Shown: positions 1-64,000 of the stretch, piece by piece
How the letters are laid out: each line of letters begins with the position of its first letter
Position numbering within the stretch: the stretch's first letter is position 1
DNA from: an uncultured bacterium
Lineage (GTDB): Bacteria; Actinomycetota; Acidimicrobiia; Spongiisociales; ZC4RG35
Direction of reading: 5' to 3'
Length of the DNA: 64,000 nt
Assembly (NCBI GenBank): GCA_963753285.1
Contig: CAVWBT010000005.1
Span: forward strand, 132,564-196,563
Notes under the pieces: generated by a model
Seen by the model: the letters and a program-made list of their open reading frames with translations, nothing else
Told to the model about the DNA's origin: nothing
Databases searched by the model: none
Program-made: the position numbers and the translations under genes

Positions 1-1670
1 TCGCTCTCCTGATGGCGTTGCCGATGGTGGCGTCCGCGCAGGTCGACCCCTACGAAGCCGACCCGCTCGGGCTCCTCGCGTTCGTCGAGCAGTCGCGGGT
101 CTACACGAGCGGCACCGATGTCATCGAGGTCTTCGTCTGCGACGTGCCGGACGGCAACGTGCCAGTGGATCTCACGACCGCGGTTTCACAGATCAACGCC
201 GCGCTCCAGCCCTATTACACCTGGCTGTCGGGCGGCGTCTACCTCCCGGCGTTCGTCGAAGGGGGGACGCTCCTCGCCACATCGCCGTCCGGGTGGCCCG
301 ATGCCATCGTGTTGCAGACCGAGTGCGAGACGCTGGCCTCGCTCAGGGGGTCGGGGGCTGCGGCTGGGGCGCTCGTGATCGTCGATGCCGAGTACTCCGG
401 CGGATACGCCACCGCAGGCGTCGCTTGCGAGGTCACCAGCGAATGTCCGACCACCTTTCCCGACAACGGACGGATCATGGTGGTCGGTGCTTCGACGGTT
501 GTTCCTTCCCAGGAACTCCCTGAGGCTCGCCTCAGCACGGTTGCACACGAATTGGGCCACACGCTCGAGTTTCCGCACTCCTACGGTGGCCTCACCAAGT
601 TCATCAACGGTGTCACCTACGAGTACGACAACCCGATGGACATCATGAGTGGCGGGAGCCTCGTCGACCTCAATGTCGGAACGATCGCAATCAACCGCTA
701 CGCAGCCGGATGGCTCCCCGCCGGAACCGTGTTCCATCGCGGAGGTACTGCGCAGTACCGGCTCTCGAGCGTCGGCACGATCGGCCAGCAGATGCTGGTG
801 TTGCCAACCGACACCCAGGGCGTCTTCACGATGATCGGAGCTCGAGCGTCGGCAGAGTTCGACGCCGGGATCGTTGCGGAGGGCGTCGAGGTGTATCAGA
901 TCGATCAACGTGGCACGGCGTGCGGGGAGTCGATCGACTTCCTCTGCTGGGGCGCGGACCGTAGGACGACGCCATTCCCTGCGATCGACGATCCCGAGAG
1001 CGCGGTCCACGTGTTCGAGATCGGCGAGTCGTTCCCGGTCGGAGGCGCCTTCGTCACCGTCGACTCGGCGGCCGACGGCCGCTGGGTCGTCACGGTCACC
1101 GGTTCGACGGTTTCCGAGCGGTTCATCGACGACAACGGGAGCGTCCATGAAGCCAACATCTCGACGATCGCCTCGCTCGGCGTGACCCTGGGCTGCAACC
1201 CGCCACTCAACAGCGAGTTCTGCCCGGACGCAGCCGTGACTCGCGCCGAGATGGCCGTGTTCCTGTCGAGGGCTCTGGCAGATCAGGTCGAACCGACGAC
1301 GGGACTCGGCGTGTTTGCCGACGTCCCGGCGAACGTCTGGTACACCAGTGCGATTGCGCGGATGGTGGAGCTCGGCATCACCACCGGCTATGCGGATGGG
1401 ACCTATCGGCCGAACGCTCCGGTGTCACGCGGCGAGATGGCGGTGTTCCTCGATCGGGCATTCGACTCGCTCGCGTCCGACGGTGTCCTGGCGCCGTTCA
1501 TCGATGTTCCGGCAGAGGCGTTCTTCGCGCCGGCGACCGACGCGTTGTTCGATGCCGGCGTGACCCTTGGGTGCCAGGCCGATCCCCTGGCGTACTGTCC
1601 GCTGGATGCCGTGTCCCGGGCGGAGATGGCGTCCTTCCTGGCCCGCGTGCTGGTGCCCGCCTCAGGGTGA
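1..1670 (+). CDS. Secreted metzincin-type (M6-like) metallopeptidase with C-terminal S-layer homology (SLH) repeats; probably 5'-truncated by the window edge
   Basis: AHELGHTLEFPH zinc motif followed by a DIMS Met-turn. C-terminal repeats F.DV.....W/F...I..G.T.G and ..VSRAEMA.FL.R, with CNPP..FCP/CQ...YCP. The frame is open upstream of the ATG at 12. Confidence 0.8.
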   Translation, partial: ALLMALPMVASAQVDPYEADPLGLLAFVEQSRVYTSGTDVIEVFVCDVPDGNVPVDLTTAVSQINAALQPYYTWLSGGVYLPAFVEGGTLLATSPSGWPDAIVLQTECETLASLRGSGAAAGALVIVDAEYSGGYATAGVACEVTSECPTTFPDNGRIMVVGASTVVPSQELPEARLSTVAHELGHTLEFPHSYGGLTKFINGVTYEYDNPMDIMSGGSLVDLNVGTIAINRYAAGWLPAGTVFHRGGTAQYRLSSVGTIGQQMLVLPTDTQGVFTMIGARASAEFDAGIVAEGVEVYQIDQRGTACGESIDFLCWGADRRTTPFPAIDDPESAVHVFEIGESFPVGGAFVTVDSAADGRWVVTVTGSTVSERFIDDNGSVHEANISTIASLGVTLGCNPPLNSEFCPDAAVTRAEMAVFLSRALADQVEPTTGLGVFADVPANVWYTSAIARMVELGITTGYADGTYRPNAPVSRGEMAVFLDRAFDSLASDGVLAPFIDVPAEAFFAPATDALFDAGVTLGCQADPLAYCPLDAVSRAEMASFLARVLVPASG

Positions 1671-2762
1671 CGGCCGGTATACGCCGGGAAGGCTGACTGC
1701 GAAGACGGTCCAAGCATCATCCCTGTGGAACTCGATCGTCCCGTCCATGAGATGTGTGAGATCGCGGGCGAGCGACAGTCCGATCCCGTTCGATCCCGAG
1801 ACACTCAGATTCGGTCGGTGGCGCCCGAAGATGTCGCCGCCCCCGACGGGTAGTCCGTCTCCATCGTCGCGGACCTCGACGATCGCACGATCCGAATCGA
1901 CTCGTGTCACGACCTCGATGCGGTTGCCACCGTATTTGAGGGCATTGCTCGTCAGGTTGCGGATGACCTGGCGGATCCGGGCCGGATCGCCGACGGCGAC
2001 GACATCATCCTCTCGCCGATACCGGATTCGGTCTCGACGTTCCGGGGTGAGAGTTGCCAAGACCTGGGTGATCTCGGCGTCGAGATCGACGGGAACCCGC
2101 ATCGCGGTCAGTTGGCCCACTTCGTTTCGGGCGCTGGCCAGTAGGTCCTCGACGAGTGCGGAGATCTCGTGGCTCTCTTCGATGATTCGCGAAAGCATGT
2201 CTCTGCGCTCGGCGGCGCCGGCGTCGAGGTTCGGATCGGCGAGGATCTCGGCGAACCCGATGACGTTCGTGAGAGGCGACCGCAACTCGTGTGCAATGGT
2301 CGCGAGGAACTCTCCCTTCTCGACCAGGGCCCGGTGGAGCGCCTCACCGACCGCGCGTTCCGCGTTGATGGAGCGCAATCGTTCGACGGCCAGCAGCAGT
2401 GAACGCTCCAGCGTTGCCGGGGAAGTGGCGTCCTTGCTGAGATAATCGACGGCGCCGGACCTGATCGCCCTGACGTCGAGGCCCGGATCGTCTGCGCCGG
2501 TGAGCAGGATGAACGGCCCGGGGTTGCCCGACGCGACCGCCTCTGCGATCAACTCGAGTCCGCTCGACCCGGCCAGGCGATGGTCGACCAGATACACGTC
2601 GTGCGCCCGGTCGGCGATCCTGTCCCGGGCGGTCTCTGAATCTCCGATCGTCTCGATCTCGATCGCGAAGCGGGTCACTTGTCCCAACAACCGCTCCAGC
2701 AGGAGATGCTGGTCGGGGTCGTCGTCGATCGACAGGATCGACAGGTGTTGTGTCTGCGTCAT
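1662..2762 (-). CDS. Hybrid REC-HisKA-HATPase signalling protein (receiver plus histidine kinase, no sensor or TM domain)
   Basis: N-terminal receiver (ILSIDDD, YLVDHRL, FILLTG, YLSK); H-box IAHELRSPL; N-box NLTSNALKY; G1 DDGDG; G2 NGIGL. Start trimmed to ATG 2762. Confidence 0.9.
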   Translation of the reverse strand: MTQTQHLSILSIDDDPDQHLLLERLLGQVTRFAIEIETIGDSETARDRIADRAHDVYLVDHRLAGSSGLELIAEAVASGNPGPFILLTGADDPGLDVRAIRSGAVDYLSKDATSPATLERSLLLAVERLRSINAERAVGEALHRALVEKGEFLATIAHELRSPLTNVIGFAEILADPNLDAGAAERRDMLSRIIEESHEISALVEDLLASARNEVGQLTAMRVPVDLDAEITQVLATLTPERRDRIRYRREDDVVAVGDPARIRQVIRNLTSNALKYGGNRIEVVTRVDSDRAIVEVRDDGDGLPVGGGDIFGRHRPNLSVSGSNGIGLSLARDLTHLMDGTIEFHRDDAWTVFAVSLPGVYRPSP

Positions 2763-2861
2763 TCGGATCCAGTGTCGGGCCCTTCTCTCCGAGGCCCGGA
2801 CGCTCAGCATTCAAGCCGCCGGGCGTTCCTTCCGGGGGTTTTCCGCAACAGCAACCTACCT

Positions 2862-2875
2862 ACCGACCGGTCGGT
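2862..2875. promoter_or_regulatory. Perfect 14-bp palindrome ACCGACCGGTCGGT, probable TetR operator
   Basis: Self-complementary sequence in the divergent intergenic region, 37 bp upstream of the TetR gene start. Confidence 0.65.
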
Positions 2876-2911
2876 TTGTTCCTCGGGTCCGTGCCGAATA
2901 TCTTCACGATC

Positions 2912-3526
2912 GTGTCGTCCATCGCACGCCGCACACAAGAAGAACGCTCGGCCGAGACCCGTCTCAGGCTGCTCGATGCCTGCGTGAGCTGTCTCGTCGA
3001 ACTCGGCTACTCGAACACGACCACCAACGCCATCCAGGAACGCGCCGGCGTGAGCCGAGGAGCCCTCATGCACCACTACGCCTCGAAGGCGGATCTGATG
3101 GTGGCGTCGGTGCGTCATCTCACCGAACAGCGCGGGCAGAACCTCAGACAGATCGCAGACGGGCTGTCCGACGACGACGATCGGATCGCCCGGGCGATCG
3201 AGCTGCTGTGGGAGTCGTTCCAAGGGCCGCTGTTCACGGCAACCGTTGAGCTGTGGGTTGCATCGCGGACCGATCCGGAGCTGAGGGCGGCGCTCGCAGC
3301 CTCAGAACGCGAGCTCCGGAAGCCCATGACCGGTGTGCTCGCCACGTTGTTCGGCGCCCGCGTTGCCACCTCCCCGCGCTTCGAGATGGCAATCGACTTG
3401 ACCCTGCAGTTCATGCGGGGTGCGGCGTTCACCGCGATTCTCCGCACCGACCAGGACAGACAGCACGCCGCCGTCGAGGTCTGGACTGATCTGTTCACTG
3501 GCCTGATAGGAGAGGAAGACCGATGA
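2912..3526 (+). CDS. TetR/AcrR-family transcriptional regulator
   Basis: RRTQEERSAETR..LLDACVSCLVELGYSNTTTNAIQERAGVSRGALMHHY HTH. GTG start at 2912 is inferred. Confidence 0.92.
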   Translation: MSSIARRTQEERSAETRLRLLDACVSCLVELGYSNTTTNAIQERAGVSRGALMHHYASKADLMVASVRHLTEQRGQNLRQIADGLSDDDDRIARAIELLWESFQGPLFTATVELWVASRTDPELRAALAASERELRKPMTGVLATLFGARVATSPRFEMAIDLTLQFMRGAAFTAILRTDQDRQHAAVEVWTDLFTGLIGEEDR

Positions 3527-4671
3527 AACGGACGCTGTTCGACTCCGAACACGAGTTGTTCCGGGAGACCGTGCGCGACTTCATCGTTCGCGAGATCGTC
3601 CCCAACCATCTGCAGTGGGAGGCCGACGGCAAGGTCGACAAGCGCATGTTTCGCGCCGCCGGGGAGCAAGGGTTGCTCGGAATGGCGGTTCCCGAGCAGT
3701 TCGGCGGTGGCGGCGTCGCCGACTTCCGGTTCAATGTGGTGATCTCCGAGGAGACGATGGCGGCCGACGTCTTCGGATCGGGGATGTGCATCACCCTCCA
3801 CAACGACGTGTGCCTGCCGTACTTCACCGAGCTCGCCACGGATGATCAGATGGAACGGTGGGGGCCGGGCCTCGTCGATGGCTCGTTGATGTCGGCCATC
3901 GCCATGACCGAGCCAGGAGCGGGATCGGATCTGGCCGGGATCTCCACCACCGCCGTTCGTGATGGCGACCACTACGTCGTCAACGGCTCCAAGACGTTCA
4001 TCACGAACGGCATCAACTCCGATCTGGTGATCACAGCTGTGAAGACCGACCCGAGCAAGCGACACGCCGGTGTCAGCCTCCTCGTCATCGAGGACGGCAC
4101 CGACGGGTTCACCCGCGGCCGGAACCTGGAGAAGATCGGGCTTCACAGCCAGGACACGGCGGAGTTGTTCTTCACCGATGTGCACGTTCCCGTATCGAAT
4201 CTGCTCGGGGAAGAAGGCCGGGGCTTCTATCACCTCGTGAACAACCTCCCGCAGGAACGCCTCTCCCTTGCCGTCGGTTCGCTGGCCCATGCGCGAGCTG
4301 CGTTCGGGTGGACGCTCGAGTACGTCAAGGAGCGGAAGGCGTTCGGGGCCCCGATCGGCTCGAACCAGGTGATCAAACATCGACTCGCAGAGATTGCCAC
4401 CGAGCTCGACATCGGTCAGGCATACGTCGATGCCCAGGTGGAGCGCCTCAATCAGCGGGAGCTCAGCGCCGACGACGCCGCGAAGTCGAAGTGGTGGTGC
4501 AGCGAGCTCGAGAAGCGCGTCGTGGACTCGTGCCTCCAGTTCTTCGGAGGCTGGGGCTACATGGAGGAGTATCCGATCGCCCGGGCGTACCGCGATGCCC
4601 GCGTCCAGACCATCTACGGGGGCACCACCGAGATCATGAAAGAGATCATCGGGAAGAGCCTGGGGCTCTGA
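3523..4671 (+). CDS. Acyl-CoA dehydrogenase (long-chain/LCAD-like)
   Basis: AIAMTEPGAGSD, NGSKTFITNG, FFGGWGYMEEYPIAR, IYGGTTEIMK motifs; ATGA overlap with the tetR stop. Confidence 0.96.
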   Translation: MKRTLFDSEHELFRETVRDFIVREIVPNHLQWEADGKVDKRMFRAAGEQGLLGMAVPEQFGGGGVADFRFNVVISEETMAADVFGSGMCITLHNDVCLPYFTELATDDQMERWGPGLVDGSLMSAIAMTEPGAGSDLAGISTTAVRDGDHYVVNGSKTFITNGINSDLVITAVKTDPSKRHAGVSLLVIEDGTDGFTRGRNLEKIGLHSQDTAELFFTDVHVPVSNLLGEEGRGFYHLVNNLPQERLSLAVGSLAHARAAFGWTLEYVKERKAFGAPIGSNQVIKHRLAEIATELDIGQAYVDAQVERLNQRELSADDAAKSKWWCSELEKRVVDSCLQFFGGWGYMEEYPIARAYRDARVQTIYGGTTEIMKEIIGKSLGL

Positions 4672-4726
4672 ACCCGGACGTGATGTGCGCGTCGGGCCCG
4701 ACGCGAACCAAGACAGTGAGGAAGAC

Positions 4727-5632
4727 ATGAGCGAGACAATCACATTCGACGAGCGAGTCGCGATCGTCACCGGGGCCGGTGGAGGCCTCGGCCGGGAGTA
4801 CGCCCTCGAGCTGGCTCGGAGGGGAGCGCGGGTCGTCGTCAACGATCTCGGTGGTGCCGTTGGTGGCGAGGGCGCCTCCGAACTCGCCGCAGATGCGGTC
4901 GTCGCCGAGATCATCGCAGCCGGGGGAGTGGCCGTCGCCAGCTACGACTCCGTTTCCGAGCCCGAGAGCGGGGCCGCCATCGTGGAGACGGCGGTCGACG
5001 CCTTCGGGACGATCGACATCGTCGTCAACAACGCCGGCATCCTCAGAGACAAGAGCTTCGCCAAGATGTCCGCCGAGGAGGTCGACGCAGTCATCGATGT
5101 CCACCTCCGTGGCGCCTTCAACGTCTCGCGACCGGCGTTCGTGCTCATGAAGGACAAGGGGTACGGCCGGTTCGTCCACACGTCGTCGAACTCAGGGATC
5201 CTGGGCAACTTCGGTCAGGCGAACTACGGCGCTGCCAAGGCCGGCCTCGTCGGGCTCTCCAACGTCCTGGCGATCGAGGGTGCGAAGTACGACATCCGGT
5301 CGAATGTCATCGCTCCGACCGCGATGACACGAATGACCGAGGATCTGCTCGGAGCGTTCGCGGACTACCTCGACCCGGCTCAGGTCATGCCGATGGTGGT
5401 CTATCTGTGCTCTGAGCAGAACCAGTTCACTCACGAGATCTTCTCGGCGGGCGGCGGACGGTATGCGCGCTTCTTCATCGGGATGAACGAAGGCTGGTTC
5501 GCCGGACCGAAGCAGGTTCCGAGCGTCGAGGAGCTGGCAGCGCACCTCGACGAGATCAGGGACATCAGTTCGTACGAGGTTCCAACCAGCTCAACGGACG
5601 AGATCAACCTCCTGGGTCGCCAGTTCCAATGA
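4727..5632 (+). CDS. SDR oxidoreductase (MFE-2-like 3-hydroxyacyl-CoA dehydrogenase)
   Basis: TGAGGGLG, NNAGILRD, NFGQANYGAAK (YxxxK); RBS GAGGA before ATG 4727. Confidence 0.93.
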   Translation: MSETITFDERVAIVTGAGGGLGREYALELARRGARVVVNDLGGAVGGEGASELAADAVVAEIIAAGGVAVASYDSVSEPESGAAIVETAVDAFGTIDIVVNNAGILRDKSFAKMSAEEVDAVIDVHLRGAFNVSRPAFVLMKDKGYGRFVHTSSNSGILGNFGQANYGAAKAGLVGLSNVLAIEGAKYDIRSNVIAPTAMTRMTEDLLGAFADYLDPAQVMPMVVYLCSEQNQFTHEIFSAGGGRYARFFIGMNEGWFAGPKQVPSVEELAAHLDEIRDISSYEVPTSSTDEINLLGRQFQ

Positions 5633-5708
5633 TCGGCACGGCCCGGCACGCCGATTAAGTCGCCCTGGCAGCTGCCGACGATCAATACAGCGACCTCGTT
5701 GGAGCCTG

Positions 5709-6917
5709 ATGCTCGTCGATACCTATTTCGCCAGACAGCCGATCCTGGATCGGCGGCGAAACGTGTGCGCGTACGAGGTCTTGTATCGAGGCGGGCCCGA
5801 CAGCACGACTGCCGGATTCATCGATGGCGAGTCCGCTACGGCTCAGGTGTTGGCGGGCGCCTTCAACGATCTCGATCTCCCAGATCTCCTGGCGGGCCGG
5901 CCAGGCTTCGTCAACCTTCCCCGCGAGACCATTCTCGAACGCGCACTGCTGTCCTTCCCACCGTCACGAGTCGCAGCAGAAATCCTCGAAGACGCCGAGA
6001 TCGACGGCATGCTGATCGAAGCCATCCGTGAGCTGCGGACGCTCGGCTACCGGGTGGCGCTCGACGATTTCACACTCCGAGACGGGCGCAATGCGCTGCT
6101 CCCGTTCGCAGACATCGTCAAGGTCGACATCCAGATCCTCACTCCCGAGGAACTCGGTCGAACCGCGTCGGTTCTCCGTTCCATGGGCATCACGATGCTG
6201 GCCGAGAAGGTGGAGACCGCCGAGGAGTTCGATCAGTGCGCCAGACTCGGGTTCGAGCTGTTCCAGGGCTACTTCTTCGCCAGGCCGGAACTGGTATCGG
6301 GTCGGAGGCTCGACGAGGGGAGAGGTCGGCTCGTCGGCCTTCTCGCCGAGTTGCACCGTCCCGACATCACCATCGACGACGTGGCCCGCAAGGTGGAGCA
6401 TCATCCGAGCCTGTCGTTCCAGATGCTGCGCCTCCTCAACTCGGCCTCGATCGGGCTCCATCGCCAGGTCGAGTCGATCCGCGAGGCCGTGATCCTGTTG
6501 GGCACCCGCAAGGTGACCGAGCTCGCCAGCGTGCTGGTCCTCGCCTCGCACGACCACAAGCCACGCGAGCTGTTGACACTCGGGTTGAGTCGGGCCCGCA
6601 TGTGCGAGCTGATCGCCGAGCGGATGGGGCGACACGACCCCGATTCCTTCTTCACCGTGGGAATCTTCAGTGTGCTGGACGCGCTCGCCGATCGGCCAAT
6701 CGAAGAGGTCGTCGATGCGCTTCCGCTGGCGCGCGACGTCGTGGAGGCGCTGGTGCACCGGACCGGGGTGAAGGGCCGAGTGCTCGAGGCGGCGATCGCC
6801 TACGAGCGGGCCGAGTGGGACAGCCTCCCCTCGATCGGAATCCCTGCCGCCGACGTCTCTGGCGCCTACCTCGAGGCGATCGACTGGGCAAGCGCAATGT
6901 CGAAGGCCGTGGCCTAG
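5709..6917 (+). CDS. EAL and HDOD (modified HD-GYP) domain signal transduction protein (YuxH/CdgJ-like)
   Basis: ARQPI..., YEVLYR, ALDDF, LAEKVET..EF, FQGYFFARP, then the HDOD region (LLRLLNSA, FTVGIFSVLDAL). Confidence 0.9.
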   Translation: MLVDTYFARQPILDRRRNVCAYEVLYRGGPDSTTAGFIDGESATAQVLAGAFNDLDLPDLLAGRPGFVNLPRETILERALLSFPPSRVAAEILEDAEIDGMLIEAIRELRTLGYRVALDDFTLRDGRNALLPFADIVKVDIQILTPEELGRTASVLRSMGITMLAEKVETAEEFDQCARLGFELFQGYFFARPELVSGRRLDEGRGRLVGLLAELHRPDITIDDVARKVEHHPSLSFQMLRLLNSASIGLHRQVESIREAVILLGTRKVTELASVLVLASHDHKPRELLTLGLSRARMCELIAERMGRHDPDSFFTVGIFSVLDALADRPIEEVVDALPLARDVVEALVHRTGVKGRVLEAAIAYERAEWDSLPSIGIPAADVSGAYLEAIDWASAMSKAVA

Positions 6918-7057
6918 TCACGAAGACACTGCGTCGCCAGGTCTGGGCCTGACGTCGCGAGTTCCGAGTGGTGGGTGCCGACACGACGAGATCTCGGCCA
7001 TGTCGGCGTCGACCTCGAGGCTCGTCCGGTTGATACTGCACGGCACCCTTCGAGTGC

Positions 7058-7342
7058 TCACTCACCAACGAACGAGCCGTCTGCGGCAACGATGAAGTCG
7101 GCGGAGAGGGGTTTGAACGCACGCCACCCACCGTCGTCGATCGCAGCGATCACCCTCAGATTCCCCTGTCGGCGACCATCCCAGAATGCCTGCACTTCGA
7201 CCTGGTACTCGACGCCGGACTCCGCCACGACCGCGCGCGTGTCGGTCTGATTCAGGTATCGAGCCACGAGATTCCCGTAGGACTCACGGCGCAGCTCGGC
7301 AACGACGGCGTGGAGGATTCTCCTCGCTTCCTCGGTGTTCAT
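7058..7342 (-). CDS. Small hypothetical protein (94 aa)
   Basis: Ordered, protein-like sequence (YQVEVQAFWD...NLRVIAAIDDGGWRAFKPLSADFIVAADGSFVGE). Start trimmed to ATG 7342. Confidence 0.7.
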   Translation of the reverse strand: MNTEEARRILHAVVAELRRESYGNLVARYLNQTDTRAVVAESGVEYQVEVQAFWDGRRQGNLRVIAAIDDGGWRAFKPLSADFIVAADGSFVGE

Positions 7343-7560
7343 CCGCCAATCATGCCAGACGATCTCCCGGTCGATGAGCGCGGCTCGGACACCGGTCGAC
7401 ACGAGCTGGCGGCGTGGCGACGCGCCTTGCCAAGGCGTTCGTGTGGAGCGCATGACGGAAGACGAGTATCGAGCGTCCGTCGTCTCGGGCCGGTATGGTT
7501 CATCCACGGCGCAGGACTCTTCACGTTGGAGCGATCGCTCTCGTCCTGTGAGGAGGCCTC

Positions 7561-8505
7561 GTGGACACCATCCGTCAAGGGAGTCTTGCCGCGATCATCG
7601 TGACCGCCCTGATCACCGTCGCAGCATGCGGAAGCTCCGAAGACATCACCGCCACCGACGTCTCGGTCACAACGACTGGGGGCATGGAGACCACCAGCAC
7701 CTCGGTCACAACGACCGCGGGCACCGAGATCACGGATGACGCGCCCGACGTCGCGTCGCTCTATGAGAGCGCGGGCAACCCTGACGCCGAGACCGTCGTC
7801 GTCTTTGCCCAGGGTGGGCCGAACCCACGGCTCGACTCCAACGGGTTCTCACTGCTCACCGAAGGATTGGACCTGGACGAGCTCTTCGTAGTCAATGTGC
7901 ATCAGGCCCAAACGCTCGATCCCGAGCGATTCCTCGCCGCCGATATCGACTTCGACGCCGCCAAGGCTGCCGACGACGAGAGCGTCCAGATCGCCGCCGA
8001 CGTCGTCGACCACTTCCGCACCGGCGGCAAGCGTGTCGTCGTCCTCGGAATCTCGTTCGGCGCTGCTCTCGTGCAGGATCTGCTCGCCACACAAGGGAAC
8101 GTCGCCGATGCATACGTGATCATCGTGGGTCGGCTCGAGTCTCCGGAGGAGGCTTGGAGGCCGTTCTCGGAGGGAAGAACGGTCGAGTTCATCGATGGCA
8201 CCGAGGTTGTCGAGGTTCCGATCGAGCAGTACGGCTTCGGGACCGGCACCGCGGCTGGTGAGCGCAACATGGCTCGACTGGTCGCCGGGTTCGACTACAA
8301 CCGCTACACCGATCTGTTGGCGGATGTCGATTTGTCCAATGTGACGTACGGGTACGCCGAGATGGACGAGTATGTAGGCCGTCTGACCGAGAACGAGATC
8401 GCCTTCCTCGTCACTGCCGGTGCCGAGGTGGTCTCTGACCCGGGAGGTCATGTCGACGCGATCTTTGCGCTCACCGGCCCGGCGCTCGCCGGGGCGCTGC
8501 CGTAG
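7561..8505 (+). CDS. Lipoprotein with alpha/beta-hydrolase fold
   Basis: Lipobox VAAC, Thr-rich linker, QGGP oxyanion segment, GISFG nucleophile elbow, C-terminal GGHVD; RBS GAGGAGG before the GTG. Confidence 0.75.
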   Translation: MDTIRQGSLAAIIVTALITVAACGSSEDITATDVSVTTTGGMETTSTSVTTTAGTEITDDAPDVASLYESAGNPDAETVVVFAQGGPNPRLDSNGFSLLTEGLDLDELFVVNVHQAQTLDPERFLAADIDFDAAKAADDESVQIAADVVDHFRTGGKRVVVLGISFGAALVQDLLATQGNVADAYVIIVGRLESPEEAWRPFSEGRTVEFIDGTEVVEVPIEQYGFGTGTAAGERNMARLVAGFDYNRYTDLLADVDLSNVTYGYAEMDEYVGRLTENEIAFLVTAGAEVVSDPGGHVDAIFALTGPALAGALP

Positions 8506-8566
8506 CAGGTATTCGAAGCGAGTCGACGAAGCGCACGCCGCCGCTGCGAGTCCTCCAGCCGAGTCT

Positions 8567-9385
8567 TCAGGCCGAGCCCGTGATCGTCACCTTCATGCCG
8601 ACGGCCATGATGTCCCAGAGGACCTCGATCACGTCGTTCGGGAGGCGGACACACCCCAGCGAAGCCGCTTCGCCGATCGACCACGGCTGGTTGGTGCCGT
8701 GTATCCCGACGATGCCGTCGCCTCCGTTGAACTCGGTCACGACGTCCGAACGCGCCGACAGCCCGAAGGCGTATGGCCCCCACGGGCCGTTGGGTGCCGT
8801 CAGTCGAACGGCGTCGGTGACGAAGAAGACGCCGGTCGGGGTGGGGGAGACCTCCGATCCCACGGCCACCGACGACTCGAAGACCTCCTCGCCGTCGCTG
8901 AGCACAGTGAGACGGCGCTCCTCGAGATCTACGACGACCTCTCGCTCGAGGGTGAAGATCTCGACGTCGGCAGCGCGGATCCAACCGGTCTGCCCGTTGG
9001 GGCGGCCCGGGAGCAGGGCGTGCACCCAGCCCGGGAAGTCTCCGATGATCGACACGACAGTCGGCGTGCCGAGGATGGTCCTCTCGGGGAGGATCCTGAA
9101 CGGCTCATCGTCTCCGATCGCAGCGAACACCGGAGTCTCTCCAGAGGTGAGCCCAGCGGTCGAGTCCGGCGGAGACGGCACGGTCGTCTCTGAGACTTCG
9201 GGAGGTTCAGGCTTCTCTGAAGGGATGGGAAGAGGGGCTTCGGTCGAGGCGGTGCCGATCCTGGCGACCGCCGTGTCGGTGGAAGTGGGTCCCGGCTCAC
9301 TCGGCAGGCTCTCGGCCGCTCCGCATGCCGACAGCAGGAGCGTGATCGCCAACGCCAGGATCGGTTTGTGGCCTGGCCGTGACAT
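8567..9385 (-). CDS. L,D-transpeptidase family (YkuD) lipoprotein
   Basis: Lipobox LSAC, Pro/Thr linker, IHGTN...SLGCVR catalytic motif, TPTG.F.V. Confidence 0.92.
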   Translation of the reverse strand: MSRPGHKPILALAITLLLSACGAAESLPSEPGPTSTDTAVARIGTASTEAPLPIPSEKPEPPEVSETTVPSPPDSTAGLTSGETPVFAAIGDDEPFRILPERTILGTPTVVSIIGDFPGWVHALLPGRPNGQTGWIRAADVEIFTLEREVVVDLEERRLTVLSDGEEVFESSVAVGSEVSPTPTGVFFVTDAVRLTAPNGPWGPYAFGLSARSDVVTEFNGGDGIVGIHGTNQPWSIGEAASLGCVRLPNDVIEVLWDIMAVGMKVTITGSA

Positions 9386-9394
9386 CGGGTCAGG

Positions 9395-10054
9395 CTACCC
9401 CAGGGGGAGGTCTGCGTCGTGAAATGGGTCGGGGATGATGGCGAAGAGACAGCCCGACCGGACCCGAACGGTGGCGAACGGCCGTGCCAGCTCGTTCGAC
9501 ACGCCACGAGTGGAACCGAAGGGGAGGTCTTCTTCGGTCAGCTCCCAGCGGAGACCGGCCGTCGTGATCCCGAGGACGTCGCCACCCGCAGGCACGAGGG
9601 ACACGGTCTGACCCGGCGTCCCGTGCAGCTGGGTGTGGTGACGAACCACGCTGATGCGTGCGGTCCCGGCGATCCACTCGATCTCACATCGTTCGAACTT
9701 CGCGCTCGCAATGACGGCTGCATTTGCGAGGAAGTGATCGATCCGGCCGCCGCGGCCTCCGAGGACGATGATCCGCTCGATGTTCGGCCGTTCGATGGCG
9801 TGATCGAGCGCGAGCTCGAAGTCCGTCGCGTCCTTGTCGATCGGGTGGAGGTCCACCGGGCCCCGGTGTGTTTCGAGCCGCGCGGCGTCCACCGAGTCCA
9901 TGTCTCCGACGAGGAAGTCGACATTCAGCCCGATGTGGGATGCGTGGTCGAGCCCGGAGTCGGCGGCGATCACCCATCGTCGGTCGGGCAGGTCCTCGAG
10001 GGCGTCCGCCGGCACCTCATCGCCACCGATGACGACGACCGCAGTGTTCAACAC
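9395..10054 (-). CDS. thiN: Thiamine diphosphokinase
   Basis: IAADSGLDHA, VGDMDS, DKDATDFELAL, GGRGGRIDHFLAN, GLRWEL..STRGVSNE. Confidence 0.93.
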   Translation of the reverse strand: MLNTAVVVIGGDEVPADALEDLPDRRWVIAADSGLDHASHIGLNVDFLVGDMDSVDAARLETHRGPVDLHPIDKDATDFELALDHAIERPNIERIIVLGGRGGRIDHFLANAAVIASAKFERCEIEWIAGTARISVVRHHTQLHGTPGQTVSLVPAGGDVLGITTAGLRWELTEEDLPFGSTRGVSNELARPFATVRVRSGCLFAIIPDPFHDADLPLG

Positions 10055-10170
10055 GCTCCGTCTCCCCTCAAGGGAGACAAGCTGCCTCCTGCGGCATCCA
10101 GGAGGGGCCTGGAGCCGGTCCCCGTAGCTCGGCGATCTACCGGCTGCACACCACGGGGCATCGCGGTCGC
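10055..10170 (-). ncRNA. Candidate structured 5' leader of thiN (unassigned; not a canonical TPP riboswitch)
   Basis: Four complementary pairs: 10151-58/10120-27, 10140-45/10113-18, 10085-91/10099-105 and 10060-66/10072-78. The last one covers the SD. The TPP hallmark CTGAGA is absent. Confidence 0.35.
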
Positions 10171-10179
10171 CTGCGCACC

Positions 10180-10219
10180 AAATGACAAAATCGTCTTACG
10201 CGCCATCGTGCGCGTAAGA
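10180..10219 (-). terminator. Intrinsic terminator after the S9 peptidase
   Basis: 9-bp perfect stem TCTTACGCG/CGCGTAAGA (10194-10202 / 10211-10219), followed on the minus strand by CGATTTTGTCATTT. Confidence 0.6.
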
Positions 10220-10226
10220 AGGATCG

Positions 10227-12092
10227 TCACGATGCGAGCCATCGGTCGAGCCAGTCGCCGACCTCCCGGTACCACAGCAGCGAACGGCTGCGGTCGAGCA
10301 CCCAGTGGCCCTCGTCCTCGAAGTGGACGAGCTTGGCCGGCACCCCCTTGGCGTGGAGCATGCCGTAGAGTTCGAGGCCCTGGCCGACCGGCACCCGGAA
10401 GTCCTTGTCGCCGTGGATCACCAGCGTCGGAGTCTCGACGTGGCGACCGTGCGACATCGGGCTCCATCGTTGGACGCGCTCGGTGTCCTTCCATGCTTCG
10501 GCCCCGTAGGCGAGCTTTCGGCCCATCGTGATGTCGGAGGCGTACATGCCGGGGAGGTCGGTCACGGCGGCGTGTGCCACGGCGCACCGATACCGGTTGG
10601 TCTGGGTGATCAGCCAGCTCACCAGATAGCCACCGTACGAGCCACCGGTGATCGCCATGCGCTGGGCATCCACGAGGCCTGCTTCGACGAGATGGTCTGT
10701 TACGGCCTCGATGTCGGCTGCCGGTCGGTCGCCCCACGCCCCATGGATCGAACGGGCGAATTCGTCTCCGAACGATGTCGAACCGGCGAAGTTGGCGAGC
10801 GCGACGGTGTAGCGGTCGCCGGCGAAGACCGCAGCGTTCCATCGCCAGTGCCACTGATCGCCGAAGATCCCGTGGGGGCCGCCATGGATCATGTGCACCA
10901 GGGGATGTGGGCCGTCTGTGTCCGGTGAGACCAGCCACACCTGGATCGGTGCGTCGTCGCTGCCCGTGACGGTGACCTCGGACACCTCGGGCATGTCGAT
11001 GTCCTGCATGGCCTCGGCGGTGAAGCGAGTGAGCCGCTCGAGCCCCCAGGCGTGGACCTCGCAGACCTCAGGCGGGCTGGTCAGGGAAGCGTGAGTGACG
11101 ACGATGCGATTCGAGGTGTGATCGAACCCGTTGACCGAGCCTCCCTCGGTCAACGCGGTGGGCGGACCCGAACCATCCCACGAGTAGAGGCGGACGGTGC
11201 CCCGGTCCTCTGCCATGAGCAGGAGGCGGCTGTCCTGCCACTCCCACGCGATCGGTGACCGGTCCCAGCCCCCGACGTCCACCAGCTCGTGGTCACCGTC
11301 CAAGCTGAGCGACGCAAGGCGGACCGGATCCGCGTAGTACTCCGGCTTGAATTGAAGGCCGATCGTCACCGTCCCATCCGGAGCGAACCGCGGGCTCGAG
11401 GCGTGGCCATCGAGCCACGGCGTCAGCTCTCGTTCCTCGCCAGTCGCCAGGTCGATCGCATACACCGACCACCGGAGGTCGCGGTACGGCGGGTCGGGCC
11501 GCAGCGCGCAGTAGACGAGATGGTCTTCGTCCACGGCGATGTCAGCGATCGGGTCGCCGGTGTTGTCCCAGCGCATCCACTTGTCCTGCTCGGGTGTGAG
11601 ATCACGGGTCGTCCACGCATCGACCACGACTTCGAAGATGTGCGGCCGAGAGCCGTCGGTCAGCCAACGATCCCAGTAGCGGTAGAGGGCGTGCTCGCTC
11701 ATATGCACTCCGTCCTCCTCCTCTGCGCCCACGGAGCTGAGAACGAAGAGGCGCCGTCCGTCGGGCGACCACCTCGCGCCCAGGGCAGATCCGTCGACCT
11801 CGGGCACCGGTCGCGGCTCCCCGCCGTCGGTGTGCATCACATGGATCTGTTTGCGCCCGTCCCGGGCTCTGACGAACGCCACCCTGCTGCCGTCGGGAGA
11901 CAGCGCCGGGTTCGAGGCTCCGGGAGCAGTGAGCGGCCGGACGTTCGCGCCGTCCGACCTCCACAGGCGGGTCGAACTCGAATCGCCTTCGGCGTCCCAC
12001 GTCGTGACCGGGACGATCAGCCACCGATCGGACAGCAACGGCGACCCAACCCTCGGGATGTTCCACATGGCCTCTGCAGTGATCGGTCTCAT
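10227..12092 (-). CDS. S9-family (prolyl oligopeptidase/acylaminoacyl) peptidase with PD40/TolB-like propeller
   Basis: IHGGPH, GGSYGG nucleophile, HGDKDFRVP, FEDEGHW; SPDG repeats. Start trimmed to ATG 12092. Confidence 0.93.
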   Translation of the reverse strand: MRPITAEAMWNIPRVGSPLLSDRWLIVPVTTWDAEGDSSSTRLWRSDGANVRPLTAPGASNPALSPDGSRVAFVRARDGRKQIHVMHTDGGEPRPVPEVDGSALGARWSPDGRRLFVLSSVGAEEEDGVHMSEHALYRYWDRWLTDGSRPHIFEVVVDAWTTRDLTPEQDKWMRWDNTGDPIADIAVDEDHLVYCALRPDPPYRDLRWSVYAIDLATGEERELTPWLDGHASSPRFAPDGTVTIGLQFKPEYYADPVRLASLSLDGDHELVDVGGWDRSPIAWEWQDSRLLLMAEDRGTVRLYSWDGSGPPTALTEGGSVNGFDHTSNRIVVTHASLTSPPEVCEVHAWGLERLTRFTAEAMQDIDMPEVSEVTVTGSDDAPIQVWLVSPDTDGPHPLVHMIHGGPHGIFGDQWHWRWNAAVFAGDRYTVALANFAGSTSFGDEFARSIHGAWGDRPAADIEAVTDHLVEAGLVDAQRMAITGGSYGGYLVSWLITQTNRYRCAVAHAAVTDLPGMYASDITMGRKLAYGAEAWKDTERVQRWSPMSHGRHVETPTLVIHGDKDFRVPVGQGLELYGMLHAKGVPAKLVHFEDEGHWVLDRSRSLLWYREVGDWLDRWLAS

Positions 12093-12216
12093 GCCGACAA
12101 CCGTACCGAAGGCTGCGCTCGACCGGACAACCCGATATCCGTGTTCCTCACGTTGCCACTGACGGACAGTCATTACTGTCTTGCGCCGAACCATCCGGAC
12201 CGACCCAGGACCATCC

Positions 12217-13302
12217 ATGAGCTCCGTTGCAGTACTCACCTCCGGTGGCGACGCACCCGGAATGAACTCCGCCATCCAGGCCGTCGTGCGCGTTGCTGCG
12301 TCGCAGGGGCTCGATGTCGTCGGGATCCTCGACGGCTACGACGGCCTCATCGACGGGACCTCCCGTTCATTGACACGCCGTACCGACGAGGGTGTCAGCG
12401 TTCCCGTCCCCGACGTCGACAACGCGGGCCCGCTCGGAGGCACGATCCTGGGTTCGAGCCGCTGCCCTCGATTTCACGACCCTCGATACCGCGCCCAGGC
12501 GGCCGACCATCTCAGATCGCTCGACGCAATCGGGCTCATCGTGATCGGCGGGAACGGCTCGATCGCCGGAGCGCACGCCATCGCCAACGAGATGGAGATC
12601 CCGGTCGTCGGTATTCCCGCCTCGATCGACAACGACATCGGCCTCACGCGTGAGGCGCTGGGGGTCGACACTGCGCTGAACACGATCGTCGAGGCTTGCG
12701 ACCGCATCTCCGATACCGCCCGTTCGCATCGGAGGGCCTTCATCGTCGAAGTCATGGGACGCGACAGCGGGTATCTGGCGATGGCTGCCGCCGCCGCAAC
12801 CGCTGCGGACGCCGTGCTGCTCCCCGAAGTCTCGAAGAGTTTCGACGAGACGGTCGACGCGGTCGCCGACTGCATTCGTCGAAGCTTCTCCTCGACGCGG
12901 CAGAAGCGCCGCATTCTGGTGATCAAGGCCGAGGGCGTGGGAATCCCGACCCACATGCTGGTCGACGAGGTCGAGGCCCAACTGGAGGACATCGACAATC
13001 TCGAGGTGCGTGGCACCGTCCTGGGTCACCTCGTCCGGGGTGGCAACTCGTCGTTCCGTGACCGACTCATCGCCGGCCGCTTCGGCCTGACCGCGATGGA
13101 GGCCCTGGTCGCAGGCAAGACCGACGTGATGGTCGGCTGGAATGCGACCGACGTCGGCGAGGAGACGAGTGACTCGTTCATCAGGCTCTTCCCGATCTCC
13201 CAGGTGCTCGAGGAGACCGAGGCGCTCATCGACGGTACGAGCCCGGTCATCAGGGGGCGTGTCGAACGGCTCGAGAGCATCCAGGGCGTGCTGTCGCTGT
13301 GA
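12217..13302 (+). CDS. pfkA: 6-phosphofructokinase paralogue 1 (ATP-type signature GGNGS / PASIDND)
   Basis: VLTSGGDAPGMN, GGTILGSSR, VEVMGRDSGYLA, LGHLVRGG. Confidence 0.9.
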   Translation: MSSVAVLTSGGDAPGMNSAIQAVVRVAASQGLDVVGILDGYDGLIDGTSRSLTRRTDEGVSVPVPDVDNAGPLGGTILGSSRCPRFHDPRYRAQAADHLRSLDAIGLIVIGGNGSIAGAHAIANEMEIPVVGIPASIDNDIGLTREALGVDTALNTIVEACDRISDTARSHRRAFIVEVMGRDSGYLAMAAAAATAADAVLLPEVSKSFDETVDAVADCIRRSFSSTRQKRRILVIKAEGVGIPTHMLVDEVEAQLEDIDNLEVRGTVLGHLVRGGNSSFRDRLIAGRFGLTAMEALVAGKTDVMVGWNATDVGEETSDSFIRLFPISQVLEETEALIDGTSPVIRGRVERLESIQGVLSL

Positions 13303-13318
13303 CAGTGTCGATGCCGGC

Positions 13319-13509
13319 CGACTTCTGGACGGGTGAGTTGGAGTCGGATGGGATGCACGAGTCCAGAACAGACGCCGGTCGGCCGGGGCTGCCGCTGTGT
13401 GTCGCTCGGGGATGGGAGGCGTTGGAGTCGGTGGCGGGCGACTTCTGGAAGGGTGAGTTGGAGTCGGATGGGATGCACGAGTCCAGAACAGACGCCGGTC
13501 GGCCGGGGC
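13319..13509 (+). repeat. Two 71-bp direct repeats with a 120-bp period
   Basis: 13319-13389 and 13439-13509 are identical except at 13330/13450. The first copy has an internal inverted repeat TTCTGGAC...GTCCAGAA; the second has one mismatch in it. Confidence 0.9.
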
Positions 13510-13662
13510 ACTGGACGGATGGTCTGCAGTCGCTCTCTGCCGAGGACTTCCGGCCGTACCGGGTCCCTGGGGCCTTCAGTACGATCACCCGGTGATGCCC
13601 CCAAGACCGACATTCGGAATCGGACGGGGCGGTCAGTCCGTCCAGCGTCGAGGAGAAATCTC

Positions 13663-14721
13663 ATGAGTTCCTACGCCGACATCCAGGAAGTGCTCGCCGA
13701 TCAGGCCGAGTACCTGCTCGATCACTCGTGCGCGACGATCCCCGCCGAGCAGCTGCACCTGCCGGGTCCCGACTTCATCGATCGGGTGACGTCGAAGACC
13801 GACCGCGGTCCGGCCGTGCTGCGCAACCTGGCATCGCTGTATGGCCACGGTCGCCTGGCCGGGACCGGATACGTCTCGATTCTGCCCGTCGATCAGGGCA
13901 TCGAGCACGCCGCCGGTGCCAGTTTCGCCCCGAACCCGATCTACTTCGACCCGGCGAACATCTGTGAACTCGCCATCGAGGGAGGGTGCAACGCGGTCGC
14001 CTCCACACTCGGCGTTCTCGGTGCGGTGGCGCGTCAATACGCGCACAAGATCCCGTTCATCCTCAAGTTCAACCACAACGAGTTGCTGACCACCCCCAAC
14101 AAGTACGACCAGGTGATGTTCGCTTCCATCGAACAGGCCTTCGAGATGGGATGTGTCGGTGTCGGCGCCACCATCTATTGGGGGTCGGACGAATCGAACC
14201 GCCAGCTCCAAGAGGTGTCGGCTGCGTTCGAGCGTGCCCACGAGCTCGGGATGTTCACGGTGCTCTGGTGCTATCTGCGCAACTCCGCGTTCAAGGTCGA
14301 CGGTGTCGACTACCACGCGTCCGCCGACCTCACCGGCCAGGCCAACCACCTCGGGGTGACACTCGAGGCCGACATCATCAAGCAGAAACTGCCGACCAAC
14401 AACGGGGGATACCTGGCGATCGAGGCCGGCAAGACGCACGACAAGGTCTACAGCGAGCTGACGACGGACCATCCGATCGACCTCACCCGCTACCAGGTCG
14501 TCAACAACTACATGGGACGGATGGGTCTCATCAACTCCGGCGGGGCATCCGGCAGCCACGACCTCCAGGACGCCACCGCCACCGCCGTGATCAACAAGCG
14601 AGCCGGCGGGACGGGGCTCATCAGCGGGCGGAAGGCGTTCCAGAAGCCCATGAAGGACGGTGTGGCGCTCCTGAACGCGATCCAGGACGTCTACCTGTGC
14701 GAAGAAGTCACGGTCGCCTGA
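13663..14721 (+). CDS. fbaB: Class I fructose-bisphosphate aldolase (DhnA/FbaB type)
   Basis: [27 protein letters not shown] (Schiff-base Lys), [10 protein letters not shown]; RBS AGGAG before ATG 13663. Confidence 0.96.
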
Positions 14722-14733
14722 GGAGGGTCGAGC

Positions 14734-15882
14734 ATGCGAATTGGAATCCTGACAGGGGGTGGTGACGTCCCCGGACTCAACGCCGCCATCAAGGCGGTGG
14801 TCAACCGTGCGGACGAGCAAGGACACGAGGTGCTCGGCCTGCGCCGCGGCTGGGCCGGTCTGCTGTATGTCGATCCAGACGATCCGGCGACCCTCGAGGA
14901 GTATTCCCAACCGTTGGACCCGGCGTGGGTGCGCACGATCGATCGTTCCGGCGGCACCGTTCTCCACAGCTCGCGGACCCACCCTGGCAAGGTGAAGGCG
15001 TCGGATGTCCCCGACTTCCTCACGCCTCCACCGGACAGCGAGCCCCCGTACGACTTCACCCCGCACGCGATCGAGGTCCTCGAGGCGTACGGCATCGACG
15101 TCCTGATCCCGATCGGCGGCGACGACACGCTGTCGTACGGTTTGCGGCTACACAACGAAGGTGTCCCGGTGATCGCCATCCCCAAGACGATGGACAACGA
15201 CGTCCACGGCACCGACTACTGCATCGGCTTCTCCACCGCGGTGACCCGCGGCGTGCAGTTCGTGCACAACCTGCGGACGAGCACCGGGTCCCACGAGCGC
15301 ATCGCCGTCATCGAGTTGTTCGGCCGGTACAGCGGGGAGACATCGCTGATCACCGCCTATCTGGCCGGTGTCGATCGGGCGGTCATCTCGGAGGTGCCGG
15401 TCGACATCGACAGGCTCGCTGCGTATCTCGTCGCCGATCGCAAGGCGAATCCGAGCCACTACGCGATGGTCACCGTGTCCGAGGGGGCGGTCATCGAGGG
15501 CGGCTCGATGTCGCTCCGTGGGGAGGCCGACGCCTACGGGCATCGCAAGCTGGGTGGTGTCGGCGAGCAGGTCGGCGCAATGCTGAAGGAGTCCACCGGC
15601 ATCAATGTCATCAACCAGACCGTCGGCTACCTCATGCGGTCCGGCAGTCCTGATTCGCTCGACCTGATGGTCGCCAACAACTACGCCGTGATGGCAGCCG
15701 ATCTCGCCATCGAGGGGCAGTCCGGGCGGATGGTGGCACTGCGCGGCGGGACGTACACCAACGTCCCGATCTCGCTGATCGGCGAGGGTGTCAAGCGGGT
15801 CGACGTGGGGGAGATGTACGACTCGGAGGCCTACCGGCCGAAGATCCGACATGTCGGTGGCAAGCCGATGTTCCTCTACTGA
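14734..15882 (+). CDS. Phosphofructokinase paralogue 2 (PPi-type signature GGDDT / PKTMDND)
   Basis: [28 protein letters not shown]; Asp/Lys at the donor-determining positions. Confidence 0.88.
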
Positions 15883-15974
15883 GTAACATCGCTGCCCGTG
15901 CCCCCCGGATCGACACATCTTCGTTTCGTCGCCCTCGGGCGGTCGAACCCGGACCGAATCGCTGAGAGGCTCCG

Positions 15975-16994
15975 ATGAGCGTCATCGGAGTCCTCACGGC
16001 CGGCGGCGACTGCCCCGGCCTCAACGCCGTCATCCGCGGTCTCGTCCTCCGCGCCGACGAGAAGTACGACTCGGAGGTTCTCGGGATCATGAATGGATGG
16101 GAGGGGCTGATGGACGGGGATGTCCATCTGCTCGGCCGCCGCGACGTCGACGACATCCTCGCCAAGGGCGGCACCATCCTCGGGACGTCGCGCAAGGACC
16201 CCTACGTCCACGGTGACGGGTATGCGAGCGTCGCCAGGACGCTCAAGCGCAACGACATCGACAGCCTCGTCGTCATCGGCGGTGATGGCACGCTCCGAAC
16301 CGCCCTCCGGCTGGGCGAGGACGGTGCCAACGTGATCGGGGTCCCGAAGACGATCGACAACGACATCAACGGCACCGACTTCACGTTCGGGTTCGACACG
16401 GCGGTGCAGATCGTCACCGACGCCATCGATCGCCTCACCACCACCGCCGAGGCCCACAACCGGGTGATCCTGGTCGAGGTGATGGGACGGACGAAGGGGT
16501 GGATCGCGACGTACGGCGGTCTGGCGGGTGGTGCGCAGGCGATCTTGATCCCCGAGGTGCCCTACGACATCGAAGAGGTCAGTGCGCTCATTCGACGGCG
16601 GCATCGACGTGGCAAGAACTACAGCGTCGTCGTGGTCGCTGAGGGCATCGAACCGCCCCAGAAGGTCGAACTCCAGAAAGACGCATTCGGTTTCGATCGG
16701 CTCGGCGGCGTCGCCTATCAACTCGCCCCGGTCATCGAACATCTCACCGGTTACGAGACGCGGGTGACGGTGCTCGGCCACCTCCAGCGGGGAGGTACGC
16801 CGACGGCGTTCGACCGGGTGCTGGGGACGCGGTTCGGCGTCTACGCCGCCGATCTGGCCGTTGCGGGCCGGCACGGAACCATGGTTGCGATGCGGGGAGC
16901 CAAGATCGATGCCGTCCCGCTTGCAGAGGGTTGTGCCGAGATCCGGGGCGTCGATCCCGAGCTGTACGACGTCGCCCAGACGTTCTTCGGTTGA
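15975..16994 (+). CDS. Phosphofructokinase paralogue 3 (group III/Streptomyces-like, GGDGT / PKTIDND)
   Basis: VLTAGGDCPGLN, GGTILGTSR, VEVMGR..GWIA, LGHLQRGGTPTAFDR. Confidence 0.9.
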   Translation: MSVIGVLTAGGDCPGLNAVIRGLVLRADEKYDSEVLGIMNGWEGLMDGDVHLLGRRDVDDILAKGGTILGTSRKDPYVHGDGYASVARTLKRNDIDSLVVIGGDGTLRTALRLGEDGANVIGVPKTIDNDINGTDFTFGFDTAVQIVTDAIDRLTTTAEAHNRVILVEVMGRTKGWIATYGGLAGGAQAILIPEVPYDIEEVSALIRRRHRRGKNYSVVVVAEGIEPPQKVELQKDAFGFDRLGGVAYQLAPVIEHLTGYETRVTVLGHLQRGGTPTAFDRVLGTRFGVYAADLAVAGRHGTMVAMRGAKIDAVPLAEGCAEIRGVDPELYDVAQTFFG

Positions 16995-17016
16995 GTCGAT
17001 CGACGCCGTTCCGGTC

Positions 17017-18354
<1,338 letters not shown>

Positions 18355-18388
18355 GCCTGGCTCGCTGGCGCTCGCTGTCGGTTCTCGG

Positions 18389-19599
18389 TCAGGTGACGGT
18401 GATGGTGAGGCGGGCGTGGGCGGTTCTCAGGGCCTCGATGACGGAGGACGGCTCGGCGGCGCGGGCGAACACGAAACCGAGATACCGGTCGCCGTCGGGG
18501 GTCGGTTCGACGTGTGCGCCGAGGGGGATCGAGATCTCGACCGAGGTCACTCCGGGCACGGACTCGGCAGCTTCGACACCGCCGACTGAGGTCGAGCGTT
18601 CCCGCGGCCGGGACCGGGATCATGAGCACGCCGCTCGCTCCGGGGAGGCGCCTCGATCCGCGCTTTCGCTCGCCGAGTGCCTGTCGCAGCACGAGCGATT
18701 CGAGCGAGTCTCCCATCAAACCGAACGTGAGGCTCCGGCCGCACAACCCACCGATCGTCCGCCCGGCGATCTCGAGCACCACCGGAACACCCTCCTCGAT
18801 GCGGAGCTCGGCGTGGATGGGGCCCTGTGTCAGTCCGAGTGCCCGCGTCGCAACGCTCACCGTGCGTTCCACCTCGGCAACGATCTCGGTCGACAGCGAC
18901 GTCGGCGTCACCAGGATCGTCTCGGGGAAGAACGGACCATTCGGTTGATCCGGCTTGTCGAAGATCGCCAGCGTCTCCAGCCTGCCGTCCCAGAGCAGGC
19001 CCTCCAGCGAGATCTCGGGGCCGCTCACGAACCGTTCCACGAGGATCCGTTCCGTGCCGTCGTCCTCGGCCTGGTGCCTGGCCGCCAGCCTCGCCGCCTC
19101 GCGTGAGCGCGGCCTGGTCGTCTGCTCGCATCACCCCGACACTGGCACTTCGGGTTCTCGGTTTCACCACGACCGGGAAGCCGATCCGGTCGGCGGCGGC
19201 TGCCACCGTGGAGAGTTCGACGACGTCGAACGCCGGCTGGGCGACCTCGGCCTGTGCCAGCAGCCGGCGCATCAACGCCTTGTCGAGCGTTGCGCGGACC
19301 GCGGCCACTGGGCTGGCCGGGAGTCCGATCAACTCCGCCGCCCGTGCTGCGATCTCGACCCCGGCGTCGTCGGCGGCAACGATCGCGTCGATCGGGGTGG
19401 TGGTTGCGATATCGGCGACACGCTCGGCGGAGACGATCGGATCCGAACAATCGATGCGCACCTGACGGTCGGAAGCCAGCAGCGGAAGTTCCGATTCACT
19501 GGCGATCGTGAGTTCGATTCCCAGCGCGCGAGCGGCATCCACGAAGTCGGCTGCGCGGTAGGTCTCGGTCGGCAACACGACCACGACACGGGATCCCAT
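18389..19599 (-). pseudogene. ATP-grasp domain protein interrupted by two +1 frameshifts (~19100 and ~18590); pseudogene or sequencing errors
   Basis: Three consecutive frames rebuild one ATP-grasp protein: LPTETYRAADF...FPVVVKPR, then ILVERFVSGPEISLEG...FDKPD, then VGGVEAAESVPGV...DRYLGFVFAR...*. The span is 1211 nt = 403 codons + 2. Confidence 0.8.
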
Positions 19600-19650
19600 G
19601 CGTGCGAGGCTATCTCAAAAGCCATGTTTGCAGGTAGGCTGAGCCATCTC

Positions 19651-20274
19651 ATGTCTGATTCAGAAGCCCGTACCGTCCTGTCCCTCGCACCCGACGCGAT
19701 CGAGATGATCACCACGCTCGCCGAGCAAGAGCCCGGTGACGACGAGTACGGCCTCTACATCGAGGTGACCGGGATCCGAGGTCCCCAGTTCACCTACGAC
19801 CTCAGTTTCATGCCCGTTACGGACGCGACCGATGGCCAGATCGTCGAACGTCACGACAGCCTCGCAGTGATCCTGCGAACCCAAGACGTCGAGAAGCTCG
19901 ACGGCGCCAGCCTCGCCCTCTCCGACGAAGGCCTGGCGATGAACAATCCGAACACGCCGGCAACGCCGACCATGGCTGCTCCGAAGGGTGACCTGACCGG
20001 CCCGCTCGCCGACCAGATCCAGACGGTCCTGGAACAGCAGGTCAATCCGGCGATCGCCTCCCACGGAGGAGGCGCCGAGTTGGTGTCGGTGGACGGCACG
20101 ATCGCTTATCTCAAACTCATGGGCGGCTGCCAGGGCTGCGGGATGGCACAGGTCACCCTGCGCCAAGGCATCGAGCGGATCCTGCTGGAGGCGATCCCGG
20201 ATCTCTCCGGCGTGATCGACGTGACCGACCACGCGTCCGGAACCGACCCCTATTACCAAGCCGCCAAGAAGTAG
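19651..20274 (+). CDS. nfuA: NfuA-type Fe-S biogenesis protein (degenerate A-type domain + NifU C-terminal domain)
   Basis: QVNPAIASHGG, LMGGCQGCGMAQVTLRQGIE, DVTDHASGTDPYY. Confidence 0.9.
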   Translation: MSDSEARTVLSLAPDAIEMITTLAEQEPGDDEYGLYIEVTGIRGPQFTYDLSFMPVTDATDGQIVERHDSLAVILRTQDVEKLDGASLALSDEGLAMNNPNTPATPTMAAPKGDLTGPLADQIQTVLEQQVNPAIASHGGGAELVSVDGTIAYLKLMGGCQGCGMAQVTLRQGIERILLEAIPDLSGVIDVTDHASGTDPYYQAAKK

Positions 20275-20332
20275 CTCCGACACCGGCCGATACCGGCGGC
20301 CGCGCCGGCGCGCCGGAGCGTGGAGGGGGACG

Positions 20333-22426
20333 GTGGGTAGCGTCGTGACGATGCGGGAACCTTCCGGGAATGATCGACGTCTCTGCGGTGTGCACTCCGC
20401 GTCGCGCCTGTTCGGTCTCTTCCTAATCACCCTGTCGTTCCTGATCCCGGCCGGAACCGGCCGCGCCCAGACCACGATCGATGTCGAGGCCGCAGTGGGC
20501 GTCGACGGTTGGGTCGACTCCACGGCGCCCTTCGCCATCGTGATCACGGTCACGTCCGATGTGCTCTATGACGGCTCGATTCAGGCGACCATGGGCTCGG
20601 TCGCGCTCGCCACGACGGCACAGGTCCCGGCAGGATCGACCAAGGTGTTCGAACTGCTGATGCCTCCGCCCACGTCGTCGGGAGCGATCCGGATCGATCT
20701 GCTCGACGCCGACGGTGATCGAGTCGAGACGGCCCGCGTGACACCACGGTTCGCAACCGACGAGGTGCTGGTCGGAGTCGCCACCGGTGGGCCCGCCGAC
20801 CGGATCGACGGGCTCCGAACGCCCATCGTCGATCGAGATGTGGTCGGGGTGCCCGTCGGCACGGACGATCCGCTGAGCGTGCTCGACTATCTGGTGATCG
20901 ATGCCGTCGGCGAGCGTGAGGTGCGATTCGTCGAGGACGGCGGCATCGTCGTCACCGAAGCGACTCCTCCGGCCGACGCCATCCAGGTCGCTTCCGGCCC
21001 TCCCACGCGCTATCGACTGGGTGAGGGCGAGATGGTGATCGTCGCGTCCCTCGACGATGTCGAGACGTATGCCGGTCTGCTGCTCGCACGAGAACGCAGG
21101 ACCGGTCCGGTCGAGTTCTGGCAGTCACCCGAGCAAGGCCTGTCGGAGGCCGCCACGAATGCCGGCGACGGCGGTGTTCCGGAGCTCCCGTGGCTGTTCG
21201 GGGCGATCATCGGGTACACCGTCCTGATCGGTCCCGTCAACTTCTTCGTGCTGAAGCGGCTGAAACGACGTGACTGGGCATGGGGAACGATTCCGGCGAT
21301 CAGTCTGATGGCGCTCGGCATCTTCTGGCTCGTCGGCGGCCAGCGCCTCGCCGATGCGAGCTTGACTCATGCTGCGGTCATCATCGGCGGCGACCGGCCG
21401 ATCCAACGAACGTCCGTCGTTCTCGCCGTGGGGAGGGAAGGCTCGTACACGCTGGAGTTCGACGAATCGGACATCGTCTATCCGGCGACTCTCGGCAACC
21501 GCTTCGACGAGTTCGGGAGACCGATCGCGACTGCGTCCGGCCAGGTGGTCGGCTCGGAGGTGACGTTCGATCTCCAGCAACTCGGGTTCGCCGGCGTGAA
21601 CACCATCGAAGAGCCCTCGGTCCTTTCGCTGGCCGTCGATTGGGGAGAGGGAGACGACGACCCCGTTCAGGTGACCAACCTCGGCGACTTCAGCTTCTGG
21701 GCGTGGGGTGTCTTCGACGACGGCGCGTTCACCGTCTCCGACGACGTCCTGTTGCCTGGCGCCACCGGTGCGCTGCAGACCCGCGACGCAGCTCGAGGCG
21801 AGTTCTTCGAGCCCGACTTCGGGTTCTTCCTCGGTGACGCAGTGATCAACCAACTCCAGCTGTTCGGCGACGACCGGGCATGGCGCGTGCTGTCTCCGCT
21901 CGGCAACGCGGCTCAGTTCACCCTCGGTGCTTCCGTCGACCGGTTCGTGTTCGGTTTCTCGGAAGACTTCCGACCCGACATCTCCCTCGATGGACGCGCC
22001 GTGACGAGCGAGGGAAACGCCCTCGTGATCGTGCCGGTCGAACGCTCCAGCGTCGCCGGCTCGCAGACCGGGACGCTGCTGGCAATAGGGAGCGGCTTCG
22101 TCGAACCGGGAGGAGCCGGTCCCGGCGTTTCGTTCGTCAGCACGGACGAGATGTGGCTCGGATACCGGCTCCCGATCGGGGTGTCGGCCGCCAGGCTCGA
22201 ATTCATCGATCGGTTCGGGGCCAACGGCCTCGGACAGCAGGCTTGGGACTGGGACGCAGGTGAGCTGGTCGACGTCGCAGTCGATGACGTGCTCGACGGG
22301 CGTTTCATCGATCCCGCCGGCAACGTGATGCTCCGGGTCGGTGCGAACCGCCAGCAGTTCGAAGGCGGGTTCGTGGAGCTCCCCATGTCGCCGGAGTCGT
22401 TCACGCTCGTGTGGGGTGAGCGATGA
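20333..22426 (+). CDS. Large membrane-anchored hypothetical protein of the ABC/MoxR operon
   Basis: Signal/TM segment, extracytoplasmic domains and a central hairpin TM (GYTVLIGPVNFFVLKRLKRRDWAWGTIP). The true start may be slightly downstream. Confidence 0.75.
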   Translation: MGSVVTMREPSGNDRRLCGVHSASRLFGLFLITLSFLIPAGTGRAQTTIDVEAAVGVDGWVDSTAPFAIVITVTSDVLYDGSIQATMGSVALATTAQVPAGSTKVFELLMPPPTSSGAIRIDLLDADGDRVETARVTPRFATDEVLVGVATGGPADRIDGLRTPIVDRDVVGVPVGTDDPLSVLDYLVIDAVGEREVRFVEDGGIVVTEATPPADAIQVASGPPTRYRLGEGEMVIVASLDDVETYAGLLLARERRTGPVEFWQSPEQGLSEAATNAGDGGVPELPWLFGAIIGYTVLIGPVNFFVLKRLKRRDWAWGTIPAISLMALGIFWLVGGQRLADASLTHAAVIIGGDRPIQRTSVVLAVGREGSYTLEFDESDIVYPATLGNRFDEFGRPIATASGQVVGSEVTFDLQQLGFAGVNTIEEPSVLSLAVDWGEGDDDPVQVTNLGDFSFWAWGVFDDGAFTVSDDVLLPGATGALQTRDAARGEFFEPDFGFFLGDAVINQLQLFGDDRAWRVLSPLGNAAQFTLGASVDRFVFGFSEDFRPDISLDGRAVTSEGNALVIVPVERSSVAGSQTGTLLAIGSGFVEPGGAGPGVSFVSTDEMWLGYRLPIGVSAARLEFIDRFGANGLGQQAWDWDAGELVDVAVDDVLDGRFIDPAGNVMLRVGANRQQFEGGFVELPMSPESFTLVWGER

Positions 22427-23352
22427 TCGTCGAGTTCGCCGGTGTCGAGAAGCACTATGGCGACGTCACCGCGCTCGGAGGAGTCGACCTCTCGATCCCG
22501 GAAGGGTCGATCACTGGCCTGATCGGACCCAACGGTGCCGGCAAGACCACCTCCATGCTCGTCATGAGCACGCTGCTCGAACGGGACGCCGGCAAGGTGA
22601 TGGTCGCCGGAGTCGATCCCGAGACCGATCCCCGTGCCGTTCGCCGCCTGCTGGGGTGGATGCCCGACTTCTTCGGCTTCTACGATTCACTGACGACTCG
22701 CGAGTACTTGGACTTCTTCGCCGCCGCCCAGAAGATCCCCGCCGCCAAGCGTCCCGCGATCATCTCGGATTTGTTGGAGTTGGTCGATCTGACCGAAAAG
22801 GTCGACGCGGACGTCAACTCGCTGTCCCGGGGCATGAAGCAACGTTTGTCGCTCGCCCGGTCACTCGTGCACGACCCCGATCTGCTCATCCTCGACGAGC
22901 CCGCCTCGGGCCTCGACCCTCGGGCGCGGGTCCAGTTGCGAGAGCTGATCGCCGAGCTCAGCCGACTCGGCAAGACCGTGATCATCTCTTCTCACATCCT
23001 GGCGGAACTCGAGGGGATCTGCTCGCACATGGCGGTCATCGACGACGGCGTGGTGAAGGCGCAGGGGTCGATGGACGAGATCCGGGCTGCAGCGACCGGC
23101 AGCCGCCGGGTGGCGGCCCGAGTTCCCGACGCTCGCGTGGACGAGGCGATCTCGGTTCTGACGTCTGCTCACGACGTGACCGATGTCGTGGTCGAGAAGG
23201 GTGTGCTCGGGTTTCTCCTCGCCGGTGACGACGAGGCTTCAGCCAGACAACTCGCGGACCTGGTCGCAGAGGGCGTGCCGGTCTATGAGTGGCGGGTCGA
23301 GGCGGCCGGTCTCGAAGAGCTGTTCATGCAGCTCACGAGGGATGAGCCATGA
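22423..23352 (+). CDS. ABC transporter ATP-binding protein
   Basis: GPNGAGKTT, LSRGMKQRL, LILDEP, SSH. Confidence 0.96.
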   Translation: MIVEFAGVEKHYGDVTALGGVDLSIPEGSITGLIGPNGAGKTTSMLVMSTLLERDAGKVMVAGVDPETDPRAVRRLLGWMPDFFGFYDSLTTREYLDFFAAAQKIPAAKRPAIISDLLELVDLTEKVDADVNSLSRGMKQRLSLARSLVHDPDLLILDEPASGLDPRARVQLRELIAELSRLGKTVIISSHILAELEGICSHMAVIDDGVVKAQGSMDEIRAAATGSRRVAARVPDARVDEAISVLTSAHDVTDVVVEKGVLGFLLAGDDEASARQLADLVAEGVPVYEWRVEAAGLEELFMQLTRDEP

Positions 23353-24386
23353 ACCCGGTGTTGGCTCGTGAGACGAAGGAGCGCTTCCGTGGCAAGCGGA
23401 CGATGCCGTGGCTGCTCATCATCTGGATCCTGGCGATCGGGCTGATCGCCTATCTGCTGTTCATCATCGCACGGGAGATCGCCCAGAGCCAGTTCGGTCT
23501 CGGTCAGGCGCTGGCGTCCGGCTTCATGGGTCGGTTTCTGTTCGAGTCGATGACCATCCTGGTCGTCACGGCGGTCGTGATGGTGGTCCCCGGCCTCACG
23601 GCGCTGAGCATCATCGGGGAGCGGGAGCGTCAGACGTTCCACCTGCTCCAGGTCACCCAGATGTCACCGTACCAACTCGTACTCGGCAAGCTCAGTTCGT
23701 CGATTGCGTACTTCGGCGTCCTGATCGTCGCGGTGCTCCCGATCGTGGCGCTCCCGATGATCTTTGGAGGCACCACCTTCACCGATGTCGCCGTCGCACT
23801 CGCCTTCGTTGCGTTGCTCACGGTCATGCTCGGATCGGTCTCCATGTGGATGTCCGCTCGTGCGAAGTCCAGTCGCGGCGCCGTGGCGATGTCCTATGCG
23901 ATCGCGTTTCTCATCGCCTTCCTCAGCTTCGCCGGTCTCGGGGCCGAATACTTCTTCGCGCTCGACGATCGTGGCAACCTGCCGAACGAAGGCGTCGAGT
24001 CCGTGTCGGCCTGGATCAATCCGTATTTCGCGCTCGCCTCGGCCGTCGCAGCTCCGCTCGAGATCGGTCAGGATCGCTTCTTCGCCAGCCCGTACACGCC
24101 CCTCGAGCTCCACCTGTTCGCCCGACAGGGCGCCGCTGGAGCGGCCGACCTCGGTGGCGGGCAGGTCGAGCCCGGAGCCATTCGGATCGAGAACGGACGT
24201 CAGTTCGTGAACTACACCCGCCCACCGCTCTGGGTGTACACGACGATCATCTACGTACTGCTGATCGGCCTGGGGCTGTGGCGCGCCACAGCGATCGTCA
24301 CGGCGCCCTCGACCCGGGTGCGGGCGCGCAATGGCAAGAAGAAACCCGAATCGACGACTGAGGCGGTGGTCGATGGCACTGCCTGA
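23349..24386 (+). CDS. ABC-2 type permease
   Basis: MNPVLARE start, IIGERERQTFHLL..T motif, multiple TM helices. Confidence 0.88.
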   Translation: MNPVLARETKERFRGKRTMPWLLIIWILAIGLIAYLLFIIAREIAQSQFGLGQALASGFMGRFLFESMTILVVTAVVMVVPGLTALSIIGERERQTFHLLQVTQMSPYQLVLGKLSSSIAYFGVLIVAVLPIVALPMIFGGTTFTDVAVALAFVALLTVMLGSVSMWMSARAKSSRGAVAMSYAIAFLIAFLSFAGLGAEYFFALDDRGNLPNEGVESVSAWINPYFALASAVAAPLEIGQDRFFASPYTPLELHLFARQGAAGAADLGGGQVEPGAIRIENGRQFVNYTRPPLWVYTTIIYVLLIGLGLWRATAIVTAPSTRVRARNGKKKPESTTEAVVDGTA

Positions 24387-25953
24387 ATCGGTGCGACGAC
24401 TGATCGATGCCGCACGGCGGCGATTGACCGTCATGGGCCTCCTGTCCGCGATCGCCGTTGCGACCGCGGTTGCCGGCGCACTTGCGGCGTTGCTCCTCGG
24501 CCTGTCGAGAGTCACCGTGATCCTCTGGGCGGAGCCCGTCGCCTGGACCCTGATCGGATCGGCGACCATCGGCGCCTTCCTCGTTGCGCTGATCCGCAGA
24601 CCGAGCCGCATGAGCGCTGCGCTGGTGGTCGATCGGAAGCTGGGCGGATTCGACCGTGTGACAACCACAGTCGAATTGACCGAGCGGGACGCCGATCTGT
24701 CCGAAGCGGAGGCACGAGTGGTTCGCTCCGCCGAGTCCTGGTCGCAGTCGCGCCGGGTCGATCGGCTCGGCAGTCTGGTCCCGCGTCGCCCGCTTCCGCA
24801 GCTGGCCGCGCTCACCCTCGCGGCTTCGCTGGTAATGACCGTGCTTCCCTCTACCACCGACGAGGCCGCCGCCACGATCAGGGCGGAGCGCGGGCGGATC
24901 GAGGTCGAGGCCGAGGCGATCGAGCAACTGGCCGAAGACGCACCCGCTGAGCTCGCCGACGACCTCGACGCTCTGGCAGAGGAGCTCCGAGCGGCCGAGT
25001 CGATCGACGAAGCCCTCGAAATGCTCGGCGATGCCCGCGAGGAGTTGCTGGCGGCGCTCGACCCCGGAGCACTGGCAAAGAAGACGGCGTTGGCCGGGTT
25101 GGAGCAGTCCCTCGCCTCCGATCCGCTGGCCCCGGGTGAGAGCGCAGCCGATCAGCTCGAGGCGCTGGCAGATCGGCTCGATGGACTGTCCCGAGAGGAA
25201 GCGGCGGCCGCCGCTTCGGAACTCGCCGAGCGTGCCGAGGACTTCGCGGGGGTCGATTCCGAGCTGAGCCGTGCCCTCGAGGACGCTGCCGACGGGCTGC
25301 GCATCGTCGCCAGCGCGCAGAGCGGGCGCGACATCACGGCCGAGGCGCTGCAACGCGCTGCAGACGGCGTCCGTCGTGTCACCGGAGAAGTGACTGAGGC
25401 AACGGCCCAGGCCGGCGCAGCCGGCCAGCTGCGAGAGGCGCAGCGGCGTCTCGACGGCGGATCGGATGGAGGAGAGGCCGAAGGTTCGGGCGATGGCGAC
25501 GGGGAGGGATCCGGCTCGGGCAGCGGTCAAGGGCAGGGCAGCGGCCAGGGTTCGGGACAAGGCAGCGGTCAGGGTCAGGGATCGGGCGGTGGCGGGGGTG
25601 GCCAGGGCCAGGGAGGACAGTCCGGCGCGGGCACGGGATCCGGCTCCGGCTCCGGCCAGGTGCCGTCCGGAACGGGCGATGACGACCCGTTCGCCCAGCC
25701 CTCGCGCGGGGACATCTTCGACCCTGCGGATTTCTCGGCGGGAGACGAGGTTCGGATCCCGATCGACGGAAGCGACCCGGGCGATCTGCTCGGGACCACG
25801 TCGGGCAGCGGCATCTCCAACGATGCCGTGGTGCCGTACAGCCGGCGTTTCGCCGAGTACGAGCGGACTGCGCTCGAGTCGCTCGACTCGCTGACGGTCA
25901 CGCCCGGTATCGAGGCGATCGTCCGCGACTACTTCACCCGATTGGAGCCATGA
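24373..25953 (+). CDS. Membrane-anchored coiled-coil protein with Gly/Ser/Gln-rich linker
   Basis: N-terminal TMs, a long Ala/Glu/Leu heptad region, GSGQG repeats and a conserved-looking tail VVPYSRRFAEY...VRDYF. Confidence 0.75.
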   Translation: MALPESVRRLIDAARRRLTVMGLLSAIAVATAVAGALAALLLGLSRVTVILWAEPVAWTLIGSATIGAFLVALIRRPSRMSAALVVDRKLGGFDRVTTTVELTERDADLSEAEARVVRSAESWSQSRRVDRLGSLVPRRPLPQLAALTLAASLVMTVLPSTTDEAAATIRAERGRIEVEAEAIEQLAEDAPAELADDLDALAEELRAAESIDEALEMLGDAREELLAALDPGALAKKTALAGLEQSLASDPLAPGESAADQLEALADRLDGLSREEAAAAASELAERAEDFAGVDSELSRALEDAADGLRIVASAQSGRDITAEALQRAADGVRRVTGEVTEATAQAGAAGQLREAQRRLDGGSDGGEAEGSGDGDGEGSGSGSGQGQGSGQGSGQGSGQGQGSGGGGGGQGQGGQSGAGTGSGSGSGQVPSGTGDDDPFAQPSRGDIFDPADFSAGDEVRIPIDGSDPGDLLGTTSGSGISNDAVVPYSRRFAEYERTALESLDSLTVTPGIEAIVRDYFTRLEP

Positions 25954-25957
25954 ACCC

Positions 25958-26932
25958 ATGGGCACACAGATGAACCCCGAGGAATTCGCCACGGCCATCG
26001 AGTCCGCCCGATCGGCGGTCGGCTCGGTCATCGTCGGCCAGCGACAGCTGGTCGACACGGTGCTGATGGCGACGCTGTGCGAAGGGCATGTCCTGTTGGA
26101 GGGAGTGCCCGGATTGGGCAAGACCAAGCTGCTGTCCACCCTGGGCGACGTCCTCGACGTCGCCTTCGGACGCATCCAGTTCACGCCCGACCTGATGCCC
26201 GCCGACATCCTCGGCACCAAGATCCTCGAAGGCTCGGCGTTCGCGTTCCAGCCCGGACCGGTCTTCAACAACCTCGTGCTCGCCGACGAGATCAACCGTG
26301 CCACGCCCAAGACCCAATCGGCCCTGCTCGAAGCGATGCAGGAGCGGCGGGTCACCCTCAGCGGCGAGACGCACGATCTGCCCCGCCCGTTCATGGTGAT
26401 GGCCACCCAGAATCCGATCGAACAGGAAGGCACCTACCCGTTGCCCGAGGCGCAGCTCGATCGATTCATGTTCAAGGAGATCGTGCTCTTTCCTCCGGCG
26501 GACGACATCGTGGAGATCTTGAGACGGACGACCGGCACCAGCGAGGCGACCGCGTCGTCGACCCTCGACGCCACCACACTCTCGCGCATGTCGGAGATGG
26601 TGCGGGACCTGCCGATCGGAACCCATCTCCTGAGGTACGCCGCCGCCCTCGTCGAAGCCACCCATCCCGTGTCGCCGTCAGCCCCCGAGCGCGTGCGGAC
26701 CTACGTCCGCAACGGCGCCTCACCACGTGGCGCACAGGCGATGGTGCTGGCGGGCAAGGCGTCCGCCCTGATGGACGGACGCGTCAACGTGGCGGCCGAG
26801 GATCTCTGGTCGGTCGCCGTCAGGTGTCTCCGGCATCGGCTCGTGCTCGGATACGACGCCATTGCCGACGGGGTGGCCGCCGACGAGTTGATCGCCGACG
26901 TGCTCGAGGCATTGCCGACCCCCGCAGTCTGA
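25958..26932 (+). CDS. moxR: MoxR-family AAA+ ATPase
   Basis: EGVPGLGKT, RIQFTPDLMPADI, LADEINRATPKTQSALLEAMQE, ATQNPIEQEGTYPLPEAQLDRF, GASPRG. Confidence 0.96.
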   Translation: MGTQMNPEEFATAIESARSAVGSVIVGQRQLVDTVLMATLCEGHVLLEGVPGLGKTKLLSTLGDVLDVAFGRIQFTPDLMPADILGTKILEGSAFAFQPGPVFNNLVLADEINRATPKTQSALLEAMQERRVTLSGETHDLPRPFMVMATQNPIEQEGTYPLPEAQLDRFMFKEIVLFPPADDIVEILRRTTGTSEATASSTLDATTLSRMSEMVRDLPIGTHLLRYAAALVEATHPVSPSAPERVRTYVRNGASPRGAQAMVLAGKASALMDGRVNVAAEDLWSVAVRCLRHRLVLGYDAIADGVAADELIADVLEALPTPAV

Positions 26933-27798
26933 TGCTGCTCGATCACGAACTCCGCGGACGTCTCGACCGGCTGTCGCTGATGACGCACGGGCGGATCCGC
27001 TCGGTCTACACCGGGCGACATGCCTCGCGCCATCTGGGTGAGAGCCTCGACTTCGCCGACTACCGCGAGTACGTGCCGGGTGACGACTTCCGGAAGATCG
27101 ACCACCAGCTGTGGGCCAGGCTCGGCCAGGTTCTCGTCAGGCGGTTCGAAGCCGAAGAGGATCTCACCGTCACGGTGTTGATCGATGCCACCGCCTCGAT
27201 GGGCATGTACGGGAAGTTCGACGTGGCACGTCACATCGCCGCGATCGTCTCGTACCTGGCGCTGTCGAGTGGCGACCGCGTCGTTCCGGTGCTGCTCGGC
27301 GGATCGGGACGGCAGGCGACACGCGGTCCGGTCGGCCGGCACCGTTCGGCCTGGCCTGAGATCGAGCGATGGCTCGAGAGTCTCTCGCCTGCAGGTGCGG
27401 TGCCGCTGGCACCCGCGATCCGCGGGGTCGTCGGACCGGTCGCCGGGTCGGGGGCCGTGGTGGTGATCAGCGACCTGCTCGACGCCGAGTGGGAGCGGGC
27501 GCTCGATGGCGCCGGGTTGGGCGTGGGCGGCGTGGTGGCGCATGTCCTCGCTCCCGAGGAGCTCGAGCCCCGGGTCGTCGGTGACCTGCGCCTCGTCGAC
27601 GTCGAGACCGGTGCGCATGTCGAGGCCTCGACTTCGGCTTCGATGCTCGACGCCTACGCCGAAGCAGCGGAGCGCTTCATCGACGGCGTCGCGGGACGAT
27701 CCAGGCGCGGGGGCCTCGATCACGTGCTGGTGCAGGTAGCCGACGGCGCCGGCGAGCGTTTCCTCCGTCGGCTGGTGGAATCGGCGGCGGTCACATGA
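26932..27798 (+). CDS. DUF58 domain protein
   Basis: GESLDFADYREYVPGDDFRKIDH, VLIDATASM, ISDLL; TGATG overlap with moxR. Confidence 0.92.
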   Translation: MLLDHELRGRLDRLSLMTHGRIRSVYTGRHASRHLGESLDFADYREYVPGDDFRKIDHQLWARLGQVLVRRFEAEEDLTVTVLIDATASMGMYGKFDVARHIAAIVSYLALSSGDRVVPVLLGGSGRQATRGPVGRHRSAWPEIERWLESLSPAGAVPLAPAIRGVVGPVAGSGAVVVISDLLDAEWERALDGAGLGVGGVVAHVLAPEELEPRVVGDLRLVDVETGAHVEASTSASMLDAYAEAAERFIDGVAGRSRRGGLDHVLVQVADGAGERFLRRLVESAAVT

Positions 27799-29597
27799 AC
27801 CTGCTCGCCCCCGCCGCGCTCGCCCTGGGATCGTTGGCGATCCCGCTCATCGTGCTCTACATGCTCCGCAGCCGTCGACAACGGCTCGAGGTGTCGAGTG
27901 TGCTGCTGTGGCAGCGCGCCGACGAGAGCGTGACCTCGGCCGTGCCCTGGCGGCGGCTCGAGTTCTCGCCGCTGCTGCTCCTTCAGCTCGCGGTGCTTGC
28001 GCTCCTGGTCCTTGCCCTTGCCAGGCCGTTCTTCTCCCAGGAATCGCTGCTGGGTCCGCACACGGTGCTGGTGATCGACAGTTCGGGTTCCATGGCGGCC
28101 GCAGATCGCTTCGACAAGGCGATCGAACGGGCGAGGCAGATCAGCGCCGACGTCTCCGATGCAAACCTCGTCTCGGTCGTCGAGGCGGGTCCGCGGGCCG
28201 CCGTCGTCGCGACCTTTCTCCGGACCGAAGCGGCCGTCGAGCAGGCCCTGTCGTCGATCGACGTCACCGGAGGGGCGGCCGACCTCGACGGCGCCATCCG
28301 ACTGGGTCGCTCGCTCGCCACCCCCGATCGACCAACGAATCTCGTGCTCCTCACCGACGGCTCGTCGACACCGCTCGCCACCGAGCCGGTCGTCGGCGCC
28401 GATCACATCCGCTTCTCCGACACGGCCGACAATCTGTCGATCAGTGGGTTCTCGGTGGAGCCCTCCGCCGAGGGCGTCGTGCGGTTGTTCGTCAACGTGA
28501 CCAACCACACCGGTATTGCCGCCGATGTCGAGCTGCGGTTACTGGTCAACGGCCTTCCGTCCGGAACGGTCGAATTCGGTGTGCCGCCACTGTCGGATGC
28601 CGCCCGCACCGTTCCGATCGACGCCGGTGCCGGTGATCTCGTCGTCGTGGAGCGAGTCGGCGAGCCCGACGGGCTGGCACTCGACGACCGGGCCTCGATC
28701 GTCGTCGTGGGAGGCGCCGAGCGGACGGTCGGCGTGGTCGGACAGGGATCGCCGTTCCTCGACGTCCTCGTCGACATCGCTCCGGGCTTCGTGTCCGGTG
28801 ACCCGGCCGACGCCGACGTGCTGATCGTCGATGGTGGCCCGCTGCCGGAGATCGACCGCCCGACCTGGCTGATCCGGCCCGAGACGGCCCCGGCCGGAGT
28901 CGAGTTCGACGAGATCGCCACCGGTCTCGCTGCCACGTTCCAGTCTCCCGGTGAGCCCATCCTGGATGCGGTCGACCTGTCGGGGCTGGTCGTTGCGGAG
29001 GCCCAGGTGGCCGAGACGTTCTCGTGGCTGCCGATCGTGCGGGCCGGCGACGTGCCGCTCGTGCTCCTGGGCGAGGTCAACGGTCACCGCGTCGCGTACT
29101 TCACATTCGACATCACCCGTTCGAACCTCCCGGTCCAGGTCGGCTTCCCGATCATGGGAAGTCGGATCCTCGATTGGCTCGGCGGAGCCTCTGCGGGCGC
29201 CACAGACACGGCTCCGGCGGGCACGCCGATCCCCATCTCTCCGCCGGCCGGGGCGACGACCGAGGTGACGAGAGACGGTGTCGTCGTGGCCGAACTGGCC
29301 GACCCCGTTCTCTCGTTCGACGACACCGGCACGCCCGGGGTCTATCGCGTGTCCTACCTGGCCGACGGTGACGAAGTCGCCGGTCCCGTCGCCGTGCGCT
29401 CGTTCGACCGCCAGGAATCGGTGGCCGGATCACGGGACATCGCCGTCGTTGCGGCCGACTCGGCGACGACGGGCGAGGGCTCGATCATCAGAGAGTGGGC
29501 TCCGTCGGTGGTGGCCGCGACGATCGCCATCGTGCTCTTCGAGTGGTGGTTCGCCCATCGCCGGCGCAGGACCCGCACCGTGGAGGTGGCCACGTGA
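27795..29597 (+). CDS. BatA-N + vWA domain membrane protein
   Basis: IPLIVLYML...VSSVLLW (BatA), MIDAS DSSGSM, LLTDG, C-terminal TM. Confidence 0.88.
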   Translation: MNLLAPAALALGSLAIPLIVLYMLRSRRQRLEVSSVLLWQRADESVTSAVPWRRLEFSPLLLLQLAVLALLVLALARPFFSQESLLGPHTVLVIDSSGSMAAADRFDKAIERARQISADVSDANLVSVVEAGPRAAVVATFLRTEAAVEQALSSIDVTGGAADLDGAIRLGRSLATPDRPTNLVLLTDGSSTPLATEPVVGADHIRFSDTADNLSISGFSVEPSAEGVVRLFVNVTNHTGIAADVELRLLVNGLPSGTVEFGVPPLSDAARTVPIDAGAGDLVVVERVGEPDGLALDDRASIVVVGGAERTVGVVGQGSPFLDVLVDIAPGFVSGDPADADVLIVDGGPLPEIDRPTWLIRPETAPAGVEFDEIATGLAATFQSPGEPILDAVDLSGLVVAEAQVAETFSWLPIVRAGDVPLVLLGEVNGHRVAYFTFDITRSNLPVQVGFPIMGSRILDWLGGASAGATDTAPAGTPIPISPPAGATTEVTRDGVVVAELADPVLSFDDTGTPGVYRVSYLADGDEVAGPVAVRSFDRQESVAGSRDIAVVAADSATTGEGSIIREWAPSVVAATIAIVLFEWWFAHRRRRTRTVEVAT

Positions 29598-32281
29598 CGT
29601 TCGTGGTGCCGCTCGTGCTCCTTCTGATCCCTCCCGGTGTCTGGCTCATCTGGAAGATCGGAGCTTCCGGCGTCCGTCGGGTCCCGCTCCGTCAGCATCG
29701 CTGGTCGATCGTCGCACGGTCGATCGCGTTCGCGCTGCTCGTCGCAGCAGTGGCTCAGCCGGCTGCGGTGAGGGCGGTAGAGGACAAGACGGTCTTCTTC
29801 CTGCTCGATCGATCCGACTCGATCGGCGCCGACGCCCGTGCCGTGCAGGAGCGCATCGTCAACGATGCACTGGGAGAAGCGGGACCCACAGACCGGGTCG
29901 GCGTCGGCGTCTTCGGTGCCGGTCTCGAAGTGGACACGGCGCTGACCATCGGCTTGGACTCGATCAGCATCGGCGCCGTGTCCGAGGGCGCCGCGACCGA
30001 CGTGGAGGCCTCGCTGCGATCGGCCGCTTCGCTGCTCCCATCGGAGGGCTCTCGCCGGATCGTCGTGCTGACGGACCTCGTGGAGACATCGGGTGATGCC
30101 CGTGCGGCGGCCCGCGAGTTGGCGGCCGACGGCGTGGCCGTGGATGTCATCTCGTTGTCGACTGCTCGCAGCGCCGATGTGCTGGTCGAGTCCGTGAGGC
30201 TTCCCGCGACAGCCAGGGTCGGGGACACCGTCACGGCCCGAATCGCGGTTCGATCGAACCAGGCGGGCCAGGCGACGCTCGACATCGACGCCGGCGGAGA
30301 CACGCTGCGCCAGACCGTCGAACTCGAGGGCGGGTCTCAGGTCATCGAGGTCGAGGTTCCCGTGACGGACCCGGGCGCGCTCTCGGTCGAGGTGACGGTC
30401 GACGCGGACTTCGACACCCGGGCGGAGAACAACTCCGCTCAGGGCGTGTCTCGGGTGTTGGGCCCGGCGACGGTGGCGGTCGTCGAAGCGGTGGACGGAG
30501 AGGCGGAGGCACTGACGGCGGCGCTTGAAGCAAGCGGCCTGGTGGTCGACGAACTGGGGGCGGTCCCCGACGAGGGTCGCCTGCTCGGCTACGACGCCGT
30601 GGTCCTGGTGAACGTCCCCCAGCCCGACAACGCCTCCGCTCAGCGGCTCGCCTCGTATGTCGAGGATCTGGGCCGCGGCCTCGTGGTGGTCGGAGGAGAC
30701 CAGGCGTACGGGCTGGGCGACTACCACGAGACGCCGCTCGAAGCCGTGCTACCCGTGTCGTCGAATCCCGATGATCTCATCAGGCGTCAGCCCGTCGCGG
30801 AGGTGCTGGTGATCGACACGTCCGGTTCGATGGGCCGATGCCACTGCAACAACGGCGTGTTCGACGAGACGGGCCCCAACAAGACGGACATCTCGAGGGC
30901 GGGCGCCACACTCGCCATCGATGCGCTCGACGACACCGACACGGTCGGGGTGTTGTCGTTCTCGAGTGGATATGACTGGGTGATCCCGCTGGGTGTGAAG
31001 CCGGATCCGGTGACCGTCGACGAGGCCCTGGGCGGTCTCGTCCCCGAAGGCGACACCGAGATCGGCGTCGCCCTGGAAGCCGCGCTCGACGAGCTCGAGA
31101 CGGTGCCGAACGCGTTGCGACACATCGTGTTGTTCACCGACGGTTGGGACCCGAACGACGCCAACCTCGTCCCTATCTCGAGACGGATCGCAGACGCCGG
31201 CGTCACGCTCTCGGTGCTGGGAACTGGTGAGGGCCCGGGAACGACGCTGCAACGCATGGCCGACGTCGGGGGCGGGCGGTTCTATCCGGGGACGGATCTC
31301 GCGAGCGTTCCCGAGATCTTCGTCGAGGAGACCCTCACGGTGGCGCGGAACCTCGCAACCGAAGGCTCGTTCTTTCCCGCTCTGCGGGTTCCTTCACCGG
31401 CAACCGATCTGCTCACGTCGACTCCGCCTCTGTTCGGATACGTCCTGACCAAGGCCAAGGCGACCGCGTCGGTGAATCTGGAGATCGGACAAGCCGATCC
31501 GCTCCTGGCAGGTTGGCAGCGCGGGTTGGGGCGCGTCACTGCCTGGACGTCGGATGCCACGTCGCGCTGGTCGACCGGCTGGCTGGACTGGGACGGCTAC
31601 GTCGACTTCTGGGGGACGGTCGTCAGGGAAGTGCTTCCGGCAGGAAGGGAGCGGCCTCCGGAGGTCTTCGTGGAAGATGGACGCGTGCGCGTGGTCGCCC
31701 CTGCATCCGGGCTCGGCGACGCCGCGACGGCGATCGCCCGCGTCCGGCTCCCGGACGGCGAACTGCGAGCGATTCCGATGGTCAGAACCTCGGAGTCGGA
31801 GTTCACCGCCGAGACGGCGGCGCCCATTCCCGGCGCGTACTGGACGGCCGTGACCATCGAAGACGGGTCCGGTGGGTCGATCACGTCCGGATCCGGCGCC
31901 GTGTCGAGCTATGAGGAGGAGTTTGCGTTCCGGGAACCGGACCCGACGCTCGGAAACGACCTCACGGGGATCACCGGCGGCCGGCTCGAACCGTCGGTGA
32001 CGGCGCTCTTCGACTCGGCTCCGGCGCTCGGCCGCTTGGAGCAGCCGTTGTGGCCCATCCTCGTCCTGGTCGGGCTGCTGGTGTTCCTTCTGGACGTGGC
32101 GCTGCGACGTCTGGTCTTCGTCGAGGGTGACGCCGAGGAGTGGAAGCGCGGGATGACGTCGGAGACGCGACGTGAGCGGGTGCGCGTGGCTGATGTCGAG
32201 GCCAGGAGATCCGAGGCCGGAGATCGAGAGCTCGCCTCCGAGTCCGAGACCCTCCAACGCCTGATGCGTCGCAAACGCTGA
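29594..32281 (+). CDS. Membrane protein with two vWA domains and a GATase-like (DUF1355-type) domain
   Basis: LLDRSDSI and VIDTSGSM MIDAS motifs; LVVVGGDQAYGLGDY..TPLE..LPV; LFTDG; WQRGLGRVTAWTSD. Confidence 0.85.
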   Translation: MTFVVPLVLLLIPPGVWLIWKIGASGVRRVPLRQHRWSIVARSIAFALLVAAVAQPAAVRAVEDKTVFFLLDRSDSIGADARAVQERIVNDALGEAGPTDRVGVGVFGAGLEVDTALTIGLDSISIGAVSEGAATDVEASLRSAASLLPSEGSRRIVVLTDLVETSGDARAAARELAADGVAVDVISLSTARSADVLVESVRLPATARVGDTVTARIAVRSNQAGQATLDIDAGGDTLRQTVELEGGSQVIEVEVPVTDPGALSVEVTVDADFDTRAENNSAQGVSRVLGPATVAVVEAVDGEAEALTAALEASGLVVDELGAVPDEGRLLGYDAVVLVNVPQPDNASAQRLASYVEDLGRGLVVVGGDQAYGLGDYHETPLEAVLPVSSNPDDLIRRQPVAEVLVIDTSGSMGRCHCNNGVFDETGPNKTDISRAGATLAIDALDDTDTVGVLSFSSGYDWVIPLGVKPDPVTVDEALGGLVPEGDTEIGVALEAALDELETVPNALRHIVLFTDGWDPNDANLVPISRRIADAGVTLSVLGTGEGPGTTLQRMADVGGGRFYPGTDLASVPEIFVEETLTVARNLATEGSFFPALRVPSPATDLLTSTPPLFGYVLTKAKATASVNLEIGQADPLLAGWQRGLGRVTAWTSDATSRWSTGWLDWDGYVDFWGTVVREVLPAGRERPPEVFVEDGRVRVVAPASGLGDAATAIARVRLPDGELRAIPMVRTSESEFTAETAAPIPGAYWTAVTIEDGSGGSITSGSGAVSSYEEEFAFREPDPTLGNDLTGITGGRLEPSVTALFDSAPALGRLEQPLWPILVLVGLLVFLLDVALRRLVFVEGDAEEWKRGMTSETRRERVRVADVEARRSEAGDRELASESETLQRLMRRKR

Positions 32282-32446
32282 CGGCACCTTCGGCCGAACC
32301 CAGGGTTCCTGTCGACATCTGGTGTCGATCTCAGGTCAAGGTTCGGCGATCCGGACAGATGCGGCGTGGCGGTACGATCACTCCATGGCCCGCCGTCCCT
32401 CCCTTCCGAGATCGCGTTCTGTGTCGCTCGGAGACCGCTGATCTCG

Positions 32447-33025
32447 ATGGGGTTCACACGCGAAGAGCTCGAAGCCTTCCAGGATGCCACGGTCCCCGAT
32501 CTGATCGGGCCGGACCCCGAGCTGTTGTTTGTCGGCATCAATCCCGGTCTGTGGACTGCGGCGACACAGACGCACTTCGCCCACCCCGGGAACCGTTTCT
32601 ACCCGGCGTTGTTCTCTGCAGGCGTGATCGATCGCGAGATCGATCGCAGCAACGGCTTCACCGACGCCGACCGGGCCCACCTCATCGAACGCGGGATCGG
32701 CATCACCAACATCGTCCAGCGTGCCACCGCCCGCGCCTCCGAGCTGACCGCCGACGAGCTTCGGGCAGGAGGTGATGCGCTCACCGCCAAGGTCGCCGAG
32801 CTTCGTCCAGCCGTTGTCGCGATCGCCGGGATCACTGCATATCGCACGGCGTACGGCCGGAAGCAGGCCGTCGTCGGGCGCCAGCCCGACCGTCTCGCCG
32901 GTGCGGAGTTGTGGGTGGTCCCGAATCCGAGCGGATTGAACGCCCACGAGACGACCGAGACCCTGACCGAGCGGTACCGAGAAGTGGCGATCGCTGCCGG
33001 CATCGTCGAGACGGACGCCCGATGA
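32447..33025 (+). CDS. mug: G/U mismatch-specific DNA glycosylase
   Basis: LFVGINPG, HFAHPGNRFYPAL, GITNIV, VVPNPSGLN. Confidence 0.92.
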   Translation: MGFTREELEAFQDATVPDLIGPDPELLFVGINPGLWTAATQTHFAHPGNRFYPALFSAGVIDREIDRSNGFTDADRAHLIERGIGITNIVQRATARASELTADELRAGGDALTAKVAELRPAVVAIAGITAYRTAYGRKQAVVGRQPDRLAGAELWVVPNPSGLNAHETTETLTERYREVAIAAGIVETDAR

Positions 33026-33285
33026 TGTCGCACCCCGAGCCACCGAGCGAGCGGCAGGTGCTCTACGCCCTCGTTTCCGCCGGGTTCGTCCTCGTGGTTG
33101 CCGTGCTGGTCATCGGGGCGGCATACGCCGGTCTCGTGCCGGTTTGGTGGTCGGTGGTGGCGGGAGCCGCCACGCTCGTCGTCGGCGGTCTGTCTGCGCT
33201 GCGATGGCGTGACACGAGGTTCGTCCTTCTGGCCTCGATCATGCTGTTCCTCGCCTGGACCGTCGGAACGCTGCTCGTTCGATGA
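33022..33285 (+). CDS. Small 3-TM membrane protein
   Basis: Hydrophobic helices; overlaps mug and the next gene. Confidence 0.65.
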   Translation: MMSHPEPPSERQVLYALVSAGFVLVVAVLVIGAAYAGLVPVWWSVVAGAATLVVGGLSALRWRDTRFVLLASIMLFLAWTVGTLLVR

Positions 33286-33917
33286 CCAGGGTGGCCGGCG
33301 TCGACATCGCACGGGGAGCGTGGCTGGTCGTCTACCTCGATGAGGGGGGCTGCTTCGACGGCGCCGTGGTGGCCGAACGGCTCTCGGACATCGAGATCGA
33401 CGCCGAGGTCGTCGCGATCGACGTCCCCCTCGACTTGCCAACGGATTCGATCGGGCGACCTGCCGAGGAAGAGGCCCGGCGGATGATCGGCGAGCGCCGG
33501 AACTCCGTGTTCCGGTCGCTCCCCATGGGTCTCTACCAGGCGGACTACACCGAGGCATCGAGGCGTACGGCGCGGGAGTCATACGGGATGTCGTTCTCGA
33601 AGCAGTCCTGGAATCTGGGGGCGGCGGTGACCGACGCAGCCGCCGCTCGCACGAACACGTGGTACGAGACCCACCCCGAATTGGCATTTCGGCAGATCAA
33701 GGGAGCGCCGCTCGACTCGAAGAAGGTGTGGTCCGGCGTGCGGCAGCGCATCGACTGCCTCGCCGCCGTCGGAATCGACTTGCCGGCCATCGAGGGCAGA
33801 CTGCATCCCGACGATGCCCTCGACGCCGCAGTGTGTGCATTCGTGGCTTCGCGTATCGCCAATGGCGTCGCCCACCGTGTCCCCACCGTCGGGGCCGGCC
33901 CCTACATCTGGTTCTGA
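33282..33917 (+). CDS. DUF429 family protein (predicted RNase H-like nuclease)
   Basis: GVDIARGAW, VAIDVPL, YETHPELAF, DDALDAAVCA. Confidence 0.85.
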   Translation: MTRVAGVDIARGAWLVVYLDEGGCFDGAVVAERLSDIEIDAEVVAIDVPLDLPTDSIGRPAEEEARRMIGERRNSVFRSLPMGLYQADYTEASRRTARESYGMSFSKQSWNLGAAVTDAAAARTNTWYETHPELAFRQIKGAPLDSKKVWSGVRQRIDCLAAVGIDLPAIEGRLHPDDALDAAVCAFVASRIANGVAHRVPTVGAGPYIWF

Positions 33918-33929
33918 TCCCGATCGTTC

Positions 33930-34397
33930 CCCGGAACGGGGATCGAGATCTCGCCTTCAGCGGCGCTCCGATTCAACGGATATCCGACGACCACGTCGGG
34001 TGGCGAGGGAAGCTGGATCGCCAGTGTTTACCGAAGGCCAAAGGCTCGAATAGCTCGCGGTAGAGGTCGGTCTCGCCGAACTGCTCGCCCCCCAGGGACA
34101 TCGCAGAACCGGAGCGCGCCGTTGAACGGGGCCGATTCGCGGTGACGATCAGCGGCTGTCGAAACGCCAATCGGTCGCATACCGGTTTGAGGCGCTCGGC
34201 AAGCGCCTGAGAATCGGGGGACCGATGAGGTACCGAGAGTCCCCGGTCGTCAGGGTCATGTCGTTGAAGGAAACGCTCGTGCAGGGGATCAACGACGGGA
34301 GGAGGTCGAGGACGGCCTCGAGTTCGGGCACCGGCGACGACGCCAGGGTGGTGGCTGCGCCGAGGATTGAACGCATGTCTGTGTCGTCGAGAACCAC
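33930..34397 (-). pseudogene. Degenerate fragment of a sensor(GAF-like)-LuxR regulator N-terminus
   Basis: Pieces in shifting frames: LLPSLIPCTSVSFNDM / QPLIV / FNGALRFCD / ETDLYRELFEP / stop / LAIQLPSPPDVVVGYPLNRS. No HTH is recovered. Confidence 0.5.
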
Positions 34398-34416
34398 GTC
34401 TAGCGGAGCGCAGCCC

Positions 34417-34432
34417 TACGTCTAATGACGTA
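34417..34432. promoter_or_regulatory. Inverted repeat TACGTC-N4-GACGTA, possible LuxR/NarL-type operator
   Basis: Perfect 6-4-6 palindrome between divergent genes. Confidence 0.45.
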
Positions 34433-34532
34433 TTGCGTCGAGTGCGGTGGGTAGCGAAGGTGGCCGCATGAATCGAGACGGTGGGATCCGGGTCTGCGAT
34501 GGGGTTCGGTCCCGGGGGATTGCCTGAACTCC

Positions 34533-35567
34533 GTGCGACGACTGCTGGTGGTGATTGGTGTGGCGCTCGCCCTCGTCGGGGGTGCTGCCCCGGGACCGGT
34601 TCCTGCCAGCCGTGCGCAGAATCCTGACTTCTCGGAGGGCTCGTGGGAGGGCTACCTCGGGATGCACGACGAGACGGTATATCGAGACGGCGGTGCGTCC
34701 GAGGTGTACGCGGACTACCAGGCCCTCGGCAACTTCGAGGCGTCATCGGTGGCCGGAACCGTTTCCGGGCGGTGGCTGATCGACCTCCACTCCGTCGCCT
34801 CGACCGAGGAGGTGGCGTCGGAGGCCTATGCGATCGGTGTCGGAGTGCTCAGGGGCTCCACTTTCGGAGTCGACCTCGAGCTCGACACTCTCACTGTATC
34901 CGAGCCGTCCATCGGAATGTCGCTGACGTTCACTGCCGAGGAGCTCCCGACGCCGGGCGCAGGGCGACTGGAGGTGACCGGCGGGGACTGCAACACCGTT
35001 TGGGGGGACTGGGTCATCGAGTTCCCCAGTCATCCACTCGAAGGACAGTTCTCGGCGTTCCGGGTGGGCGTCGAGGCCGACGACGAGAGCGTGGCGGCTT
35101 CGAGGCGAGCGAGCCAGGAACAGCTGTCGGCCCGCGGCCGCAGCCTCCTCACCGACATTCGTGCGGGCAACATCGATGTCGAGTCGATCCGCGAGCTGCT
35201 CCAGGCCGTCGAGGGAGCTCTCGCCTACGGAGGACGCGGGTCGTGCGGAGGCGACGACAGTGGCAGCTTCCGGGCCGCAACCACCGAGCTGATCGATTCG
35301 ATGCTCTTCGAGCTGGCCGGTGGCGCCGATGAGCTCGACGTCGAGAGTCTCATCGAGTTGATCGTGGCCGGGTTTCGCTCCGGGAGCTTCTTCGCGGATC
35401 CGGAGGCTCGGGACTTCTGGCTCGGCGTCTACGACGAAGCGGTCGATGCCGCTCTCGCCGGTGGTGATCGCCCGACGCTCGCGAGGTTCTCGGCGGCCAG
35501 CCGTCTGCTCGGCTTCGACGAACAGGCCGCGGTCATCGACGCGCTGCTGGCGGATCTCGGCTCGTGA
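34533..35567 (+). CDS. Secreted hypothetical protein
   Basis: Sec signal (MRRLLVVIGVALALVGGAA), beta-rich N-half, helical C-half. Confidence 0.7.
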   Translation: MRRLLVVIGVALALVGGAAPGPVPASRAQNPDFSEGSWEGYLGMHDETVYRDGGASEVYADYQALGNFEASSVAGTVSGRWLIDLHSVASTEEVASEAYAIGVGVLRGSTFGVDLELDTLTVSEPSIGMSLTFTAEELPTPGAGRLEVTGGDCNTVWGDWVIEFPSHPLEGQFSAFRVGVEADDESVAASRRASQEQLSARGRSLLTDIRAGNIDVESIRELLQAVEGALAYGGRGSCGGDDSGSFRAATTELIDSMLFELAGGADELDVESLIELIVAGFRSGSFFADPEARDFWLGVYDEAVDAALAGGDRPTLARFSAASRLLGFDEQAAVIDALLADLGS

Positions 35568-36058
35568 CGGTTCTGGCGCGAGCCCATCGGACGGTGGTTC
35601 TGATCATCGCCATGGCATGGATGATTTCCGGGTGCGGCGGGGACGCCGAGCCGGTTGCGGCGACTGCCGTGCCTGGCGTAGCGACCGAGACGACGGCAAT
35701 CGGAGGTGCTCCGGAGGTCGACGCCGTGGACCCGTCGTCGACGATCGCCCCCGAGCTGCCGGCCCCTGAGCGCCCCTATGCGGCAATGACGCTCAGAGCG
35801 GCGGAGACGGGCCCGAATCCGATGCTGACCTGGGACGCGGTCAGCGGTGCTGTGTTGTACCGCCTCGTCGTCCTCGACCCCGACGGCCGGCCCTACTGGG
35901 CCTGGAGCGGCGCGGCCACATCCGTTCATCTGGGTGGTAGTGGTGCTGCAACCGTCGTCGGCGCGCGAGTGTTTGCCGAGATGACCTGGCAGGTGTCGGC
36001 CCATGATGACGCGGGTGTCCCGTTGGCGGTGTCCGACGTCGGTCTGCTGTCGCCTTGA
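35564..36058 (+). CDS. Lipoprotein with Fn3-like domain
   Basis: Lipobox ISGC; LTWDAVSGAVLYRLVV...W.VSA pattern; GTGA overlap. Confidence 0.7.
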   Translation: MTVLARAHRTVVLIIAMAWMISGCGGDAEPVAATAVPGVATETTAIGGAPEVDAVDPSSTIAPELPAPERPYAAMTLRAAETGPNPMLTWDAVSGAVLYRLVVLDPDGRPYWAWSGAATSVHLGGSGAATVVGARVFAEMTWQVSAHDDAGVPLAVSDVGLLSP

Positions 36059-36134
36059 TTCTCCACGCTCATTTCGCTGCTCGTGGCCCAGGCGACACCG
36101 TGAAAGGAACCCCGCAAGGCGGCTTCCGACACTG

Positions 36135-36482
36135 ATGACCGCCAACCGATCTCTCCTCTTGTCGCTCGCTGGGCTCGGTGCATGTGGCTCCGGCGACGAT
36201 CCCGCAGCGGCGATCGCCCCGGCCGATGCAGTGAGTGGCACGACCGGCGCCGGAGCGGTGCCGAGTGCACTGGACGACGAGGAGAGTTCGGCGTCGACCG
36301 AGGCGCGGTCCGAGACCACTCCGGCCGGCGTGGCGGGGGTTCTTCTACCTGGTTCAGGGGCAGGCGCACGCCGCCTCGCCGTCGACGGCGCCAACGTGTC
36401 TGGGTCGTTCACGATGTCGTCGGCCGGGAGTGACAGGCCGTACAGCGACGAGGTCGAGGTCACCGCTGACTTCCGCTGCTGA
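36135..36482 (+). CDS. Short, possibly eroded lipoprotein
   Basis: LGAC lipobox-like motif with a weak signal peptide; low-complexity linker. Confidence 0.4.
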   Translation: MTANRSLLLSLAGLGACGSGDDPAAAIAPADAVSGTTGAGAVPSALDDEESSASTEARSETTPAGVAGVLLPGSGAGARRLAVDGANVSGSFTMSSAGSDRPYSDEVEVTADFRC

Positions 36483-36523
36483 CGCGGCTTGCGAACAGGG
36501 AGCGGTCCGACGTAGCTCGGGCG

Positions 36524-37768
36524 TCAGGGTTCGGCTGTGATCACTCGTGCGTCAGGGAAGAATGCGGCGAAGGCGAACCAGAACTCGTTGCGATGCGGGA
36601 CGAGCGCCAGCTCCGCTCCGGTGAGCGGCCCGTCGACGGCGAGCCCCTGGAGCGTCCACGTGCTCCCCGTCTCGTTGTCGACGAACACGTCGACCTCGGG
36701 GCTCTCGAAGGTGAGCCGATCACCGTCGACCACCGGGTCGAACGCAACGCCGGTTCCGATCGCCTGCCCGTCCGCGACCTGGAAGCTGTCGAGCGCGTCG
36801 GTGGTCGACGGCGCACCCCAGAAGATCGCGATCGGCTCCCCGCCGACCTCGTCGTTGACCACTCTCGACTCGGAGATGATCGAGAAGGGGTATCCAGCCG
36901 TCGACTCGTCGATCGTGACGGCCACGACCCGTTCGAGGGCGGGGAAGCGGTCGTCGAGCTCGGCGGTGAAGAAGCCGCCGATCGGAGCGTTGCGTGACGA
37001 GTAGCCGACGTAGGGGTTCTGGCCGTAGGGGATGCCGAAGCCCTGGTCGCGCCCGAGCACTTCGCTGTCGGGATTGTTGTCACGGAAGTCCGCCCAGCGC
37101 ACGATCGCCGACGGCAGCGGTTCGAGTCGTGTTCCGGTGAGCTCGCCCACGATCGCCTCTCCGGTGATCTGTTGCCACAGCGATTGGGTGGCGTCGTCCC
37201 ACATCACGAGGTCCGAGTTGCGAAGGAGCCCGGATACGCCCATGCGGAGCACTTCGCCATCGACTCGGCGATCGAAGGCGATTCCCGTGTTGCACAATGG
37301 GCAGTAGGTGACGGCAACGGATACATCGCCGAACCGGTCGTTCACGATCTCGTGGCGATGGAGGATCCGGATCGGGTAGAAGCGCGTGATGTCTCCGACG
37401 TCGACCAGCACACCGGGCTCGTCGTCCTCGAGCCACTCGTCGGCTTCGCTCACCGTCTCGAAGGCCGGATCGTCGATTGGCGGGATCGCATCCCTTGGAT
37501 CGAGCATGCGGATACCCACCTGGAGTTCGCTCAGATCGATCGAACTGGTCTTGAAGTCGGTCTCCCAGTCCTCGGTGACGACCCGCAGGTTCGGGGGCAG
37601 CTCGAAGGAACCGGTGGATTCTGTCACGGTTTCGATCGCTGTGGTGGAATCGGCCTCGGCCGTGCTACTCGTCGTAGTGGGCTGGTCGGTGGTGGTCGCA
37701 GTCCCGGAGCACGCAGCCAGGACCAGTGCGGCGGCGATCGGCTCGATGAGTCGTGTCACGTTCGGCAT
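36524..37768 (-). CDS. DUF3179 family lipoprotein
   Basis: Lipobox LAAC; DAIPPIDDP, VTYCPLCNTG, GVSGLLRNSDLVMWD..T.SLWQQ, FWFAFAAFFP. Confidence 0.9.
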   Translation of the reverse strand: MPNVTRLIEPIAAALVLAACSGTATTTDQPTTTSSTAEADSTTAIETVTESTGSFELPPNLRVVTEDWETDFKTSSIDLSELQVGIRMLDPRDAIPPIDDPAFETVSEADEWLEDDEPGVLVDVGDITRFYPIRILHRHEIVNDRFGDVSVAVTYCPLCNTGIAFDRRVDGEVLRMGVSGLLRNSDLVMWDDATQSLWQQITGEAIVGELTGTRLEPLPSAIVRWADFRDNNPDSEVLGRDQGFGIPYGQNPYVGYSSRNAPIGGFFTAELDDRFPALERVVAVTIDESTAGYPFSIISESRVVNDEVGGEPIAIFWGAPSTTDALDSFQVADGQAIGTGVAFDPVVDGDRLTFESPEVDVFVDNETGSTWTLQGLAVDGPLTGAELALVPHRNEFWFAFAAFFPDARVITAEP

Positions 37769-37911
37769 TCTGCCCCTCCTCTCGATCCCTCAACCGAGGG
37801 TCGGACCGTGGCATTCCTTGCAGTGTCGGGCTCCCGATACTCGTCCTTGTGTCTATCGAGTCCATCGTGTTTCCATTTGATTTCGTCGAACACCTATGAT
37901 TTGAGATGGTT

Positions 37912-37930
37912 CCTCACGTGCCACGTGAGG
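37912..37930. promoter_or_regulatory. Inverted repeat CCTCACGTG-C-CACGTGAGG upstream of the sugar ABC operon
   Basis: Perfect 9-1-9 palindrome in the AT-richer divergent promoter region. Confidence 0.45.
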
Positions 37931-37988
37931 GATCGCGCGGTCCGGAGACACGGGCCCAGACAAAACAACCCCAACGGGAGGAAACTCG

Positions 37989-39404
37989 ATGCTGAAGCAC
38001 ACGAGGCTCATCGCCTTGCTGACAGCGCTGATGCTCGTCCTCGCCGCCTGCGCATCGGACAGCGAAACCGCTGACGACGGCGACACAGGCGACGATACGA
38101 CGGCAACAACCGAAGCAACCACCGATACAACGGCAGCACCTGACGACACGACCGAGACCACCGAGGCCATGGACGAGGAAGTGGATCTCGCCGGTACGAC
38201 GGTCACGGTCTTCTCGTCCGAAGACGGCGTCGACGAGGCGACCGGCATCCAGCGGGCGCTCGACGTCTTCGCCGAGAGGAACGGGATGACGATCACCCAC
38301 ACGGGTGCCCGGGACTTCTCGGATCAGATCAACGCCCAGGCTGCCGGCGGCAACCCGCCTGACATCGGCATGTTCCCGCAGCCGGGAAAGGTGCTGGACT
38401 TCGCCGCTCAGGGCTTCTTGCTGCCGATCCCAGAAGATCTGGTGTCGGTCGTTCGCCCGCAGTGGCCGGGCGGCACGCTCGAGACCTACACCTACGAGGA
38501 CGATGTGTACGCCTTCCAGGTCAAGACCGACCTCAAGTCGATCGTCTGGTACAACACGCAGGTGTTCTCCGACGGCGGCTACGCGATCCCGACGACGTTC
38601 CAGGAGCTCGTCGACCTGAGCAATCAGATGATCGCCGACGGTCAGACCCCCTGGTGTGTGGGCATCGAGTCGGGTCCGGCCACAGGCTGGACGTTCACCG
38701 ACTGGATGGAAGACATGATGCTGCGGATCGAAGGACCCGAGCAGTACGACCGGTGGACGAGCGGTGAACTCGAGTTCTCCGACCCGGCAGTCGTGAACGT
38801 CGCCCAGACGATCCTCGATCTCTGGAACACCCCCGGATCGGTGTACGCGGCCGGTGGTTCGATCGCCGCAACCGCCCACAGCGCCGACAACGGGCAGCCG
38901 CTCGCCGACGGGACCTGCGCCATGGTGCGCCAGGCGTCCTTCTTTGCGGCATTCCTGCCCGAGGGCACGCCGGTTGGACCTGACGGACAGGTCGACACGT
39001 TCTACTTCCCGAACGTGGACACCAACTCGGCTCCGACGCTGACTGCCGGCAACTCGGCCGCCGCGTTCCGCGATGCGCCTGAAGTCTGGGCCGTCATGGA
39101 GTACCTGGGGTCCGCCGAGTACGCCGAAGAGCGGCAGAAGGCTCAGCGCGAGATCAAGGGCGGTGACGCCTCCGGATTCCTCACGTCGAACCTGGATGTG
39201 GACCTCGGCCTCTGGAATGAGCTCGAAGGCGGCTTCATCGCGATCCTGGCCAGTGCAGATCCGGCCCGTTTCGACGGGTCGGACCTCATGCCTGCTGCCG
39301 TCGGATCCGGAGCGTTCTGGACCGAAGGAACCAGCGCAGTGAACGGAGACAAGTCGGTCGAAGAGGCCTTCACGGCGATCGACGCTGCTTGGCCGTCCAA
39401 CTGA
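37989..39404 (+). CDS. Carbohydrate ABC transporter substrate-binding lipoprotein (CUT1, AglE-like)
   Basis: Lipobox LAAC, Thr/Asp linker, KSIVWYN, WCVGIESGPATGWTFTDWMED, RFDGSDLMP..VG.G.FW. Confidence 0.92.
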   Translation: MLKHTRLIALLTALMLVLAACASDSETADDGDTGDDTTATTEATTDTTAAPDDTTETTEAMDEEVDLAGTTVTVFSSEDGVDEATGIQRALDVFAERNGMTITHTGARDFSDQINAQAAGGNPPDIGMFPQPGKVLDFAAQGFLLPIPEDLVSVVRPQWPGGTLETYTYEDDVYAFQVKTDLKSIVWYNTQVFSDGGYAIPTTFQELVDLSNQMIADGQTPWCVGIESGPATGWTFTDWMEDMMLRIEGPEQYDRWTSGELEFSDPAVVNVAQTILDLWNTPGSVYAAGGSIAATAHSADNGQPLADGTCAMVRQASFFAAFLPEGTPVGPDGQVDTFYFPNVDTNSAPTLTAGNSAAAFRDAPEVWAVMEYLGSAEYAEERQKAQREIKGGDASGFLTSNLDVDLGLWNELEGGFIAILASADPARFDGSDLMPAAVGSGAFWTEGTSAVNGDKSVEEAFTAIDAAWPSN

Positions 39405-39428
39405 CATAGAAGACAACTCAATGAATAT

Positions 39429-39461
39429 ACGGAACCGGCCCGCATCGCGGGCCGGTTCCGT
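39429..39461. terminator. 15-bp perfect intercistronic hairpin after the SBP gene
   Basis: ACGGAACCGGCCCGC-ATC-GCGGGCCGGTTCCGT. Confidence 0.75.
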
Positions 39462-39499
39462 CTAGGTTTGACCGGACGCCGAGCGAGACCGGGAGGACC

Positions 39500-41395
39500 A
39501 TGAACAGGTTCGTGATCACCATGCTGGGCATCGTCGCAGCCGTGGGTGGCAGCGCGATCGTCTTCATCGGTGTCAACAAACTGTACGACCTGACGGAGGA
39601 TCACTACTCCCGATTCAACGCGATCGTCGGTGCGCTCGTGTCAGCCGGCGCCTTGGGACTGCTCTGGGGGAATCGCCTCGTCGTGGCGCCGGCGATCGTC
39701 TGGCTGATCGCAATCGCGATCGGGGTCGCCACCGGATACGCCCTCGGTCTCTTCAAAGAGCCGATGCGTCGCCTTGCCAGCGGCGTCGCCGGCGGGTCCG
39801 CCCTTGGACTGCTCATCGGGATGCGCGCCCACGCGTCCATTCTGCCGTCCATCGATCCGCTCGCAGTCATCATCTGGCTGGCAATCGGGACTGGTGTCGG
39901 CTTTGCGGTCTCCATGATCAGCGGCGGACGGATCGACCGGCTCCGAGGCCTGCTCGCAGGGGGTGCCGTCGGCTGGTTGTTCGGTGCTTGGCTTGCATCC
40001 GACTTCGACGGCTCACGGGCTGAGGTCGTCATCGTGGCCACGGTGCTCGGGGGATTGGTCGGTGCCTTCCTCGGGCGGCGCCCCTATCCGAACCGCATCG
40101 AGCGAGGCAACATCGCCGTTTCGAGCCGGAAGTACATCTTCGCAGGACCGGCGCTCGTCTTCGTGGCGGCAGCGCTGCTCATTCCCCTCATCCGCACGAT
40201 CTGGCTGAGTCTGCTGACCGGCAACCCGAGAGACCTGACATGGACCGGCTTGACGAACTACGGCGACATCTTCACCGACCCCGGCATCATCGACTTCAGC
40301 GGGTTCGGGGAGATCTTCAGCAGCAACATGCTCTGGCTGGCCCTGGCACTCCTCGGCGGCGGCTTTATCGCCGGGCGGTTCGCAGGACGACAGCTCGGAA
40401 CCACGTTCGCAGTTGGCGGCCCCAGCCTGACGATGCTGGCGTCCGGTGTGTTGCTCTTCGGCTTTGCGCTGTTCACAACGATCCGCGGAACCATCTCGAA
40501 CAACCTGTGGTGGATCTTCACCGTCATCGTCTTCGCCGTGTCACTCGGCTTGGCTGTGGCGGTTCTGGCCGATCGGTCCAAGGGGGAGAACCTGGCCAAG
40601 TCATTGATCTTCCTCCCAATGGCGATCAGCTTCGTCGGCGCTGCGGTCATCTGGCGTCTCATCTACGTGGCGCGACCACCACAGGATCCTCAGAGCGGCG
40701 TCTTCAACACGCTGTGGGTGAAGCTCGGAGAGTGGACCAACTCGGCCACCGCGAGCACCGTGATCGTGGCCGTCCTCGCCCTTGTTGCTGCCGGCCTGGT
40801 CTATCTGGCGTGGAGGGGATGGCAGGCGGAGGCCAACTCCATCGTGGCAGGCTCGCTCACCATCGTGGCGGGTCTCGGCTACCTCATCTATCGGGTCGTC
40901 GGGCCGGGCATCGGTGGGGTTGCCATCAGCGAGGTCACCGGCGAGCTCATTGCCGACCCGGTGCTCTTCATCCAGGAATCACCCTGGAACAACTTCTGGA
41001 TGATGGTCGTGTTCATCTGGATCTACACAGGGTTCGCCATGGTCATCTTCTCGGCTGCCATCAAGGCGGTGCCTGAGGATCTGCTCGAGGCCGCCCGGAT
41101 CGACGGCGCCACCGAGTCGCAGACGTTCTGGCGCGTGACCGTGCCCCAGATCTTCCCGACGATCGGGGTCGTGGTGACATCTCTGGTGGTCAACTCTCTC
41201 AAGGTGTTCGACATACCCAAAGTCATGACCAACGGCAACTTCGACACGCAGGTGCTCGCCAACGAGATGTGGGAGAAGGCATTCACGCAGCTCAACTTCG
41301 GGCTCGGGTCTGCCGTTGCGGTGGTCCTGTTCATCGCAGTGCTTCCAGTGATGTACCTGAATATTCGCAGAATGCAGAGAGAGAGGTTGGGATGA
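39500..41395 (+). CDS. Carbohydrate ABC permease with a long extra N-terminal membrane domain
   Basis: LIFLPMAISFVGAAVIW, EAA motif (AIKAVPEDLLEAARIDGATESQTFW). Confidence 0.9.
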   Translation: MNRFVITMLGIVAAVGGSAIVFIGVNKLYDLTEDHYSRFNAIVGALVSAGALGLLWGNRLVVAPAIVWLIAIAIGVATGYALGLFKEPMRRLASGVAGGSALGLLIGMRAHASILPSIDPLAVIIWLAIGTGVGFAVSMISGGRIDRLRGLLAGGAVGWLFGAWLASDFDGSRAEVVIVATVLGGLVGAFLGRRPYPNRIERGNIAVSSRKYIFAGPALVFVAAALLIPLIRTIWLSLLTGNPRDLTWTGLTNYGDIFTDPGIIDFSGFGEIFSSNMLWLALALLGGGFIAGRFAGRQLGTTFAVGGPSLTMLASGVLLFGFALFTTIRGTISNNLWWIFTVIVFAVSLGLAVAVLADRSKGENLAKSLIFLPMAISFVGAAVIWRLIYVARPPQDPQSGVFNTLWVKLGEWTNSATASTVIVAVLALVAAGLVYLAWRGWQAEANSIVAGSLTIVAGLGYLIYRVVGPGIGGVAISEVTGELIADPVLFIQESPWNNFWMMVVFIWIYTGFAMVIFSAAIKAVPEDLLEAARIDGATESQTFWRVTVPQIFPTIGVVVTSLVVNSLKVFDIPKVMTNGNFDTQVLANEMWEKAFTQLNFGLGSAVAVVLFIAVLPVMYLNIRRMQRERLG

Positions 41396-42363
41396 CGGCG
41401 ACCGCTGAAGCGACGAAGGTCTCGGGTTCGGGGATCGCGGCCAAGCGGCCACTGGGCAATCGGATCTACGGATTCCTTCGTGCCGTTCCCACCTGGTTCC
41501 TCTGGATTCTCGTCATCGTGTGGAGCATTCCCACGTTCAGCCTGTTCGTGAACTCGTTCCGGACACGTGACGCCCAACGCGGGAGCGGGTTTTGGAACGC
41601 GCTTTCGGATCCGAGCTTCCCCACGCTCGACAACTATCGGGAAGTGCTGTTTCCCGACGTGGGTGCGGGACTGTGGAACGCCCTGCTCAACTCGGCTTCG
41701 ATTGCCATCGTGGCGACGATCATCCCGATTGCCATCGCGGCATTTGCGGCATACGCGTTCGCTTGGATCGACTTCCGCGGCCGAGAGTGGCTGTTCATCG
41801 CGACGGTTGCTCTGCTGGCCGTCCCGTCCCAGGTGGCGCTGATTCCGCTGCTGTCGGCGTACTCCAACGGGGTGCACTGGACGATCCCGTTCATCGAGAG
41901 GACGATCACGCTGTTCCCCGACCTGGACCTGTCAGGGCAGATACCTTCGGTTTGGCTCACCCACACCGGCTTTGCGATGCCGTTTGCGATCTTCCTGCTA
42001 CACAACTACATCGCGGGATTACCGAAGGACTTGTTCGAATCCGCCGCCATCGACGGTGCCGACCACTTCAAGGTGTTTTGGCGACTCGTGCTGCCGCTGT
42101 CCGTGCCGGTGCTGGCTGCCTTCGCCATCTTTCAGTTCCTCTGGACCTGGAACGACTACCTCATCGCGCTGACGATGATCGGTGGCAACCGTGAATCGCT
42201 GCCAGCGACCATCGTGGTGGCGTCACTGGCAGGCGAGTTCGGAGCTCGAGAACACCTGCTCACGGCAGGCGCCTTCGTCATCACGATCGCCCCGCTCGTC
42301 GTCTTCTTCGCATTGCAGCGGTTCTTCGTCCGAGGTATCACGGCAGGTTCGGTCAAGGGCTGA
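41392..42363 (+). CDS. Carbohydrate ABC permease
   Basis: EAA motif (LPKDLFESAAIDGA), FQFLWTWNDYL, LQRFFVRGITAGSVKG. Confidence 0.93.
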   Translation: MTATAEATKVSGSGIAAKRPLGNRIYGFLRAVPTWFLWILVIVWSIPTFSLFVNSFRTRDAQRGSGFWNALSDPSFPTLDNYREVLFPDVGAGLWNALLNSASIAIVATIIPIAIAAFAAYAFAWIDFRGREWLFIATVALLAVPSQVALIPLLSAYSNGVHWTIPFIERTITLFPDLDLSGQIPSVWLTHTGFAMPFAIFLLHNYIAGLPKDLFESAAIDGADHFKVFWRLVLPLSVPVLAAFAIFQFLWTWNDYLIALTMIGGNRESLPATIVVASLAGEFGAREHLLTAGAFVITIAPLVVFFALQRFFVRGITAGSVKG

Positions 42364-42367
42364 TTCG

Positions 42368-42410
42368 TCACACGTCTCACGTCTCACGTCTCACGCAGGC
42401 GTGGGACGTG
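42368..42410. repeat. TCTCACG heptamer tandem repeat plus partial inverted copy
   Basis: tcacacg-tctcacg x3, then GTGGGACGTG able to fold back. Confidence 0.7.
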
Positions 42411-42424
42411 GCGCGTCCACACCT

Positions 42425-42799
42425 GAAGGAGTTCTTGTTGGGAGGAGCGGGTCACGCTTGGTCCATATCTCCAGATGCAGATGCAGCGCCTGACTGACAA
42501 GAACGACGGTCGAGGCCGCAATCCGCGGTGGCAGCACTCGTCGTGGACGGCGGACCACCAGTCGACGTTCTTGGGACAGGGCGAACGCCACGGTTCTGTA
42601 CCCGCCACCGGCAACTTGGGGTGGTCGCTGTCCCAAGAACAGGAGGAGCACTCGCGAGCACGCAACTCCCGCCGTTGTGTGGGCCGAGCAGCAGTCCGCT
42701 CCGCGCCTGGTGCGGGTCATGTGGAGAATGTCGACCGGCAGCGGCTCCGCCCATGAGTGCTCCGCCGTTGCGTGTCAGCCCCCCGAGGGGAACTCCTTC
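42425..42799 (-). ncRNA. Unassigned ~375-nt multi-helix non-coding element between convergent genes
   Basis: Terminal 10-bp helix 42425-34/42790-99; 13-bp helix 42567-79/42628-40; 9-bp helix 42645-53/42755-63. No convincing ORF. Confidence 0.45.
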
Positions 42800-42852
42800 C
42801 GAGAACGGGGCATGCACGTGCAGCGTGAGGCCTTCGGCGTGGAGCGGTCAGC

Positions 42853-43917
42853 TCAGAGCGACGCTCTGAGCCGACCGTGGTCCAGGCGGGGGAGGACCAT
42901 CTCGGCGAAGCGCTCCGCCTCCGCGATGTGGGTGTAGCCGGAGAAGATGAAGGCGGAGACACCGGCCTCCTGATACGCCTGGATCTTCTCGACGACCTGG
43001 TCGGGGTTTCCGACGATCGCTGCGCCCGCACCGGATCGGGCTTTCCCGATTCCGGTCCAGAGGTTCGGTTCGGCGTAGCCGTCCTCCGAAGCGCTCTCCC
43101 GCAGGGCAGCCTGCCGCTGGACACCGACGGAGGCCGAGTCGAGTGACTTGCCTCGGATCGCAGCACCCGTCTCCGCATCCAGCTTCGAGATGAGCCGATC
43201 GGCATCGGCTCTGGCCTCCTGCTCGGTCTCGCGAACGATCACGTGTGAGCGCAGCCCGATCGCCAGGCTCCGGCCATGGTCGGCGGCTCGGTCCTGCATC
43301 TCGGTGGCGGTGGCGCCGACCGAGGCCACCGTGTCGGGCCAGGTGAGGAACACATCTGCCTCACGAGCGGCTACGTCCTTCGCCGCCTCCGAGAATCCTC
43401 CAAAATACATCGGCGGGCACATGCCCGACACCGTCGAGATGCGGGGCGGCTCCAGGTCGAGGTCGAGGAAGTCGCCGTGGATCTCGAGCTTCTCGTTGCT
43501 CAGCAGGGTGCGGAGCGCCTGCATCCATTCGATCGTCCGCTGGTATCTGGGTGCCGACTCCAGGCTCTCGCCAGGGATGTCGGACGAGATGATATTGATG
43601 GTCAGCCGGCCATCGAGCATCTGGTCGATGGTGGCCAGCTGACGGGCGAGCTGGGGCACCCACATCTCGCCCATACGAACGGCGACGAGCAGCTGGATCT
43701 GTTCGACCGTCGGCGCGATGGCGCTGGCGAACGAGACAGTGTCGATTCCGAGGGTGTATCCGCTGGGAAGCAGGATGTTGTCGAACCCGAGCCGGTCTGC
43801 CGTCTGGACGATGTCGCGGCAGTGTGGCCAGGAGCTCTTGAGTGCAGGATCGGGAACGCCGAGGAACTCGTAGTCGTCGTCGCACAGCGCGCCGAACCAG
43901 GAGACTTCGATGGTCAT
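42853..43917 (-). CDS. LLM-class flavin-dependent monooxygenase, sulfoquinovose monooxygenase (SmoC/SquD)-like
   Basis: EVSWFGALCDDDYEFLGVPD, GRLTINIISSDIPG, MYFGGFS, LWTGIGKARSGAGAAIVG, FIFSGY. These match my recollection of SmoC rather than generic SsuD. Confidence 0.8.
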   Translation of the reverse strand: MTIEVSWFGALCDDDYEFLGVPDPALKSSWPHCRDIVQTADRLGFDNILLPSGYTLGIDTVSFASAIAPTVEQIQLLVAVRMGEMWVPQLARQLATIDQMLDGRLTINIISSDIPGESLESAPRYQRTIEWMQALRTLLSNEKLEIHGDFLDLDLEPPRISTVSGMCPPMYFGGFSEAAKDVAAREADVFLTWPDTVASVGATATEMQDRAADHGRSLAIGLRSHVIVRETEQEARADADRLISKLDAETGAAIRGKSLDSASVGVQRQAALRESASEDGYAEPNLWTGIGKARSGAGAAIVGNPDQVVEKIQAYQEAGVSAFIFSGYTHIAEAERFAEMVLPRLDHGRLRASL

Positions 43918-44813
43918 GGGAGTGCTTCTCCTTCCGAAGCTTCGATCAGGGTGTACACGTCTTCTCTCGTGAGCGACACGTTCAACGCGGCGGTGGCCGC
44001 TTCCAGCCGTTCGGGCTTCTGGGACCCGACGATCGCCACCGGCTCCGACGGGTGTGCCAGGACGAATGCGAGAGCGATCGCAGTGCGGTCGACGTTCTCT
44101 CTCGATGCCAGCGCGTCGATCTCGAGCATCAGCTCCGTACGGATGTTGTGACCGGTGGCGAGTGCGCCGCCCGCCAGGGCGCTCCACGCGAGCGGGCGGA
44201 GGCCGAGCCGCATCGCCTGGTCGAGTGTGCCATCTCGGAGCGGATCGAGGTGGCTCACCGAGAACTGCGGCTGGGTGGAGACGACCGAATCGCCGAGATG
44301 AGCGAAGAGCGCCTCGGTTTGGGCGGGCGTGAAGTTCGACACGCCGACGGCGCCGATCTTCCCGGATTCGATGAATCCGGTGAGCGTGTCGGCGAGGTTC
44401 TCGGGATGGGTGAACATGTCCGGCCGGTGGATCTGATACAGGTCGATCCGATCGACACCGAGGCGTGTCAGTGATGCGTCGAGCGCCCCGGTGAGGTAGC
44501 GGCGGGAGGAGTCGTAGGGAACACCTGGCATGATCCCGCCCTTCGAGGCGAGCACCATGCGGTCGCGGAGCGCCGGCGAACTCGCCAGAACCGAACCGAG
44601 CAGGCGTTCGGCGTCACCGAACCCGTTGCCGCCCCAGTCGAGTCCGTAGATGTCGGCCGTGTCGATCAGGTTCATCCCGAGATCGAGTGCCGTTGCGACG
44701 AGGCCCGTGGCGGTGGGGACGTCGTGACCGACGAATCGCCAGTGTCCGAACGCGAGCGGACCAACCTCGGGGAGGGGCCCGAGCGACCGCGGTGATGAGG
44801 TGTTCAGGTTCAT
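43914..44813 (-). CDS. Aldo/keto reductase (YdhF/SmoB-like, putative 6-oxo-glucose reductase)
   Basis: IDTADIYG, LASKGG, LYQIHRPD, GVSNF, LAWSALAGG; stop overlaps the smoC-like start. Confidence 0.85.
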   Translation of the reverse strand: MNLNTSSPRSLGPLPEVGPLAFGHWRFVGHDVPTATGLVATALDLGMNLIDTADIYGLDWGGNGFGDAERLLGSVLASSPALRDRMVLASKGGIMPGVPYDSSRRYLTGALDASLTRLGVDRIDLYQIHRPDMFTHPENLADTLTGFIESGKIGAVGVSNFTPAQTEALFAHLGDSVVSTQPQFSVSHLDPLRDGTLDQAMRLGLRPLAWSALAGGALATGHNIRTELMLEIDALASRENVDRTAIALAFVLAHPSEPVAIVGSQKPERLEAATAALNVSLTREDVYTLIEASEGEALP

Positions 44814-44879
44814 GAGATCCTTGGATTGCGTGGCTCGCACAGGACCCTAGTGTGACGATAAACGCAGAAGGATCGGTGA

Positions 44880-45947
44880 ATGAGCGAACAGTTCCGCTAT
44901 GGCGTGATCGGTACCGGGATGATGGGTGTCGAGCACATCATGAACATCAACCACATCGACGGCGCCGCCGTCACTGCCTACGCCGACCCCTACGAGCCGT
45001 CGAGGGCGAACGCAGCTTCCATCACGACGGGCGCAGTCGGCTTCGCCGACTACCGCGAGCTGCTCGAGTCGGATCTCGTCGATGCCGTCGTGATCGTGAC
45101 ACCCAATCACACTCATGTAGACGTGCTCGCGGACGTGCTCGAAACGGATCTGCACGTGCTCGTCGAGAAGCCATTGTGTACCACCGTCGAGGACTGCCGG
45201 CTCACGATCGAGCGAGCGGCAGACCGTGACGCCATCACGTGGGTGGGGCTGGAGTATCGCTACATGCCGCCGGTGACTCGACTCATCGATGAGGTCCGGA
45301 AAGGGACCGTGGGCGACCTGAAGATGCTGGCGATCCGCGAGCATCGCTTCCCGTTCCTCCCGAAGGTCGACAATTGGAATCGCTTCAATCGCAACTCCGG
45401 GGGGACGCTGGTCGAGAAGTGCTGTCACTTCTTCGACCTGATGAACCAGATCGTCGGGGACGAACCGGTCCGCGTGATGGCTTCGGGCGCTCAAGACGTG
45501 AACCACCTCGACGAGTCGTACGGCGGAGAGACACCCGACATCCTCGACAACGCCTACGTGATCGTCGAGTACGACGGCGGGGCCCGGGCGATGCTCGATC
45601 TCTCGATGTTCGCAGAGGCGACCTACAACCAGGAGGAGATCGTCGCTGTCGGCGACAAGGGCAAGGTGGAGGCGTTCATCCCCGAGATGCTGATACGCAT
45701 CGGTCGCCGTGGCGAGCACTACATCGGACAAGCCGAACAGCAGACCGTCGTCGACCCGCGAATCAAGTTCCAGGGACATCACCACGGTTCGAGTTATCTC
45801 GAGCACCTCGACTTCATTGCGGCGTGCCGGAGCGGTTCCAGCGCTTCAGTCGACCTCGAAGCCGGCTTGATGAGTGTCGCCATGGGGATTGCGGCCCATC
45901 GGAGCATCGATGAACGCCGTATCGTCGAGATGTCCGAAGTGCTGTAG
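44880..45947 (+). CDS. Gfo/Idh/MocA-fold protein, probable NAD+-dependent sulfoquinovosidase (GH188/SqgA-like)
   Basis: IGTGMMG, VEKPLC, GLEYRY, REHRFPFLPKVDNWNRF, VEKCCHFFDLM, GHHHG; divergent from the smoB/smoC-like genes. Confidence 0.7.
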   Translation: MSEQFRYGVIGTGMMGVEHIMNINHIDGAAVTAYADPYEPSRANAASITTGAVGFADYRELLESDLVDAVVIVTPNHTHVDVLADVLETDLHVLVEKPLCTTVEDCRLTIERAADRDAITWVGLEYRYMPPVTRLIDEVRKGTVGDLKMLAIREHRFPFLPKVDNWNRFNRNSGGTLVEKCCHFFDLMNQIVGDEPVRVMASGAQDVNHLDESYGGETPDILDNAYVIVEYDGGARAMLDLSMFAEATYNQEEIVAVGDKGKVEAFIPEMLIRIGRRGEHYIGQAEQQTVVDPRIKFQGHHHGSSYLEHLDFIAACRSGSSASVDLEAGLMSVAMGIAAHRSIDERRIVEMSEVL

Positions 45948-46022
45948 GGCGCTTCACGCCACACGCTTCTGCGCAGTACGTCCGGATCCTCGGTTCACTG
46001 GTCGAAGTGATACGCTCCGAGC

Positions 46023-46385
46023 ATGTACGAGTCGTTCGTCGATCAGCAGATTCGCGAGGCTATGGAGCGGGGTGAGTTCGACGACCTTCCAGGCGCAGGC
46101 GAGCCGATTCCCGGAGCAGGGCGACCCTACGAGCCGAACTGGTGGGCCAAGTCGTTCCTCGATCGAGAGCGATCGAACGATCGGCGCCGGGCTGAATACG
46201 AGCGGATCGAGGCCCGGCTCGGTGGGCTGTGGGTGCTCGGCTCCGAGGCGGCGGTCCGTCAGTCGGTGGAACGACTCAACATCGAGATCTCAGATTTCGA
46301 CGATGGCGACCAACGATTCGAGCGCTTCGATGTCGAATCGGTCGTGGAGGCATGGAAGGCGATGGTGCGGGCTCGACGGGGGTGA
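46023..46385 (+). CDS. DUF1992 (DnaJC28-like) domain protein
   Basis: VDQQIREAMERGEFDDLPGAGEPI. Confidence 0.88.
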   Translation: MYESFVDQQIREAMERGEFDDLPGAGEPIPGAGRPYEPNWWAKSFLDRERSNDRRRAEYERIEARLGGLWVLGSEAAVRQSVERLNIEISDFDDGDQRFERFDVESVVEAWKAMVRARRG

Positions 46386-46600
46386 TCCGGACCGGGCTTC
46401 ATCGACACGACCAGAGTGCTTTCGAGATCGCGGTCCAGGACCGGATCGGCCTCGTGTCGAGGTCTCTTGCTGTGCGCCCAGCCCGAATCGAATCACTGGC
46501 TGCCGAGCGCATATCGGATATGCTGTTGGCTCCGAGAATCCGTCAATGGGGGGACAACCTGACTGCCGATACCCAGGAAGCCAAGACCGAGCGACGCGTC

Positions 46601-47425
46601 ATGGTCATCCGCACGTCGTGGGGCTTCTTCGTCAACTCGATCGTCGCCGCCGGGCTTGGCGTCGTGTTCGCCCGGCTCATCGAGCAGGCCGGCGTTGCAA
46701 TCGCTGGTCTCATCGGCGGTCGCGAACCCGTCTTCACGGCGGTCGTGACCGAACTCCGGGCTCCCGGATCCGACCTGGTGTACCTCGGGGGAACCATCGC
46801 GAGCCTGGTCGTCGGGGCGCTGCTGCTCTCGATGTATCCAAACGCCCTTGATCGTTCCGTCGGCAAGCTCCAGATGCTGTGGGTGATCCTGTTCACGCTT
46901 CGCAACGGCCTCTTCGATCTCGCCTCGACCGCCTACGTCGTCGACTCCCCGGTGGCGAAGGCACTGGCGACGTTCGAGGCGCCGGCCGGTCTCGACACGG
47001 TGTTGAGCGTGACCGGCGCCGTCGGCCTGGTGCTGCTGGCCGTGGCCGCAGCTCCTGCGTTCCTCGGTTTCTCCCGTCATCGCAGTGAGATCCTCACCGG
47101 CCCGGAACGGATCAGATACGTCGCCACCCTCGGACTGATGCCCGGCTTGGTCGGCCCCCTTCTCGCAGTGGTCTACTTCATCCCAGATCGAGGAACCGGC
47201 TTCACGGCCACACTGCCATTCCTCGGGGTGTTCCTCGTGATCACGGCGATCGCCGCCCGGTGGACCCGGGAGGTCGCCGAGCCGAAGCTGGTCCAGGAAC
47301 GGTCCTTGTCGATCGCGCTGGTCCTGGTGGCGCTCATCGTCTTCACCCTGCTCAGGTTCGTGATCGAGCCGGGGCTGGCGATCCCACCGTGGGACGACAA
47401 CCTCGTCTGGCAGCCCAGAGCCTGA
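46601..47425 (+). CDS. Multi-pass membrane hypothetical protein
   Basis: About 7 hydrophobic segments; start uncertain. Confidence 0.7.
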
Positions 47426-47426
47426 C

Positions 47427-47906
47427 ATGGCACATGTGGCGTCGGTCGTCACGGCCAGCGATGGTGTTGCTGTCGGAGTTCGTGAGGACGTTTCGGGCCA
47501 CCTCGTCGCAGAGTTGTTGACCGAAGCCGGTTTCGAGGTGGGGGAGCACGTCGTCGTCCCCGACGACCTCGAATCGCTGATCCAGACGATCACCGATCTG
47601 GCGCGCCGTTCCCGGCTCGTCGTCACGACCGGTGGCACCGGCTTCGGGCCTCGAGACGTGACTCCGGAGGCGACTCGAGCGGTGATCGATCGGGAGGCTC
47701 CTGGGCTCATGCATCTCATGCTGTCTGCCGGATTGGAGAACACTCCCATGGCGGCGCTCTCGCGAGCGGTGGCAGGATCGACGGGATCGACACTCATCGT
47801 CAACCTCCCAGGCAGCCCGAAGGGTGTTCGCGAGAGCCTGGCTGCGGTGCTTCCGCTGGTTCCGCACGCGCTCGATCTGCTCGCCGGGGACACCGAACAC
47901 CGCTGA
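47427..47906 (+). CDS. mog: MogA/MoaB molybdenum cofactor biosynthesis protein
   Basis: [46 protein letters not shown]. Confidence 0.92.
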
Positions 47907-47925
47907 TCCTCGTAGTGTTGCCGGT

Positions 47926-48990
47926 GTGACCGAACTCGACGGCATCCTGGAAACGATGATCGACTGGGCGTCCCGGGGTGTCCCGTTCGCGCTCGCCACG
48001 GTGGTCGGGGTTCGCGGCTCGACGTATCGGGGTCTCGCGGCCCGGCAGGCGGTGAGCGAGCACTCGGCGAGCGTCGGCACGATCTCCGGCGGTTGCCTGG
48101 ACAACGATCTCCATCAGGTCGCCGCAACCGTCATCGCGACCGGCGAACCGGTGCTCGTGGAGTTCGATTTGACCGCAGACGACGAGGCCATCTGGGGGTG
48201 GGGCATCGGATGTAACGGAGCGACGGAGGTCCTCGTCGAGCCGAGCAGTTCAGCGCTGCAGCTCGCCGAACGGCTTCGCGCGAGCCATCTCGGGCGTAGG
48301 TCCGCCATCATCCACTCGCTCGATCCGGACAGGCTGGCGACACGTCGCTTCGTCACCCCGACCGGGGACACGCCCGTCCTCGGGAAGCTCACCGAGGCTG
48401 CTCAGGAGGCCATGCGTGAGGGGCGGCATCGGGTCGTCGAGGTGGAAGGTGAGCGATCGCTGATCGAGGTCGTCGGCTCCCCGACGCGATTGCTGGTGTG
48501 CGGAGCGGGCCACGACGCGAACCCGGTGGTCAGGTACGGGCGGGAGCTCGGTTTCGAGACGATCGTGACGGATGACCGGCGCCACCTGCTCACCACCGAA
48601 CGGTTCCCGAACGGCACAGAGCTGGTTCATGCCGAAGCGAGAGAGCTGTCATCAGTGATCCCATTGGACGAACGCACCTATGTGGTGCTCATGTCCCACA
48701 ACTATCTCAGGGATCTCGAGTATCTGCGCCAGCTGCACGGCAGCCCTGTCGCATACATCGGTGCACTCGGGCCGAGCGAACGCCTCGATCGGCTCTTCGC
48801 CGATTTGGCTTCGGAGGGTGTGATGTTCGACGAGGAGATGAGACGCCGGATCCGGGGGCCGGCCGGGCTCGACATCGGCGCAGAGGGGCCCGTCGAGATC
48901 GCATGGTCGATCATGTCAGAGGTGCTCGCCATCAGATCCGGAGCAACCGGCGAGCCGGTGTCGGTGGTCAAACGGCGCGAACGGGACTGA
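47926..48990 (+). CDS. xdhC: XdhC/CoxI-family Moco-insertion accessory protein
   Basis: LATVVGVRGSTYR, GTISGGCL, GIGCNG, LVCGAGHDA, YIGALG, PAGLDIGAEGPVEIA.SI..E. Confidence 0.9.
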   Translation: MTELDGILETMIDWASRGVPFALATVVGVRGSTYRGLAARQAVSEHSASVGTISGGCLDNDLHQVAATVIATGEPVLVEFDLTADDEAIWGWGIGCNGATEVLVEPSSSALQLAERLRASHLGRRSAIIHSLDPDRLATRRFVTPTGDTPVLGKLTEAAQEAMREGRHRVVEVEGERSLIEVVGSPTRLLVCGAGHDANPVVRYGRELGFETIVTDDRRHLLTTERFPNGTELVHAEARELSSVIPLDERTYVVLMSHNYLRDLEYLRQLHGSPVAYIGALGPSERLDRLFADLASEGVMFDEEMRRRIRGPAGLDIGAEGPVEIAWSIMSEVLAIRSGATGEPVSVVKRRERD

Positions 48991-48994
48991 GCTG

Positions 48995-50860
48995 TCAGTT
49001 GATGTTCAGGCTGACGCTCGCTCGGCCGCAGACTCCATCGACCGTACAGACCTCGTAGACCAACGAGTCAGTTCCGGCGGATCCGGGGGCGGCGTCGTAG
49101 CGGATCTTGCCACTTCCACCGACGAGTGAGGCACTTCCGGCACCCGGTGGCGTCGTGATCCTCAGAGTGGTGAGGTCGAGTGGGCCTGAGTCATTGGCCA
49201 ACACGCGGATGATCACGCTTCCATTCGGCCGGACAGTCGCGTTGTCCGGTTGGACCGACAGCGGGCCTGCCGCTGTCGTCGTCGTGGTTGTGGGTGAGAC
49301 GGTTGTTGTCGTGGTGGGTGGGACGGTTGTTGTCGTGGTGGGTGGGACGGTTGTTGTCGTGGTGGGTGGGACGGTTGTCGTCGTGGTGGGTGGCACCGTC
49401 GTGGTCGTGGTCGGTGAGAGCGTGGTCGGTGTGGTCGAGGGCGCGGTGGTGGTCGGGGTTGATGTGGTCGGCGTCGTTGGGGAGGTCGTAGTGGCGGTGG
49501 TGGGTGTCGTCGCTGTGGTGGGAGGGGAGGTCGCTGCGGTCGTCGGCGGGGGCGAATCGTCCGGGGGCGGTGCGGCTGGCGTCTCGGCCGCTGCGGCCAG
49601 GTACGTCGTTGTGGTCGTTTCGTCGGCTGGGCCCGTCGCCGGCGGAAGCTCTGTCGGGCTCTCGGCCTCCGGCTCGCCTGCTGCGATGATTGCGTCGACC
49701 ACGTCGCCGCTCAGCCCGGCACCGGCGATCACCACTTCCACGACTTCACGCGTCGGAAGGTCGGCGGGAGAGGGGATCACACCCGTGATGAGCGACGTGG
49801 TCATGATCGCTGAGCTGGCAACCAACGTGACCACGTCTCTTCCGAGCGCGGGAAGCCCTCGGGACCAGGGGAACTGCCCGATGGCTGCCAACGGGCCCGT
49901 TGCCCATCTGAGTCTCCCGATGGCCACACGCATCAGTGCCCTGGCGACCTTCGGATCGAACTGTGAACCCGACATCGCCACGATTTCGCGTCTCGCCTGG
50001 TTCGCAGACATCGCACGTTGGTAGGACCGCCCGCTCGTCATGACGTCGTAGGCGTCGGCGACCGCGACGATTCGCGCCCCGTAGGCGATGTCTTCGCCCG
50101 AGAGCCCGAATGGGTAGCCGCTGCCGTCATATCGCTCGTGATGATGCGCGATCGTCTCCGCCCACGGTCCCAACCATACGGCGATTGGGGCGATCATCCT
50201 CAGACCGTGGACCGGGTGCTGGCGCACCTCGTGCCACTCGTCTTCGTCGAGGGCCCCGTCTTTGTTGAGAATCTCGCCAGAAATCTCGAGCTTGCCGATG
50301 TCATGGAGCAGTGCCGCCCATCTGAGGCGATCGCGATCGCCTTGCCCGAGCCTGAGTTGTTCGGCGATCATGTCGACGTACGCCCTGACCCGTTCGGAGT
50401 GTCCGCGGGTCTTGCGATCATGCCTCCCCAGCGCCGCAGAGAGGGAGAGGATCAACTCTGCGGCCTCGGCGGTCGCTCTGTCCCTACCGGCTTCGACGGC
50501 CGCCACGCGGCGCTTCAGCTCTGACATCGATCCAGAGCGTCGGGCCACCCTGAGGCGGGACGGTGCCTCGTCAGGAAAGAGCATGCTCATCTTCAACAGC
50601 GTGGAGAGCGGCAGGAAGCGGCGGGCGAACCGGTCGACCAGCGTTGCTGCGGCGGTTGCGGTGGCGATCGTGAAGACCCACCACGTCACGAGCTGCGACA
50701 CACGTTCTGGCTCTGGGAGCCGGTGCGAGACCCACGCTCCGGCGAAGAACCCTGCCATGAGCGGGACGAGGAAGATCAGGGCGCGCACGACGAACGCCGC
50801 AAATCGACGTTCCTGCCAGCGCTGGGAGGCGCTGGTCCGCGTGTCGTCGTCCTCTTTCAT
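48995..50860 (-). CDS. Membrane HD-GYP phosphodiesterase with Thr/Pro stalk and C-terminal Ig-like (Big_9-type) domain
   Basis: Two N-terminal TMs; HSERV, LLHDIGK, HHERYDGSGYP, RIVAVADAYD, GSQFDP; hydrophobic segment; TTTTVPP repeats; IRVLAND...YEVC. Confidence 0.85.
   Translation of the reverse strand: MKEDDDTRTSASQRWQERRFAAFVVRALIFLVPLMAGFFAGAWVSHRLPEPERVSQLVTWWVFTIATATAAATLVDRFARRFLPLSTLLKMSMLFPDEAPSRLRVARRSGSMSELKRRVAAVEAGRDRATAEAAELILSLSAALGRHDRKTRGHSERVRAYVDMIAEQLRLGQGDRDRLRWAALLHDIGKLEISGEILNKDGALDEDEWHEVRQHPVHGLRMIAPIAVWLGPWAETIAHHHERYDGSGYPFGLSGEDIAYGARIVAVADAYDVMTSGRSYQRAMSANQARREIVAMSGSQFDPKVARALMRVAIGRLRWATGPLAAIGQFPWSRGLPALGRDVVTLVASSAIMTTSLITGVIPSPADLPTREVVEVVIAGAGLSGDVVDAIIAAGEPEAESPTELPPATGPADETTTTTYLAAAAETPAAPPPDDSPPPTTAATSPPTTATTPTTATTTSPTTPTTSTPTTTAPSTTPTTLSPTTTTTVPPTTTTTVPPTTTTTVPPTTTTTVPPTTTTTVSPTTTTTTAAGPLSVQPDNATVRPNGSVIIRVLANDSGPLDLTTLRITTPPGAGSASLVGGSGKIRYDAAPGSAGTDSLVYEVCTVDGVCGRASVSLNIN
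49290..49410 (-). repeat. 24-bp coding tandem repeat (TTTTVPPT) in the HD-GYP stalk
   Basis: About 5 copies of gtgggtgggacggttgttgtcgtg. Confidence 0.85.
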
Positions 50861-50961
50861 CCCTTCGGGATGTATCGGCCCGGAAATGGGGGCATTGACC
50901 GAAATGAGTCGATCGAACCAGCCGTGCGATCGCAGCAGTCAGCTGCCGGTGAGCCCGTCGT

Positions 50962-53673
50962 TCAACGTCTCCATGGAGGCGTCGTGTCCGGGTCGATGCC
51001 GTACCGCTCGAACGCCCGCTGCATCACCTCGGGAGGAAGTGATCCGTTGCGCACCAGACCGGACAGCACGGCGACGACCACATGGCCCGCGTCGGTTTCG
51101 AAGAACCGTCTCAGGGCTGCCCTCGTGTCCGAGCGTCCGAAACCGTCCGTCCCGAGCGGAATGAAGTCACGTGGGACCCACGCCTGGATCTGCTCGGCGA
51201 CGATGCGCATGAAGTCGGTGACGGCCACGATCGGGCCGACGCCGTCTCCGAGCGCCGACGTGACGAAGGGGACTCGTGGGGGGTGGGCCGGGTGCAGTCG
51301 GTTCCAGCGGTCTGCCTCGAGCGCGTCCTCCCTGAGGAGCTTGTACGAGGTCGCCGACCAGAGATCTGCGGCCACGTCGAAATGCTCGGCGAGATCCTGC
51401 TGCGCCTGGCGTGCCGCCAGATTCGCCGATCCCGAGAACAGGATGGTCGCCCGATGGGTCGGCCCTTCCGGCGCATCAGCCCACCTGTACAGCCCGTCGA
51501 GGACGCCGCGGTCGACGCCTTCGGGCTTGGGCGGCTGGATGTAGTTCTCGTTGTAAGCCGTGATGTAGTAGAAGATGTCCTCGTTGTTCCGGTACATCCG
51601 CTCGATGCCGTCGCGGACGATCACGCCCGTCTCGTATGCGAACGCAGGGTCGTACGACAACGCCGTCGGCACGACGGACGACAGGACGAGCGAGTGCCCG
51701 TCCTGATGCTGGAGGCCTTCGCCCATGAGCGTGGTTCGTCCGGCGGTGGCGCCGATGAGGAACCCGCGTGCCCTGGCGTCGGCCGCCGCCCAGAGGAAGT
51801 CACCGGTGCGTTGCCAGCCGAACATCGAGTAGAAGATGAAGAACGGGACCATCGGGATTCCGCGGGTGGCGTAGCTGGTCGCCGCCGCCGTCCACGACGC
51901 CATCGAGCCCGCTTCGGTGATCCCCTCTTCGAGGATCTGACCGTCGATGCTCTCCATGTATGCGAGCAGCATGGAAGCGTCGACCGGCTCGTAGAGCTGG
52001 CCCTTCGACGCGTAGATCTTCAGCTCCCTGAAGAGCGAGTCCATTCCGAACGTCCTGGCCTCGTCGGGGACGATGGGCACGACGCGAGGGCCGAAGCCCT
52101 CGGATCTCGCGAGGTTCCTGAGGAGCCGCGTGAAGGCGGTGGTGGTGGACGCCTCGACCTTTCCGGATCCCTGGAACACCTGGTCGTAGACGTCCGGCGG
52201 CGGCATCTCCAGCTTCGAGCGCACCTCGGTGATCCGTTTGGGGATGTCGCCGCCGAGCTGTTCGCGGGTCCGGCGCAGATAGCGGCCCTCCGGTGAGTCG
52301 GCAGGCGGGCGGTAGTACGGGGGATCCTGGTCGCCGCTGAGCGCCTCTTCGGGGATCTCGTCTTCGAGGTGGAGACGGGTGCGGAGATTGAGCAGCTGTT
52401 GGTTGGTGAGTTCTTTGATCTGGTGGGTTGCGTTGCGGCCCTCGACATCGGGGCCGAGTGCCCAACCCTTGATCGTCTTGGCCAGGATGACGGTCGGCGC
52501 TCCCTTGAGCGTTTGTGCCTTCGCGTACGCGGCATACAGCTTCCTGGCATCGTGGCCGCCGCGGCGAAGCGACCAGATCTCGTCGTCCGACATGTGCTCG
52601 ACCAGTGCGAGTGCCTCGGGGTCCTTCCCGAAGAACCGCTCGCGCACGAACGCTCCGTTCTCGGCCTTGTAGCGCTGGTACTCGCCGTCGACGGTCGTGT
52701 TCATCACGTTCACGAGCGCACCGCTGTGATCCTGCTCGAGGATCGGATCCCAATTGCCCCCCCAGATGACCTTGATGACGTTCCAGCCGGCGCCACGGAA
52801 GATCGCCTCGAGCTCCTGGATCACCTTGCCGTTGCCTCGGACCGGACCGTCGAGCCGCTGCAGGTTGCAGTTCACGACCCACGTGAGATTGTCGAGGCCC
52901 TCGCGTGCTGCGAGCGAGATCGAACCGAGGGTCTCGGGTTCGTCGCACTCGCCGTCCCCGAGGAAGCACCACACCCTCGAATCCGAAGTGTCGTCGAGCT
53001 CGCGGTTGTGCAAGTACTTGTTGAAGCGTGCCTGATAGAGCGAGTTCATCGGGCCGATGCCCATCGACACGGTCGGGTACTCCCAGAAGTCGGGCATCAG
53101 GCGCGGATGGGGATACGAGCTCAGCCCGTGTCCGCCGATCTCGTGGCGGAAGTTGTCCAGGTGCTCCTCATCGAGCCTTCCCTCGAGAAACGCACGTGCA
53201 TAGATGCCCGGAGAGGCATGACCCTGGATGTAGACGGCGTCGCCCGGGCCGTCGGCCTTGCCCTTGAAGAAGTGGTTGAAGCCGACCTCGTACATCAGCG
53301 CCGAGGAGGCAAACGACGACAGGTGACCGCCGATGCCCTTCGATCGGTTGTTCGCCTTGATCACCATCACCGCAGCGTTCCAGCGAATGAAGCGCCGGAT
53401 GCGCTTCTCGATGACCTCGTCGCCGGGGTAGTCGGGCTCTTCCTCGGGTGGGATCGTGTTGATGTAGGGCGTGCTGATCGAGCCCGGGACGCCAAGTGAC
53501 ACTTGATGGGCTCGCTCGAGCAGTTTCGCCATGAGGAACCTCGCCCTGGTGGTTCCGCGTTCCGAGACGACGGTGTCCAGCGAGTCGAGCCACTCGCCGG
53601 TTTCGATGGGGTCCGCGTCGTAGAGCTGGTGTACGAATCCGTCGATGTAGGTGAGGTCCGGGTTGTTCGACAT
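50962..53673 (-). CDS. aceE: Pyruvate dehydrogenase E1, homodimeric
   Basis: DADPIETGEWLDSL, GGHLSSFAS, PTVSMG, GDGECDEPE...NCNLQRLDGPV, DEARTFGM, GLQHQDGHS. Confidence 0.97.
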   Translation of the reverse strand: MSNNPDLTYIDGFVHQLYDADPIETGEWLDSLDTVVSERGTTRARFLMAKLLERAHQVSLGVPGSISTPYINTIPPEEEPDYPGDEVIEKRIRRFIRWNAAVMVIKANNRSKGIGGHLSSFASSALMYEVGFNHFFKGKADGPGDAVYIQGHASPGIYARAFLEGRLDEEHLDNFRHEIGGHGLSSYPHPRLMPDFWEYPTVSMGIGPMNSLYQARFNKYLHNRELDDTSDSRVWCFLGDGECDEPETLGSISLAAREGLDNLTWVVNCNLQRLDGPVRGNGKVIQELEAIFRGAGWNVIKVIWGGNWDPILEQDHSGALVNVMNTTVDGEYQRYKAENGAFVRERFFGKDPEALALVEHMSDDEIWSLRRGGHDARKLYAAYAKAQTLKGAPTVILAKTIKGWALGPDVEGRNATHQIKELTNQQLLNLRTRLHLEDEIPEEALSGDQDPPYYRPPADSPEGRYLRRTREQLGGDIPKRITEVRSKLEMPPPDVYDQVFQGSGKVEASTTTAFTRLLRNLARSEGFGPRVVPIVPDEARTFGMDSLFRELKIYASKGQLYEPVDASMLLAYMESIDGQILEEGITEAGSMASWTAAATSYATRGIPMVPFFIFYSMFGWQRTGDFLWAAADARARGFLIGATAGRTTLMGEGLQHQDGHSLVLSSVVPTALSYDPAFAYETGVIVRDGIERMYRNNEDIFYYITAYNENYIQPPKPEGVDRGVLDGLYRWADAPEGPTHRATILFSGSANLAARQAQQDLAEHFDVAADLWSATSYKLLREDALEADRWNRLHPAHPPRVPFVTSALGDGVGPIVAVTDFMRIVAEQIQAWVPRDFIPLGTDGFGRSDTRAALRRFFETDAGHVVVAVLSGLVRNGSLPPEVMQRAFERYGIDPDTTPPWRR

Positions 53674-53802
53674 GCGTCCGAGCCTACTTCCGGGTCGGGC
53701 AATGCGGACTCCGGTGTCTCCGGTTCGTCATGGCAACTTAACCCGACCCATCCTCGACCGACGGGAACGAGAGCCTGCGGCGGCCTGAGGACCCCCCTTC
53801 CC

Positions 53803-54693
53803 TCAGGTCGCCCGGGCCTTCTTCGCGTATCGGGTGGTCCAGCGCTCGATCTCGGCGAGGACCCAGTCGGCGTTCTCCATCTGAGGGACGTGGCCGACGC
53901 CCTCGAGGCGACGGAAGGTCCAGTCGGGCCGAAGCCTCTCGAGCGCGTCGATCGCCTCCGGTGCGACGAGGACGTCACGATCTCCGCTCAGGACGAGCGC
54001 CTCGTGGCTGATCGAGGCGATCATCCGTCGAAACCGCCAGGGAGGGATGAACATGTGTCGCAATGACGCAGTCGACTCGACGAGAGCGCGCGTCGCCCAG
54101 GGCATGGCGGCACGGCGGCTCGCCATCGCGAAGGAGGCCGTTCGGGCCCGTTCCGGCAGCGTCGAAGCGTCTGCTGCGACGATCTCGAGGCGTGTCTGTG
54201 CGAGCTGCTGAGGTGTGAGGAGCCGGCGGTACGCACCCGCCACGAGGTTTCCCAGCCCGGGGAACGATTGCGCCGCGAGGCGAGCGGCCACACCGTTGTC
54301 CGGGTGGTGGCGCAGCGACGCGATCGGGCTCGCAGGTGCGATCAGGATCAGGTCGGCGACGAGACCGGGCCGGGTGGCAGCCACCATCTCGGCGAGCAGC
54401 CCTCCCATGGAGTTGCCCACGAGAACCGCCGGCCGATCGAGCGTCTCGAGCAGTTCGACGAGTGTCGACGCGAGACTGTCGAGATCGTGGCGGTCGATCG
54501 GTGGCGAGTATCCGTACCCGGGGAGGTCGATGGCGATGGTGCGCCCCCGGTCGGCGAGCGAATCGAACACCTCGATCCAGTTGGTGTGGTTGCCGCCCAG
54601 TCCGTGTACGAGCAGATGTGGTGTACCGGTGCCTCCCGAGTCGACCACGTGGAGTTCCGTGGATGGCAATTGAACGAAGGAGCTTTCCCGCAT
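53803..54693 (-). CDS. Alpha/beta-fold hydrolase
   Basis: VHGLGG, DLPGYG, GNSMGG, SGDRD, GHVPQME. Confidence 0.92.
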   Translation of the reverse strand: MRESSFVQLPSTELHVVDSGGTGTPHLLVHGLGGNHTNWIEVFDSLADRGRTIAIDLPGYGYSPPIDRHDLDSLASTLVELLETLDRPAVLVGNSMGGLLAEMVAATRPGLVADLILIAPASPIASLRHHPDNGVAARLAAQSFPGLGNLVAGAYRRLLTPQQLAQTRLEIVAADASTLPERARTASFAMASRRAAMPWATRALVESTASLRHMFIPPWRFRRMIASISHEALVLSGDRDVLVAPEAIDALERLRPDWTFRRLEGVGHVPQMENADWVLAEIERWTTRYAKKARAT

Positions 54694-54746
54694 CGTCGCA
54701 ACGATAGGCGGACGCGGCCGTACAGCCCTGCGGTGCGAATACCCTG

Positions 54747-56126
54747 ATGTCCGTGAGGATCCTGCTCGTCTCGACCTATGAACTCGGTCACCAGCCGCTG
54801 CACGTCGCATCGCCGGCTGCACGGCTGCTCGGTGCCGGCCACCGTGTCGAGACGATCGACCTCGCAATCGACTCGTTCGAGAACTCGTCGCTCGAGGGCA
54901 TCGACGCCGTGGCCATCTCGGTCCCGATGCACACTGCGATGCGTCTCGCCCAGCGAACCGTGGAGCGGGTGAGAGCCGCCGCTCCCGAGCTCCCCGTCGC
55001 CGTCTACGGGCTCTATGCCGCCATGGGGACGATCGAGGGGGTCGATCGTGTGATCGTCGGGGAGTACGAGGAGCAGCTGGTCTCGTGGGTGGAGTCGCTC
55101 GGCTCAGGTCAGGCCAGCAGCGGCGCCGTGACGGTCGACATCGGTAGGCAGCGTTTTCTGGTTCCCCACCGGGCAGGACTGCCGGCGCTGGAGTCGTACG
55201 CACATCTCAGCGTGGGAGACGACCATCGGCGGGTCGGCTACGTCGAGGCGAGTCACGGCTGTCGGCATCGGTGCAGGCACTGCCCGTTGCCGGTGGTCTA
55301 CGACGGGCGCTTTCGGATCGTCGAGTCGGAAACCGTGCTCGACGACATCGGCAATCTCGTGTCATCGGGAGCGCGTCACATCACGTTCGGGGACCCCGAC
55401 TTCTTCAACGGTGCGGCGCATGCCATGAAGGTGCTTCGAGCGGCGAACGACAGGCACCCGGAGCTGACGTACGACGTGACGATCAAGGTGGAGCATCTGC
55501 TCGGGCACCGTCGGATGCTCGCCGAACTGGCGGGGCGCAACGTGCTGTTCGTCACCTCGGCGTTCGAGTCGACCAACGACGAGGTCCTCACACTGCTCGA
55601 CAAGGGGCACACGAGGCGAGACATGCACACTGCGCTCGAGCTGTGCCGCGAGGTCGGTCTGGACATCCATCCATCGTGGCTGCCGTTCACTCCCTGGACG
55701 GAGCCGGGCGACCTCGCTGCGATCTTCTCGTTCATCGACGAGTTCGATCTGTTCGAGGTCACCGAGCCGGTCCAGCTCGCCATCAGGCTGCTGATTCCCC
55801 GCGGCTCGCTCGTCCTGGACATCCCGGGCGCATGGGATCTGGTCGGCGACTACGACGAGGAGGCGCTGTCGTACGTGTGGAGATCGCGAGACCCGTCAGT
55901 GGACGAACTGCAGGCGAGACTCGCTGCTCGAGCCGAACGGCACGCCGCCGGAGACGGCTCACTGACCGAGACACTCACGGACATGTGGATGATGGCTCTC
56001 GAGACGGCGGGGGCGGGTGACGTCACTCCGCAGATCCCGGCCGGAGCGATCACCGGTCGCCCGCGGCTCACCGAGCCCTGGTTCTGTTGAGCGGAGCCCA
56101 CCGAGCGCCAGTTGGGCGCTCTCTGA
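54747..56126 (+). CDS. Radical SAM selenoprotein, CUAEP/CCAEP-tail family (ArsL-like); Sec at TGA 56088-56090
   Basis: CRHRCRHC (CX3CX2C) and an N-terminal B12-binding-like domain. Read-through gives ...EPWFC-U-AEPTERQLGAL*, and a SECIS-like hairpin follows the TGA. Confidence 0.85.
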
Positions 56127-56139
56127 GCGAGTAGGGCTC
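56094..56139 (+). promoter_or_regulatory. Bacterial SECIS-like hairpin
   Basis: Upper stem GAGCGCC(56103-09)/GGCGCTC(56115-21) with loop AGTTG, starting 12 nt after the UGA; lower stem GAGCCC(56094-99)/GGGCTC(56134-39). Confidence 0.7.
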
Positions 56140-56143
56140 GCCG

Positions 56144-56192
56144 TTCCAGGTTCCAGGTTCCAGGTTCCAGGTTCCACGTTCCACGCTCCACG
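56144..56192. repeat. Heptamer tandem array (TTCCAGG x4, TTCCACG x2, CTCCACG)
   Basis: Seven consecutive 7-bp units directly after the selenoprotein gene. Confidence 0.9.
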
Positions 56193-56274
56193 TCTGCCTA
56201 GCACGGTGGTCGTGTGGTGTAGACGGCCCGAAGGGGCTTGACACCCTGCGCTTCGCCATGCCAGAGTAGCTAGA

Positions 56275-56291
56275 ACTTTGCGGAACAAAGT
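56275..56291. promoter_or_regulatory. Inverted repeat ACTTTG-N5-CAAAGT, probable operator of the downstream winged-HTH regulator
   Basis: Perfect 6-5-6 palindrome just before the RBS of 56306. Confidence 0.55.
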
Positions 56292-56305
56292 AGAGGGGCG
56301 CACCG

Positions 56306-56869
56306 ATGCAGACCGAAGATCCGCTCGAGATACTCGCCGACGTCGAGGCGTTGCGGCACCGGACCTCGACCGCACTCAACGCCGACGGGTGGCAGTGGAT
56401 GACGGTCTGGAGTCTCGTCGCCTTCGGTGCGGGGCTGACCGCGCTGGTCGACGCGCTCGAGGGCGTCTCCGGGTTCTATTGGATGCTGGCGGTCCCGGTC
56501 GCGCTGGGTGTGACCGCCTTGCTCGAGCGGCGGTCGAAGGAGCAGCGAGCAGTCAGGCGCGACAGTCGCCCCTACATCACGGTCGGGGCGGCGATGCTGG
56601 TGGTCAATCTCGTGGCTTCGTTCATGTTCGAGGCCGAAGCGACCGTCATCGTCATCTGGGTCGTCATCGGGCTCGGCTTCGCCGCGTTCGCCCACTTCGA
56701 TGGGGATCGGCCCACCACGGTGATGTACGTGGGTGCCGCGCTGCTGGCCGTCGGATTGGGCATCTTCGCTGCGGACCCGTTCGATGCCTACGCGGCGACC
56801 TCCATGCTCTTCGCCGGGCTTCTCGCCGGCTCGGCCGTCCAGGTGTACTCGAAGTACCGCGCCGGATGA
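56306..56869 (+). CDS. Membrane hypothetical protein (6 TM)
   Basis: Hydrophobic helices; coupled to the regulator gene. Confidence 0.75.
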   Translation: MQTEDPLEILADVEALRHRTSTALNADGWQWMTVWSLVAFGAGLTALVDALEGVSGFYWMLAVPVALGVTALLERRSKEQRAVRRDSRPYITVGAAMLVVNLVASFMFEAEATVIVIWVVIGLGFAAFAHFDGDRPTTVMYVGAALLAVGLGIFAADPFDAYAATSMLFAGLLAGSAVQVYSKYRAG

Positions 56870-57174
56870 CTCATCCCAGTGGACTCCTCGATGATGTGAT
56901 CCACCAGCGGGTGCGGCTCGGCATCATGGCCGTGCTCGCGGAGGCAGACGAGGCCGAGTTCACGTTCCTGAAGGACCAACTGGACCTGACCGACGGCAAC
57001 CTCAACCGTCACCTCCAGGTGCTCGAAGACGCCGGCTACATCGCACGAAGACGGGGCAGATCGGCGGGACGCCCGCGGACCTGGATCCGTGCAACGAGAG
57101 CGGGCCAGACGGCGCTGGCCGACCATCTCGAAACCCTGCAACGCCTCATCGACCAGACGAAAGGAACGCCATGA
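56866..57174 (+). CDS. Winged-HTH transcriptional regulator (MarR/ArsR-like)
   Basis: LDDVIHQRVRLGIMAVL..EAEFTFLK..LDLTDGNLNRHLQVLEDAGYI. Confidence 0.9.
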   Translation: MTHPSGLLDDVIHQRVRLGIMAVLAEADEAEFTFLKDQLDLTDGNLNRHLQVLEDAGYIARRRGRSAGRPRTWIRATRAGQTALADHLETLQRLIDQTKGTP

Positions 57175-58115
57175 CCAACGTCCTCCTAGTCGAGGACCTC
57201 GAACACAGCTTCGATGACCTCCTCGCAGTCGGCGGTGTCTCGTTCTTCATCGAGACCGGCGAGACATATGGCCTGCTCGGTCCGAACGGCGCGGGAAAGA
57301 CGACGACCATCTCGATGATCTCGGGCCTGCTCGAAGCGGATCGCGGTTCGGTTCAAGTTGCAGGCCAGCGGATGACGACGACCTCGACCGCGGCGAAACG
57401 GGCGATCGGGCTGGTCCCACAGGACCTCGCCATCTACCCGGACCTGACCGCCAAGGAGAACCTGGCCTTCTTCGGATCGCTCTACGGCATGCGTGGATCG
57501 GAGCTCGGCCGACGCATCGACGAAGTCCTCGAGATGGTCGGTCTCCGAGACCGTGCCGACGACAAGGCGGAGGAGTACTCCGGCGGAATGAAGCGGCGCC
57601 TGAACATCGGGGTCGGGCTCCTGCATGGCCCTCAGCTGCTGATCCTGGACGAACCCACGGTCGGAGTCGATCCGCAATCGCGCAACGCGATTCTCGAGAG
57701 TGTCGAGGCACTCTCCACCGAGGGCATGTCGGTGCTCTACACGACGCACTACATGGAGGAGGCCGAACGGTTGTGCGACCGGGTCGGGATCATCGACAAC
57801 GGGTTGCTCGTGGCGGAGGGCGCACGTCGCGATCTGGTCGACAGCATCGGACAGAACGACACGGTGCATGTGACCGGAACGGGCGATCTCGGTGCAGCGA
57901 GCGAAGCTCTGCGTTCGACCGACGGAGTCGTCCAGGCAGCCGAGGCGCACGGGGTGATCACCGTGATGGTCGACCGGGCGGCCAGCAGACTGCCGTCGGT
58001 CCTCGCTGCGGTCGGCGCTGCCGGAGTGTCGGTGACTGCGGTCGATGTGAAGGAGCCGAACCTCGAAGCCGTGTTCCTTCACATGACCGGCAAGGCCCTG
58101 AGGGACGAGGCATGA
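57171..58115 (+). CDS. ABC exporter ATP-binding protein
   Basis: GPNGAGKTT, YSGGMKRRLNI, LILDEPTVGVDPQSR, YTTHYMEEA. Confidence 0.96.
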   Translation: MTNVLLVEDLEHSFDDLLAVGGVSFFIETGETYGLLGPNGAGKTTTISMISGLLEADRGSVQVAGQRMTTTSTAAKRAIGLVPQDLAIYPDLTAKENLAFFGSLYGMRGSELGRRIDEVLEMVGLRDRADDKAEEYSGGMKRRLNIGVGLLHGPQLLILDEPTVGVDPQSRNAILESVEALSTEGMSVLYTTHYMEEAERLCDRVGIIDNGLLVAEGARRDLVDSIGQNDTVHVTGTGDLGAASEALRSTDGVVQAAEAHGVITVMVDRAASRLPSVLAAVGAAGVSVTAVDVKEPNLEAVFLHMTGKALRDEA

Positions 58116-59287
58116 GACAGATGTTGCGGATCGTCGCGAAGGACCTGAAGCAGCGGGTGCGTGACCGGTCGGTGTTCATCGTCGGGATCATCGCTCCGGC
58201 CATGCTCGCACTCATCTTCAGCTTTGCGTTCGGTGATGCGCTCGACCCGAGCGGCGGCGGTTTCCAGGCGAGCTACGGGTTCGTGGACCTCGACGGCGGC
58301 GATGCCGCCGCAGGCCTCGGCGAGGTGCTGGCCGGTATCGAAGGCGCTCAGTTCTCCATCGAGACGTACGAGTCGGTGGCGGCGGTCGAGGCAGCCATCG
58401 ACGACGACGAGTTGTCGGCTGCGTTCGTCGTCCCTGAAGGCTTCAGCGAGTCGATCGGCTCGGGTACGGCAGTGCTCGAGGTCGTGGGAAACGTCGACGC
58501 GCCGACCGGGGCCGGGATCGCAGCCGCCATCGCCGAGGGATACGCCGACGCCGTCGATCGTGTCACCCTGACGGTTGCGGGTTCGATCGCCGCCGGAGCA
58601 GACCCGGCCTCGCTCGACGAGGTGATTGCGACGGCATCGACCGTCGAGCCGCTCGCATCCATCGGAGCCATCACGACTGGGGTCCGGCAGATGGACGGGC
58701 CGACGTACCTGATGGCGGGCATGGCAGTCTTCTTCTTGTTCTTCACGGTTCAGTTCGGGGTTGCATCGCTGCTCGAGGAGAAGCGCATCGGCACGTGGGG
58801 CCGCCTGCTGGCTGCTCCGGTTTCCCGCTCGGAGGCGATCGGTGCCAAGGTGCTGGTCAGCTTCCTGCTGGGGATCGTCTCGATGGCCGTCCTCATGATC
58901 GGCGCATCGATCGGACTGGGGGCCGACTGGGGCGATCCCGTCTCGGTTTCGGTGCTGGTGATTCTCGGCGTGCTGGCAGCGACCGGCGTGATGGCACTCG
59001 TCTCGGCGATCGCGAAGACCGTGGAGGCGGCCGGAAACATCCAGGCGATCATCGCCGTCGCGCTCGGCATGCTCGGCGGAACGTTCGTCCAGATCAGCCA
59101 GGACGGTGGCCTGCTGTCGAGGCTCTCGCTGATCACGCCGCATCACTGGTTCATTCAGGGCCTGAACGACCTCGGTGGTGGGGGAAGCATCGGTGACATC
59201 GTTCCAAGCATCGTCGGGATCGGTCTGTTCGCCGCAGTGACCGGCGGCCTGGCCGTGTGGGCGTTCTCTCGACAGGAGACGGTATGA
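58112..59287 (+). CDS. ABC-2 permease with extracellular domain
   Basis: KDLKQRVRDR, LLEEKRIGTWGRLLAAP, TPHHWFIQGL. Confidence 0.9.
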   Translation: MRQMLRIVAKDLKQRVRDRSVFIVGIIAPAMLALIFSFAFGDALDPSGGGFQASYGFVDLDGGDAAAGLGEVLAGIEGAQFSIETYESVAAVEAAIDDDELSAAFVVPEGFSESIGSGTAVLEVVGNVDAPTGAGIAAAIAEGYADAVDRVTLTVAGSIAAGADPASLDEVIATASTVEPLASIGAITTGVRQMDGPTYLMAGMAVFFLFFTVQFGVASLLEEKRIGTWGRLLAAPVSRSEAIGAKVLVSFLLGIVSMAVLMIGASIGLGADWGDPVSVSVLVILGVLAATGVMALVSAIAKTVEAAGNIQAIIAVALGMLGGTFVQISQDGGLLSRLSLITPHHWFIQGLNDLGGGGSIGDIVPSIVGIGLFAAVTGGLAVWAFSRQETV

Positions 59288-60435
59288 CGATTCTCTCGAT
59301 CGCTCGCAACGCGCTCCGGCGACTGTTCCGTGACCGGTCCAATGTCTTCTTCGTCTTCGTGCTCCCGATCGCCCTGGTCCTGCTCATCGGTGCGCAGTTC
59401 GGTGGAGGCTTCACCCCGACCGTCGGGGTGATGGCACCAGCCGATGATGCGCTGGCAGACCGGCTGGTGTCAGAGCTGGCCGACCTGTACCAGATCCGGG
59501 ACTACGAGACTCGCGACGACCTGGTGCTCGCAGTCGAACGCGGATGGGTGCAGGCGGGGATCGAGGTCCCGACCGGGTTCAGCGGTTCGGTGGCCGCCGG
59601 CGATCGTCCAGAGATCGGCTACCTCGCACAACCCGACTCGAGCGGCCAAGGCGTGCAGACGGCGGTCTCCGCGACCCTGGAACGCATTCTCGCTCCGATC
59701 ACTGCCGCGTCCGTCGTGGCCGAGACGCAGGGGCTGTCGCTGGAGCAGGCCGAGGCGATCATCGGGGAGGTGGCAGGCTCCGTGCCTCCGGTCGAAGTCG
59801 AGACCCGCACGACCGGCGAAGCGCTCTTCGTGGACCTCGGCCAGTTCGACCTCGGGGCGTCGAGTCAGCTCGTGCTGTTCATGTTCCTGACTGGACTGAC
59901 AGGGTCTGCAGCGCTCATCCAGAGTCGGCAGCTCGGTGTGACGCGTCGGATGCTGTCGTCTCCGGCGTCCACACGCACCATCCTCGCTGGGGAGGCGCTC
60001 GGTCGGCTCGGGGTGACCTTGTTCCAGGGGATCTACATCGTCGCAGTGACCCTGATCGTCTTTCGCGTCGATTGGGGAAGCCCGTTCGGGGCGGCAGCCA
60101 TCATGCTGGCGTTCGGCTTGGTCGCAGCCGCTGCGGCGATGCTGCTGGGTTCGGTGTTCTCCAACGATCAGCAGGCCGGGGGGGTCGCGGTGGTGCTCGG
60201 GCTGGGGCTGGCGGCTCTCGGTGGCTCGATGGTGCCCGTCGAGTTCTTCTCGTCCACGATGCAGTCGATCTCCATGGTCACACCGCACTACTGGGCGAAC
60301 AGCGCCTTCGCCGAGCTGGTCAGGCGCGACGGTGGCGTTGCCGACATCCTCCCTCAGTTGGGCGTCCTGGCTGGGTACGCGATCGTGTTGTTGGCGCTGG
60401 CCACCTGGCGGCTGCAGCGGGTCCTCACCCGCTGA
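59284..60435 (+). CDS. ABC-2 permease with extracellular domain
   Basis: RRLFRDR, SRQLGVTRRMLSSP, LGGSMVP, TPHYWAN. Confidence 0.9.
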   Translation: MTILSIARNALRRLFRDRSNVFFVFVLPIALVLLIGAQFGGGFTPTVGVMAPADDALADRLVSELADLYQIRDYETRDDLVLAVERGWVQAGIEVPTGFSGSVAAGDRPEIGYLAQPDSSGQGVQTAVSATLERILAPITAASVVAETQGLSLEQAEAIIGEVAGSVPPVEVETRTTGEALFVDLGQFDLGASSQLVLFMFLTGLTGSAALIQSRQLGVTRRMLSSPASTRTILAGEALGRLGVTLFQGIYIVAVTLIVFRVDWGSPFGAAAIMLAFGLVAAAAAMLLGSVFSNDQQAGGVAVVLGLGLAALGGSMVPVEFFSSTMQSISMVTPHYWANSAFAELVRRDGGVADILPQLGVLAGYAIVLLALATWRLQRVLTR

Positions 60436-60913
60436 GCACCCACAGCAACCACACCCCTCCCATGGCCACACCGATGCCGAACTGGGCGGCGGACGCCCTG
60501 AGGAGCGCCGCCGTGGTTGCGAGCGCCGAATCGAAGGCGGCTCGGGCGTTTCCGGTCTCGGCGATTCGCACGATCCATACGCCCAGGACGAATCCGATCG
60601 GAATGCCGATCACGGGGATGACGATGCCCACGCCGATCGCCAGGACGACGCCGAAGACGGTCCCGCGGATCGACAGTCCCTGCGCTGCCGCCGACTTCTG
60701 AGGAATTCGCAGACTCAGGTAGATGCCTGCGCCGAAGAGGATCGTGATGATGGTCATCGCGATGATGCCGGCGGTGTCGAAGGACGTCAGGAATCCCCAG
60801 GCGAGCGCAGCCAGCCAGACCAGTGCGAGCCCTGGCAGGAGCGGCACGACGGTCCCGACGACGCCGATCACGATTGCTCCGGCTGTCAGCACGAACAGCA
60901 CCGGATCGTTCAT
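60425..60913 (-). CDS. DUF456 family membrane protein
   Basis: GVVGTVVPLLPGLALVW, IGIPIGFVLGVWI. Confidence 0.85.
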   Translation of the reverse strand: MNDPVLFVLTAGAIVIGVVGTVVPLLPGLALVWLAALAWGFLTSFDTAGIIAMTIITILFGAGIYLSLRIPQKSAAAQGLSIRGTVFGVVLAIGVGIVIPVIGIPIGFVLGVWIVRIAETGNARAAFDSALATTAALLRASAAQFGIGVAMGGVWLLWVLSG

Positions 60914-63222
60914 GTGAGTCGGGAGGCTCCTTCGGCGAGTGAACCGATCCGCTTCGCGACGGCCACGACGTCCCCGACCGACGCAGCAAACGCCTCTCGC
61001 TCGGCATCCGAGCCGTCAGTGATCCCGCGATTCAGCGCGAGGTCGAGGGCGGAACCGAACAGCGGCTTTGCGACGCTCTCGCCGGCGGAGACCCGGCCGT
61101 CGGCCAGCCACTCGGTGCCGGTCTGGAGGCAGTCGGAGAGGAACTGCTTGCGGTCGCCGTCGAATCCGTGAGTGGCGATCTGGGTGGCCACGATGAGATA
61201 CGCCTCGAGGAACGGCAGCAGCGCCCAGTGGGCCCGGAGAAGATCGGAGTCGAGCAGCAGTGCCTCGCGGTCCTCGCCCAATCGTGTCCGCCAGTTCCGA
61301 TCGATGGCATCCATCTCGTCGATGATGTCGTGGCGGAAGCGGGTCTTGTCGGCGAAGAAGAACTCGAACTTCAACAGGTCCCGGAGCTGGTCGACCTCCG
61401 CCCAGAACCCCTCGACACCGGCGGCCGGATCCGAGTGCAGCAGCGCCACCTCGGCGATGGCCCCCGGCACGAAGAAGTGAACGACCGTGTTGCGGTAATA
61501 GGCGGCCTCGACGGCCTGTTTGGGCGTGAGGTGGAAGGCGCGCCTGGGTGTGCTGGCGTCGACGCTGAGCGACCCGTGTTCCGCCAGTTGGGCGAGAACG
61601 TCGGCGGTGACGGCTTCGTTGTCGAAGCGAATCGGCTCGGTGGTCGGGAGGTCGGATCTGGCGATGGCACGGGTCACCCGCTGAGCGGCGTCGGTGAGCC
61701 GAGCCGCGCCGACTGCCTCGCCCCGGGCGGCGAGGATCGCGATCGAGACCACGGCGGTCGGGGTGATCGGCGTGACCTGGCTGATCCGGTACATGACCTC
61801 GAACGCCAGTTTCCGCAGGTCGAGGTGGTCCTCGTCGATTCCGTCGGCCCCGAGCTCCTTGCGGATCGAGACCGGTTCGGCGAACCGGACGTGGATGTTG
61901 CCGTAGCGCGCCCGGAGACTCATGATCTTGGCGACCGCCCATGAGGCGGTCTCCTTGTCCTTTGCGCCGCCGGTCGCCTCCGTGGCGTAGTCGCCCACGT
62001 CCATGATCTGGTCGTAGGCGATCGATGTGGGGATGAGGTACATGTCTTCGGCCTTGTTGCGCATGACCGACTCCGACACCCAGCTCAACATGCCCATCTT
62101 CGGGGGAAGCAGCTTGCCGGACCGGGACCGTCCGCCTTCGGGGTACCACTCCAAGGGAAAGCGGTTCTCGACGAGGTAGTCGAGGTAGGCGCGTAGCACG
62201 TATTTGTACAGCTCGTTGTCCTTGAACGAGCGACGGATGAAGAAGGCGCCCGTGTTGCGGATCAGCGGGCCGACCGGGAAGAAGTTCATGTTGATGCCGG
62301 CCGCGGTGTGGTTGGGAGGCATGTCGTTCTCCCACAGCAGGAACTGGAGCGTGAGCCGGTCCAGGTTCGAGCGGTGTGAAGGCAGGAATGCGATCGGATA
62401 TTGCTGACCGAGTTCGGCGATCTGGCCGAGCTGGCCGGAGTCGTACTTGATCTCGCCATAGCCTTGGCTGTAGACCCAGTGGATGAAGTTGGCCAGCAGA
62501 TCGATCACGAACGGCTTGTGCGAGGCAGCGATCTCGCGCAGGTAATGGCGGCTGCGAGCGAGAGCGAGTTCGGGTGGAAGCCCGGTCTCCGCCGCCACCT
62601 GTATGACGCCGTCGCGGAACTCGGAGCGATTGAGGATCTCCTCGTGGAGGAACTTCGGCACCTTGTAGCGGTTGCCTCGGAGTTGGCGTTCCGCTCGCTC
62701 CAGCGCGCGATGCGCCCTGCGCGTGACGAAGTCGTTGAACGTCGACGCCTCCACCGCTGCGTCGTGGGCGGCGTGCAGTTCGGATGCAGAAGCGCCGGCC
62801 CCGGTCACGATCCGGACACGGTGTGGGAACTTCGAGAGGATGACATGCTCCCGAACCGGATCGGGGTCGCGGGGATCGCCCAGCTTGAGGATGTCGATGA
62901 GGCTGACCGAGCGGCGGCCGTTCCGCTCGTTCGGCAGCCAGGCGATCCGGACCGGTACGACCCAAGGGTCATCGCCGCGGTCGAGCCTGGCGTGAAGCCG
63001 GGGATCGGTCCGCTGTCCGGCGTTGCGCCGACGTGATGGGCGGATGGCGATCACGTCGGTGATGGACGCCGTCTCGGGTTGCCGCTCCGCCCACGCCTCG
63101 ATGATCCTTCGCTCGAGCTTGGTCGTGGCGTCGGCGAGCACGACCACCGGTCGCCCGACGTCTGCGATCGTGGGTTCGTCCGCCAGTGGCGTGGCGGGAT
63201 CTGCTGGCAGTCTCAGGGTCAT
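60910..63222 (-). CDS. plsB: Glycerol-3-phosphate 1-O-acyltransferase
   Basis: PSHRSNLD (HxxxxD), GAFFIRRSF, YPEGGRSRSGKLL; mycobacterial PlsB-like N-terminus. Confidence 0.92.
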   Translation of the reverse strand: MTLRLPADPATPLADEPTIADVGRPVVVLADATTKLERRIIEAWAERQPETASITDVIAIRPSRRRNAGQRTDPRLHARLDRGDDPWVVPVRIAWLPNERNGRRSVSLIDILKLGDPRDPDPVREHVILSKFPHRVRIVTGAGASASELHAAHDAAVEASTFNDFVTRRAHRALERAERQLRGNRYKVPKFLHEEILNRSEFRDGVIQVAAETGLPPELALARSRHYLREIAASHKPFVIDLLANFIHWVYSQGYGEIKYDSGQLGQIAELGQQYPIAFLPSHRSNLDRLTLQFLLWENDMPPNHTAAGINMNFFPVGPLIRNTGAFFIRRSFKDNELYKYVLRAYLDYLVENRFPLEWYPEGGRSRSGKLLPPKMGMLSWVSESVMRNKAEDMYLIPTSIAYDQIMDVGDYATEATGGAKDKETASWAVAKIMSLRARYGNIHVRFAEPVSIRKELGADGIDEDHLDLRKLAFEVMYRISQVTPITPTAVVSIAILAARGEAVGAARLTDAAQRVTRAIARSDLPTTEPIRFDNEAVTADVLAQLAEHGSLSVDASTPRRAFHLTPKQAVEAAYYRNTVVHFFVPGAIAEVALLHSDPAAGVEGFWAEVDQLRDLLKFEFFFADKTRFRHDIIDEMDAIDRNWRTRLGEDREALLLDSDLLRAHWALLPFLEAYLIVATQIATHGFDGDRKQFLSDCLQTGTEWLADGRVSAGESVAKPLFGSALDLALNRGITDGSDAEREAFAASVGDVVAVAKRIGSLAEGASRLT

Positions 63223-63291
63223 TCGTTCGGCTCCTGAGGCGATTGTACGGAGAGTGAGTCACTCGCGCCCCGTGATGCTTCAATGCGTGCC

Positions 63292-63747
63292 ATGAGAGCA
63301 GTCGTGCAACGGGTCTCGGATGCGTCGGTCAGGGTGGACGGCGAAGTGGTGGGTGCGATCGGACGGGGGCTTCTCGTGCTGCTCGGCGTGACGCACTCGG
63401 ACTCGGACCGGGATGCGCTCGCCATCGCCGACAAGCTGGCCGGCCTCCGCATCTTCGGTGACGACGCCGGGTTGATGAACCGCTCGGTCATCGACATCGG
63501 TGGCTCGTGCCTCGTGGTCTCGCAGTTCACGCTGTACGGCTCGACGAGAAAGGGGCGTCGGCCGTCGTTCACCGCAGCAGCCGGCCCGGACGTCGCCGAG
63601 CCGCTGGTCGATGAGGTGGTCCGGCGGCTCCAGGGACACGGCCTACGCGTCGAGACCGGCGTGTTCGGGGCGATGATGGACGTCTCGTTGGTCAACGCCG
63701 GGCCGGTCACGCTGGTGATCGAGTCGGCCGATGGGAGGATCGTCTGA
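63292..63747 (+). CDS. dtd: D-aminoacyl-tRNA deacylase
   Basis: [37 protein letters not shown]. Confidence 0.96.
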
Positions 63748-63750
63748 CCG

Positions 63751-64000
63751 TCACGCCGATGACCGCAGCTTTTCGATCTGCTTGGGAGTGATGAGGACGA
63801 CCATGCCGAGGGCCAGGATTCCGGACGCCGGATCACCGACCCCCCATCCCGCCGGGTATCCCGTCGTGAACGAGACCATTGCCCCGACGATCAGCGCGAC
63901 CATCGCAACCAGCGCCGCCTTGGCGGTGCGGCGGGTCAGGGCGGTCACGACCGCGATCACTCCGAGCGCAACCGGGAGATACAACGGCCAAGCGGCGAGC
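63751..64000 (-). CDS. Membrane protein, 5' part outside the window
   Basis: Hydrophobic frame open to the window end. Confidence 0.5.
   Translation of the reverse strand, partial: LAAWPLYLPVALGVIAVVTALTRRTAKAALVAMVALIVGAMVSFTTGYPAGWGVGDPASGILALGMVVLITPKQIEKLRSSA

What the first reader, a model, noticed from the sequence alone, without database searches (positions are those of the whole stretch)
37989..45947. Probable sulfoquinovose monooxygenase (sulfo-SMO) locus with a GH188-type sulfoquinovosidase
Seen: an LLM monooxygenase coupled to an AKR, a divergent Gfo/Idh/MocA gene and a converging CUT1 ABC importer. Known (sequences recalled, not aligned): Agrobacterium SmoC/SmoB desulfonate SQ to 6-oxo-glucose and then glucose; NAD+-dependent SqgA (GH188) replaces the GH31 SQase in some clusters and binds sulfonate through an Arg/Lys pair six residues apart. 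Here R156/K162 in HRFPFLPK and Y126 fit that spacing. No flavin reductase is present in the window. Inference: an Acidimicrobiia lineage mineralises plant/algal sulfolipid sugar, feeding the nearby glycolysis genes.
Basis: partly seen in the sequence, partly recalled or inferred. Interest (0 to 1): 0.8.

Follow-up and report, generated by a model that had tools for sequence, protein, structure and literature searches.

The report
Sulfoquinovose monooxygenase gene cluster in Acidimicrobiia
This stretch very probably encodes a known route by which bacteria import the plant and algal sulfolipid sugar sulfoquinovose, strip off its sulfur as sulfite and turn it into glucose; here it sits in an Acidimicrobiia genome and uses a different uptake system from the studied examples.

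Summary
Window 37989-45947 holds a lipoprotein CUT1 solute-binding protein and two permeases (+ strand). These converge on an aldo-keto reductase (AKR) and a luciferase-like monooxygenase (LLM) on the - strand, whose genes overlap by ATGA. A Gfo/Idh/MocA gene diverges from them.

- **LLM:** its best solved relatives are the sulfoquinovose (SQ) monooxygenases SmoC (348/342 bits, about 50% identity). E. coli SsuD scores 211 bits (35%).
- **Gfo protein:** its best relatives are the NAD+-dependent sulfoquinovosidases SqgA (GH188; 332 bits, 50%). It keeps every catalytic and sulfonate-binding residue, including R156, L160 and K162.
- **AKR:** YdhF/SmoB-type, with the catalytic tetrad intact.
- **Synteny:** in 80 related loci, mostly Acidimicrobiia, AKR-LLM is nearly always paired and the Gfo gene is adjacent in 45.
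- **Transporter:** it is unrelated to Agrobacterium SmoF. Its closest homologues sit beside SqgA plus sulfo-transaldolase pathway genes, which ties it to SQ independently.
- **Missing parts:** no flavin reductase, ABC ATPase or regulator is linked. Known clusters also lack a reductase.

GH188 lists already include Acidimicrobiia, and sulfo-SMO clusters have been noted in Actinomycetota. No activity has been measured. Interest is moderate to low.

The parts
37989..39404 (+). CUT1-type ABC solute-binding lipoprotein (471 aa, lipobox LAAC); inferred binder of sulfoquinovosyl glycerol or SQ
   Evidence: Pfam SBP_bac_1. No match to SmoF 7OFY/7NBZ even at E<=10. Homologues lie next to AKR-LLM in 34 of 80 LLM-centred loci. 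The closest homologues (74-90% identity) lie next to SqgA-like plus sulfo-transaldolase genes.
39429..39461 (.). 15-bp-stem GC-rich hairpin between the binding-protein gene and the first permease gene; possible intra-operon attenuator or mRNA stabiliser
   Evidence: Terminator-like scan; sequence read. Its function is inferred only.
39500..41395 (+). MalF-like ABC permease, 631 aa, with an extra N-terminal block of about 200 aa containing hydrophobic helices
   Evidence: Pfam BPD_transp_1 at residues 490-619; hydropathy segments. Long form conserved: median 655-671 aa in 36 and 73 related loci.
41392..42363 (+). MalG-like ABC permease, 323 aa; its start overlaps the preceding stop (ATGA)
   Evidence: Pfam BPD_transp_1; overlap read.
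42853..43917 (-). Luciferase-like FMNH2/O2-dependent monooxygenase, 354 aa; SmoC/SquD-type candidate SQ monooxygenase (SQ to sulfite plus 6-oxo-glucose)
   Evidence: PDB hits: AtSmoC 7OLF 347.8 bits, RoSmoC 7OH2 341.9, MsuD 235.9, SsuD 210.6. Identity 50-51% to SmoC versus 35% to E. coli SsuD. Below the NCBIfam SsuD equivalog cut-off (276 < 518). RoSmoC Y136, S189, W206, R236, H238, Y341, H343 are all conserved.
43914..44813 (-). Aldo-keto reductase, 299 aa from ATG 44813; SmoB/SquF-type candidate 6-oxo-glucose reductase, translationally coupled to the LLM
   Evidence: Pfam Aldo_ket_red. PDB hits: YdhF 139.9 bits, SmoB 7BBY 133.1 bits. SmoB D71, Y76, K104, H151, R152, W232, R289 are conserved; the K120 loop is absent. 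ATGA overlap with the LLM. Lies directly upstream of the LLM in about 76 of 80 loci.
44842..44853 (-). Conserved ACACTAGGGTCC motif in the 66-bp divergent spacer; contains TAGGGT, a possible actinobacterial -10 element for AKR-LLM
   Evidence: Alignment of the divergent spacers of the window and L001-L004, L006; coordinates. The promoter role is inferred. The sigma-70 consensus scan found nothing.
44880..45947 (+). Gfo/Idh/MocA-fold protein, 355 aa, no signal peptide; GH188 SqgA-type NAD+-dependent sulfoquinovosidase candidate
   Evidence: PDB hits: ArSqgA 8QC3 332 bits, FlSqgA 8QC2 328, 8ZN9 315; the next hit scores 116. Identity 50%. K97, Y126, R156, L160, K162, E179, H183, H301 correspond to ArSqgA K107, Y136, R166, L170, K172, E189, H193, H321. 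These are conserved in 43-45 of 45 and 33-34 of 34 neighbouring orthologues.

Best explanation
The locus encodes a sulfolytic sulfoquinovose monooxygenase (sulfo-SMO, also called sulfo-ASMO) pathway with a GH188 gateway enzyme.

Inferred sequence of events:
1. A lipoprotein binding protein captures an SQ glycoside, most likely sulfoquinovosyl glycerol.
2. The two permeases import it, powered by an ATPase encoded elsewhere.
3. The cytoplasmic SqgA-type enzyme releases SQ through transient NAD+-dependent oxidation at C3, elimination, hydration and re-reduction.
4. The SmoC-type monooxygenase uses FMNH2 and O2 to cleave the C6-S bond, giving sulfite and 6-oxo-glucose. The FMNH2 comes from an unlinked flavin reductase.
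5. The translationally coupled aldo-keto reductase reduces 6-oxo-glucose to glucose with NAD(P)H, probably NADPH.

Shown here: gene content and order, closest relatives, residue conservation and conserved synteny. Inferred: every substrate and activity, the source of ATPase and FMNH2, and the fate of sulfite.
For: 1. The LLM is closest to both crystallised SQ monooxygenases (348/342 bits versus 236 for MsuD and 211 for SsuD; 50-51% versus 35% identity). It fails the SsuD equivalog cut-off.
2. The Gfo protein is closest to three SqgA structures. It keeps all residues that contact SQ in ArSqgA, including the sulfonate triad R166/L170/K172.
3. The AKR is YdhF/SmoB-type with the tetrad and Arg152 conserved. 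Its stop overlaps the LLM start.
4. In 80 LLM-centred loci, AKR sits directly upstream of the LLM in about 76 and the SqgA-like gene is adjacent in 45. Proteobacterial loci without it carry a GH31 with the SQase-like RRLFWNW stretch, and sometimes an FMN reductase. This is the complementary GH31/GH188 pattern reported by Kaur et al. (PMC10755693).
5. The same transporter family (74-90% identical binding protein) lies beside SqgA-like, SftI-like SQ isomerase, transaldolase, type II GAPDH and SuyAB-like genes in other Acidimicrobiia. Its most constant partner is therefore the sulfoquinovosidase.
6. Absence of a clustered flavin reductase has precedent in N. aromaticivorans (PMC9594981).
Against: - No enzyme or binding assay exists for any actinobacterial member.
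- The residues conserved in the LLM are shared with SsuD and MsuD, so they do not prove SQ specificity. No SmoC-SQ complex is known.
- The AKR scores marginally better against E. coli YdhF than against SmoB. It lacks the loop carrying SmoB Lys120, and F241 is Ala.
- The binding protein has no detectable similarity to SmoF.
- No flavin reductase, ABC ATPase, regulator, sulfite exporter or sulfite oxidase is in the 64-kb window.
Confidence: 0.82

Rival explanations
1. The LLM-AKR pair is a general alkanesulfonate sulfur-scavenging system (SsuD-like, with an aldehyde reductase), and the neighbouring sugar genes are unrelated.
For: The best NCBIfam model is the alkanesulfonate monooxygenase TIGR03565 (276 bits). 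The FMN- and sulfonate-site residues are the ones shared with SsuD and MsuD.
Against: The score is far below the equivalog cut-off of 518. Identity to SsuD is 35% versus 50-51% to SmoC. There is no SsuABC-type (NitT/TauT) transporter or SsuE as in E. coli ssuEADCB. Linkage to GH188 or GH31 and to sugar ABC transporters is conserved across 80 loci.
Confidence: 0.05
2. The cluster acts on a related but different sulfonated or 6-modified glycoside (for example another 6-sulfo-hexoside or an SQ-containing glycan) rather than on sulfoquinovosyl glycerol.
For: Substrates are inferred only. GH188 enzymes cleave both alpha- and beta-SQ glycosides, so the aglycone is open. The binding protein belongs to an uncharacterised family.
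Against: All residues that bind the SQ hydroxyls (C1-C4) and the sulfonate in ArSqgA are identical. The LLM clade includes loci with the canonical GH31 SQase architecture.
Confidence: 0.08
3. The ABC transporter imports an ordinary neutral sugar (maltose, trehalose or chitobiose type) and is merely adjacent; SQ enters by another route.
For: The best PDB relatives of the binding protein bind neutral oligosaccharides. Many homologous transporter loci (L096-L160) show no SQ gene within 10 kb. GH13 alpha-glucosidase genes occur in 16 LLM loci.
Against: Thirty-three of 80 transporter-centred loci carry an SqgA-like gene with an intact EHR[FY]PFxxK motif. The closest homologues are embedded in a second, different SQ pathway. 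A cytoplasmic SqgA needs an imported glycoside.
Confidence: 0.12

Closest known systems
Agrobacterium tumefaciens smoA-I cluster (sulfo-SMO; Sharma et al. 2022, PMC8795539)
   Same: An SQ monooxygenase homologue (SmoC, about 50% identity), an AKR-fold reductase of the same subtype (SmoB, 36%), an ABC importer with a binding protein, and a glycosidase acting before desulfonation. The same overall chemistry is inferred.
   Different: The glycosidase is GH188 (NAD+-dependent), not GH31 SmoI. The binding protein is unrelated to SmoF. No flavin reductase (SmoA), ABC ATPase or regulator is clustered. The host is Gram-positive-type Acidimicrobiia. The AKR-LLM genes overlap.
Novosphingobium aromaticivorans sulfo-ASMO cluster (SquD/SquF; reviewed in PMC9594981)
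   Same: An LLM plus AKR pair without a clustered flavin reductase. Sphingomonad LLMs in my loci are 65-67% identical to the window protein and form the sister clade in a crude NJ tree.
   Different: Sphingomonad clusters use GH31 SQase, TonB-dependent receptors and MFS transporters. Placing N. aromaticivorans SquD itself in that clade is inferred, not tested.
Roseobacter-clade sulfo-SMO clusters with SqgA (Dinoroseobacter shibae, Roseobacter denitrificans; PMC10755693, PMC12780224)
   Same: The same combination of GH188 sulfoquinovosidase with SmoC/SmoB-type genes and no GH31.
   Different: Different phylum. The transporter and gene order were not compared here in detail.
Arthrobacter / Flavobacterium SqgA (GH188 founders; PDB 8QC3, 8QC2)
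   Same: 50% identity over the full length, with identical catalytic and sulfonate-binding residues.
   Different: In Arthrobacter the enzyme feeds a sulfo-EMP pathway that excretes sulfolactate. Here it is paired with a desulfonating monooxygenase.

Membership tests
GH188 NAD+-dependent sulfoquinovosidase (SqgA) | Two-domain Gfo/Idh/MocA fold with an N-terminal Rossmann NAD-binding domain | tested here: met
   Pfam GFO_IDH_MocA plus GFO_IDH_MocA_C; GxGxxG at residues 10-15.
GH188 NAD+-dependent sulfoquinovosidase (SqgA) | Specific sequence relationship to characterised SqgA rather than to other Gfo/Idh/MocA enzymes | tested here: met
   8QC3 332 bits, 8QC2 328, 8ZN9 315; the next chain (3EZY) scores 116. 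Identity 50%, just under the >53% cut used for the paper's SSN clusters.
GH188 NAD+-dependent sulfoquinovosidase (SqgA) | Catalytic and sugar-binding residues Lys107, Tyr136, Glu189, His193, His321 (ArSqgA numbering) | tested here: met
   K97, Y126, E179, H183, H301.
GH188 NAD+-dependent sulfoquinovosidase (SqgA) | Sulfonate-binding Arg166, Lys172 and the Leu170 backbone | tested here: met
   R156, K162, L160 in HRFPFLPK; conserved in neighbouring orthologues.
GH188 NAD+-dependent sulfoquinovosidase (SqgA) | NAD+-dependent hydrolysis of SQ glycosides | not testable with these tools
   Needs an enzyme assay.
SQ monooxygenase SmoC/SquD | Luciferase-like TIM-barrel flavin monooxygenase closer to SmoC than to SsuD or MsuD | tested here: met
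   348/342 bits and 50-51% identity to SmoC; 236 bits (MsuD) and 211 bits (SsuD), with 35% identity to E. coli SsuD. Below the SsuD equivalog cut-off.
SQ monooxygenase SmoC/SquD | FMN-phosphate residues (Tyr136, Ser189) and sulfonate-site residues (Trp206, Arg236, His238, Tyr341, His343) | tested here: met
   Y125, S176, W193, R223, H225, Y328, H330. These are shared with MsuD and SsuD, so they are necessary but not discriminating.
SQ monooxygenase SmoC/SquD | Clustered with a 6-oxo-glucose reductase and a sulfoquinovosidase | tested here: met
   ATGA-coupled AKR and divergent GH188 gene; conserved in related loci.
SQ monooxygenase SmoC/SquD | Partner NAD(P)H:FMN reductase (SmoA or SsuE) in the cluster | tested here: not met
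   None in the window or in the Acidimicrobiia loci. Not strictly defining: the N. aromaticivorans cluster lacks it too.
SQ monooxygenase SmoC/SquD | SQ-specific, FMNH2/O2-dependent sulfite release | not testable with these tools
   Needs an assay.
6-oxo-glucose reductase SmoB/SquF | AKR fold with the Asp/Tyr/Lys/His tetrad | tested here: met
   Pfam Aldo_ket_red; D51, Y56, K91, H129.
6-oxo-glucose reductase SmoB/SquF | Glucose-contacting Arg152 and Lys120; Trp232 stacking on nicotinamide; NADPH 2'-phosphate residues Thr284, Asn285, Arg289 | tested here: inconclusive
   R130, W210, R269 are conserved and T284 becomes S264. Lys120 falls in a loop missing here, N285 becomes Q, and F241 becomes A.
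6-oxo-glucose reductase SmoB/SquF | Closer to SmoB than to other AKRs | tested here: not met
   YdhF-type chains score 138-140 bits, SmoB 133 bits. The assignment rests on synteny, not on best hit.
SmoF-type SQGro-binding protein | Sequence homology to A. tumefaciens SmoF (7OFY/7NBZ) | tested here: not met
   No hit at E<=0.001 or at E<=10. The protein may work like SmoF but is not a member of its family.
Alkanesulfonate monooxygenase SsuD (rival) | NCBIfam equivalog score and ssuEADCB-type context | tested here: not met
   276 bits versus a cut-off of 518. No SsuE or SsuABC-type genes.

The most novel reading that the evidence does not exclude
The SmoF-unrelated binding protein, the unusually long MalF-like permease and the MalG-like permease form a previously unrecognised family of sulfoquinovosyl-glycoside importers. 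This family serves as a common front end, together with SqgA, for at least two different SQ pathways in Acidimicrobiia: sulfo-SMO here, and sulfo-transaldolase plus a sulfolactate lyase elsewhere. That would make this class, including the marine MedAcidi groups, Microthrix relatives and sponge symbionts, a substantial and so far untested sink for sulfolipid sugar.
Probability: 0.5. Interest if true: 0.5.

Novelty: new member of a known kind. Interest (0 to 1): 0.35.

Why it matters
Sulfoquinovose is reported to be made on a scale of about 10 billion tonnes a year (PMC10755693). Sulfo-SMO is one of the two known sulfolytic routes, with sulfo-SDO, that release its sulfur as sulfite and leave glucose, so all six carbons are usable. 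The pathway has been studied only in Proteobacteria.

This locus and its many relatives indicate that Acidimicrobiia carry it widely. At least 56 of the 80 best LLM hits among GTDB species genomes are Actinomycetota, mostly Acidimicrobiia from freshwater, soil, marine and sponge samples. They pair it with the NAD+-dependent GH188 glycosidase and a transporter of their own.

That is useful for annotating metagenomes and for choosing targets for biochemical work, chiefly the binding protein and the source of reduced flavin. It does not change the known chemistry.

Tried and rejected
1. **Conserved membrane protein as sulfite exporter.** I asked whether the protein just downstream (46601-47425, no Pfam) exports sulfite. 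Its family has 61 clusters, and every source-named member is Acidimicrobiia, annotated hypothetical. Context look-ups show it belongs to a conserved backbone (membrane protein - MoaB - XdhC - HD-GYP - PDH E1). That backbone is present whether the neighbouring slot holds the full SMO cluster (L164), only a Gfo gene (L161) or a different LacI-ABC cassette (L163). Adjacency is positional, so I rejected the idea.
2. **Remnant of an MsiK-type ATPase gene in the 490-bp convergent spacer.** Such a gene follows the LLM in 35 related loci. None was found; only 27-28% matches to unrelated ABC-2 ATPases elsewhere.
3. **Hidden flavin reductase.** Nothing by Pfam, or by tblastn with E. coli SsuE and a Caulobacter FMN reductase.
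4. **Riboswitch or other RNA** in 36000-48000: no Rfam match at E<=0.1.
5. **Sigma-70-type promoters:** none, as expected for this lineage. The only conserved spacer element is a TAGGGT-containing motif.
6. **SmoF homology of the binding protein:** none.
7. **Functional link to the PFK/aldolase genes:** they are ordinary glycolysis genes 21 kb away. The link is not supported and not needed.
8. **Neighbour-joining tree of the LLMs.** It has no support values and is used only descriptively.


Full report
**What is in the sequence**

The window has 62-69% G+C, so long spurious ORFs abound. I chose the real genes by third-position G+C and by domain content.

Between 37989 and 45947 there are six genes:
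- A 471-aa SBP_bac_1 protein with a lipoprotein signal (…LVLAAC↓ASDSE), 37989-39404 (+).
- A 631-aa permease, 39500-41395 (+).
- A 323-aa permease, 41392-42363 (+). Its ATG overlaps the preceding TGA.
- After a 490-bp convergent spacer, a 354-aa luciferase-like monooxygenase (LLM), 42853-43917 (-).
- A 299-aa aldo-keto reductase (AKR), 43914-44813 (-). Its stop overlaps the LLM start (CCATGACC), with a GGAAGGAG ribosome-binding site inside the AKR 3' end.
- After a 66-bp divergent spacer, a 355-aa Gfo/Idh/MocA protein, 44880-45947 (+).

I refined the LLM start (43917, not 44187) and the AKR start. For the AKR, ATG 44813 follows an AAGGA site, whereas GTG 44840 would sit only a few bases from a conserved TAGGGT element.

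**What the proteins resemble**

LLM. Against all PDB sequences, it matches the two sulfoquinovose (SQ) monooxygenases best: A. tumefaciens SmoC (7OLF, 347.8 bits) and Rhizobium oryzae SmoC (7OH2, 341.9 bits). These are well ahead of MsuD (235.9) and E. coli SsuD (210.6). The entry identities come from PMC8795539.
- BLASTP gives 50-51% identity to the SmoCs and 35% to E. coli SsuD. SmoC and SsuD are themselves 34.5% identical.
- The protein scores 276 bits on NCBI's SsuD equivalog model, whose cut-off is 518.
- The seven residues named for FMN-phosphate and sulfonate binding in RoSmoC are all conserved. They are shared with MsuD and SsuD, so they do not establish SQ specificity.

Gfo protein. 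It matches ArSqgA (8QC3, 332 bits), FlSqgA (8QC2, 328) and 8ZN9 (315), the last deposited with PMC12780224. The next chain scores only 116 bits.
- I mapped the residues that Kaur et al. list as contacting SQ. Lys107, Tyr136, Arg166, Leu170, Lys172, Glu189, His193 and His321 correspond to K97, Y126, R156, L160, K162, E179, H183 and H301.
- The paper's 'Glu163' falls one residue off in my mapping. The Glu of the EHRF motif is conserved as E154.

AKR. It belongs to the YdhF/SmoB subtype. YdhF-type chains score 138-140 bits and SmoB (7BBY) 133 bits.
- The catalytic tetrad, Arg152, Trp232 and Arg289 of SmoB are conserved.
- The loop carrying Lys120 is missing, and F241 is Ala.
- Homology alone does not make it a SmoB orthologue.

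Binding protein. It has no match to SmoF, even at E<=10.

**Comparative context**

At least 56 of the best 80 (64-94% identity) are Actinomycetota. Most are Acidimicrobiia: Ilumatobacteraceae, MedAcidi-G1/G2B, a Microthrix MAG and sponge-associated Poriferisocius/Poriferisodalis. The rest are mainly Sphingomonadales and Caulobacterales.

In these loci:
- The AKR lies immediately upstream of the LLM in about 76 of 80.
- An SqgA-like gene is adjacent in 45, with the active-site and sulfonate residues conserved in 43-45 of 45.
- Homologues of this transporter are present in about 35.
- Proteobacterial loci without the Gfo gene carry a GH31 gene with an RRLFWNW stretch typical of sulfoquinovosidases. 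That motif resemblance is from my own knowledge, not tested. Some of these loci also carry an FMN_red reductase.

This is the complementary GH31/GH188 distribution described in PMC10755693. No Acidimicrobiia locus had a flavin reductase within 10 kb.

A crude neighbour-joining tree puts the Acidimicrobiia LLMs in one large clade. It is sister to the sphingomonad/caulobacter clade, with the Rhizobiales SmoCs outside (no support values).

**The transporter**

The binding protein is not a SmoF relative, so I searched from its side. The result was unexpected.

Its closest homologues (74-90% identity, L081-L095) are not next to LLM-AKR. They sit next to an SqgA-like gene (56-62% identity, motif intact) and an operon with these genes:
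- A protein whose only NCBIfam match is sulfoquinovose isomerase SftI (260 bits, below the cut-off).
- A transaldolase/FSA-family protein.
- A type II GAPDH.
- A split UxaA-family dehydratase resembling sulfolactate sulfo-lyase SuyAB.
- A 2-hydroxyacid dehydrogenase.
- In L082, an Ldh_2 protein whose best match is L-sulfolactate dehydrogenase.

This looks like a sulfo-transaldolase pathway extended to sulfolactate cleavage. The SuyAB assignment is by family and subunit architecture only.

In all, 33 of 80 transporter-centred loci carry the SqgA-like gene. The transporter's most constant partner is therefore the cytoplasmic sulfoquinovosidase, in two different downstream pathways. This is good indirect evidence that it imports SQ glycosides. 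Many more distant homologues show no SQ gene nearby, so the inference weakens with distance.

**Missing parts**

- There is no flavin reductase. Two-component flavin monooxygenases can use free FMNH2 from unlinked reductases, and the N. aromaticivorans cluster also lacks one.
- There is no MsiK-type ATPase. In 35 related loci one follows the LLM. Shared ATPases are common for actinobacterial CUT1 systems (general knowledge).
- There is no LacI regulator, although 28 related loci have one.
- There is no sulfite exporter or oxidase.

**Genomic setting**

Context look-ups for the neighbouring membrane protein show that the SQ genes occupy a variable slot in a conserved backbone: …UDG - DUF429 - DUF3179 | slot | DJC28-like - membrane protein - MoaB - XdhC - HD-GYP - PDH E1 …. 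Relatives fill this slot with the full SMO cluster plus LacI (L164), with only a Gfo gene (L161), or with another LacI-ABC cassette (L163).

In L003, L004 and L164 the enzyme genes are in the opposite orientation relative to the transporter. The module is thus mobile on evolutionary timescales. The adjacent membrane protein is not evidence for a sulfite exporter.

**Novelty**

- Sulfo-SMO clusters with GH188 instead of GH31 are described for Roseobacter-clade and other Proteobacteria.
- The GH188 sequence list of Kaur et al. contains 334 occurrences of 'Acidimicrobi…', so such members are already catalogued.
- A 2026 survey notes frequent sulfo-SMO clusters in Actinomycetota (PMC13372026).
- A full-text search for sulfoquinovose plus Acidimicrobiia found nothing relevant.
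- The 2026 Frontiers review gives Actinobacteria only for sulfo-EMP in the passages retrieved.

The locus is a well-supported new member of a known kind. The transporter family and the breadth across Acidimicrobiia are the parts not yet described. Nothing here has been tested biochemically.

Noticed in passing
window 12181-16994 (+): Four consecutive genes: PFK (ATP-PFK subfamily), a 462-aa class I fructose-bisphosphate aldolase (NF006707, 647 bits, with about 110 extra N-terminal residues), then two more PFK paralogues. Three phosphofructokinase genes flanking one aldolase is unusual. No link to the SQ genes was found.
   Followed up: partly
L081, L082, L084, L088, L090, L092, L095 (e.g. L090 2836-14253): Other Acidimicrobiia carry the same transporter family next to an SqgA-like gene, an SftI-like SQ isomerase, a transaldolase, a type II GAPDH, a split UxaA-family (SuyAB-like) dehydratase and a 2-hydroxyacid dehydrogenase. 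This is an apparent sulfo-transaldolase pathway extended to sulfolactate cleavage.
   Followed up: partly
window 39500-40130 (N-terminal part of the first permease): The MalF-like permease has an extra block of about 200 aa of Gly-rich hydrophobic helices ahead of the canonical core. The long form (about 630-700 aa) is conserved across this transporter family in over 70 loci.
   Followed up: partly
window 39429-39461: A perfect 15-bp-stem hairpin (ACGGAACCGGCCCGC-GAT-GCGGGCCGGTTCCGT) lies between the binding-protein and permease genes. This is the position where ABC operons often carry an mRNA-stabilising or attenuating structure.
   Followed up: no
window 46601-47425 (+): A 274-aa multi-pass membrane protein with no Pfam match. 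Its family has 61 clusters, and every source-named member is Acidimicrobiia. It always sits next to MoaB-like and XdhC genes, as part of a conserved backbone rather than the SQ module.
   Followed up: yes
window 33282-48990, compared with L161, L163, L164: The SQ cluster occupies a variable slot between UDG/DUF429/DUF3179 and the DJC28-like/membrane protein/MoaB/XdhC block. Relatives have a full SMO cluster with LacI, a lone Gfo gene, or a different LacI-ABC cassette at the same place. The enzyme module is inverted in the window relative to L003, L004 and L164.
   Followed up: partly
window 44842-44853 (-): ACACTAGGGTCC is conserved in the AKR/Gfo divergent spacer of the window and L001-L004 (partly in L006). 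TAGGGT fits the actinobacterial TANNNT -10 pattern.
   Followed up: partly
window 42371-42391: Three tandem copies of CACGTCT lie just after the second permease gene, in the otherwise featureless 490-bp convergent spacer.
   Followed up: no
window 48995-50860 (-): An HD-GYP-type (HD_5) protein with a long Thr/Pro-rich repeat (PTTTTTV repeated) and a C-terminal bacterial Ig domain. Relatives carry cadherin-like domains there.
   Followed up: no
L005, L008, L009, L017, L019, L024, L049, L058, L080: In nine LLM loci an acyl-CoA-dehydrogenase-fold gene (about 418 aa) lies in the neighbourhood of the LLM, immediately downstream in L024. Its role is unknown and it is not present in the window.
   Followed up: no

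Follow-up and report, generated by a model that had tools for sequence, protein, structure and literature searches.

A lineage-restricted, modular intergenic repeat with an RNA-type fold in the Acidimicrobiales

The REP/BIME repeats of enterobacteria and the ERIC/IRU repeats are mosaic repeats at the 3' ends of genes, and their hairpins act in mRNA. There, REP-type repeats play roles in stabilisation against 3' exonucleases, in attenuation and in RNase cleavage, and REPs are recognised as strand-specific hairpins by RAYT transposases. Pneumococcal BOX, RUP and SPRITE are modular repeats that fold into RNA stem-loops; they are over-represented between convergent genes and are transcribed together with their neighbours (PMC3049150). 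BOX has the order boxA-boxB(n)-boxC with a varying number of internal modules, is enriched downstream of genes and spreads by an unknown or trans-acting mechanism (PMC3049150).

We compared these systems with an element in the spacer between the stop codon of an ABC-transporter permease gene (plus strand, 42363) and that of a convergent luciferase-like monooxygenase gene (minus strand, 42853) in the window, that is, the whole 64,000-nt stretch of DNA that was analysed. The element is almost certainly a copy of a new, lineage-restricted, modular interspersed intergenic repeat with an RNA-type fold, hereafter the Acidimicrobiales repeat. The initial annotation had described a single structured unit of 375 nt at 42425-42799; the conserved evolutionary unit is instead a leader (42366-42423) followed by a core of about 247 nt (42424-42670) on the plus strand. 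From 5' to 3', it runs through a C-rich leader, domain A with P1 and P2, a single-stranded linker that is conserved, domain B with P4, and a C-rich tail (Table 1).

Like BOX, RUP and SPRITE in Streptococcus pneumoniae, the Acidimicrobiales repeat is small, interspersed, intergenic and modular, with repeated units of leader and domain A and a doubled tail. Unlike BOX, to which it has no sequence relation, it occurs in another phylum and is longer (about 300 nt with the leader); it also carries a (CACGNNN)n leader, conserved single-stranded blocks and a free loop of constrained length, and its orthologous copies show purifying selection. With REP/BIME and ERIC/IRU it shares the mosaic build and the intergenic position at gene 3' ends; however, REPs are palindromes of 20-40 nt with a GTAG head, whereas this repeat has two domains and about 250 nt, and no RAYT gene was seen. 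MITEs such as Correia in Neisseria and Nezha in cyanobacteria resemble it in having no ORF, a length below 600 bp, multiple copies and inverted repeats (here GAGTTCTTGTTGGGAGG against the reverse complement of CTGTCCCAAGAACAG), and also in the effects expected on co-transcribed RNA. Unlike in MITEs, the inverted repeats are the internal feet of P1 and P4, beyond which conserved sequence continues for about 50 nt on the 5' side and about 30 nt on the 3' side, and neither a target-site duplication nor a cognate IS was found for the Acidimicrobiales repeat. Finally, IS110 bridge RNA and 6S/Ms1 are likewise structured non-coding RNAs of 200-300 nt, but the repeat has no evident recombinase and no conserved guide loops, and it differs from 6S/Ms1 in not being single-copy, in having no conserved rod and in giving no Rfam match. 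The features held in common with BOX/BIME/ERIC, an operational class and not a homology family, are intergenic dispersal at gene 3' ends and in convergent spacers, variable modules and a hairpin structure, which covariation supports in P1 and P4.

Table 1 Features of the repeat locus and its flanking genes (positions in the window)
Feature	Position	Strand	Evidence or remark
Upstream gene, ABC-transporter permease (BPD_transp_1)	41269-42363	+	Pfam
Leader	42366-42423	+	TRF; side-by-side listing of the leaders of 26 copies
Leader 7-nt array, CGTCTCA x4.3	42366-42395	+	TRF; begins 3 nt past the permease stop codon
Leader hairpin, CACGTCTCACGC/GCGTGGGACGTG	42385-42410	+	Within the leader
Conserved core: P1 domain, P2, invariant linker GGCAGCACUCGUCG, P4 domain, C-rich tail	42424-42670	+	nhmmer, covariance model R1, alignments A2 and A6
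P1 5' strand, G-[GA]-G-UUCUUGUUGG-[GA]-GG	42428-42445	+	Pairs with 42490-42507
P1 loop, 41-46 nt in nearly all copies	42446-42489	+	Length constrained, sequence not
P1 3' strand, CY-GA-CUGACAAGAAC-GA-C	42490-42507	+	Pairs with P1 5' strand
P2, short hairpin GUCG/YGGC with variable G+C-rich interior	42509-42532	+	4 pairs
P4 domain: 13-bp helix 42567-79/42628-40 around conserved GUGCGAAC..CACGGUUCUG and CCACC/GGUGG hairpin	42567-42640	+	Covariation
Tail module, consensus GCACACC-AGCGAGCACGCAACCCGCGCC	42641-42670	+	Diverged in the window; often doubled in other copies
Degenerate, internally deleted partial copy (leader and domain A as far as CGACCAUUC)	42726-42831	-	Local alignment to family consensus
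Palindrome, 16 bp, 94% complementary	42845-42877		Spans the monooxygenase stop codon
Convergent gene, luciferase-like monooxygenase	42853-44187	-	ORF as listed; true start probably further downstream inside the ORF

In P1, an 11-bp helix is bordered at both ends by a tandem G.A/A.G internal loop and then by G-C pairs. The Shine-Dalgarno-like GAAGGAG and the GGGAGG sit in these tandem loops, so both are structural. P1 and P4 stand on the same foot (GTTCTTG...CAAGAAC), the linker between the two domains is nearly invariant (GGCGGCAGCACUCGUCG...CCGCAACNCGACCA), and the motif CGCAACNCG recurs in the leader, at the junction of domains A and B and in the tail. The P1 loop shows no excess folding against shuffles (z about +0.5), and a conserved hairpin or guide at the P1 tip was rejected on this ground and on that of neutral drift. 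The modular build is seen in the other copies: partial units of leader and domain A precede the full copies at L008, L013 and L025, and the contig L042 ends with two such units in tandem. Copies are also interleaved with other repeat modules (motif2 and a 52-nt repeat).

Several further sequences accompany the repeat in the carrier spacers. A second module, GAGATGCGCTGCGGGCGCCGCAAGCGGGCGCCCCTAC, is a G+C-rich hairpin found 45-70 nt past the repeat tail at four loci with differing neighbours (L002 at about 2796-2835, L022, L038 and L036); it has no Rfam match and is absent from the window. Another mosaic module, a unit of about 52 nt (GGCAGGGACCTTTCCCCACTGCGTGGGGAAC), occurs three times in tandem at L003 (about 5480-5600) and once at L038, in the orthologous spacer before tsaD, and is likewise absent from the window. 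Between the repeat and ftsE, the orthologous loci L007 and L011 share a conserved stretch of about 60 nt (..CAGTGGTACCATCACCAYTCACTTTTCGCGTTCTGTGGTG..), a possible leader or operator.

In the other copies, the leader takes the form of (CACGNNN)n arrays, typically (CACGCNN)4-5, which stand ahead of nearly all of them. Arrays with a 7-nt period are a feature of the lineage: TRF finds 24 in about 290 kb of it vs 1 in about 520 kb of other Acidimicrobiia and other bacteria. They are intergenic, often lie just past stop codons and occur also without the structured repeat, with units such as GTTCCAG x7 and GCTGTCG x4 together with GACGTGG x4, among others. In addition to the leader array of Table 1, such sites lie at 56142-56193 of the window and at L004 5556-5642, L022 8833-8862 and L044 4065-4102 and 4279-4302. 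As a motif, the heptad pattern CACGCNNCACGC is not enriched after stop codons in the window. That the arrays form a platform for Rho or another RNA-binding protein is a guess. A strong tandem repeat of another kind, with periods of 24/48/72 nt, a TRF score of up to 205 and GTGGGTGGGACGGTTGTTGTCGTG present some five to six times, occupies 49281-49459 of the window and is probably a repetitive coding stretch.

The initial annotation had taken the region to be non-coding and outside the known RNA families, and both points hold. Pfam gave nothing credible on the local ORFs and no frame is kept across copies. ARAGORN finds neither tRNA nor tmRNA, and Rfam 15 gave no match at the gathering score in the 64-kb window and nothing relevant at that score in 20 further loci; at E<=10, nothing relevant appeared over 42300-42900. 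Protein coding was rejected, since no open frame is conserved, the gap runs in the core alignment are mostly of 1 or 2 nt (1 nt, n=109; 2 nt, n=56; 3 nt, n=29) and the substitutions among metagenome variants of the region have no 3-periodicity.

Its appearance had also suggested a repeat or mobile element, and a multi-copy family was found. The covariance model R1 (254 positions) detects 28 full copies that score 131-251 bits and stand at unrelated loci, together with truncated copies; the single full copy in the window scores 228 bits (E 1e-65) with R1 and 204.7 bits with nhmmer. Pattern scans of GTDB species genomes place 12 loci in four MAGs of one Acidimicrobiales lineage (ERR2431957_binner23_Refined_4, ERR2431959_concoct_71, Ww195 and Ww501), at 2-4 loci per incomplete MAG, and a scan of sediment metagenomes added about 20 more. 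On many sediment contigs, positions 42492-42642 are found with differing flanks, and 42660-42835 are uncovered. An R1 search of 78 loci, about 0.5 Mb of sequence from further Acidimicrobiia and from bacteria of other groups, returned nothing except the orthologous Ww501 copy, the plasmid, phage and viral collections contained no match to the repeat, and a literature search for a previously described repeat or RNA motif of Acidimicrobiia found nothing relevant. The closest relatives of the neighbouring monooxygenase are in the same carrier MAGs (92-97% amino-acid identity; next best <=78%), which places the organism in the Acidimicrobiia/Acidimicrobiales.

Thermodynamic folding was compared with dinucleotide shuffles. 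The 375-nt stretch folds moderately better than its shuffles on either strand (z -2.6 on the minus strand and -3.2 on the plus strand), as does the conserved core (z -2.0 on the plus strand and -2.7 on the minus strand); being moderate on both strands, the z values alone decide neither the reality of the structure nor its strand. Comparison among copies is more informative. In 27 copies, 97.3% of 742 helix cells are standard pairs, and both partners have changed at seven pairs and in 22 cells. Not one of five measures was equalled in 500 column shuffles, and moving the 3' partners 1-3 columns out of register lowers the pairing to 34-62%. For example, 20 copies have G:C at P1 column 18/86, five have U:A and one has C:G, and P4 shows the compensatory series GGGACAG/CUGUCCC to GUGACAG/CUGUCAC to GUGGCAG/CUGCCAC, in which four pairs changed on both sides. 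P1 and P4 are thus helices supported by compensatory changes. In P2, 99% of cells in the four pairs are paired, but the changes are one-sided only, so its support is weak. For the candidate linker helices or pseudoknot (GUCG/CGAC, CGACC/GGUCG and GGCGG/UCGUC), changes are uncompensated in the copies compared. Of the helices proposed in the initial annotation, the perfect 13-bp helix and the nested CCACC/GGTGG hairpin are present and recur in other copies; the only other helix common to the copies is P1, which it had missed.

The same alignment indicates the strand. U-G or G-U occurs at four pairs in 17-25 copies (in P1, in 17-20 copies), and about 95 of the 742 cells would be A-C mismatches on the other strand; the selected strand is therefore the plus strand of the window, contrary to the minus-strand transcription favoured earlier.

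To assess constraint, identities between orthologous loci were set against the codon third positions in the last 600 nt of the adjacent permease gene. Between the window and the metagenome locus L016, identity is 0.72 at third positions, 0.90-0.96 in the core and 0.71 in the P1 loop, and the corresponding values against L043, the Ww501 orthologue, are 0.66, 0.78-0.84 and 0.37. Since the core lies above the third positions, purifying selection has acted after insertion or, less likely, gene conversion has homogenised the copies; some of the apparent constraint could reflect such conversion. The identity of the P1 loop between orthologues is at or below that of third positions, and this loop is constrained in length only.

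All 28 copies are intergenic, in convergent or tandem spacers, and none is in a purely divergent one, with L032 as a possible exception. At most loci, the 5' end of the core lies 32-101 nt past the stop codon of a co-oriented gene. Where the flanking genes are in tandem, the repeat is co-oriented at 6-7 of 8-9 independent loci, a bias that is not significant (about p 0.09), and at two independent loci (L022/L006 and L005/L029) the repeat is antisense to both neighbours. The downstream genes are unrelated (ftsE, glnA, pfkA, genes for a peroxiredoxin and a molybdopterin oxidoreductase, tsaD and others). The 52 neighbouring ORFs of about 25 copies match 64 Pfam families, none with more than two members, and those with two are pairs from orthologous loci. 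The 25 of the 64 families that were listed are all housekeeping, with no recombinase or transposase among them. In Ww195, which has copies elsewhere, the core is missing at the orthologous site and about 170 nt of unrelated sequence stands there, with heptad arrays kept after both stop codons; the site is thus not a clean empty site, and neither a target-site duplication nor an empty site could be defined there.

Taken together, the best reading, to which we assign a probability of roughly 55%, is a BOX/BIME-like interspersed repeat that would act as a co-transcribed 3'-UTR module. The repeat would be read through from the upstream gene. Selection of its fold on the strand that matches this gene's mRNA suggests that it acts as RNA. 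The C-rich arrays may offer an unstructured entry or binding platform of the Rho-like kind, and the hairpins may block 3' exonucleases or serve as a processing site, so that the 3' end of the transcript would be shaped or protected. This particular function, with read-through, platform arrays and protecting or processing hairpins, parallels earlier proposals for BOX, SPRITE, REP and ERIC elements (PMC3049150) and is, taken by itself, less likely than not. We infer read-through transcription, the 3'-end function and the manner of spread alike. No canonical U-tract terminator and no sigma-70-like promoter was found. Of the RNA runs searched, none contained the window copy; the only RNA-level trace found is a 200-nt contig of a sediment metatranscriptome (run X25; depth 2.6, 97% identity) matching L025 1141-1323. 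It covers the L025 leader, domain A and half of P4 at a depth similar to that of the flanking genes and is compatible with co-transcription, although it is strandless and DNA carry-over is possible.

The main rival is a selfish, non-autonomous mobile element of the MITE/PATE type with no host function, whose two hairpins would be read as single-stranded DNA by a transposase acting in trans, e.g. an HUH/Y1 enzyme as for IS200/IS605 or REP-RAYT. We regard this as possible but not probable. The repeat occurs in multiple copies, and its distribution over orthologous sites is patchy; the P1 and P4 hairpins resemble each other, lie on one strand and share a foot; the structure is strand-specific with G.T-tolerant pairs; CGCAACNCG recurs in the three places given above; and the copies sit in gene 3' spacers, where insertions are tolerated (PMC3049150). 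However, orthologous copies are conserved above codon third positions while their own loop drifts, and the conserved sequence runs past the inverted repeats, which are therefore not terminal. The lack of a definable target-site duplication or clean empty site, of a transposase among the listed Pfam families beside about 25 copies, and of matches in the plasmid, phage and viral collections also speaks against such an element. The selfish element and the 3'-UTR reading are compatible with each other and not exclusive.

The strongly conserved unpaired blocks (GGCAGCACUC and AAGAACGACGG) suggest a specific partner and are not explained by a simple stabiliser model. The core combines a symmetric 11-bp helix with tandem G.A pairs, a free-sequence loop of fixed length, invariant single-stranded blocks and a second hairpin domain. 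That it is a new functional class of structured RNA working with a specific partner, as a mobility substrate or a 3'-end signal, is unlikely. In the first case, the core would serve a new mobility system as its substrate, in the form of RNA or of single-stranded DNA; in the second, Rho or another RNA-binding protein of these Acidimicrobiales would read it, along with the lineage-specific (CACGNNN)n arrays, as a dedicated signal for 3'-end formation.

A less probable explanation is that the copies are independently expressed or processed small RNAs acting in trans, in which a scaffold carrying GAAGGAG/GGGAGGAG and the single-stranded blocks binds a protein or the ribosome. The invariant unpaired blocks, the symmetric helix flanked by tandem G.A pairs and the purifying selection on the core fit this proposal, and the two antisense loci would need a promoter of their own. 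No promoter-like site was found, however; the 5' ends lie at a fixed short distance past stop codons, and the only candidate 'seed', the P1 loop, is unconstrained.

We consider a cis-regulatory leader or attenuator very improbable. Here the four GTTCTTG/CAAGAAC segments (S1-S4) would alternate between the pairings 1:2 with 3:4 and 2:3, under the control of a translated short ORF with its start past GAAGGAG and its end at GAC-UGA. The segments can indeed pair alternatively, a TTG stands in frame past the Shine-Dalgarno-like motif, and several copies have a UGA at the foot of P1. Yet this UGA is in frame in only 8 of the 14 copies that have it and is lacking in the others, the downstream genes are unrelated or convergent with a distance of 185-400 nt to the next start, and covariation backs 1:2 and 3:4 only. 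With no fixed class of downstream gene, a short ORF that is not kept and no Rfam T-box match, an attenuator or T-box is largely refuted by context.

The initial annotation had also proposed a transposase-less IS110/IS1111 end carrying a bridge-like RNA. The guide loops of IS110 bridge RNA must match donor and target. An IS110/IS1111 end would agree with an element that is non-coding and structured, contains internal loops and is repeated in the genome, but the flanks in the window are the permease and monooxygenase genes, no DEDD recombinase gene stands beside about 25 copies (among the Pfam families listed), the only large loop is hypervariable and neutral, unlike guide loops, and tandem partial units and heptad leaders are foreign to IS110. 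The proposal is accordingly implausible.

A major structural difference between the window and the other loci lies in the 3' third of the 375-nt stretch. The last 130-180 nt of that stretch are missing from the orthologues and from every other copy, and positions 42672-42852 are absent from the orthologous spacers of L016 and L043, which end about 50 nt past the tail; this segment is thus specific to the window. It contains part of a second copy in inverted orientation (Table 1). Read on the minus strand, the segment gives a collinear alignment to the family's leader and domain A (GCCTCACGC..GAAGGAGTTC..CTGA..CACGCAAC..GGCGG-AGCACTC..CGGTCGA-CATTC). The score of this alignment is 46.6; 500 dinucleotide shuffles gave 21.0 +/- 3.6 with a maximum of 42.4, and the other strand gave 15.2. 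nhmmer alone recovers only its first 18 nt (E 0.11), which indicates a decayed, internally deleted copy. The partial copy is placed after the monooxygenase stop codon, as full copies are placed after their upstream genes. The spacer is therefore made up of one intact plus-strand copy (42366-42670) and one decayed, inverted minus-strand copy (about 42726-42831). The palindrome across the monooxygenase stop codon is terminator-like, lacks a U tract and lies outside the repeat.

This arrangement explains the long-range pairings on which the 375-nt unit had been based. The closing arms are present (42425-42445/42779-42799, 21 nt, 76% complementary), but they are restricted to the window, and their core helix GAAGGAGTTC/GAACTCCTTC arises because the 5' ends of the two facing copies pair. 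Similarly, the helix given as 9 bp exists as 42642-53/42755-66 (12 nt, 92% complementary), in which the diverged tail of the plus copy (GGAGGAGCACTC) pairs with the GGCGGAGCACTC block of the minus copy, a 9-12-bp helix that depends on the window-specific segment. The structure is real in this sense, whereas neither the limits 42425-42799 nor the single rod stands up to comparison. A single 6S/Ms1-like rod RNA of about 375 nt transcribed from the minus strand has hardly any likelihood left, because, against its end-to-end complementarity and minus-strand z of -2.6, the closing helix needs 42779-42799, which are absent elsewhere, the G-U pairs point to the plus strand, the repeat has multiple copies and a modular build with tandem partial units and a second partial copy in the same spacer, and no Rfam family, 6S included, matches. 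For annotation, the lesson is that long-range 'rod' complementarity in a convergent spacer may be just two facing copies of a repeat.

In summary, the element is a new small interspersed intergenic repeat with RNA structure, unusual in its heptad leader, its helix flanked by G.A pairs, its free loop of fixed length and its demonstrable constraint. It contributes a well-supported family of structured repeats from a poorly studied lineage of uncultured actinobacteria, documented by 28 copies, by compensatory changes and by a constraint that can be measured. If the proposed 3'-end role is true, the repeat and its accompanying heptad arrays would provide a handle on transcript termination or stabilisation in high-G+C bacteria without canonical U-tract terminators.

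Follow-up and report, generated by a model that had tools for sequence, protein, structure and literature searches.

A CUAEP/CCAEP-tail radical SAM selenoprotein gene that reads through an in-frame UGA, and its relationship to ArsL

ArsL is under active study, with papers from 2024 to 2026. Among radical SAM enzymes of canonical fold, it alone is known to form a carbon-arsenic bond and to generate an aminocarboxypropyl radical. The C-S bond of SAM that it breaks is not the one cleaved by the canonical radical SAM enzymes, which leads to 3-amino-3-carboxypropyl (ACP) chemistry. The C-terminal Cys motif of ArsL binds As(III), being required for product formation and dispensable for SAM cleavage. 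This tail binds no second cluster, and a variant with the vicinal CC alone has the highest activity on a methylarsenical substrate. ArsL-family genes on plasmids sit within arsenic gene clusters or ars islands. The other enzyme known to generate an ACP radical from SAM via a [4Fe-4S] cluster is Dph2. It can serve as a model for the reaction suggested below, although its fold is unrelated, CX3CX2C is absent and its substrate is a protein histidine.

The CUAEP/CCAEP-tail family and its Cys-Sec motif already have names, and a preprint calls the family uncharacterised and makes a heavy-metal suggestion (bioRxiv 10.1101/2022.07.06.499078). The same work places the rare vicinal Cys-Sec (CU) motif in SAO-system proteins, HgcA and some MerT, with heavy-metal contact as its proposed role. 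Those proteins have the Cys-Sec pair in common with the CUAEP tail, but their folds differ. Searches of the literature on the CUAEP and CCAEP tails, on selenocysteine in T. roseum and on selenocysteine in ACP-type radical SAM chemistry found the family mentioned only in that preprint, and no biochemical evidence or known reaction for any of its members. A sequence search of the PDB returned no structure of ArsL or of the CUAEP/CCAEP family.

We analyzed a stretch of 64 kb, here called the window. Comparative evidence shows that positions 54747-56127 form a single gene for a 459-residue CUAEP/CCAEP-tail selenoprotein, in which the UGA at 56088-56090 is decoded as Sec, aided by a predicted SECIS at 56103-56121. 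The gene has the following parts.

54747..56127, forward strand: full selenoprotein coding sequence, 459 residues including Sec448, plus stop (translation, NF040546, Pfam, relatives in 79 loci)
55260..55283, forward strand: radical SAM CX3CX2C motif (C172, C176, C179), predicted [4Fe-4S] ligands, within the Pfam Radical_SAM match
56085..56099, forward strand: tail motif Cys447-Sec448-Ala-Glu-Pro, the Sec codon UGA being 56088-56090
56103..56121, forward strand: SECIS hairpin (fold and covariation; Cys forms without the hairpin)
56125..56127, forward strand: true stop (TGA) of the selenoprotein, with the same stop and an extension of equal length in the closest relative, L001

The mechanical open reading frame covers 54747-56090 and translates into 447 amino acids ending in WFC. 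The 3' end reads GAG CCC TGG TTC TGT TGA GCG GAG CCC ACC GAG CGC CAG TTG GGC GCT CTC TGA, and the frame past the TGA at 56088-56090 gives U-AEPTERQLGAL before a second TGA at 56125-56127. Ordinary gene calling misses the last twelve residues of this predicted radical SAM enzyme, from the Sec at the in-frame UGA onward. A preliminary description of this DNA had proposed a selenoprotein gene hidden by a UGA, with a frame continuing beyond EPWFC-TGA and a CX3CX2C motif. Sequence and translation bear out the continuing frame, the motif was found at C172, C176 and C179, and the selenoprotein gene itself agrees with the TGA/Cys alternation, the conserved frame and the hairpin covariation given below. 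The gene and its Sec tail are real, but the hidden selenoprotein is not new, since the family and motif were already named, and were discussed in the 2022 preprint (bioRxiv 10.1101/2022.07.06.499078).

Entered with Cys in place of Sec and extended by the 11 tail residues, the protein scored 535.1 bits against NF040546, above the curated cutoff of 500, and its residues 5-457 aligned with profile positions 1-467 of 468. This HMM result supports the assignment to the CUAEP/CCAEP-tail family made in the preliminary description, and relatives carry the NCBI name 'CUAEP/CCAEP-tail radical SAM (seleno)protein'. Pfam gave 52.1 bits for PF04055 (Radical_SAM) and 29.1 bits for PF02310 (B12-binding), just below the threshold of 32.1. 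Judged by sequence, the window protein is an ordinary member of NF040546 with no difference at the protein level: the tail C-[U/C]-A-E-P, CX3CX2C and the Sec/Cys alternation are common to the family and the window gene. The family has 357 representatives at 50% identity (E up to 1e-30) and spans several phyla.

The comparison among relatives carries the case for Sec. Among 79 genome loci, the tail Cys is followed by TGA in 40 and by TGC or TGT in 38, with no TAA or TAG at this position. The frame after the TGA or Cys codon reads (A/S/T)EP in every case. The presence of Cys at the U position in homologs, which had been put forward as a check, is thus seen in 38 loci against 40 with TGA. The 79 aligned sequences, window included, all have the C-terminal tail motif: C447 is invariant, and the next position has U in 41 sequences and C in 38. 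CX3CX2C is likewise invariant in 79/79 family sequences. The only invariant Cys in this alignment are the three cluster ligands, C447 and U/C448; there is no third conserved Cys outside the cluster motif, and no auxiliary-cluster Cys motif.

The hairpin GAGCGCC-AGUUG-GGCGCUC has a 7-bp stem and a 5-nt loop with a G, and begins 12 nt after the UGA, as had been noted earlier. Single-sequence folding of the 76-nt region gave no significant result (z = -1.0, with 35 of 200 shuffles doing equally well); the weight is carried by the comparison with relatives. Across 39 TGA forms the helix register is constant, 93.8% of cells are paired, and six of the seven helix pairs show changes on both sides. 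Compensatory cells number 40 against 10.2 in shuffles, a value reached in 0 of 500 shuffles, and the pairing collapses once the partner strand is slid. The Cys forms are without the hairpin, except for one apparent remnant in L041. Rfam gave no match for the whole window at the gathering threshold, nor for 55900-56400 at E up to 5; no curated RNA family covers the SECIS. A promoter and terminator scan of 54400-56500 found nothing.

Genes for Sec incorporation were searched for in the window and around the relatives. Pfam, tblastn and ARAGORN found no selA, selB, selD or tRNA-Sec within the 64-kb window; in particular, Pfam matches of about 45 window ORFs lacked selA, selB and selD and were to housekeeping families only, and ARAGORN detected no tRNA-Sec in the window or in the 40 TGA-form loci. 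With E. coli SelA, SelB and SelD as queries against the window and all loci, tblastn returned just selA fragments, in L035, L039 and L079. In L039 and L079 the TGA-form gene is followed, at a distance of about 9 kb, by this selA homolog. A SelA search of a plasmid collection, aimed at the T. roseum megaplasmid, did not have T. roseum among the matches listed.

By sequence, the closest characterised relative of the family is ArsL, and the next closest family is clearly NF040542 (ArsL). This profile was second-best at 268.2 bits over residues 5-396 (cutoff 450), while the third family reached 47 bits. The parallel to ArsL had first been drawn from core motifs; it gains from these scores and from the comparison with a Bacillus RCCLKC-tail protein, which shares motifs and is 33% identical across 407 residues. 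ArsL and the window protein both begin with a Rossmann-like domain, continue with the radical SAM core and end in a Cys-rich tail that includes a vicinal pair. However, the ArsL tail RCCLKC offers three ligands, whereas the CUAEP/CCAEP tail offers two and lies about 25 residues further from the core. The RCCLKC/CCXXC three-Cys motif is absent from the C-terminus of the window protein, where the tail is C-U-A-E-P, and ArsL is not known as a selenoprotein, unlike the TGA-form CUAEP members. No arsM, arsN1, ACR3, arsQ, MIP or CobW-like genes were found near the family in about 100 loci and the window. Judged on its score under the cutoff, its two-ligand tail and the lack of ars genes nearby, the window protein is not an ArsL.

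Compared with solved structures, the AF2 model for one member of the family comes closest to AprD4 (TM 0.68), OxsB (0.63) and TsrM (0.55), with MgmA also among the matches. AprD4, OxsB and TsrM, radical SAM enzymes that carry a cobalamin-type domain at the N-terminus, are 14-19% identical, and none has a Cys-Sec tail. The fold resembles AprD4, which is free of cobalamin, as well as OxsB and TsrM, which are cobalamin enzymes. In the AF2 model the tail has a pLDDT of about 62-64, against 91.8 for the otherwise confident model, and this lower predicted confidence fits a mobile arm.

Other genes of the window are listed here.

53803..54693, reverse strand: alpha/beta-fold hydrolase, divergent neighbor (Pfam Abhydrolase_1; aligned with L001)
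56306-56869, forward strand: membrane protein (Pfam; synteny with L001)
about 56866-57174, forward strand: winged-helix regulator (Pfam; synteny with L001)
57171-58115, forward strand: ABC ATPase (Pfam; synteny with L001)
58112-59287 and 59257-60435, forward strand: two ABC-2 permeases (Pfam; synteny with L001)
18389..19599, reverse strand: L-amino-acid-ligase-type ATP-grasp, frameshifted (three tblastn pieces in three frames; three-frame translation; DNA alignment)
19651..20274, forward strand: NfuA-like Fe-S cluster carrier, intact (NifU domain, partial NfuA match), divergent from the ATP-grasp

The start codons of the hydrolase and the selenoprotein gene are about 53 bp apart, and this divergent arrangement recurs in 13 Acidimicrobiia-type loci. 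The genes from 56306 to 60435 are conserved with the closest relative L001, their link to the enzyme being unproven; an ABC ATPase lies directly downstream in several Acidimicrobiia loci. No SAO or hgc genes were seen in the window, where the Pfam matches are to housekeeping families. The window gene differs from the rest of NF040546 in having the less common context, with the ligase/Nfu pair 35 kb from the radical SAM gene and the ligase frameshifted. DNA alignment against the intact orthologs L081 and L082 placed +1 insertions at about 19097-19114 and about 18593, and no other frameshift was found among about 30 window genes compared with relatives. These two frameshifts suggest that the ATP-grasp is probably nonfunctional in this genome. 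The NfuA-like carrier is 88-89% identical to those of L081 and L082. A pathway link to the ATP-grasp at 18.4-19.6 kb had been proposed earlier; it gains support from an ortholog of this ligase directly upstream of the radical SAM gene in many genomes, but the copy in the window carries the two +1 frameshifts. With a broken ligase beside an intact radical SAM gene, either the radical SAM enzyme would work without the ligase or the pathway may be decaying here.

Across the family, the commonest neighbors are the L-amino-acid-ligase-type ATP-grasp and the NfuA-like Fe-S carrier. By tblastn, 29 of 65 loci, under half, have the ligase as the gene immediately upstream in the same orientation, and the NfuA-like family lies within 3 kb of the radical SAM gene in 29 of 52; searched from the ligase side, 8 loci have the radical SAM gene as the next one downstream. 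The orthologs in L017 and L081 have the Pfam architecture ATPgrasp_N, ATP-grasp_4 and LAL_C2. The best solved relative of the ligase is 3VOT (BL00235; E 7.7e-34), a Met-Gly/Met-Met ligase. ArsL-family clusters in Bacillus, Priestia, Alicyclobacillus and Pantoea also contain ligases of equal architecture, again with 3VOT as best solved relative. Between the two sister families, however, the ligases are just 25% identical and may thus have been recruited independently. One protein is a ligase-radical SAM fusion and one is a radical SAM-MerB fusion; both are single sequences on single contigs and could be artefacts of assembly or gene calling. As a second ligase-radical SAM fusion, P0263 was considered and discarded, being mostly an out-of-frame, low-complexity ORF. 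SaoD/DsrE-family and MerB-like proteins adjoin, or are fused to, some CUAEP/CCAEP members: SaoD/DsrE-family neighbors occur in 10 loci, and the Nonomuraea cluster has two MerB-like genes. Aminotransferases adjoin the gene in Thermomicrobium roseum and Nonomuraea. Carbon-metalloid chemistry of the kind suggested below gains indirect support from the MerB fusion and adjacency and from the pairing with a ligase that both sister families show.

The best-supported mechanism would be an ArsL-like transfer of ACP to a heteroatom on the Cys-Sec tail. The [4Fe-4S] cluster on C172/C176/C179 would cleave SAM reductively, as in the sister enzyme ArsL, most likely at C-gamma-S, to give methylthioadenosine and an ACP radical or an iron-bound ACP species. 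The vicinal Cys447-Sec448 of the flexible C-terminal tail would hold a soft heteroatom, which may be a metalloid, a chalcogen or a metal, and this atom would accept the ACP, yielding an amino acid of the 2-amino-4-(X)-butanoate type. In many genomes the ligase encoded immediately upstream would join this product to another amino acid, and the NfuA-like protein would supply or repair the cluster. With the ligase/Nfu pair 35 kb away and the ligase frameshifted, only the radical SAM step looks intact in this genome.

That the tail may hold the substrate is suggested by C447 and U/C448 being the only invariant Cys outside the cluster and by analogy with the As(III)-binding tail of ArsL. The ligase adjacency, the one ligase-radical SAM fusion, the ligases in ArsL-family clusters and the aminotransferases point to an amino acid as the putative product. 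An organometallic link may be read from the radical SAM-MerB fusion, the Nonomuraea MerB-like genes, the SaoD/DsrE neighbors and the CU motif found also in SAO-system proteins and HgcA. Several observations count against this explanation. The NF040542 score is far under its cutoff and the tail has two soft ligands against three in ArsL; arsenic genes are missing in about 100 loci, and fewer than half of the loci have an adjacent ligase. AprD4, the closest solved fold, is a canonical 5'-deoxyadenosyl enzyme. The possible independent recruitment of the ligases, the fusions known from single sequences, the broken ligase in the window and the absence of sel genes in its 64 kb count in the same direction. 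Overall, a Sec-decoded CUAEP enzyme with ArsL-like ACP transfer to a heteroatom on its Cys-Sec tail is the best explanation, and we give it an even chance of being right.

Arsenic as X is not favored by the gene context. Somewhat doubtfully, we suggest that the family may bond the aminocarboxypropyl group of SAM to a non-arsenic element (Se, Te, Sb or a thiophilic metal) on the Cys-Sec pair, giving a new organo-element amino acid that the ligase would turn into a dipeptide. Such chemistry would be widespread among Actinomycetota, Chloroflexota and Acidobacteriota of soils and sediments, and in some clusters the bond might be undone by MerB-like lyases. As a sister family, CUAEP/CCAEP would show the reach of ArsL-type chemistry beyond arsenic; it is large, multi-phylum, often with Sec in the putative substrate-holding tail, and paired with an amino-acid ligase.

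Another explanation, possible though we lean against it, is that the Cys-Sec tail is a redox arm, forming a selenenylsulfide or selenolthiol like the GCUG tail of thioredoxin reductase, and delivers electrons or a hydrogen atom, or resolves an intermediate, with no metalloid substrate. Thioredoxin reductase carries its C-terminal GCUG tail on a flexible arm, and its vicinal Cys-Sec can form a redox-active selenenylsulfide. The likeness is an analogy only, since that enzyme has a flavoprotein fold, an electron-shuttling tail and no homology to the CUAEP protein. A redox arm would suit the closest solved folds, all of them radical SAM enzymes of the canonical or the cobalamin type (AprD4, with TM 0.68, then OxsB, MgmA and TsrM), the limitation of the tail to two redox-capable residues with no third conserved Cys, and the lack of conserved metal or arsenic resistance genes nearby. 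However, ArsL, the sole characterised close relative, cleaves the other SAM C-S bond, and scores 268 bits against 47 for canonical families. The free-amino-acid neighbors (ligase, aminotransferase, GCS2) fit an ACP-derived amino acid, and the MerB fusion and adjacency point to carbon-metal bonds.

It is improbable that the protein is a functional ArsL whose Cys-Sec tail binds As(III) or methylarsenite for the production of hydroxyarsinothricin or arsinothricin. The 33% identity with the ArsL family extends across the whole core, a vicinal Cys pair suffices for ArsL activity on the methylarsenical substrate, and ArsL-family clusters also hold ligase-type ATP-grasps. But NF040542 scores 268 bits against its cutoff of 450, RCCLKC/CCXXC is absent, and no arsM, arsN1, arsQ, ACR3 or aquaporin genes occur near about 100 members, whereas the ArsL family lies in ars islands. 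The neighbors of CUAEP/CCAEP members include housekeeping genes, aceE, plsB and dtd for example.

Slightly less probable again is that the tail Sec/Cys is itself acceptor or donor: an ACP or 5'-dA radical would modify its own selenol or thiol, or S/Se from a tail persulfide or perselenide would be inserted into the product, the enzyme being partly sacrificial or needing reloading. Radical SAM enzymes that insert sulfur use up clusters, which NfuA repairs, and the frequent presence of a dedicated NfuA-like carrier, together with sulfur-relay type SaoD/DsrE-family neighbors in 10 loci, would agree with this. Against it stand the absence of an auxiliary-cluster Cys motif, the ArsL tail that binds no second cluster, and the metabolic circularity that homocysteine-like products from SAM would presumably entail.

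It is extremely improbable that the TGA at 56088 is a plain stop, the protein ending in EPWFC and the downstream similarity and hairpin being incidental or a terminator: a single-sequence fold no better than shuffles, the lack of an Rfam match, the lack of Sec machinery within the 64-kb window and the RefSeq end of the Thermomicrobium roseum gene at the corresponding TGA would fit, but TGA and Cys codons alternate (40 against 38) with TAA/TAG never used, (A/S/T)EP follows in frame in all cases, the hairpin is kept by compensatory changes in TGA forms only, and the NCBI family name itself contains '(seleno)protein'.

Genes of the family are routinely truncated at the Sec codon in annotation, even in RefSeq, as in Thermomicrobium roseum. 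Two cultured carriers were identified, T. roseum DSM 5159 with the TGA form and Nonomuraea sp. NPDC050783 with the Cys form, which makes the question experimentally approachable. In Nonomuraea sp. NPDC050783 the neighbors are MerB-like, DUF169, aminotransferase and GCS2 genes.

The reading frame of the radical SAM gene, called mechanically, stops at a TGA. The preliminary description of a frame that continues past this codon, of a hairpin behind it and of a CX3CX2C motif agrees with the sequence and its translation, in which the motif is C172, C176 and C179. The features are:

54747-56090, forward strand: mechanical ORF of 447 aa, ending in ...LTEPWFC-TGA (sequence of 54600-56400 and its translation)
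56103-56121: SECIS hairpin GAGCGCC/AGUUG/GGCGCUC, starting 12 nt past the UGA

Past the TGA, the frame runs GCG GAG CCC ACC GAG CGC CAG TTG GGC GCT CTC TGA, and its readthrough gives U-AEPTERQLGAL-stop, with the end at 56127. The hairpin is a perfect 7-bp helix; as a single sequence it is not statistically remarkable (z = -1.0, in DNA of 66% G+C), and it has no match in Rfam. A tandem heptanucleotide repeat of about seven copies (56142-56193), GTTCCAG drifting to GTTCCAC and GCTCCAC, begins 15 nt past the selenoprotein stop and is intergenic, before 56306.

That the gene hides a selenoprotein, as first proposed, is borne out by comparison. Scanning one genome for each species found 80 loci whose encoded relatives are 44-78% identical, from Acidimicrobiia, Thermoleophilia, Chloroflexota, Acidobacteriota, Methylomirabilales and other groups. 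When the homologues are aligned for Cys at the Sec position, a check the preliminary description had suggested, TGA is found in 40 and a Cys codon in 38 of 79 loci, one locus ends at a contig edge, and TAA or TAG is found in none. (A/S/T)EP, on whose conservation past the TGA that account depended, is in frame in every locus. The hairpin register is identical across the TGA forms (39 distinct sequences), with 93.8% of cells paired. Two-sided changes occur at six of the seven pairs, and compensatory cells number 40 where 10.2 would be expected; this was matched by none of 500 shuffles, and the signal is lost when the 3' strand is slid. The first three loop positions are A-G-U in most sequences. 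The hairpin is absent from the Cys forms, except at locus L041, which retains a weakened SECIS copy (GAGAACC AGUUU GGUCCUC), suggesting a recent Sec-to-Cys replacement. Since alternation of UGA and Cys, a frame conserved past the UGA and a SECIS with compensatory changes are the usual comparative evidence for a bacterial selenoprotein gene, Sec decoding can be considered settled for the family on comparative grounds, and the UGA of the window gene is very likely a Sec codon. No selA, selB, selD or tRNA-Sec was found within the 64-kb window. In two genomes, selA homologues, partial as they run off the end of the fetched locus, lie ~9.3 kb downstream of a TGA-form gene (L039 20704-21360 and L079 15066-15725).

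Scored with Cys in place of Sec and with the tail included, the window protein reaches 535.1 bits (cutoff 500) with NCBIfam NF040546, "CUAEP/CCAEP-tail radical SAM (seleno)protein", confirming the family first assigned. The runner-up, NF040542 (ArsL), gave 268.2 bits (cutoff 450) and a third family 47 bits. Pfam finds a Radical_SAM match and, just under threshold, an N-terminal B12-binding-type domain. Database relatives carry the same CUAEP/CCAEP-tail name at NCBI. Among the papers searched, the family is mentioned solely in Haft's 2022 preprint (bioRxiv 10.1101/2022.07.06.499078), which treats it as uncharacterised and suggests a connection of its Cys-Sec motif with heavy metals. The hidden selenoprotein is therefore a correct reading of a family already known and named. 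We have little doubt that the window gene is both a selenoprotein and a member of this family, to which, uncharacterised as it is, it adds one more sequence. What makes the gene interesting is its function, together with new comparative clues: a ligase is paired with both sister families, fusions to MerB and to the ligase exist, and there are cultured carriers. A profile-free search of 1.84 billion representatives gave 357 sequences with E values no higher than 1e-30, and 1275 when the limit is 1e-10. The 79-sequence alignment has the tail consensus P..L.E.W[FY]-C-[UC]-[AST]-E-P...Q, and apart from the three cluster ligands only C447 and U/C448 are invariant Cys positions in it. For a Cys-form member, AF2 gives a confident model with a pLDDT of 91.8, lower (~62-64) in the last ~20 residues; its nearest solved folds are AprD4, OxsB, MgmA and TsrM, and the PDB holds no structure of ArsL or of the CUAEP/CCAEP family.

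The gene neighbourhood was surveyed by neighbour clustering and a stricter tblastn. Of the 65 loci with sufficient flank, 29 have an ATP-grasp gene directly upstream in the same orientation, equally commonly in TGA and Cys forms, and an NfuA-like Fe-S carrier lies within 3 kb in 29 of 52. A SaoD/DsrE-family protein (NF040913) is encoded just downstream in nine loci and ~2 kb upstream in a tenth, DUF169 nearby in 14, and a divergent alpha/beta hydrolase, arranged as in the window, in 13 Acidimicrobiia-type loci. Searching from the ligase side added eight loci with the radical SAM gene directly downstream, several in the order DUF169-ligase-radical SAM-Nfu. The partner ATP-grasp has the L-amino-acid-ligase architecture (ATPgrasp_N, ATP-grasp_4, LAL_C2), and among solved proteins its best relative is BL00235 (3VOT; E 7.7e-34), whose products are Met-Gly and Met-Met. 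Two fusions were found, each a single sequence on a single contig: ligase with radical SAM (P0234) and, in a metagenomic protein (P0130), a CCAEP-tail radical SAM with a MerB (alkylmercury lyase) domain (PF03243, E 1.2e-14).

Orthologues of the ATP-grasp named in the preliminary description adjoin the radical SAM gene in many genomes, but in the window the ligase is 35 kb from the radical SAM gene and carries two single-base insertions relative to the intact orthologues L081 and L082 (76% protein identity):

18389-19599, reverse strand: L-amino-acid-ligase-type ATP-grasp
~19097-19114 and ~18593: the two insertion sites
19651-20274, forward strand: NfuA-like Fe-S carrier, intact

Some 30 other window genes are collinear with the same relatives in a single frame, which points to a true pseudogene, or to an assembly error confined to this place, and away from a general sequence error. 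The window DNA is Acidimicrobiia-like and most closely related to unclassified MAGs; its AceE shares 93% identity with the AceE of L001, the locus with the closest radical SAM relative. In that MAG (Ww195), the radical SAM gene (L001) and the ligase (L083) are likewise on separate contigs. The window gene is flanked by aceE and the alpha/beta hydrolase on one side and by a membrane protein, a winged-helix regulator and an ABC-2 exporter on the other. Elsewhere, the window has an ORF with an S-layer homology (SLH) domain running from its start (12-1670), three successive phosphofructokinase-family paralogues, the first two separated by a DeoC/LacD-type aldolase (12181-16994; order kept in L081-L083), and a Bat-like "aerotolerance" type cluster of a MoxR AAA ATPase followed by BatA/VWA-domain proteins (25958-32281).

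The likeness to ArsL proposed earlier stands as homology. The window protein is 33% identical over 407 residues to an RCCLKC-tail protein of a Bacillus cereus plasmid. The motifs named at the outset align between both; the matching stretches are LLVS.[YF]E.G.QP, AISVP, GC.H.C..C, H[IL]TF.D.DFFN, PELTYD.T, F[IV]TSA.E, PF.PWT and W..D..[IV]DEL. By HMM cutoff, motif and gene context, the CUAEP/CCAEP family falls outside ArsL. ArsL converts SAM to methylthioadenosine (MTA) and a 3-amino-3-carboxypropyl (ACP) radical and binds As(III) by a C-terminal CCXXC; removing the tail abolishes product formation and leaves SAM cleavage, and a variant with vicinal CC alone is the most active on a methylarsenical substrate. 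Because the motifs align but C447 and U/C448 are the only invariant tail Cys, the CUAEP/CCAEP family is, judged by its sequences, a sister family to ArsL whose tail differs and offers two ligands. No arsM, arsN1, arsQ, ACR3, aquaporin or CobW-like genes were found near its members in about 100 loci, unlike the plasmid ArsL-family genes, which lie inside ars islands. This gene context disfavours arsenic as the element. On the whole, the original interpretation is partly supported.

A ligase-type ATP-grasp also occurs within ArsL-family ars islands of Bacillus, Priestia, Alicyclobacillus and Pantoea. In RCCLKC-tail plasmid clusters, where it usually adjoins a small CMD-family gene, it is found at:

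L105, 1447-2670
L106, 2439-3671
L107, 2741-3964
L109, 7461-8777

The Pseudomonas arsQ-arsL-arsM cluster (L108) is without it, and the accessible text of the ArsL papers covers no role for it. These ligases and the CUAEP/CCAEP partners have their best solved relative in common, but are mutually only 25% identical; the shared pairing is therefore a functional parallel, not proof of common descent.

An ArsL-like reaction is the best-supported reading of the family. Where SAM is cleaved, what the tail does, what kind of product forms and which element takes part are inferred. The enzyme would cleave SAM reductively, giving MTA together with either an ACP radical or ACP bound to iron. On a mobile tail, Cys447-Sec448 would chelate the soft heteroatom that receives the ACP group. 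The amino acid so formed may pass to the ligase in many genomes; in some, an aminotransferase, a GCS2-type ligase or a MerB-like lyase may take it up. We give this ACP-transfer model as a whole an even chance. The chief alternative is 5'-deoxyadenosyl chemistry of the canonical kind, in which the Cys-Sec pair would serve as a redox arm.

Two cultured carriers were found:

L056, 8126-16519: Nonomuraea sp. NPDC050783, Cys form
L104, 8935-10443: Thermomicrobium roseum DSM 5159, TGA form (megaplasmid NC_011961.1, ~796519-798027)

In Nonomuraea, a GCS2-type ligase precedes the radical SAM gene, which is followed by genes for an aminotransferase, a MerB-like protein, DUF169 and a second MerB-like protein. 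In T. roseum, the frame stays open for another 23 codons past the TGA (AEPLEDPSG...), a SECIS-like hairpin with the loop CGUCG occupies the same register as in the family, and the RefSeq gene ends at the TGA. T. roseum thus appears to be a cultured organism with the Sec form, mis-annotated as truncated. Its gene adjoins an aminotransferase and an MFS transporter.
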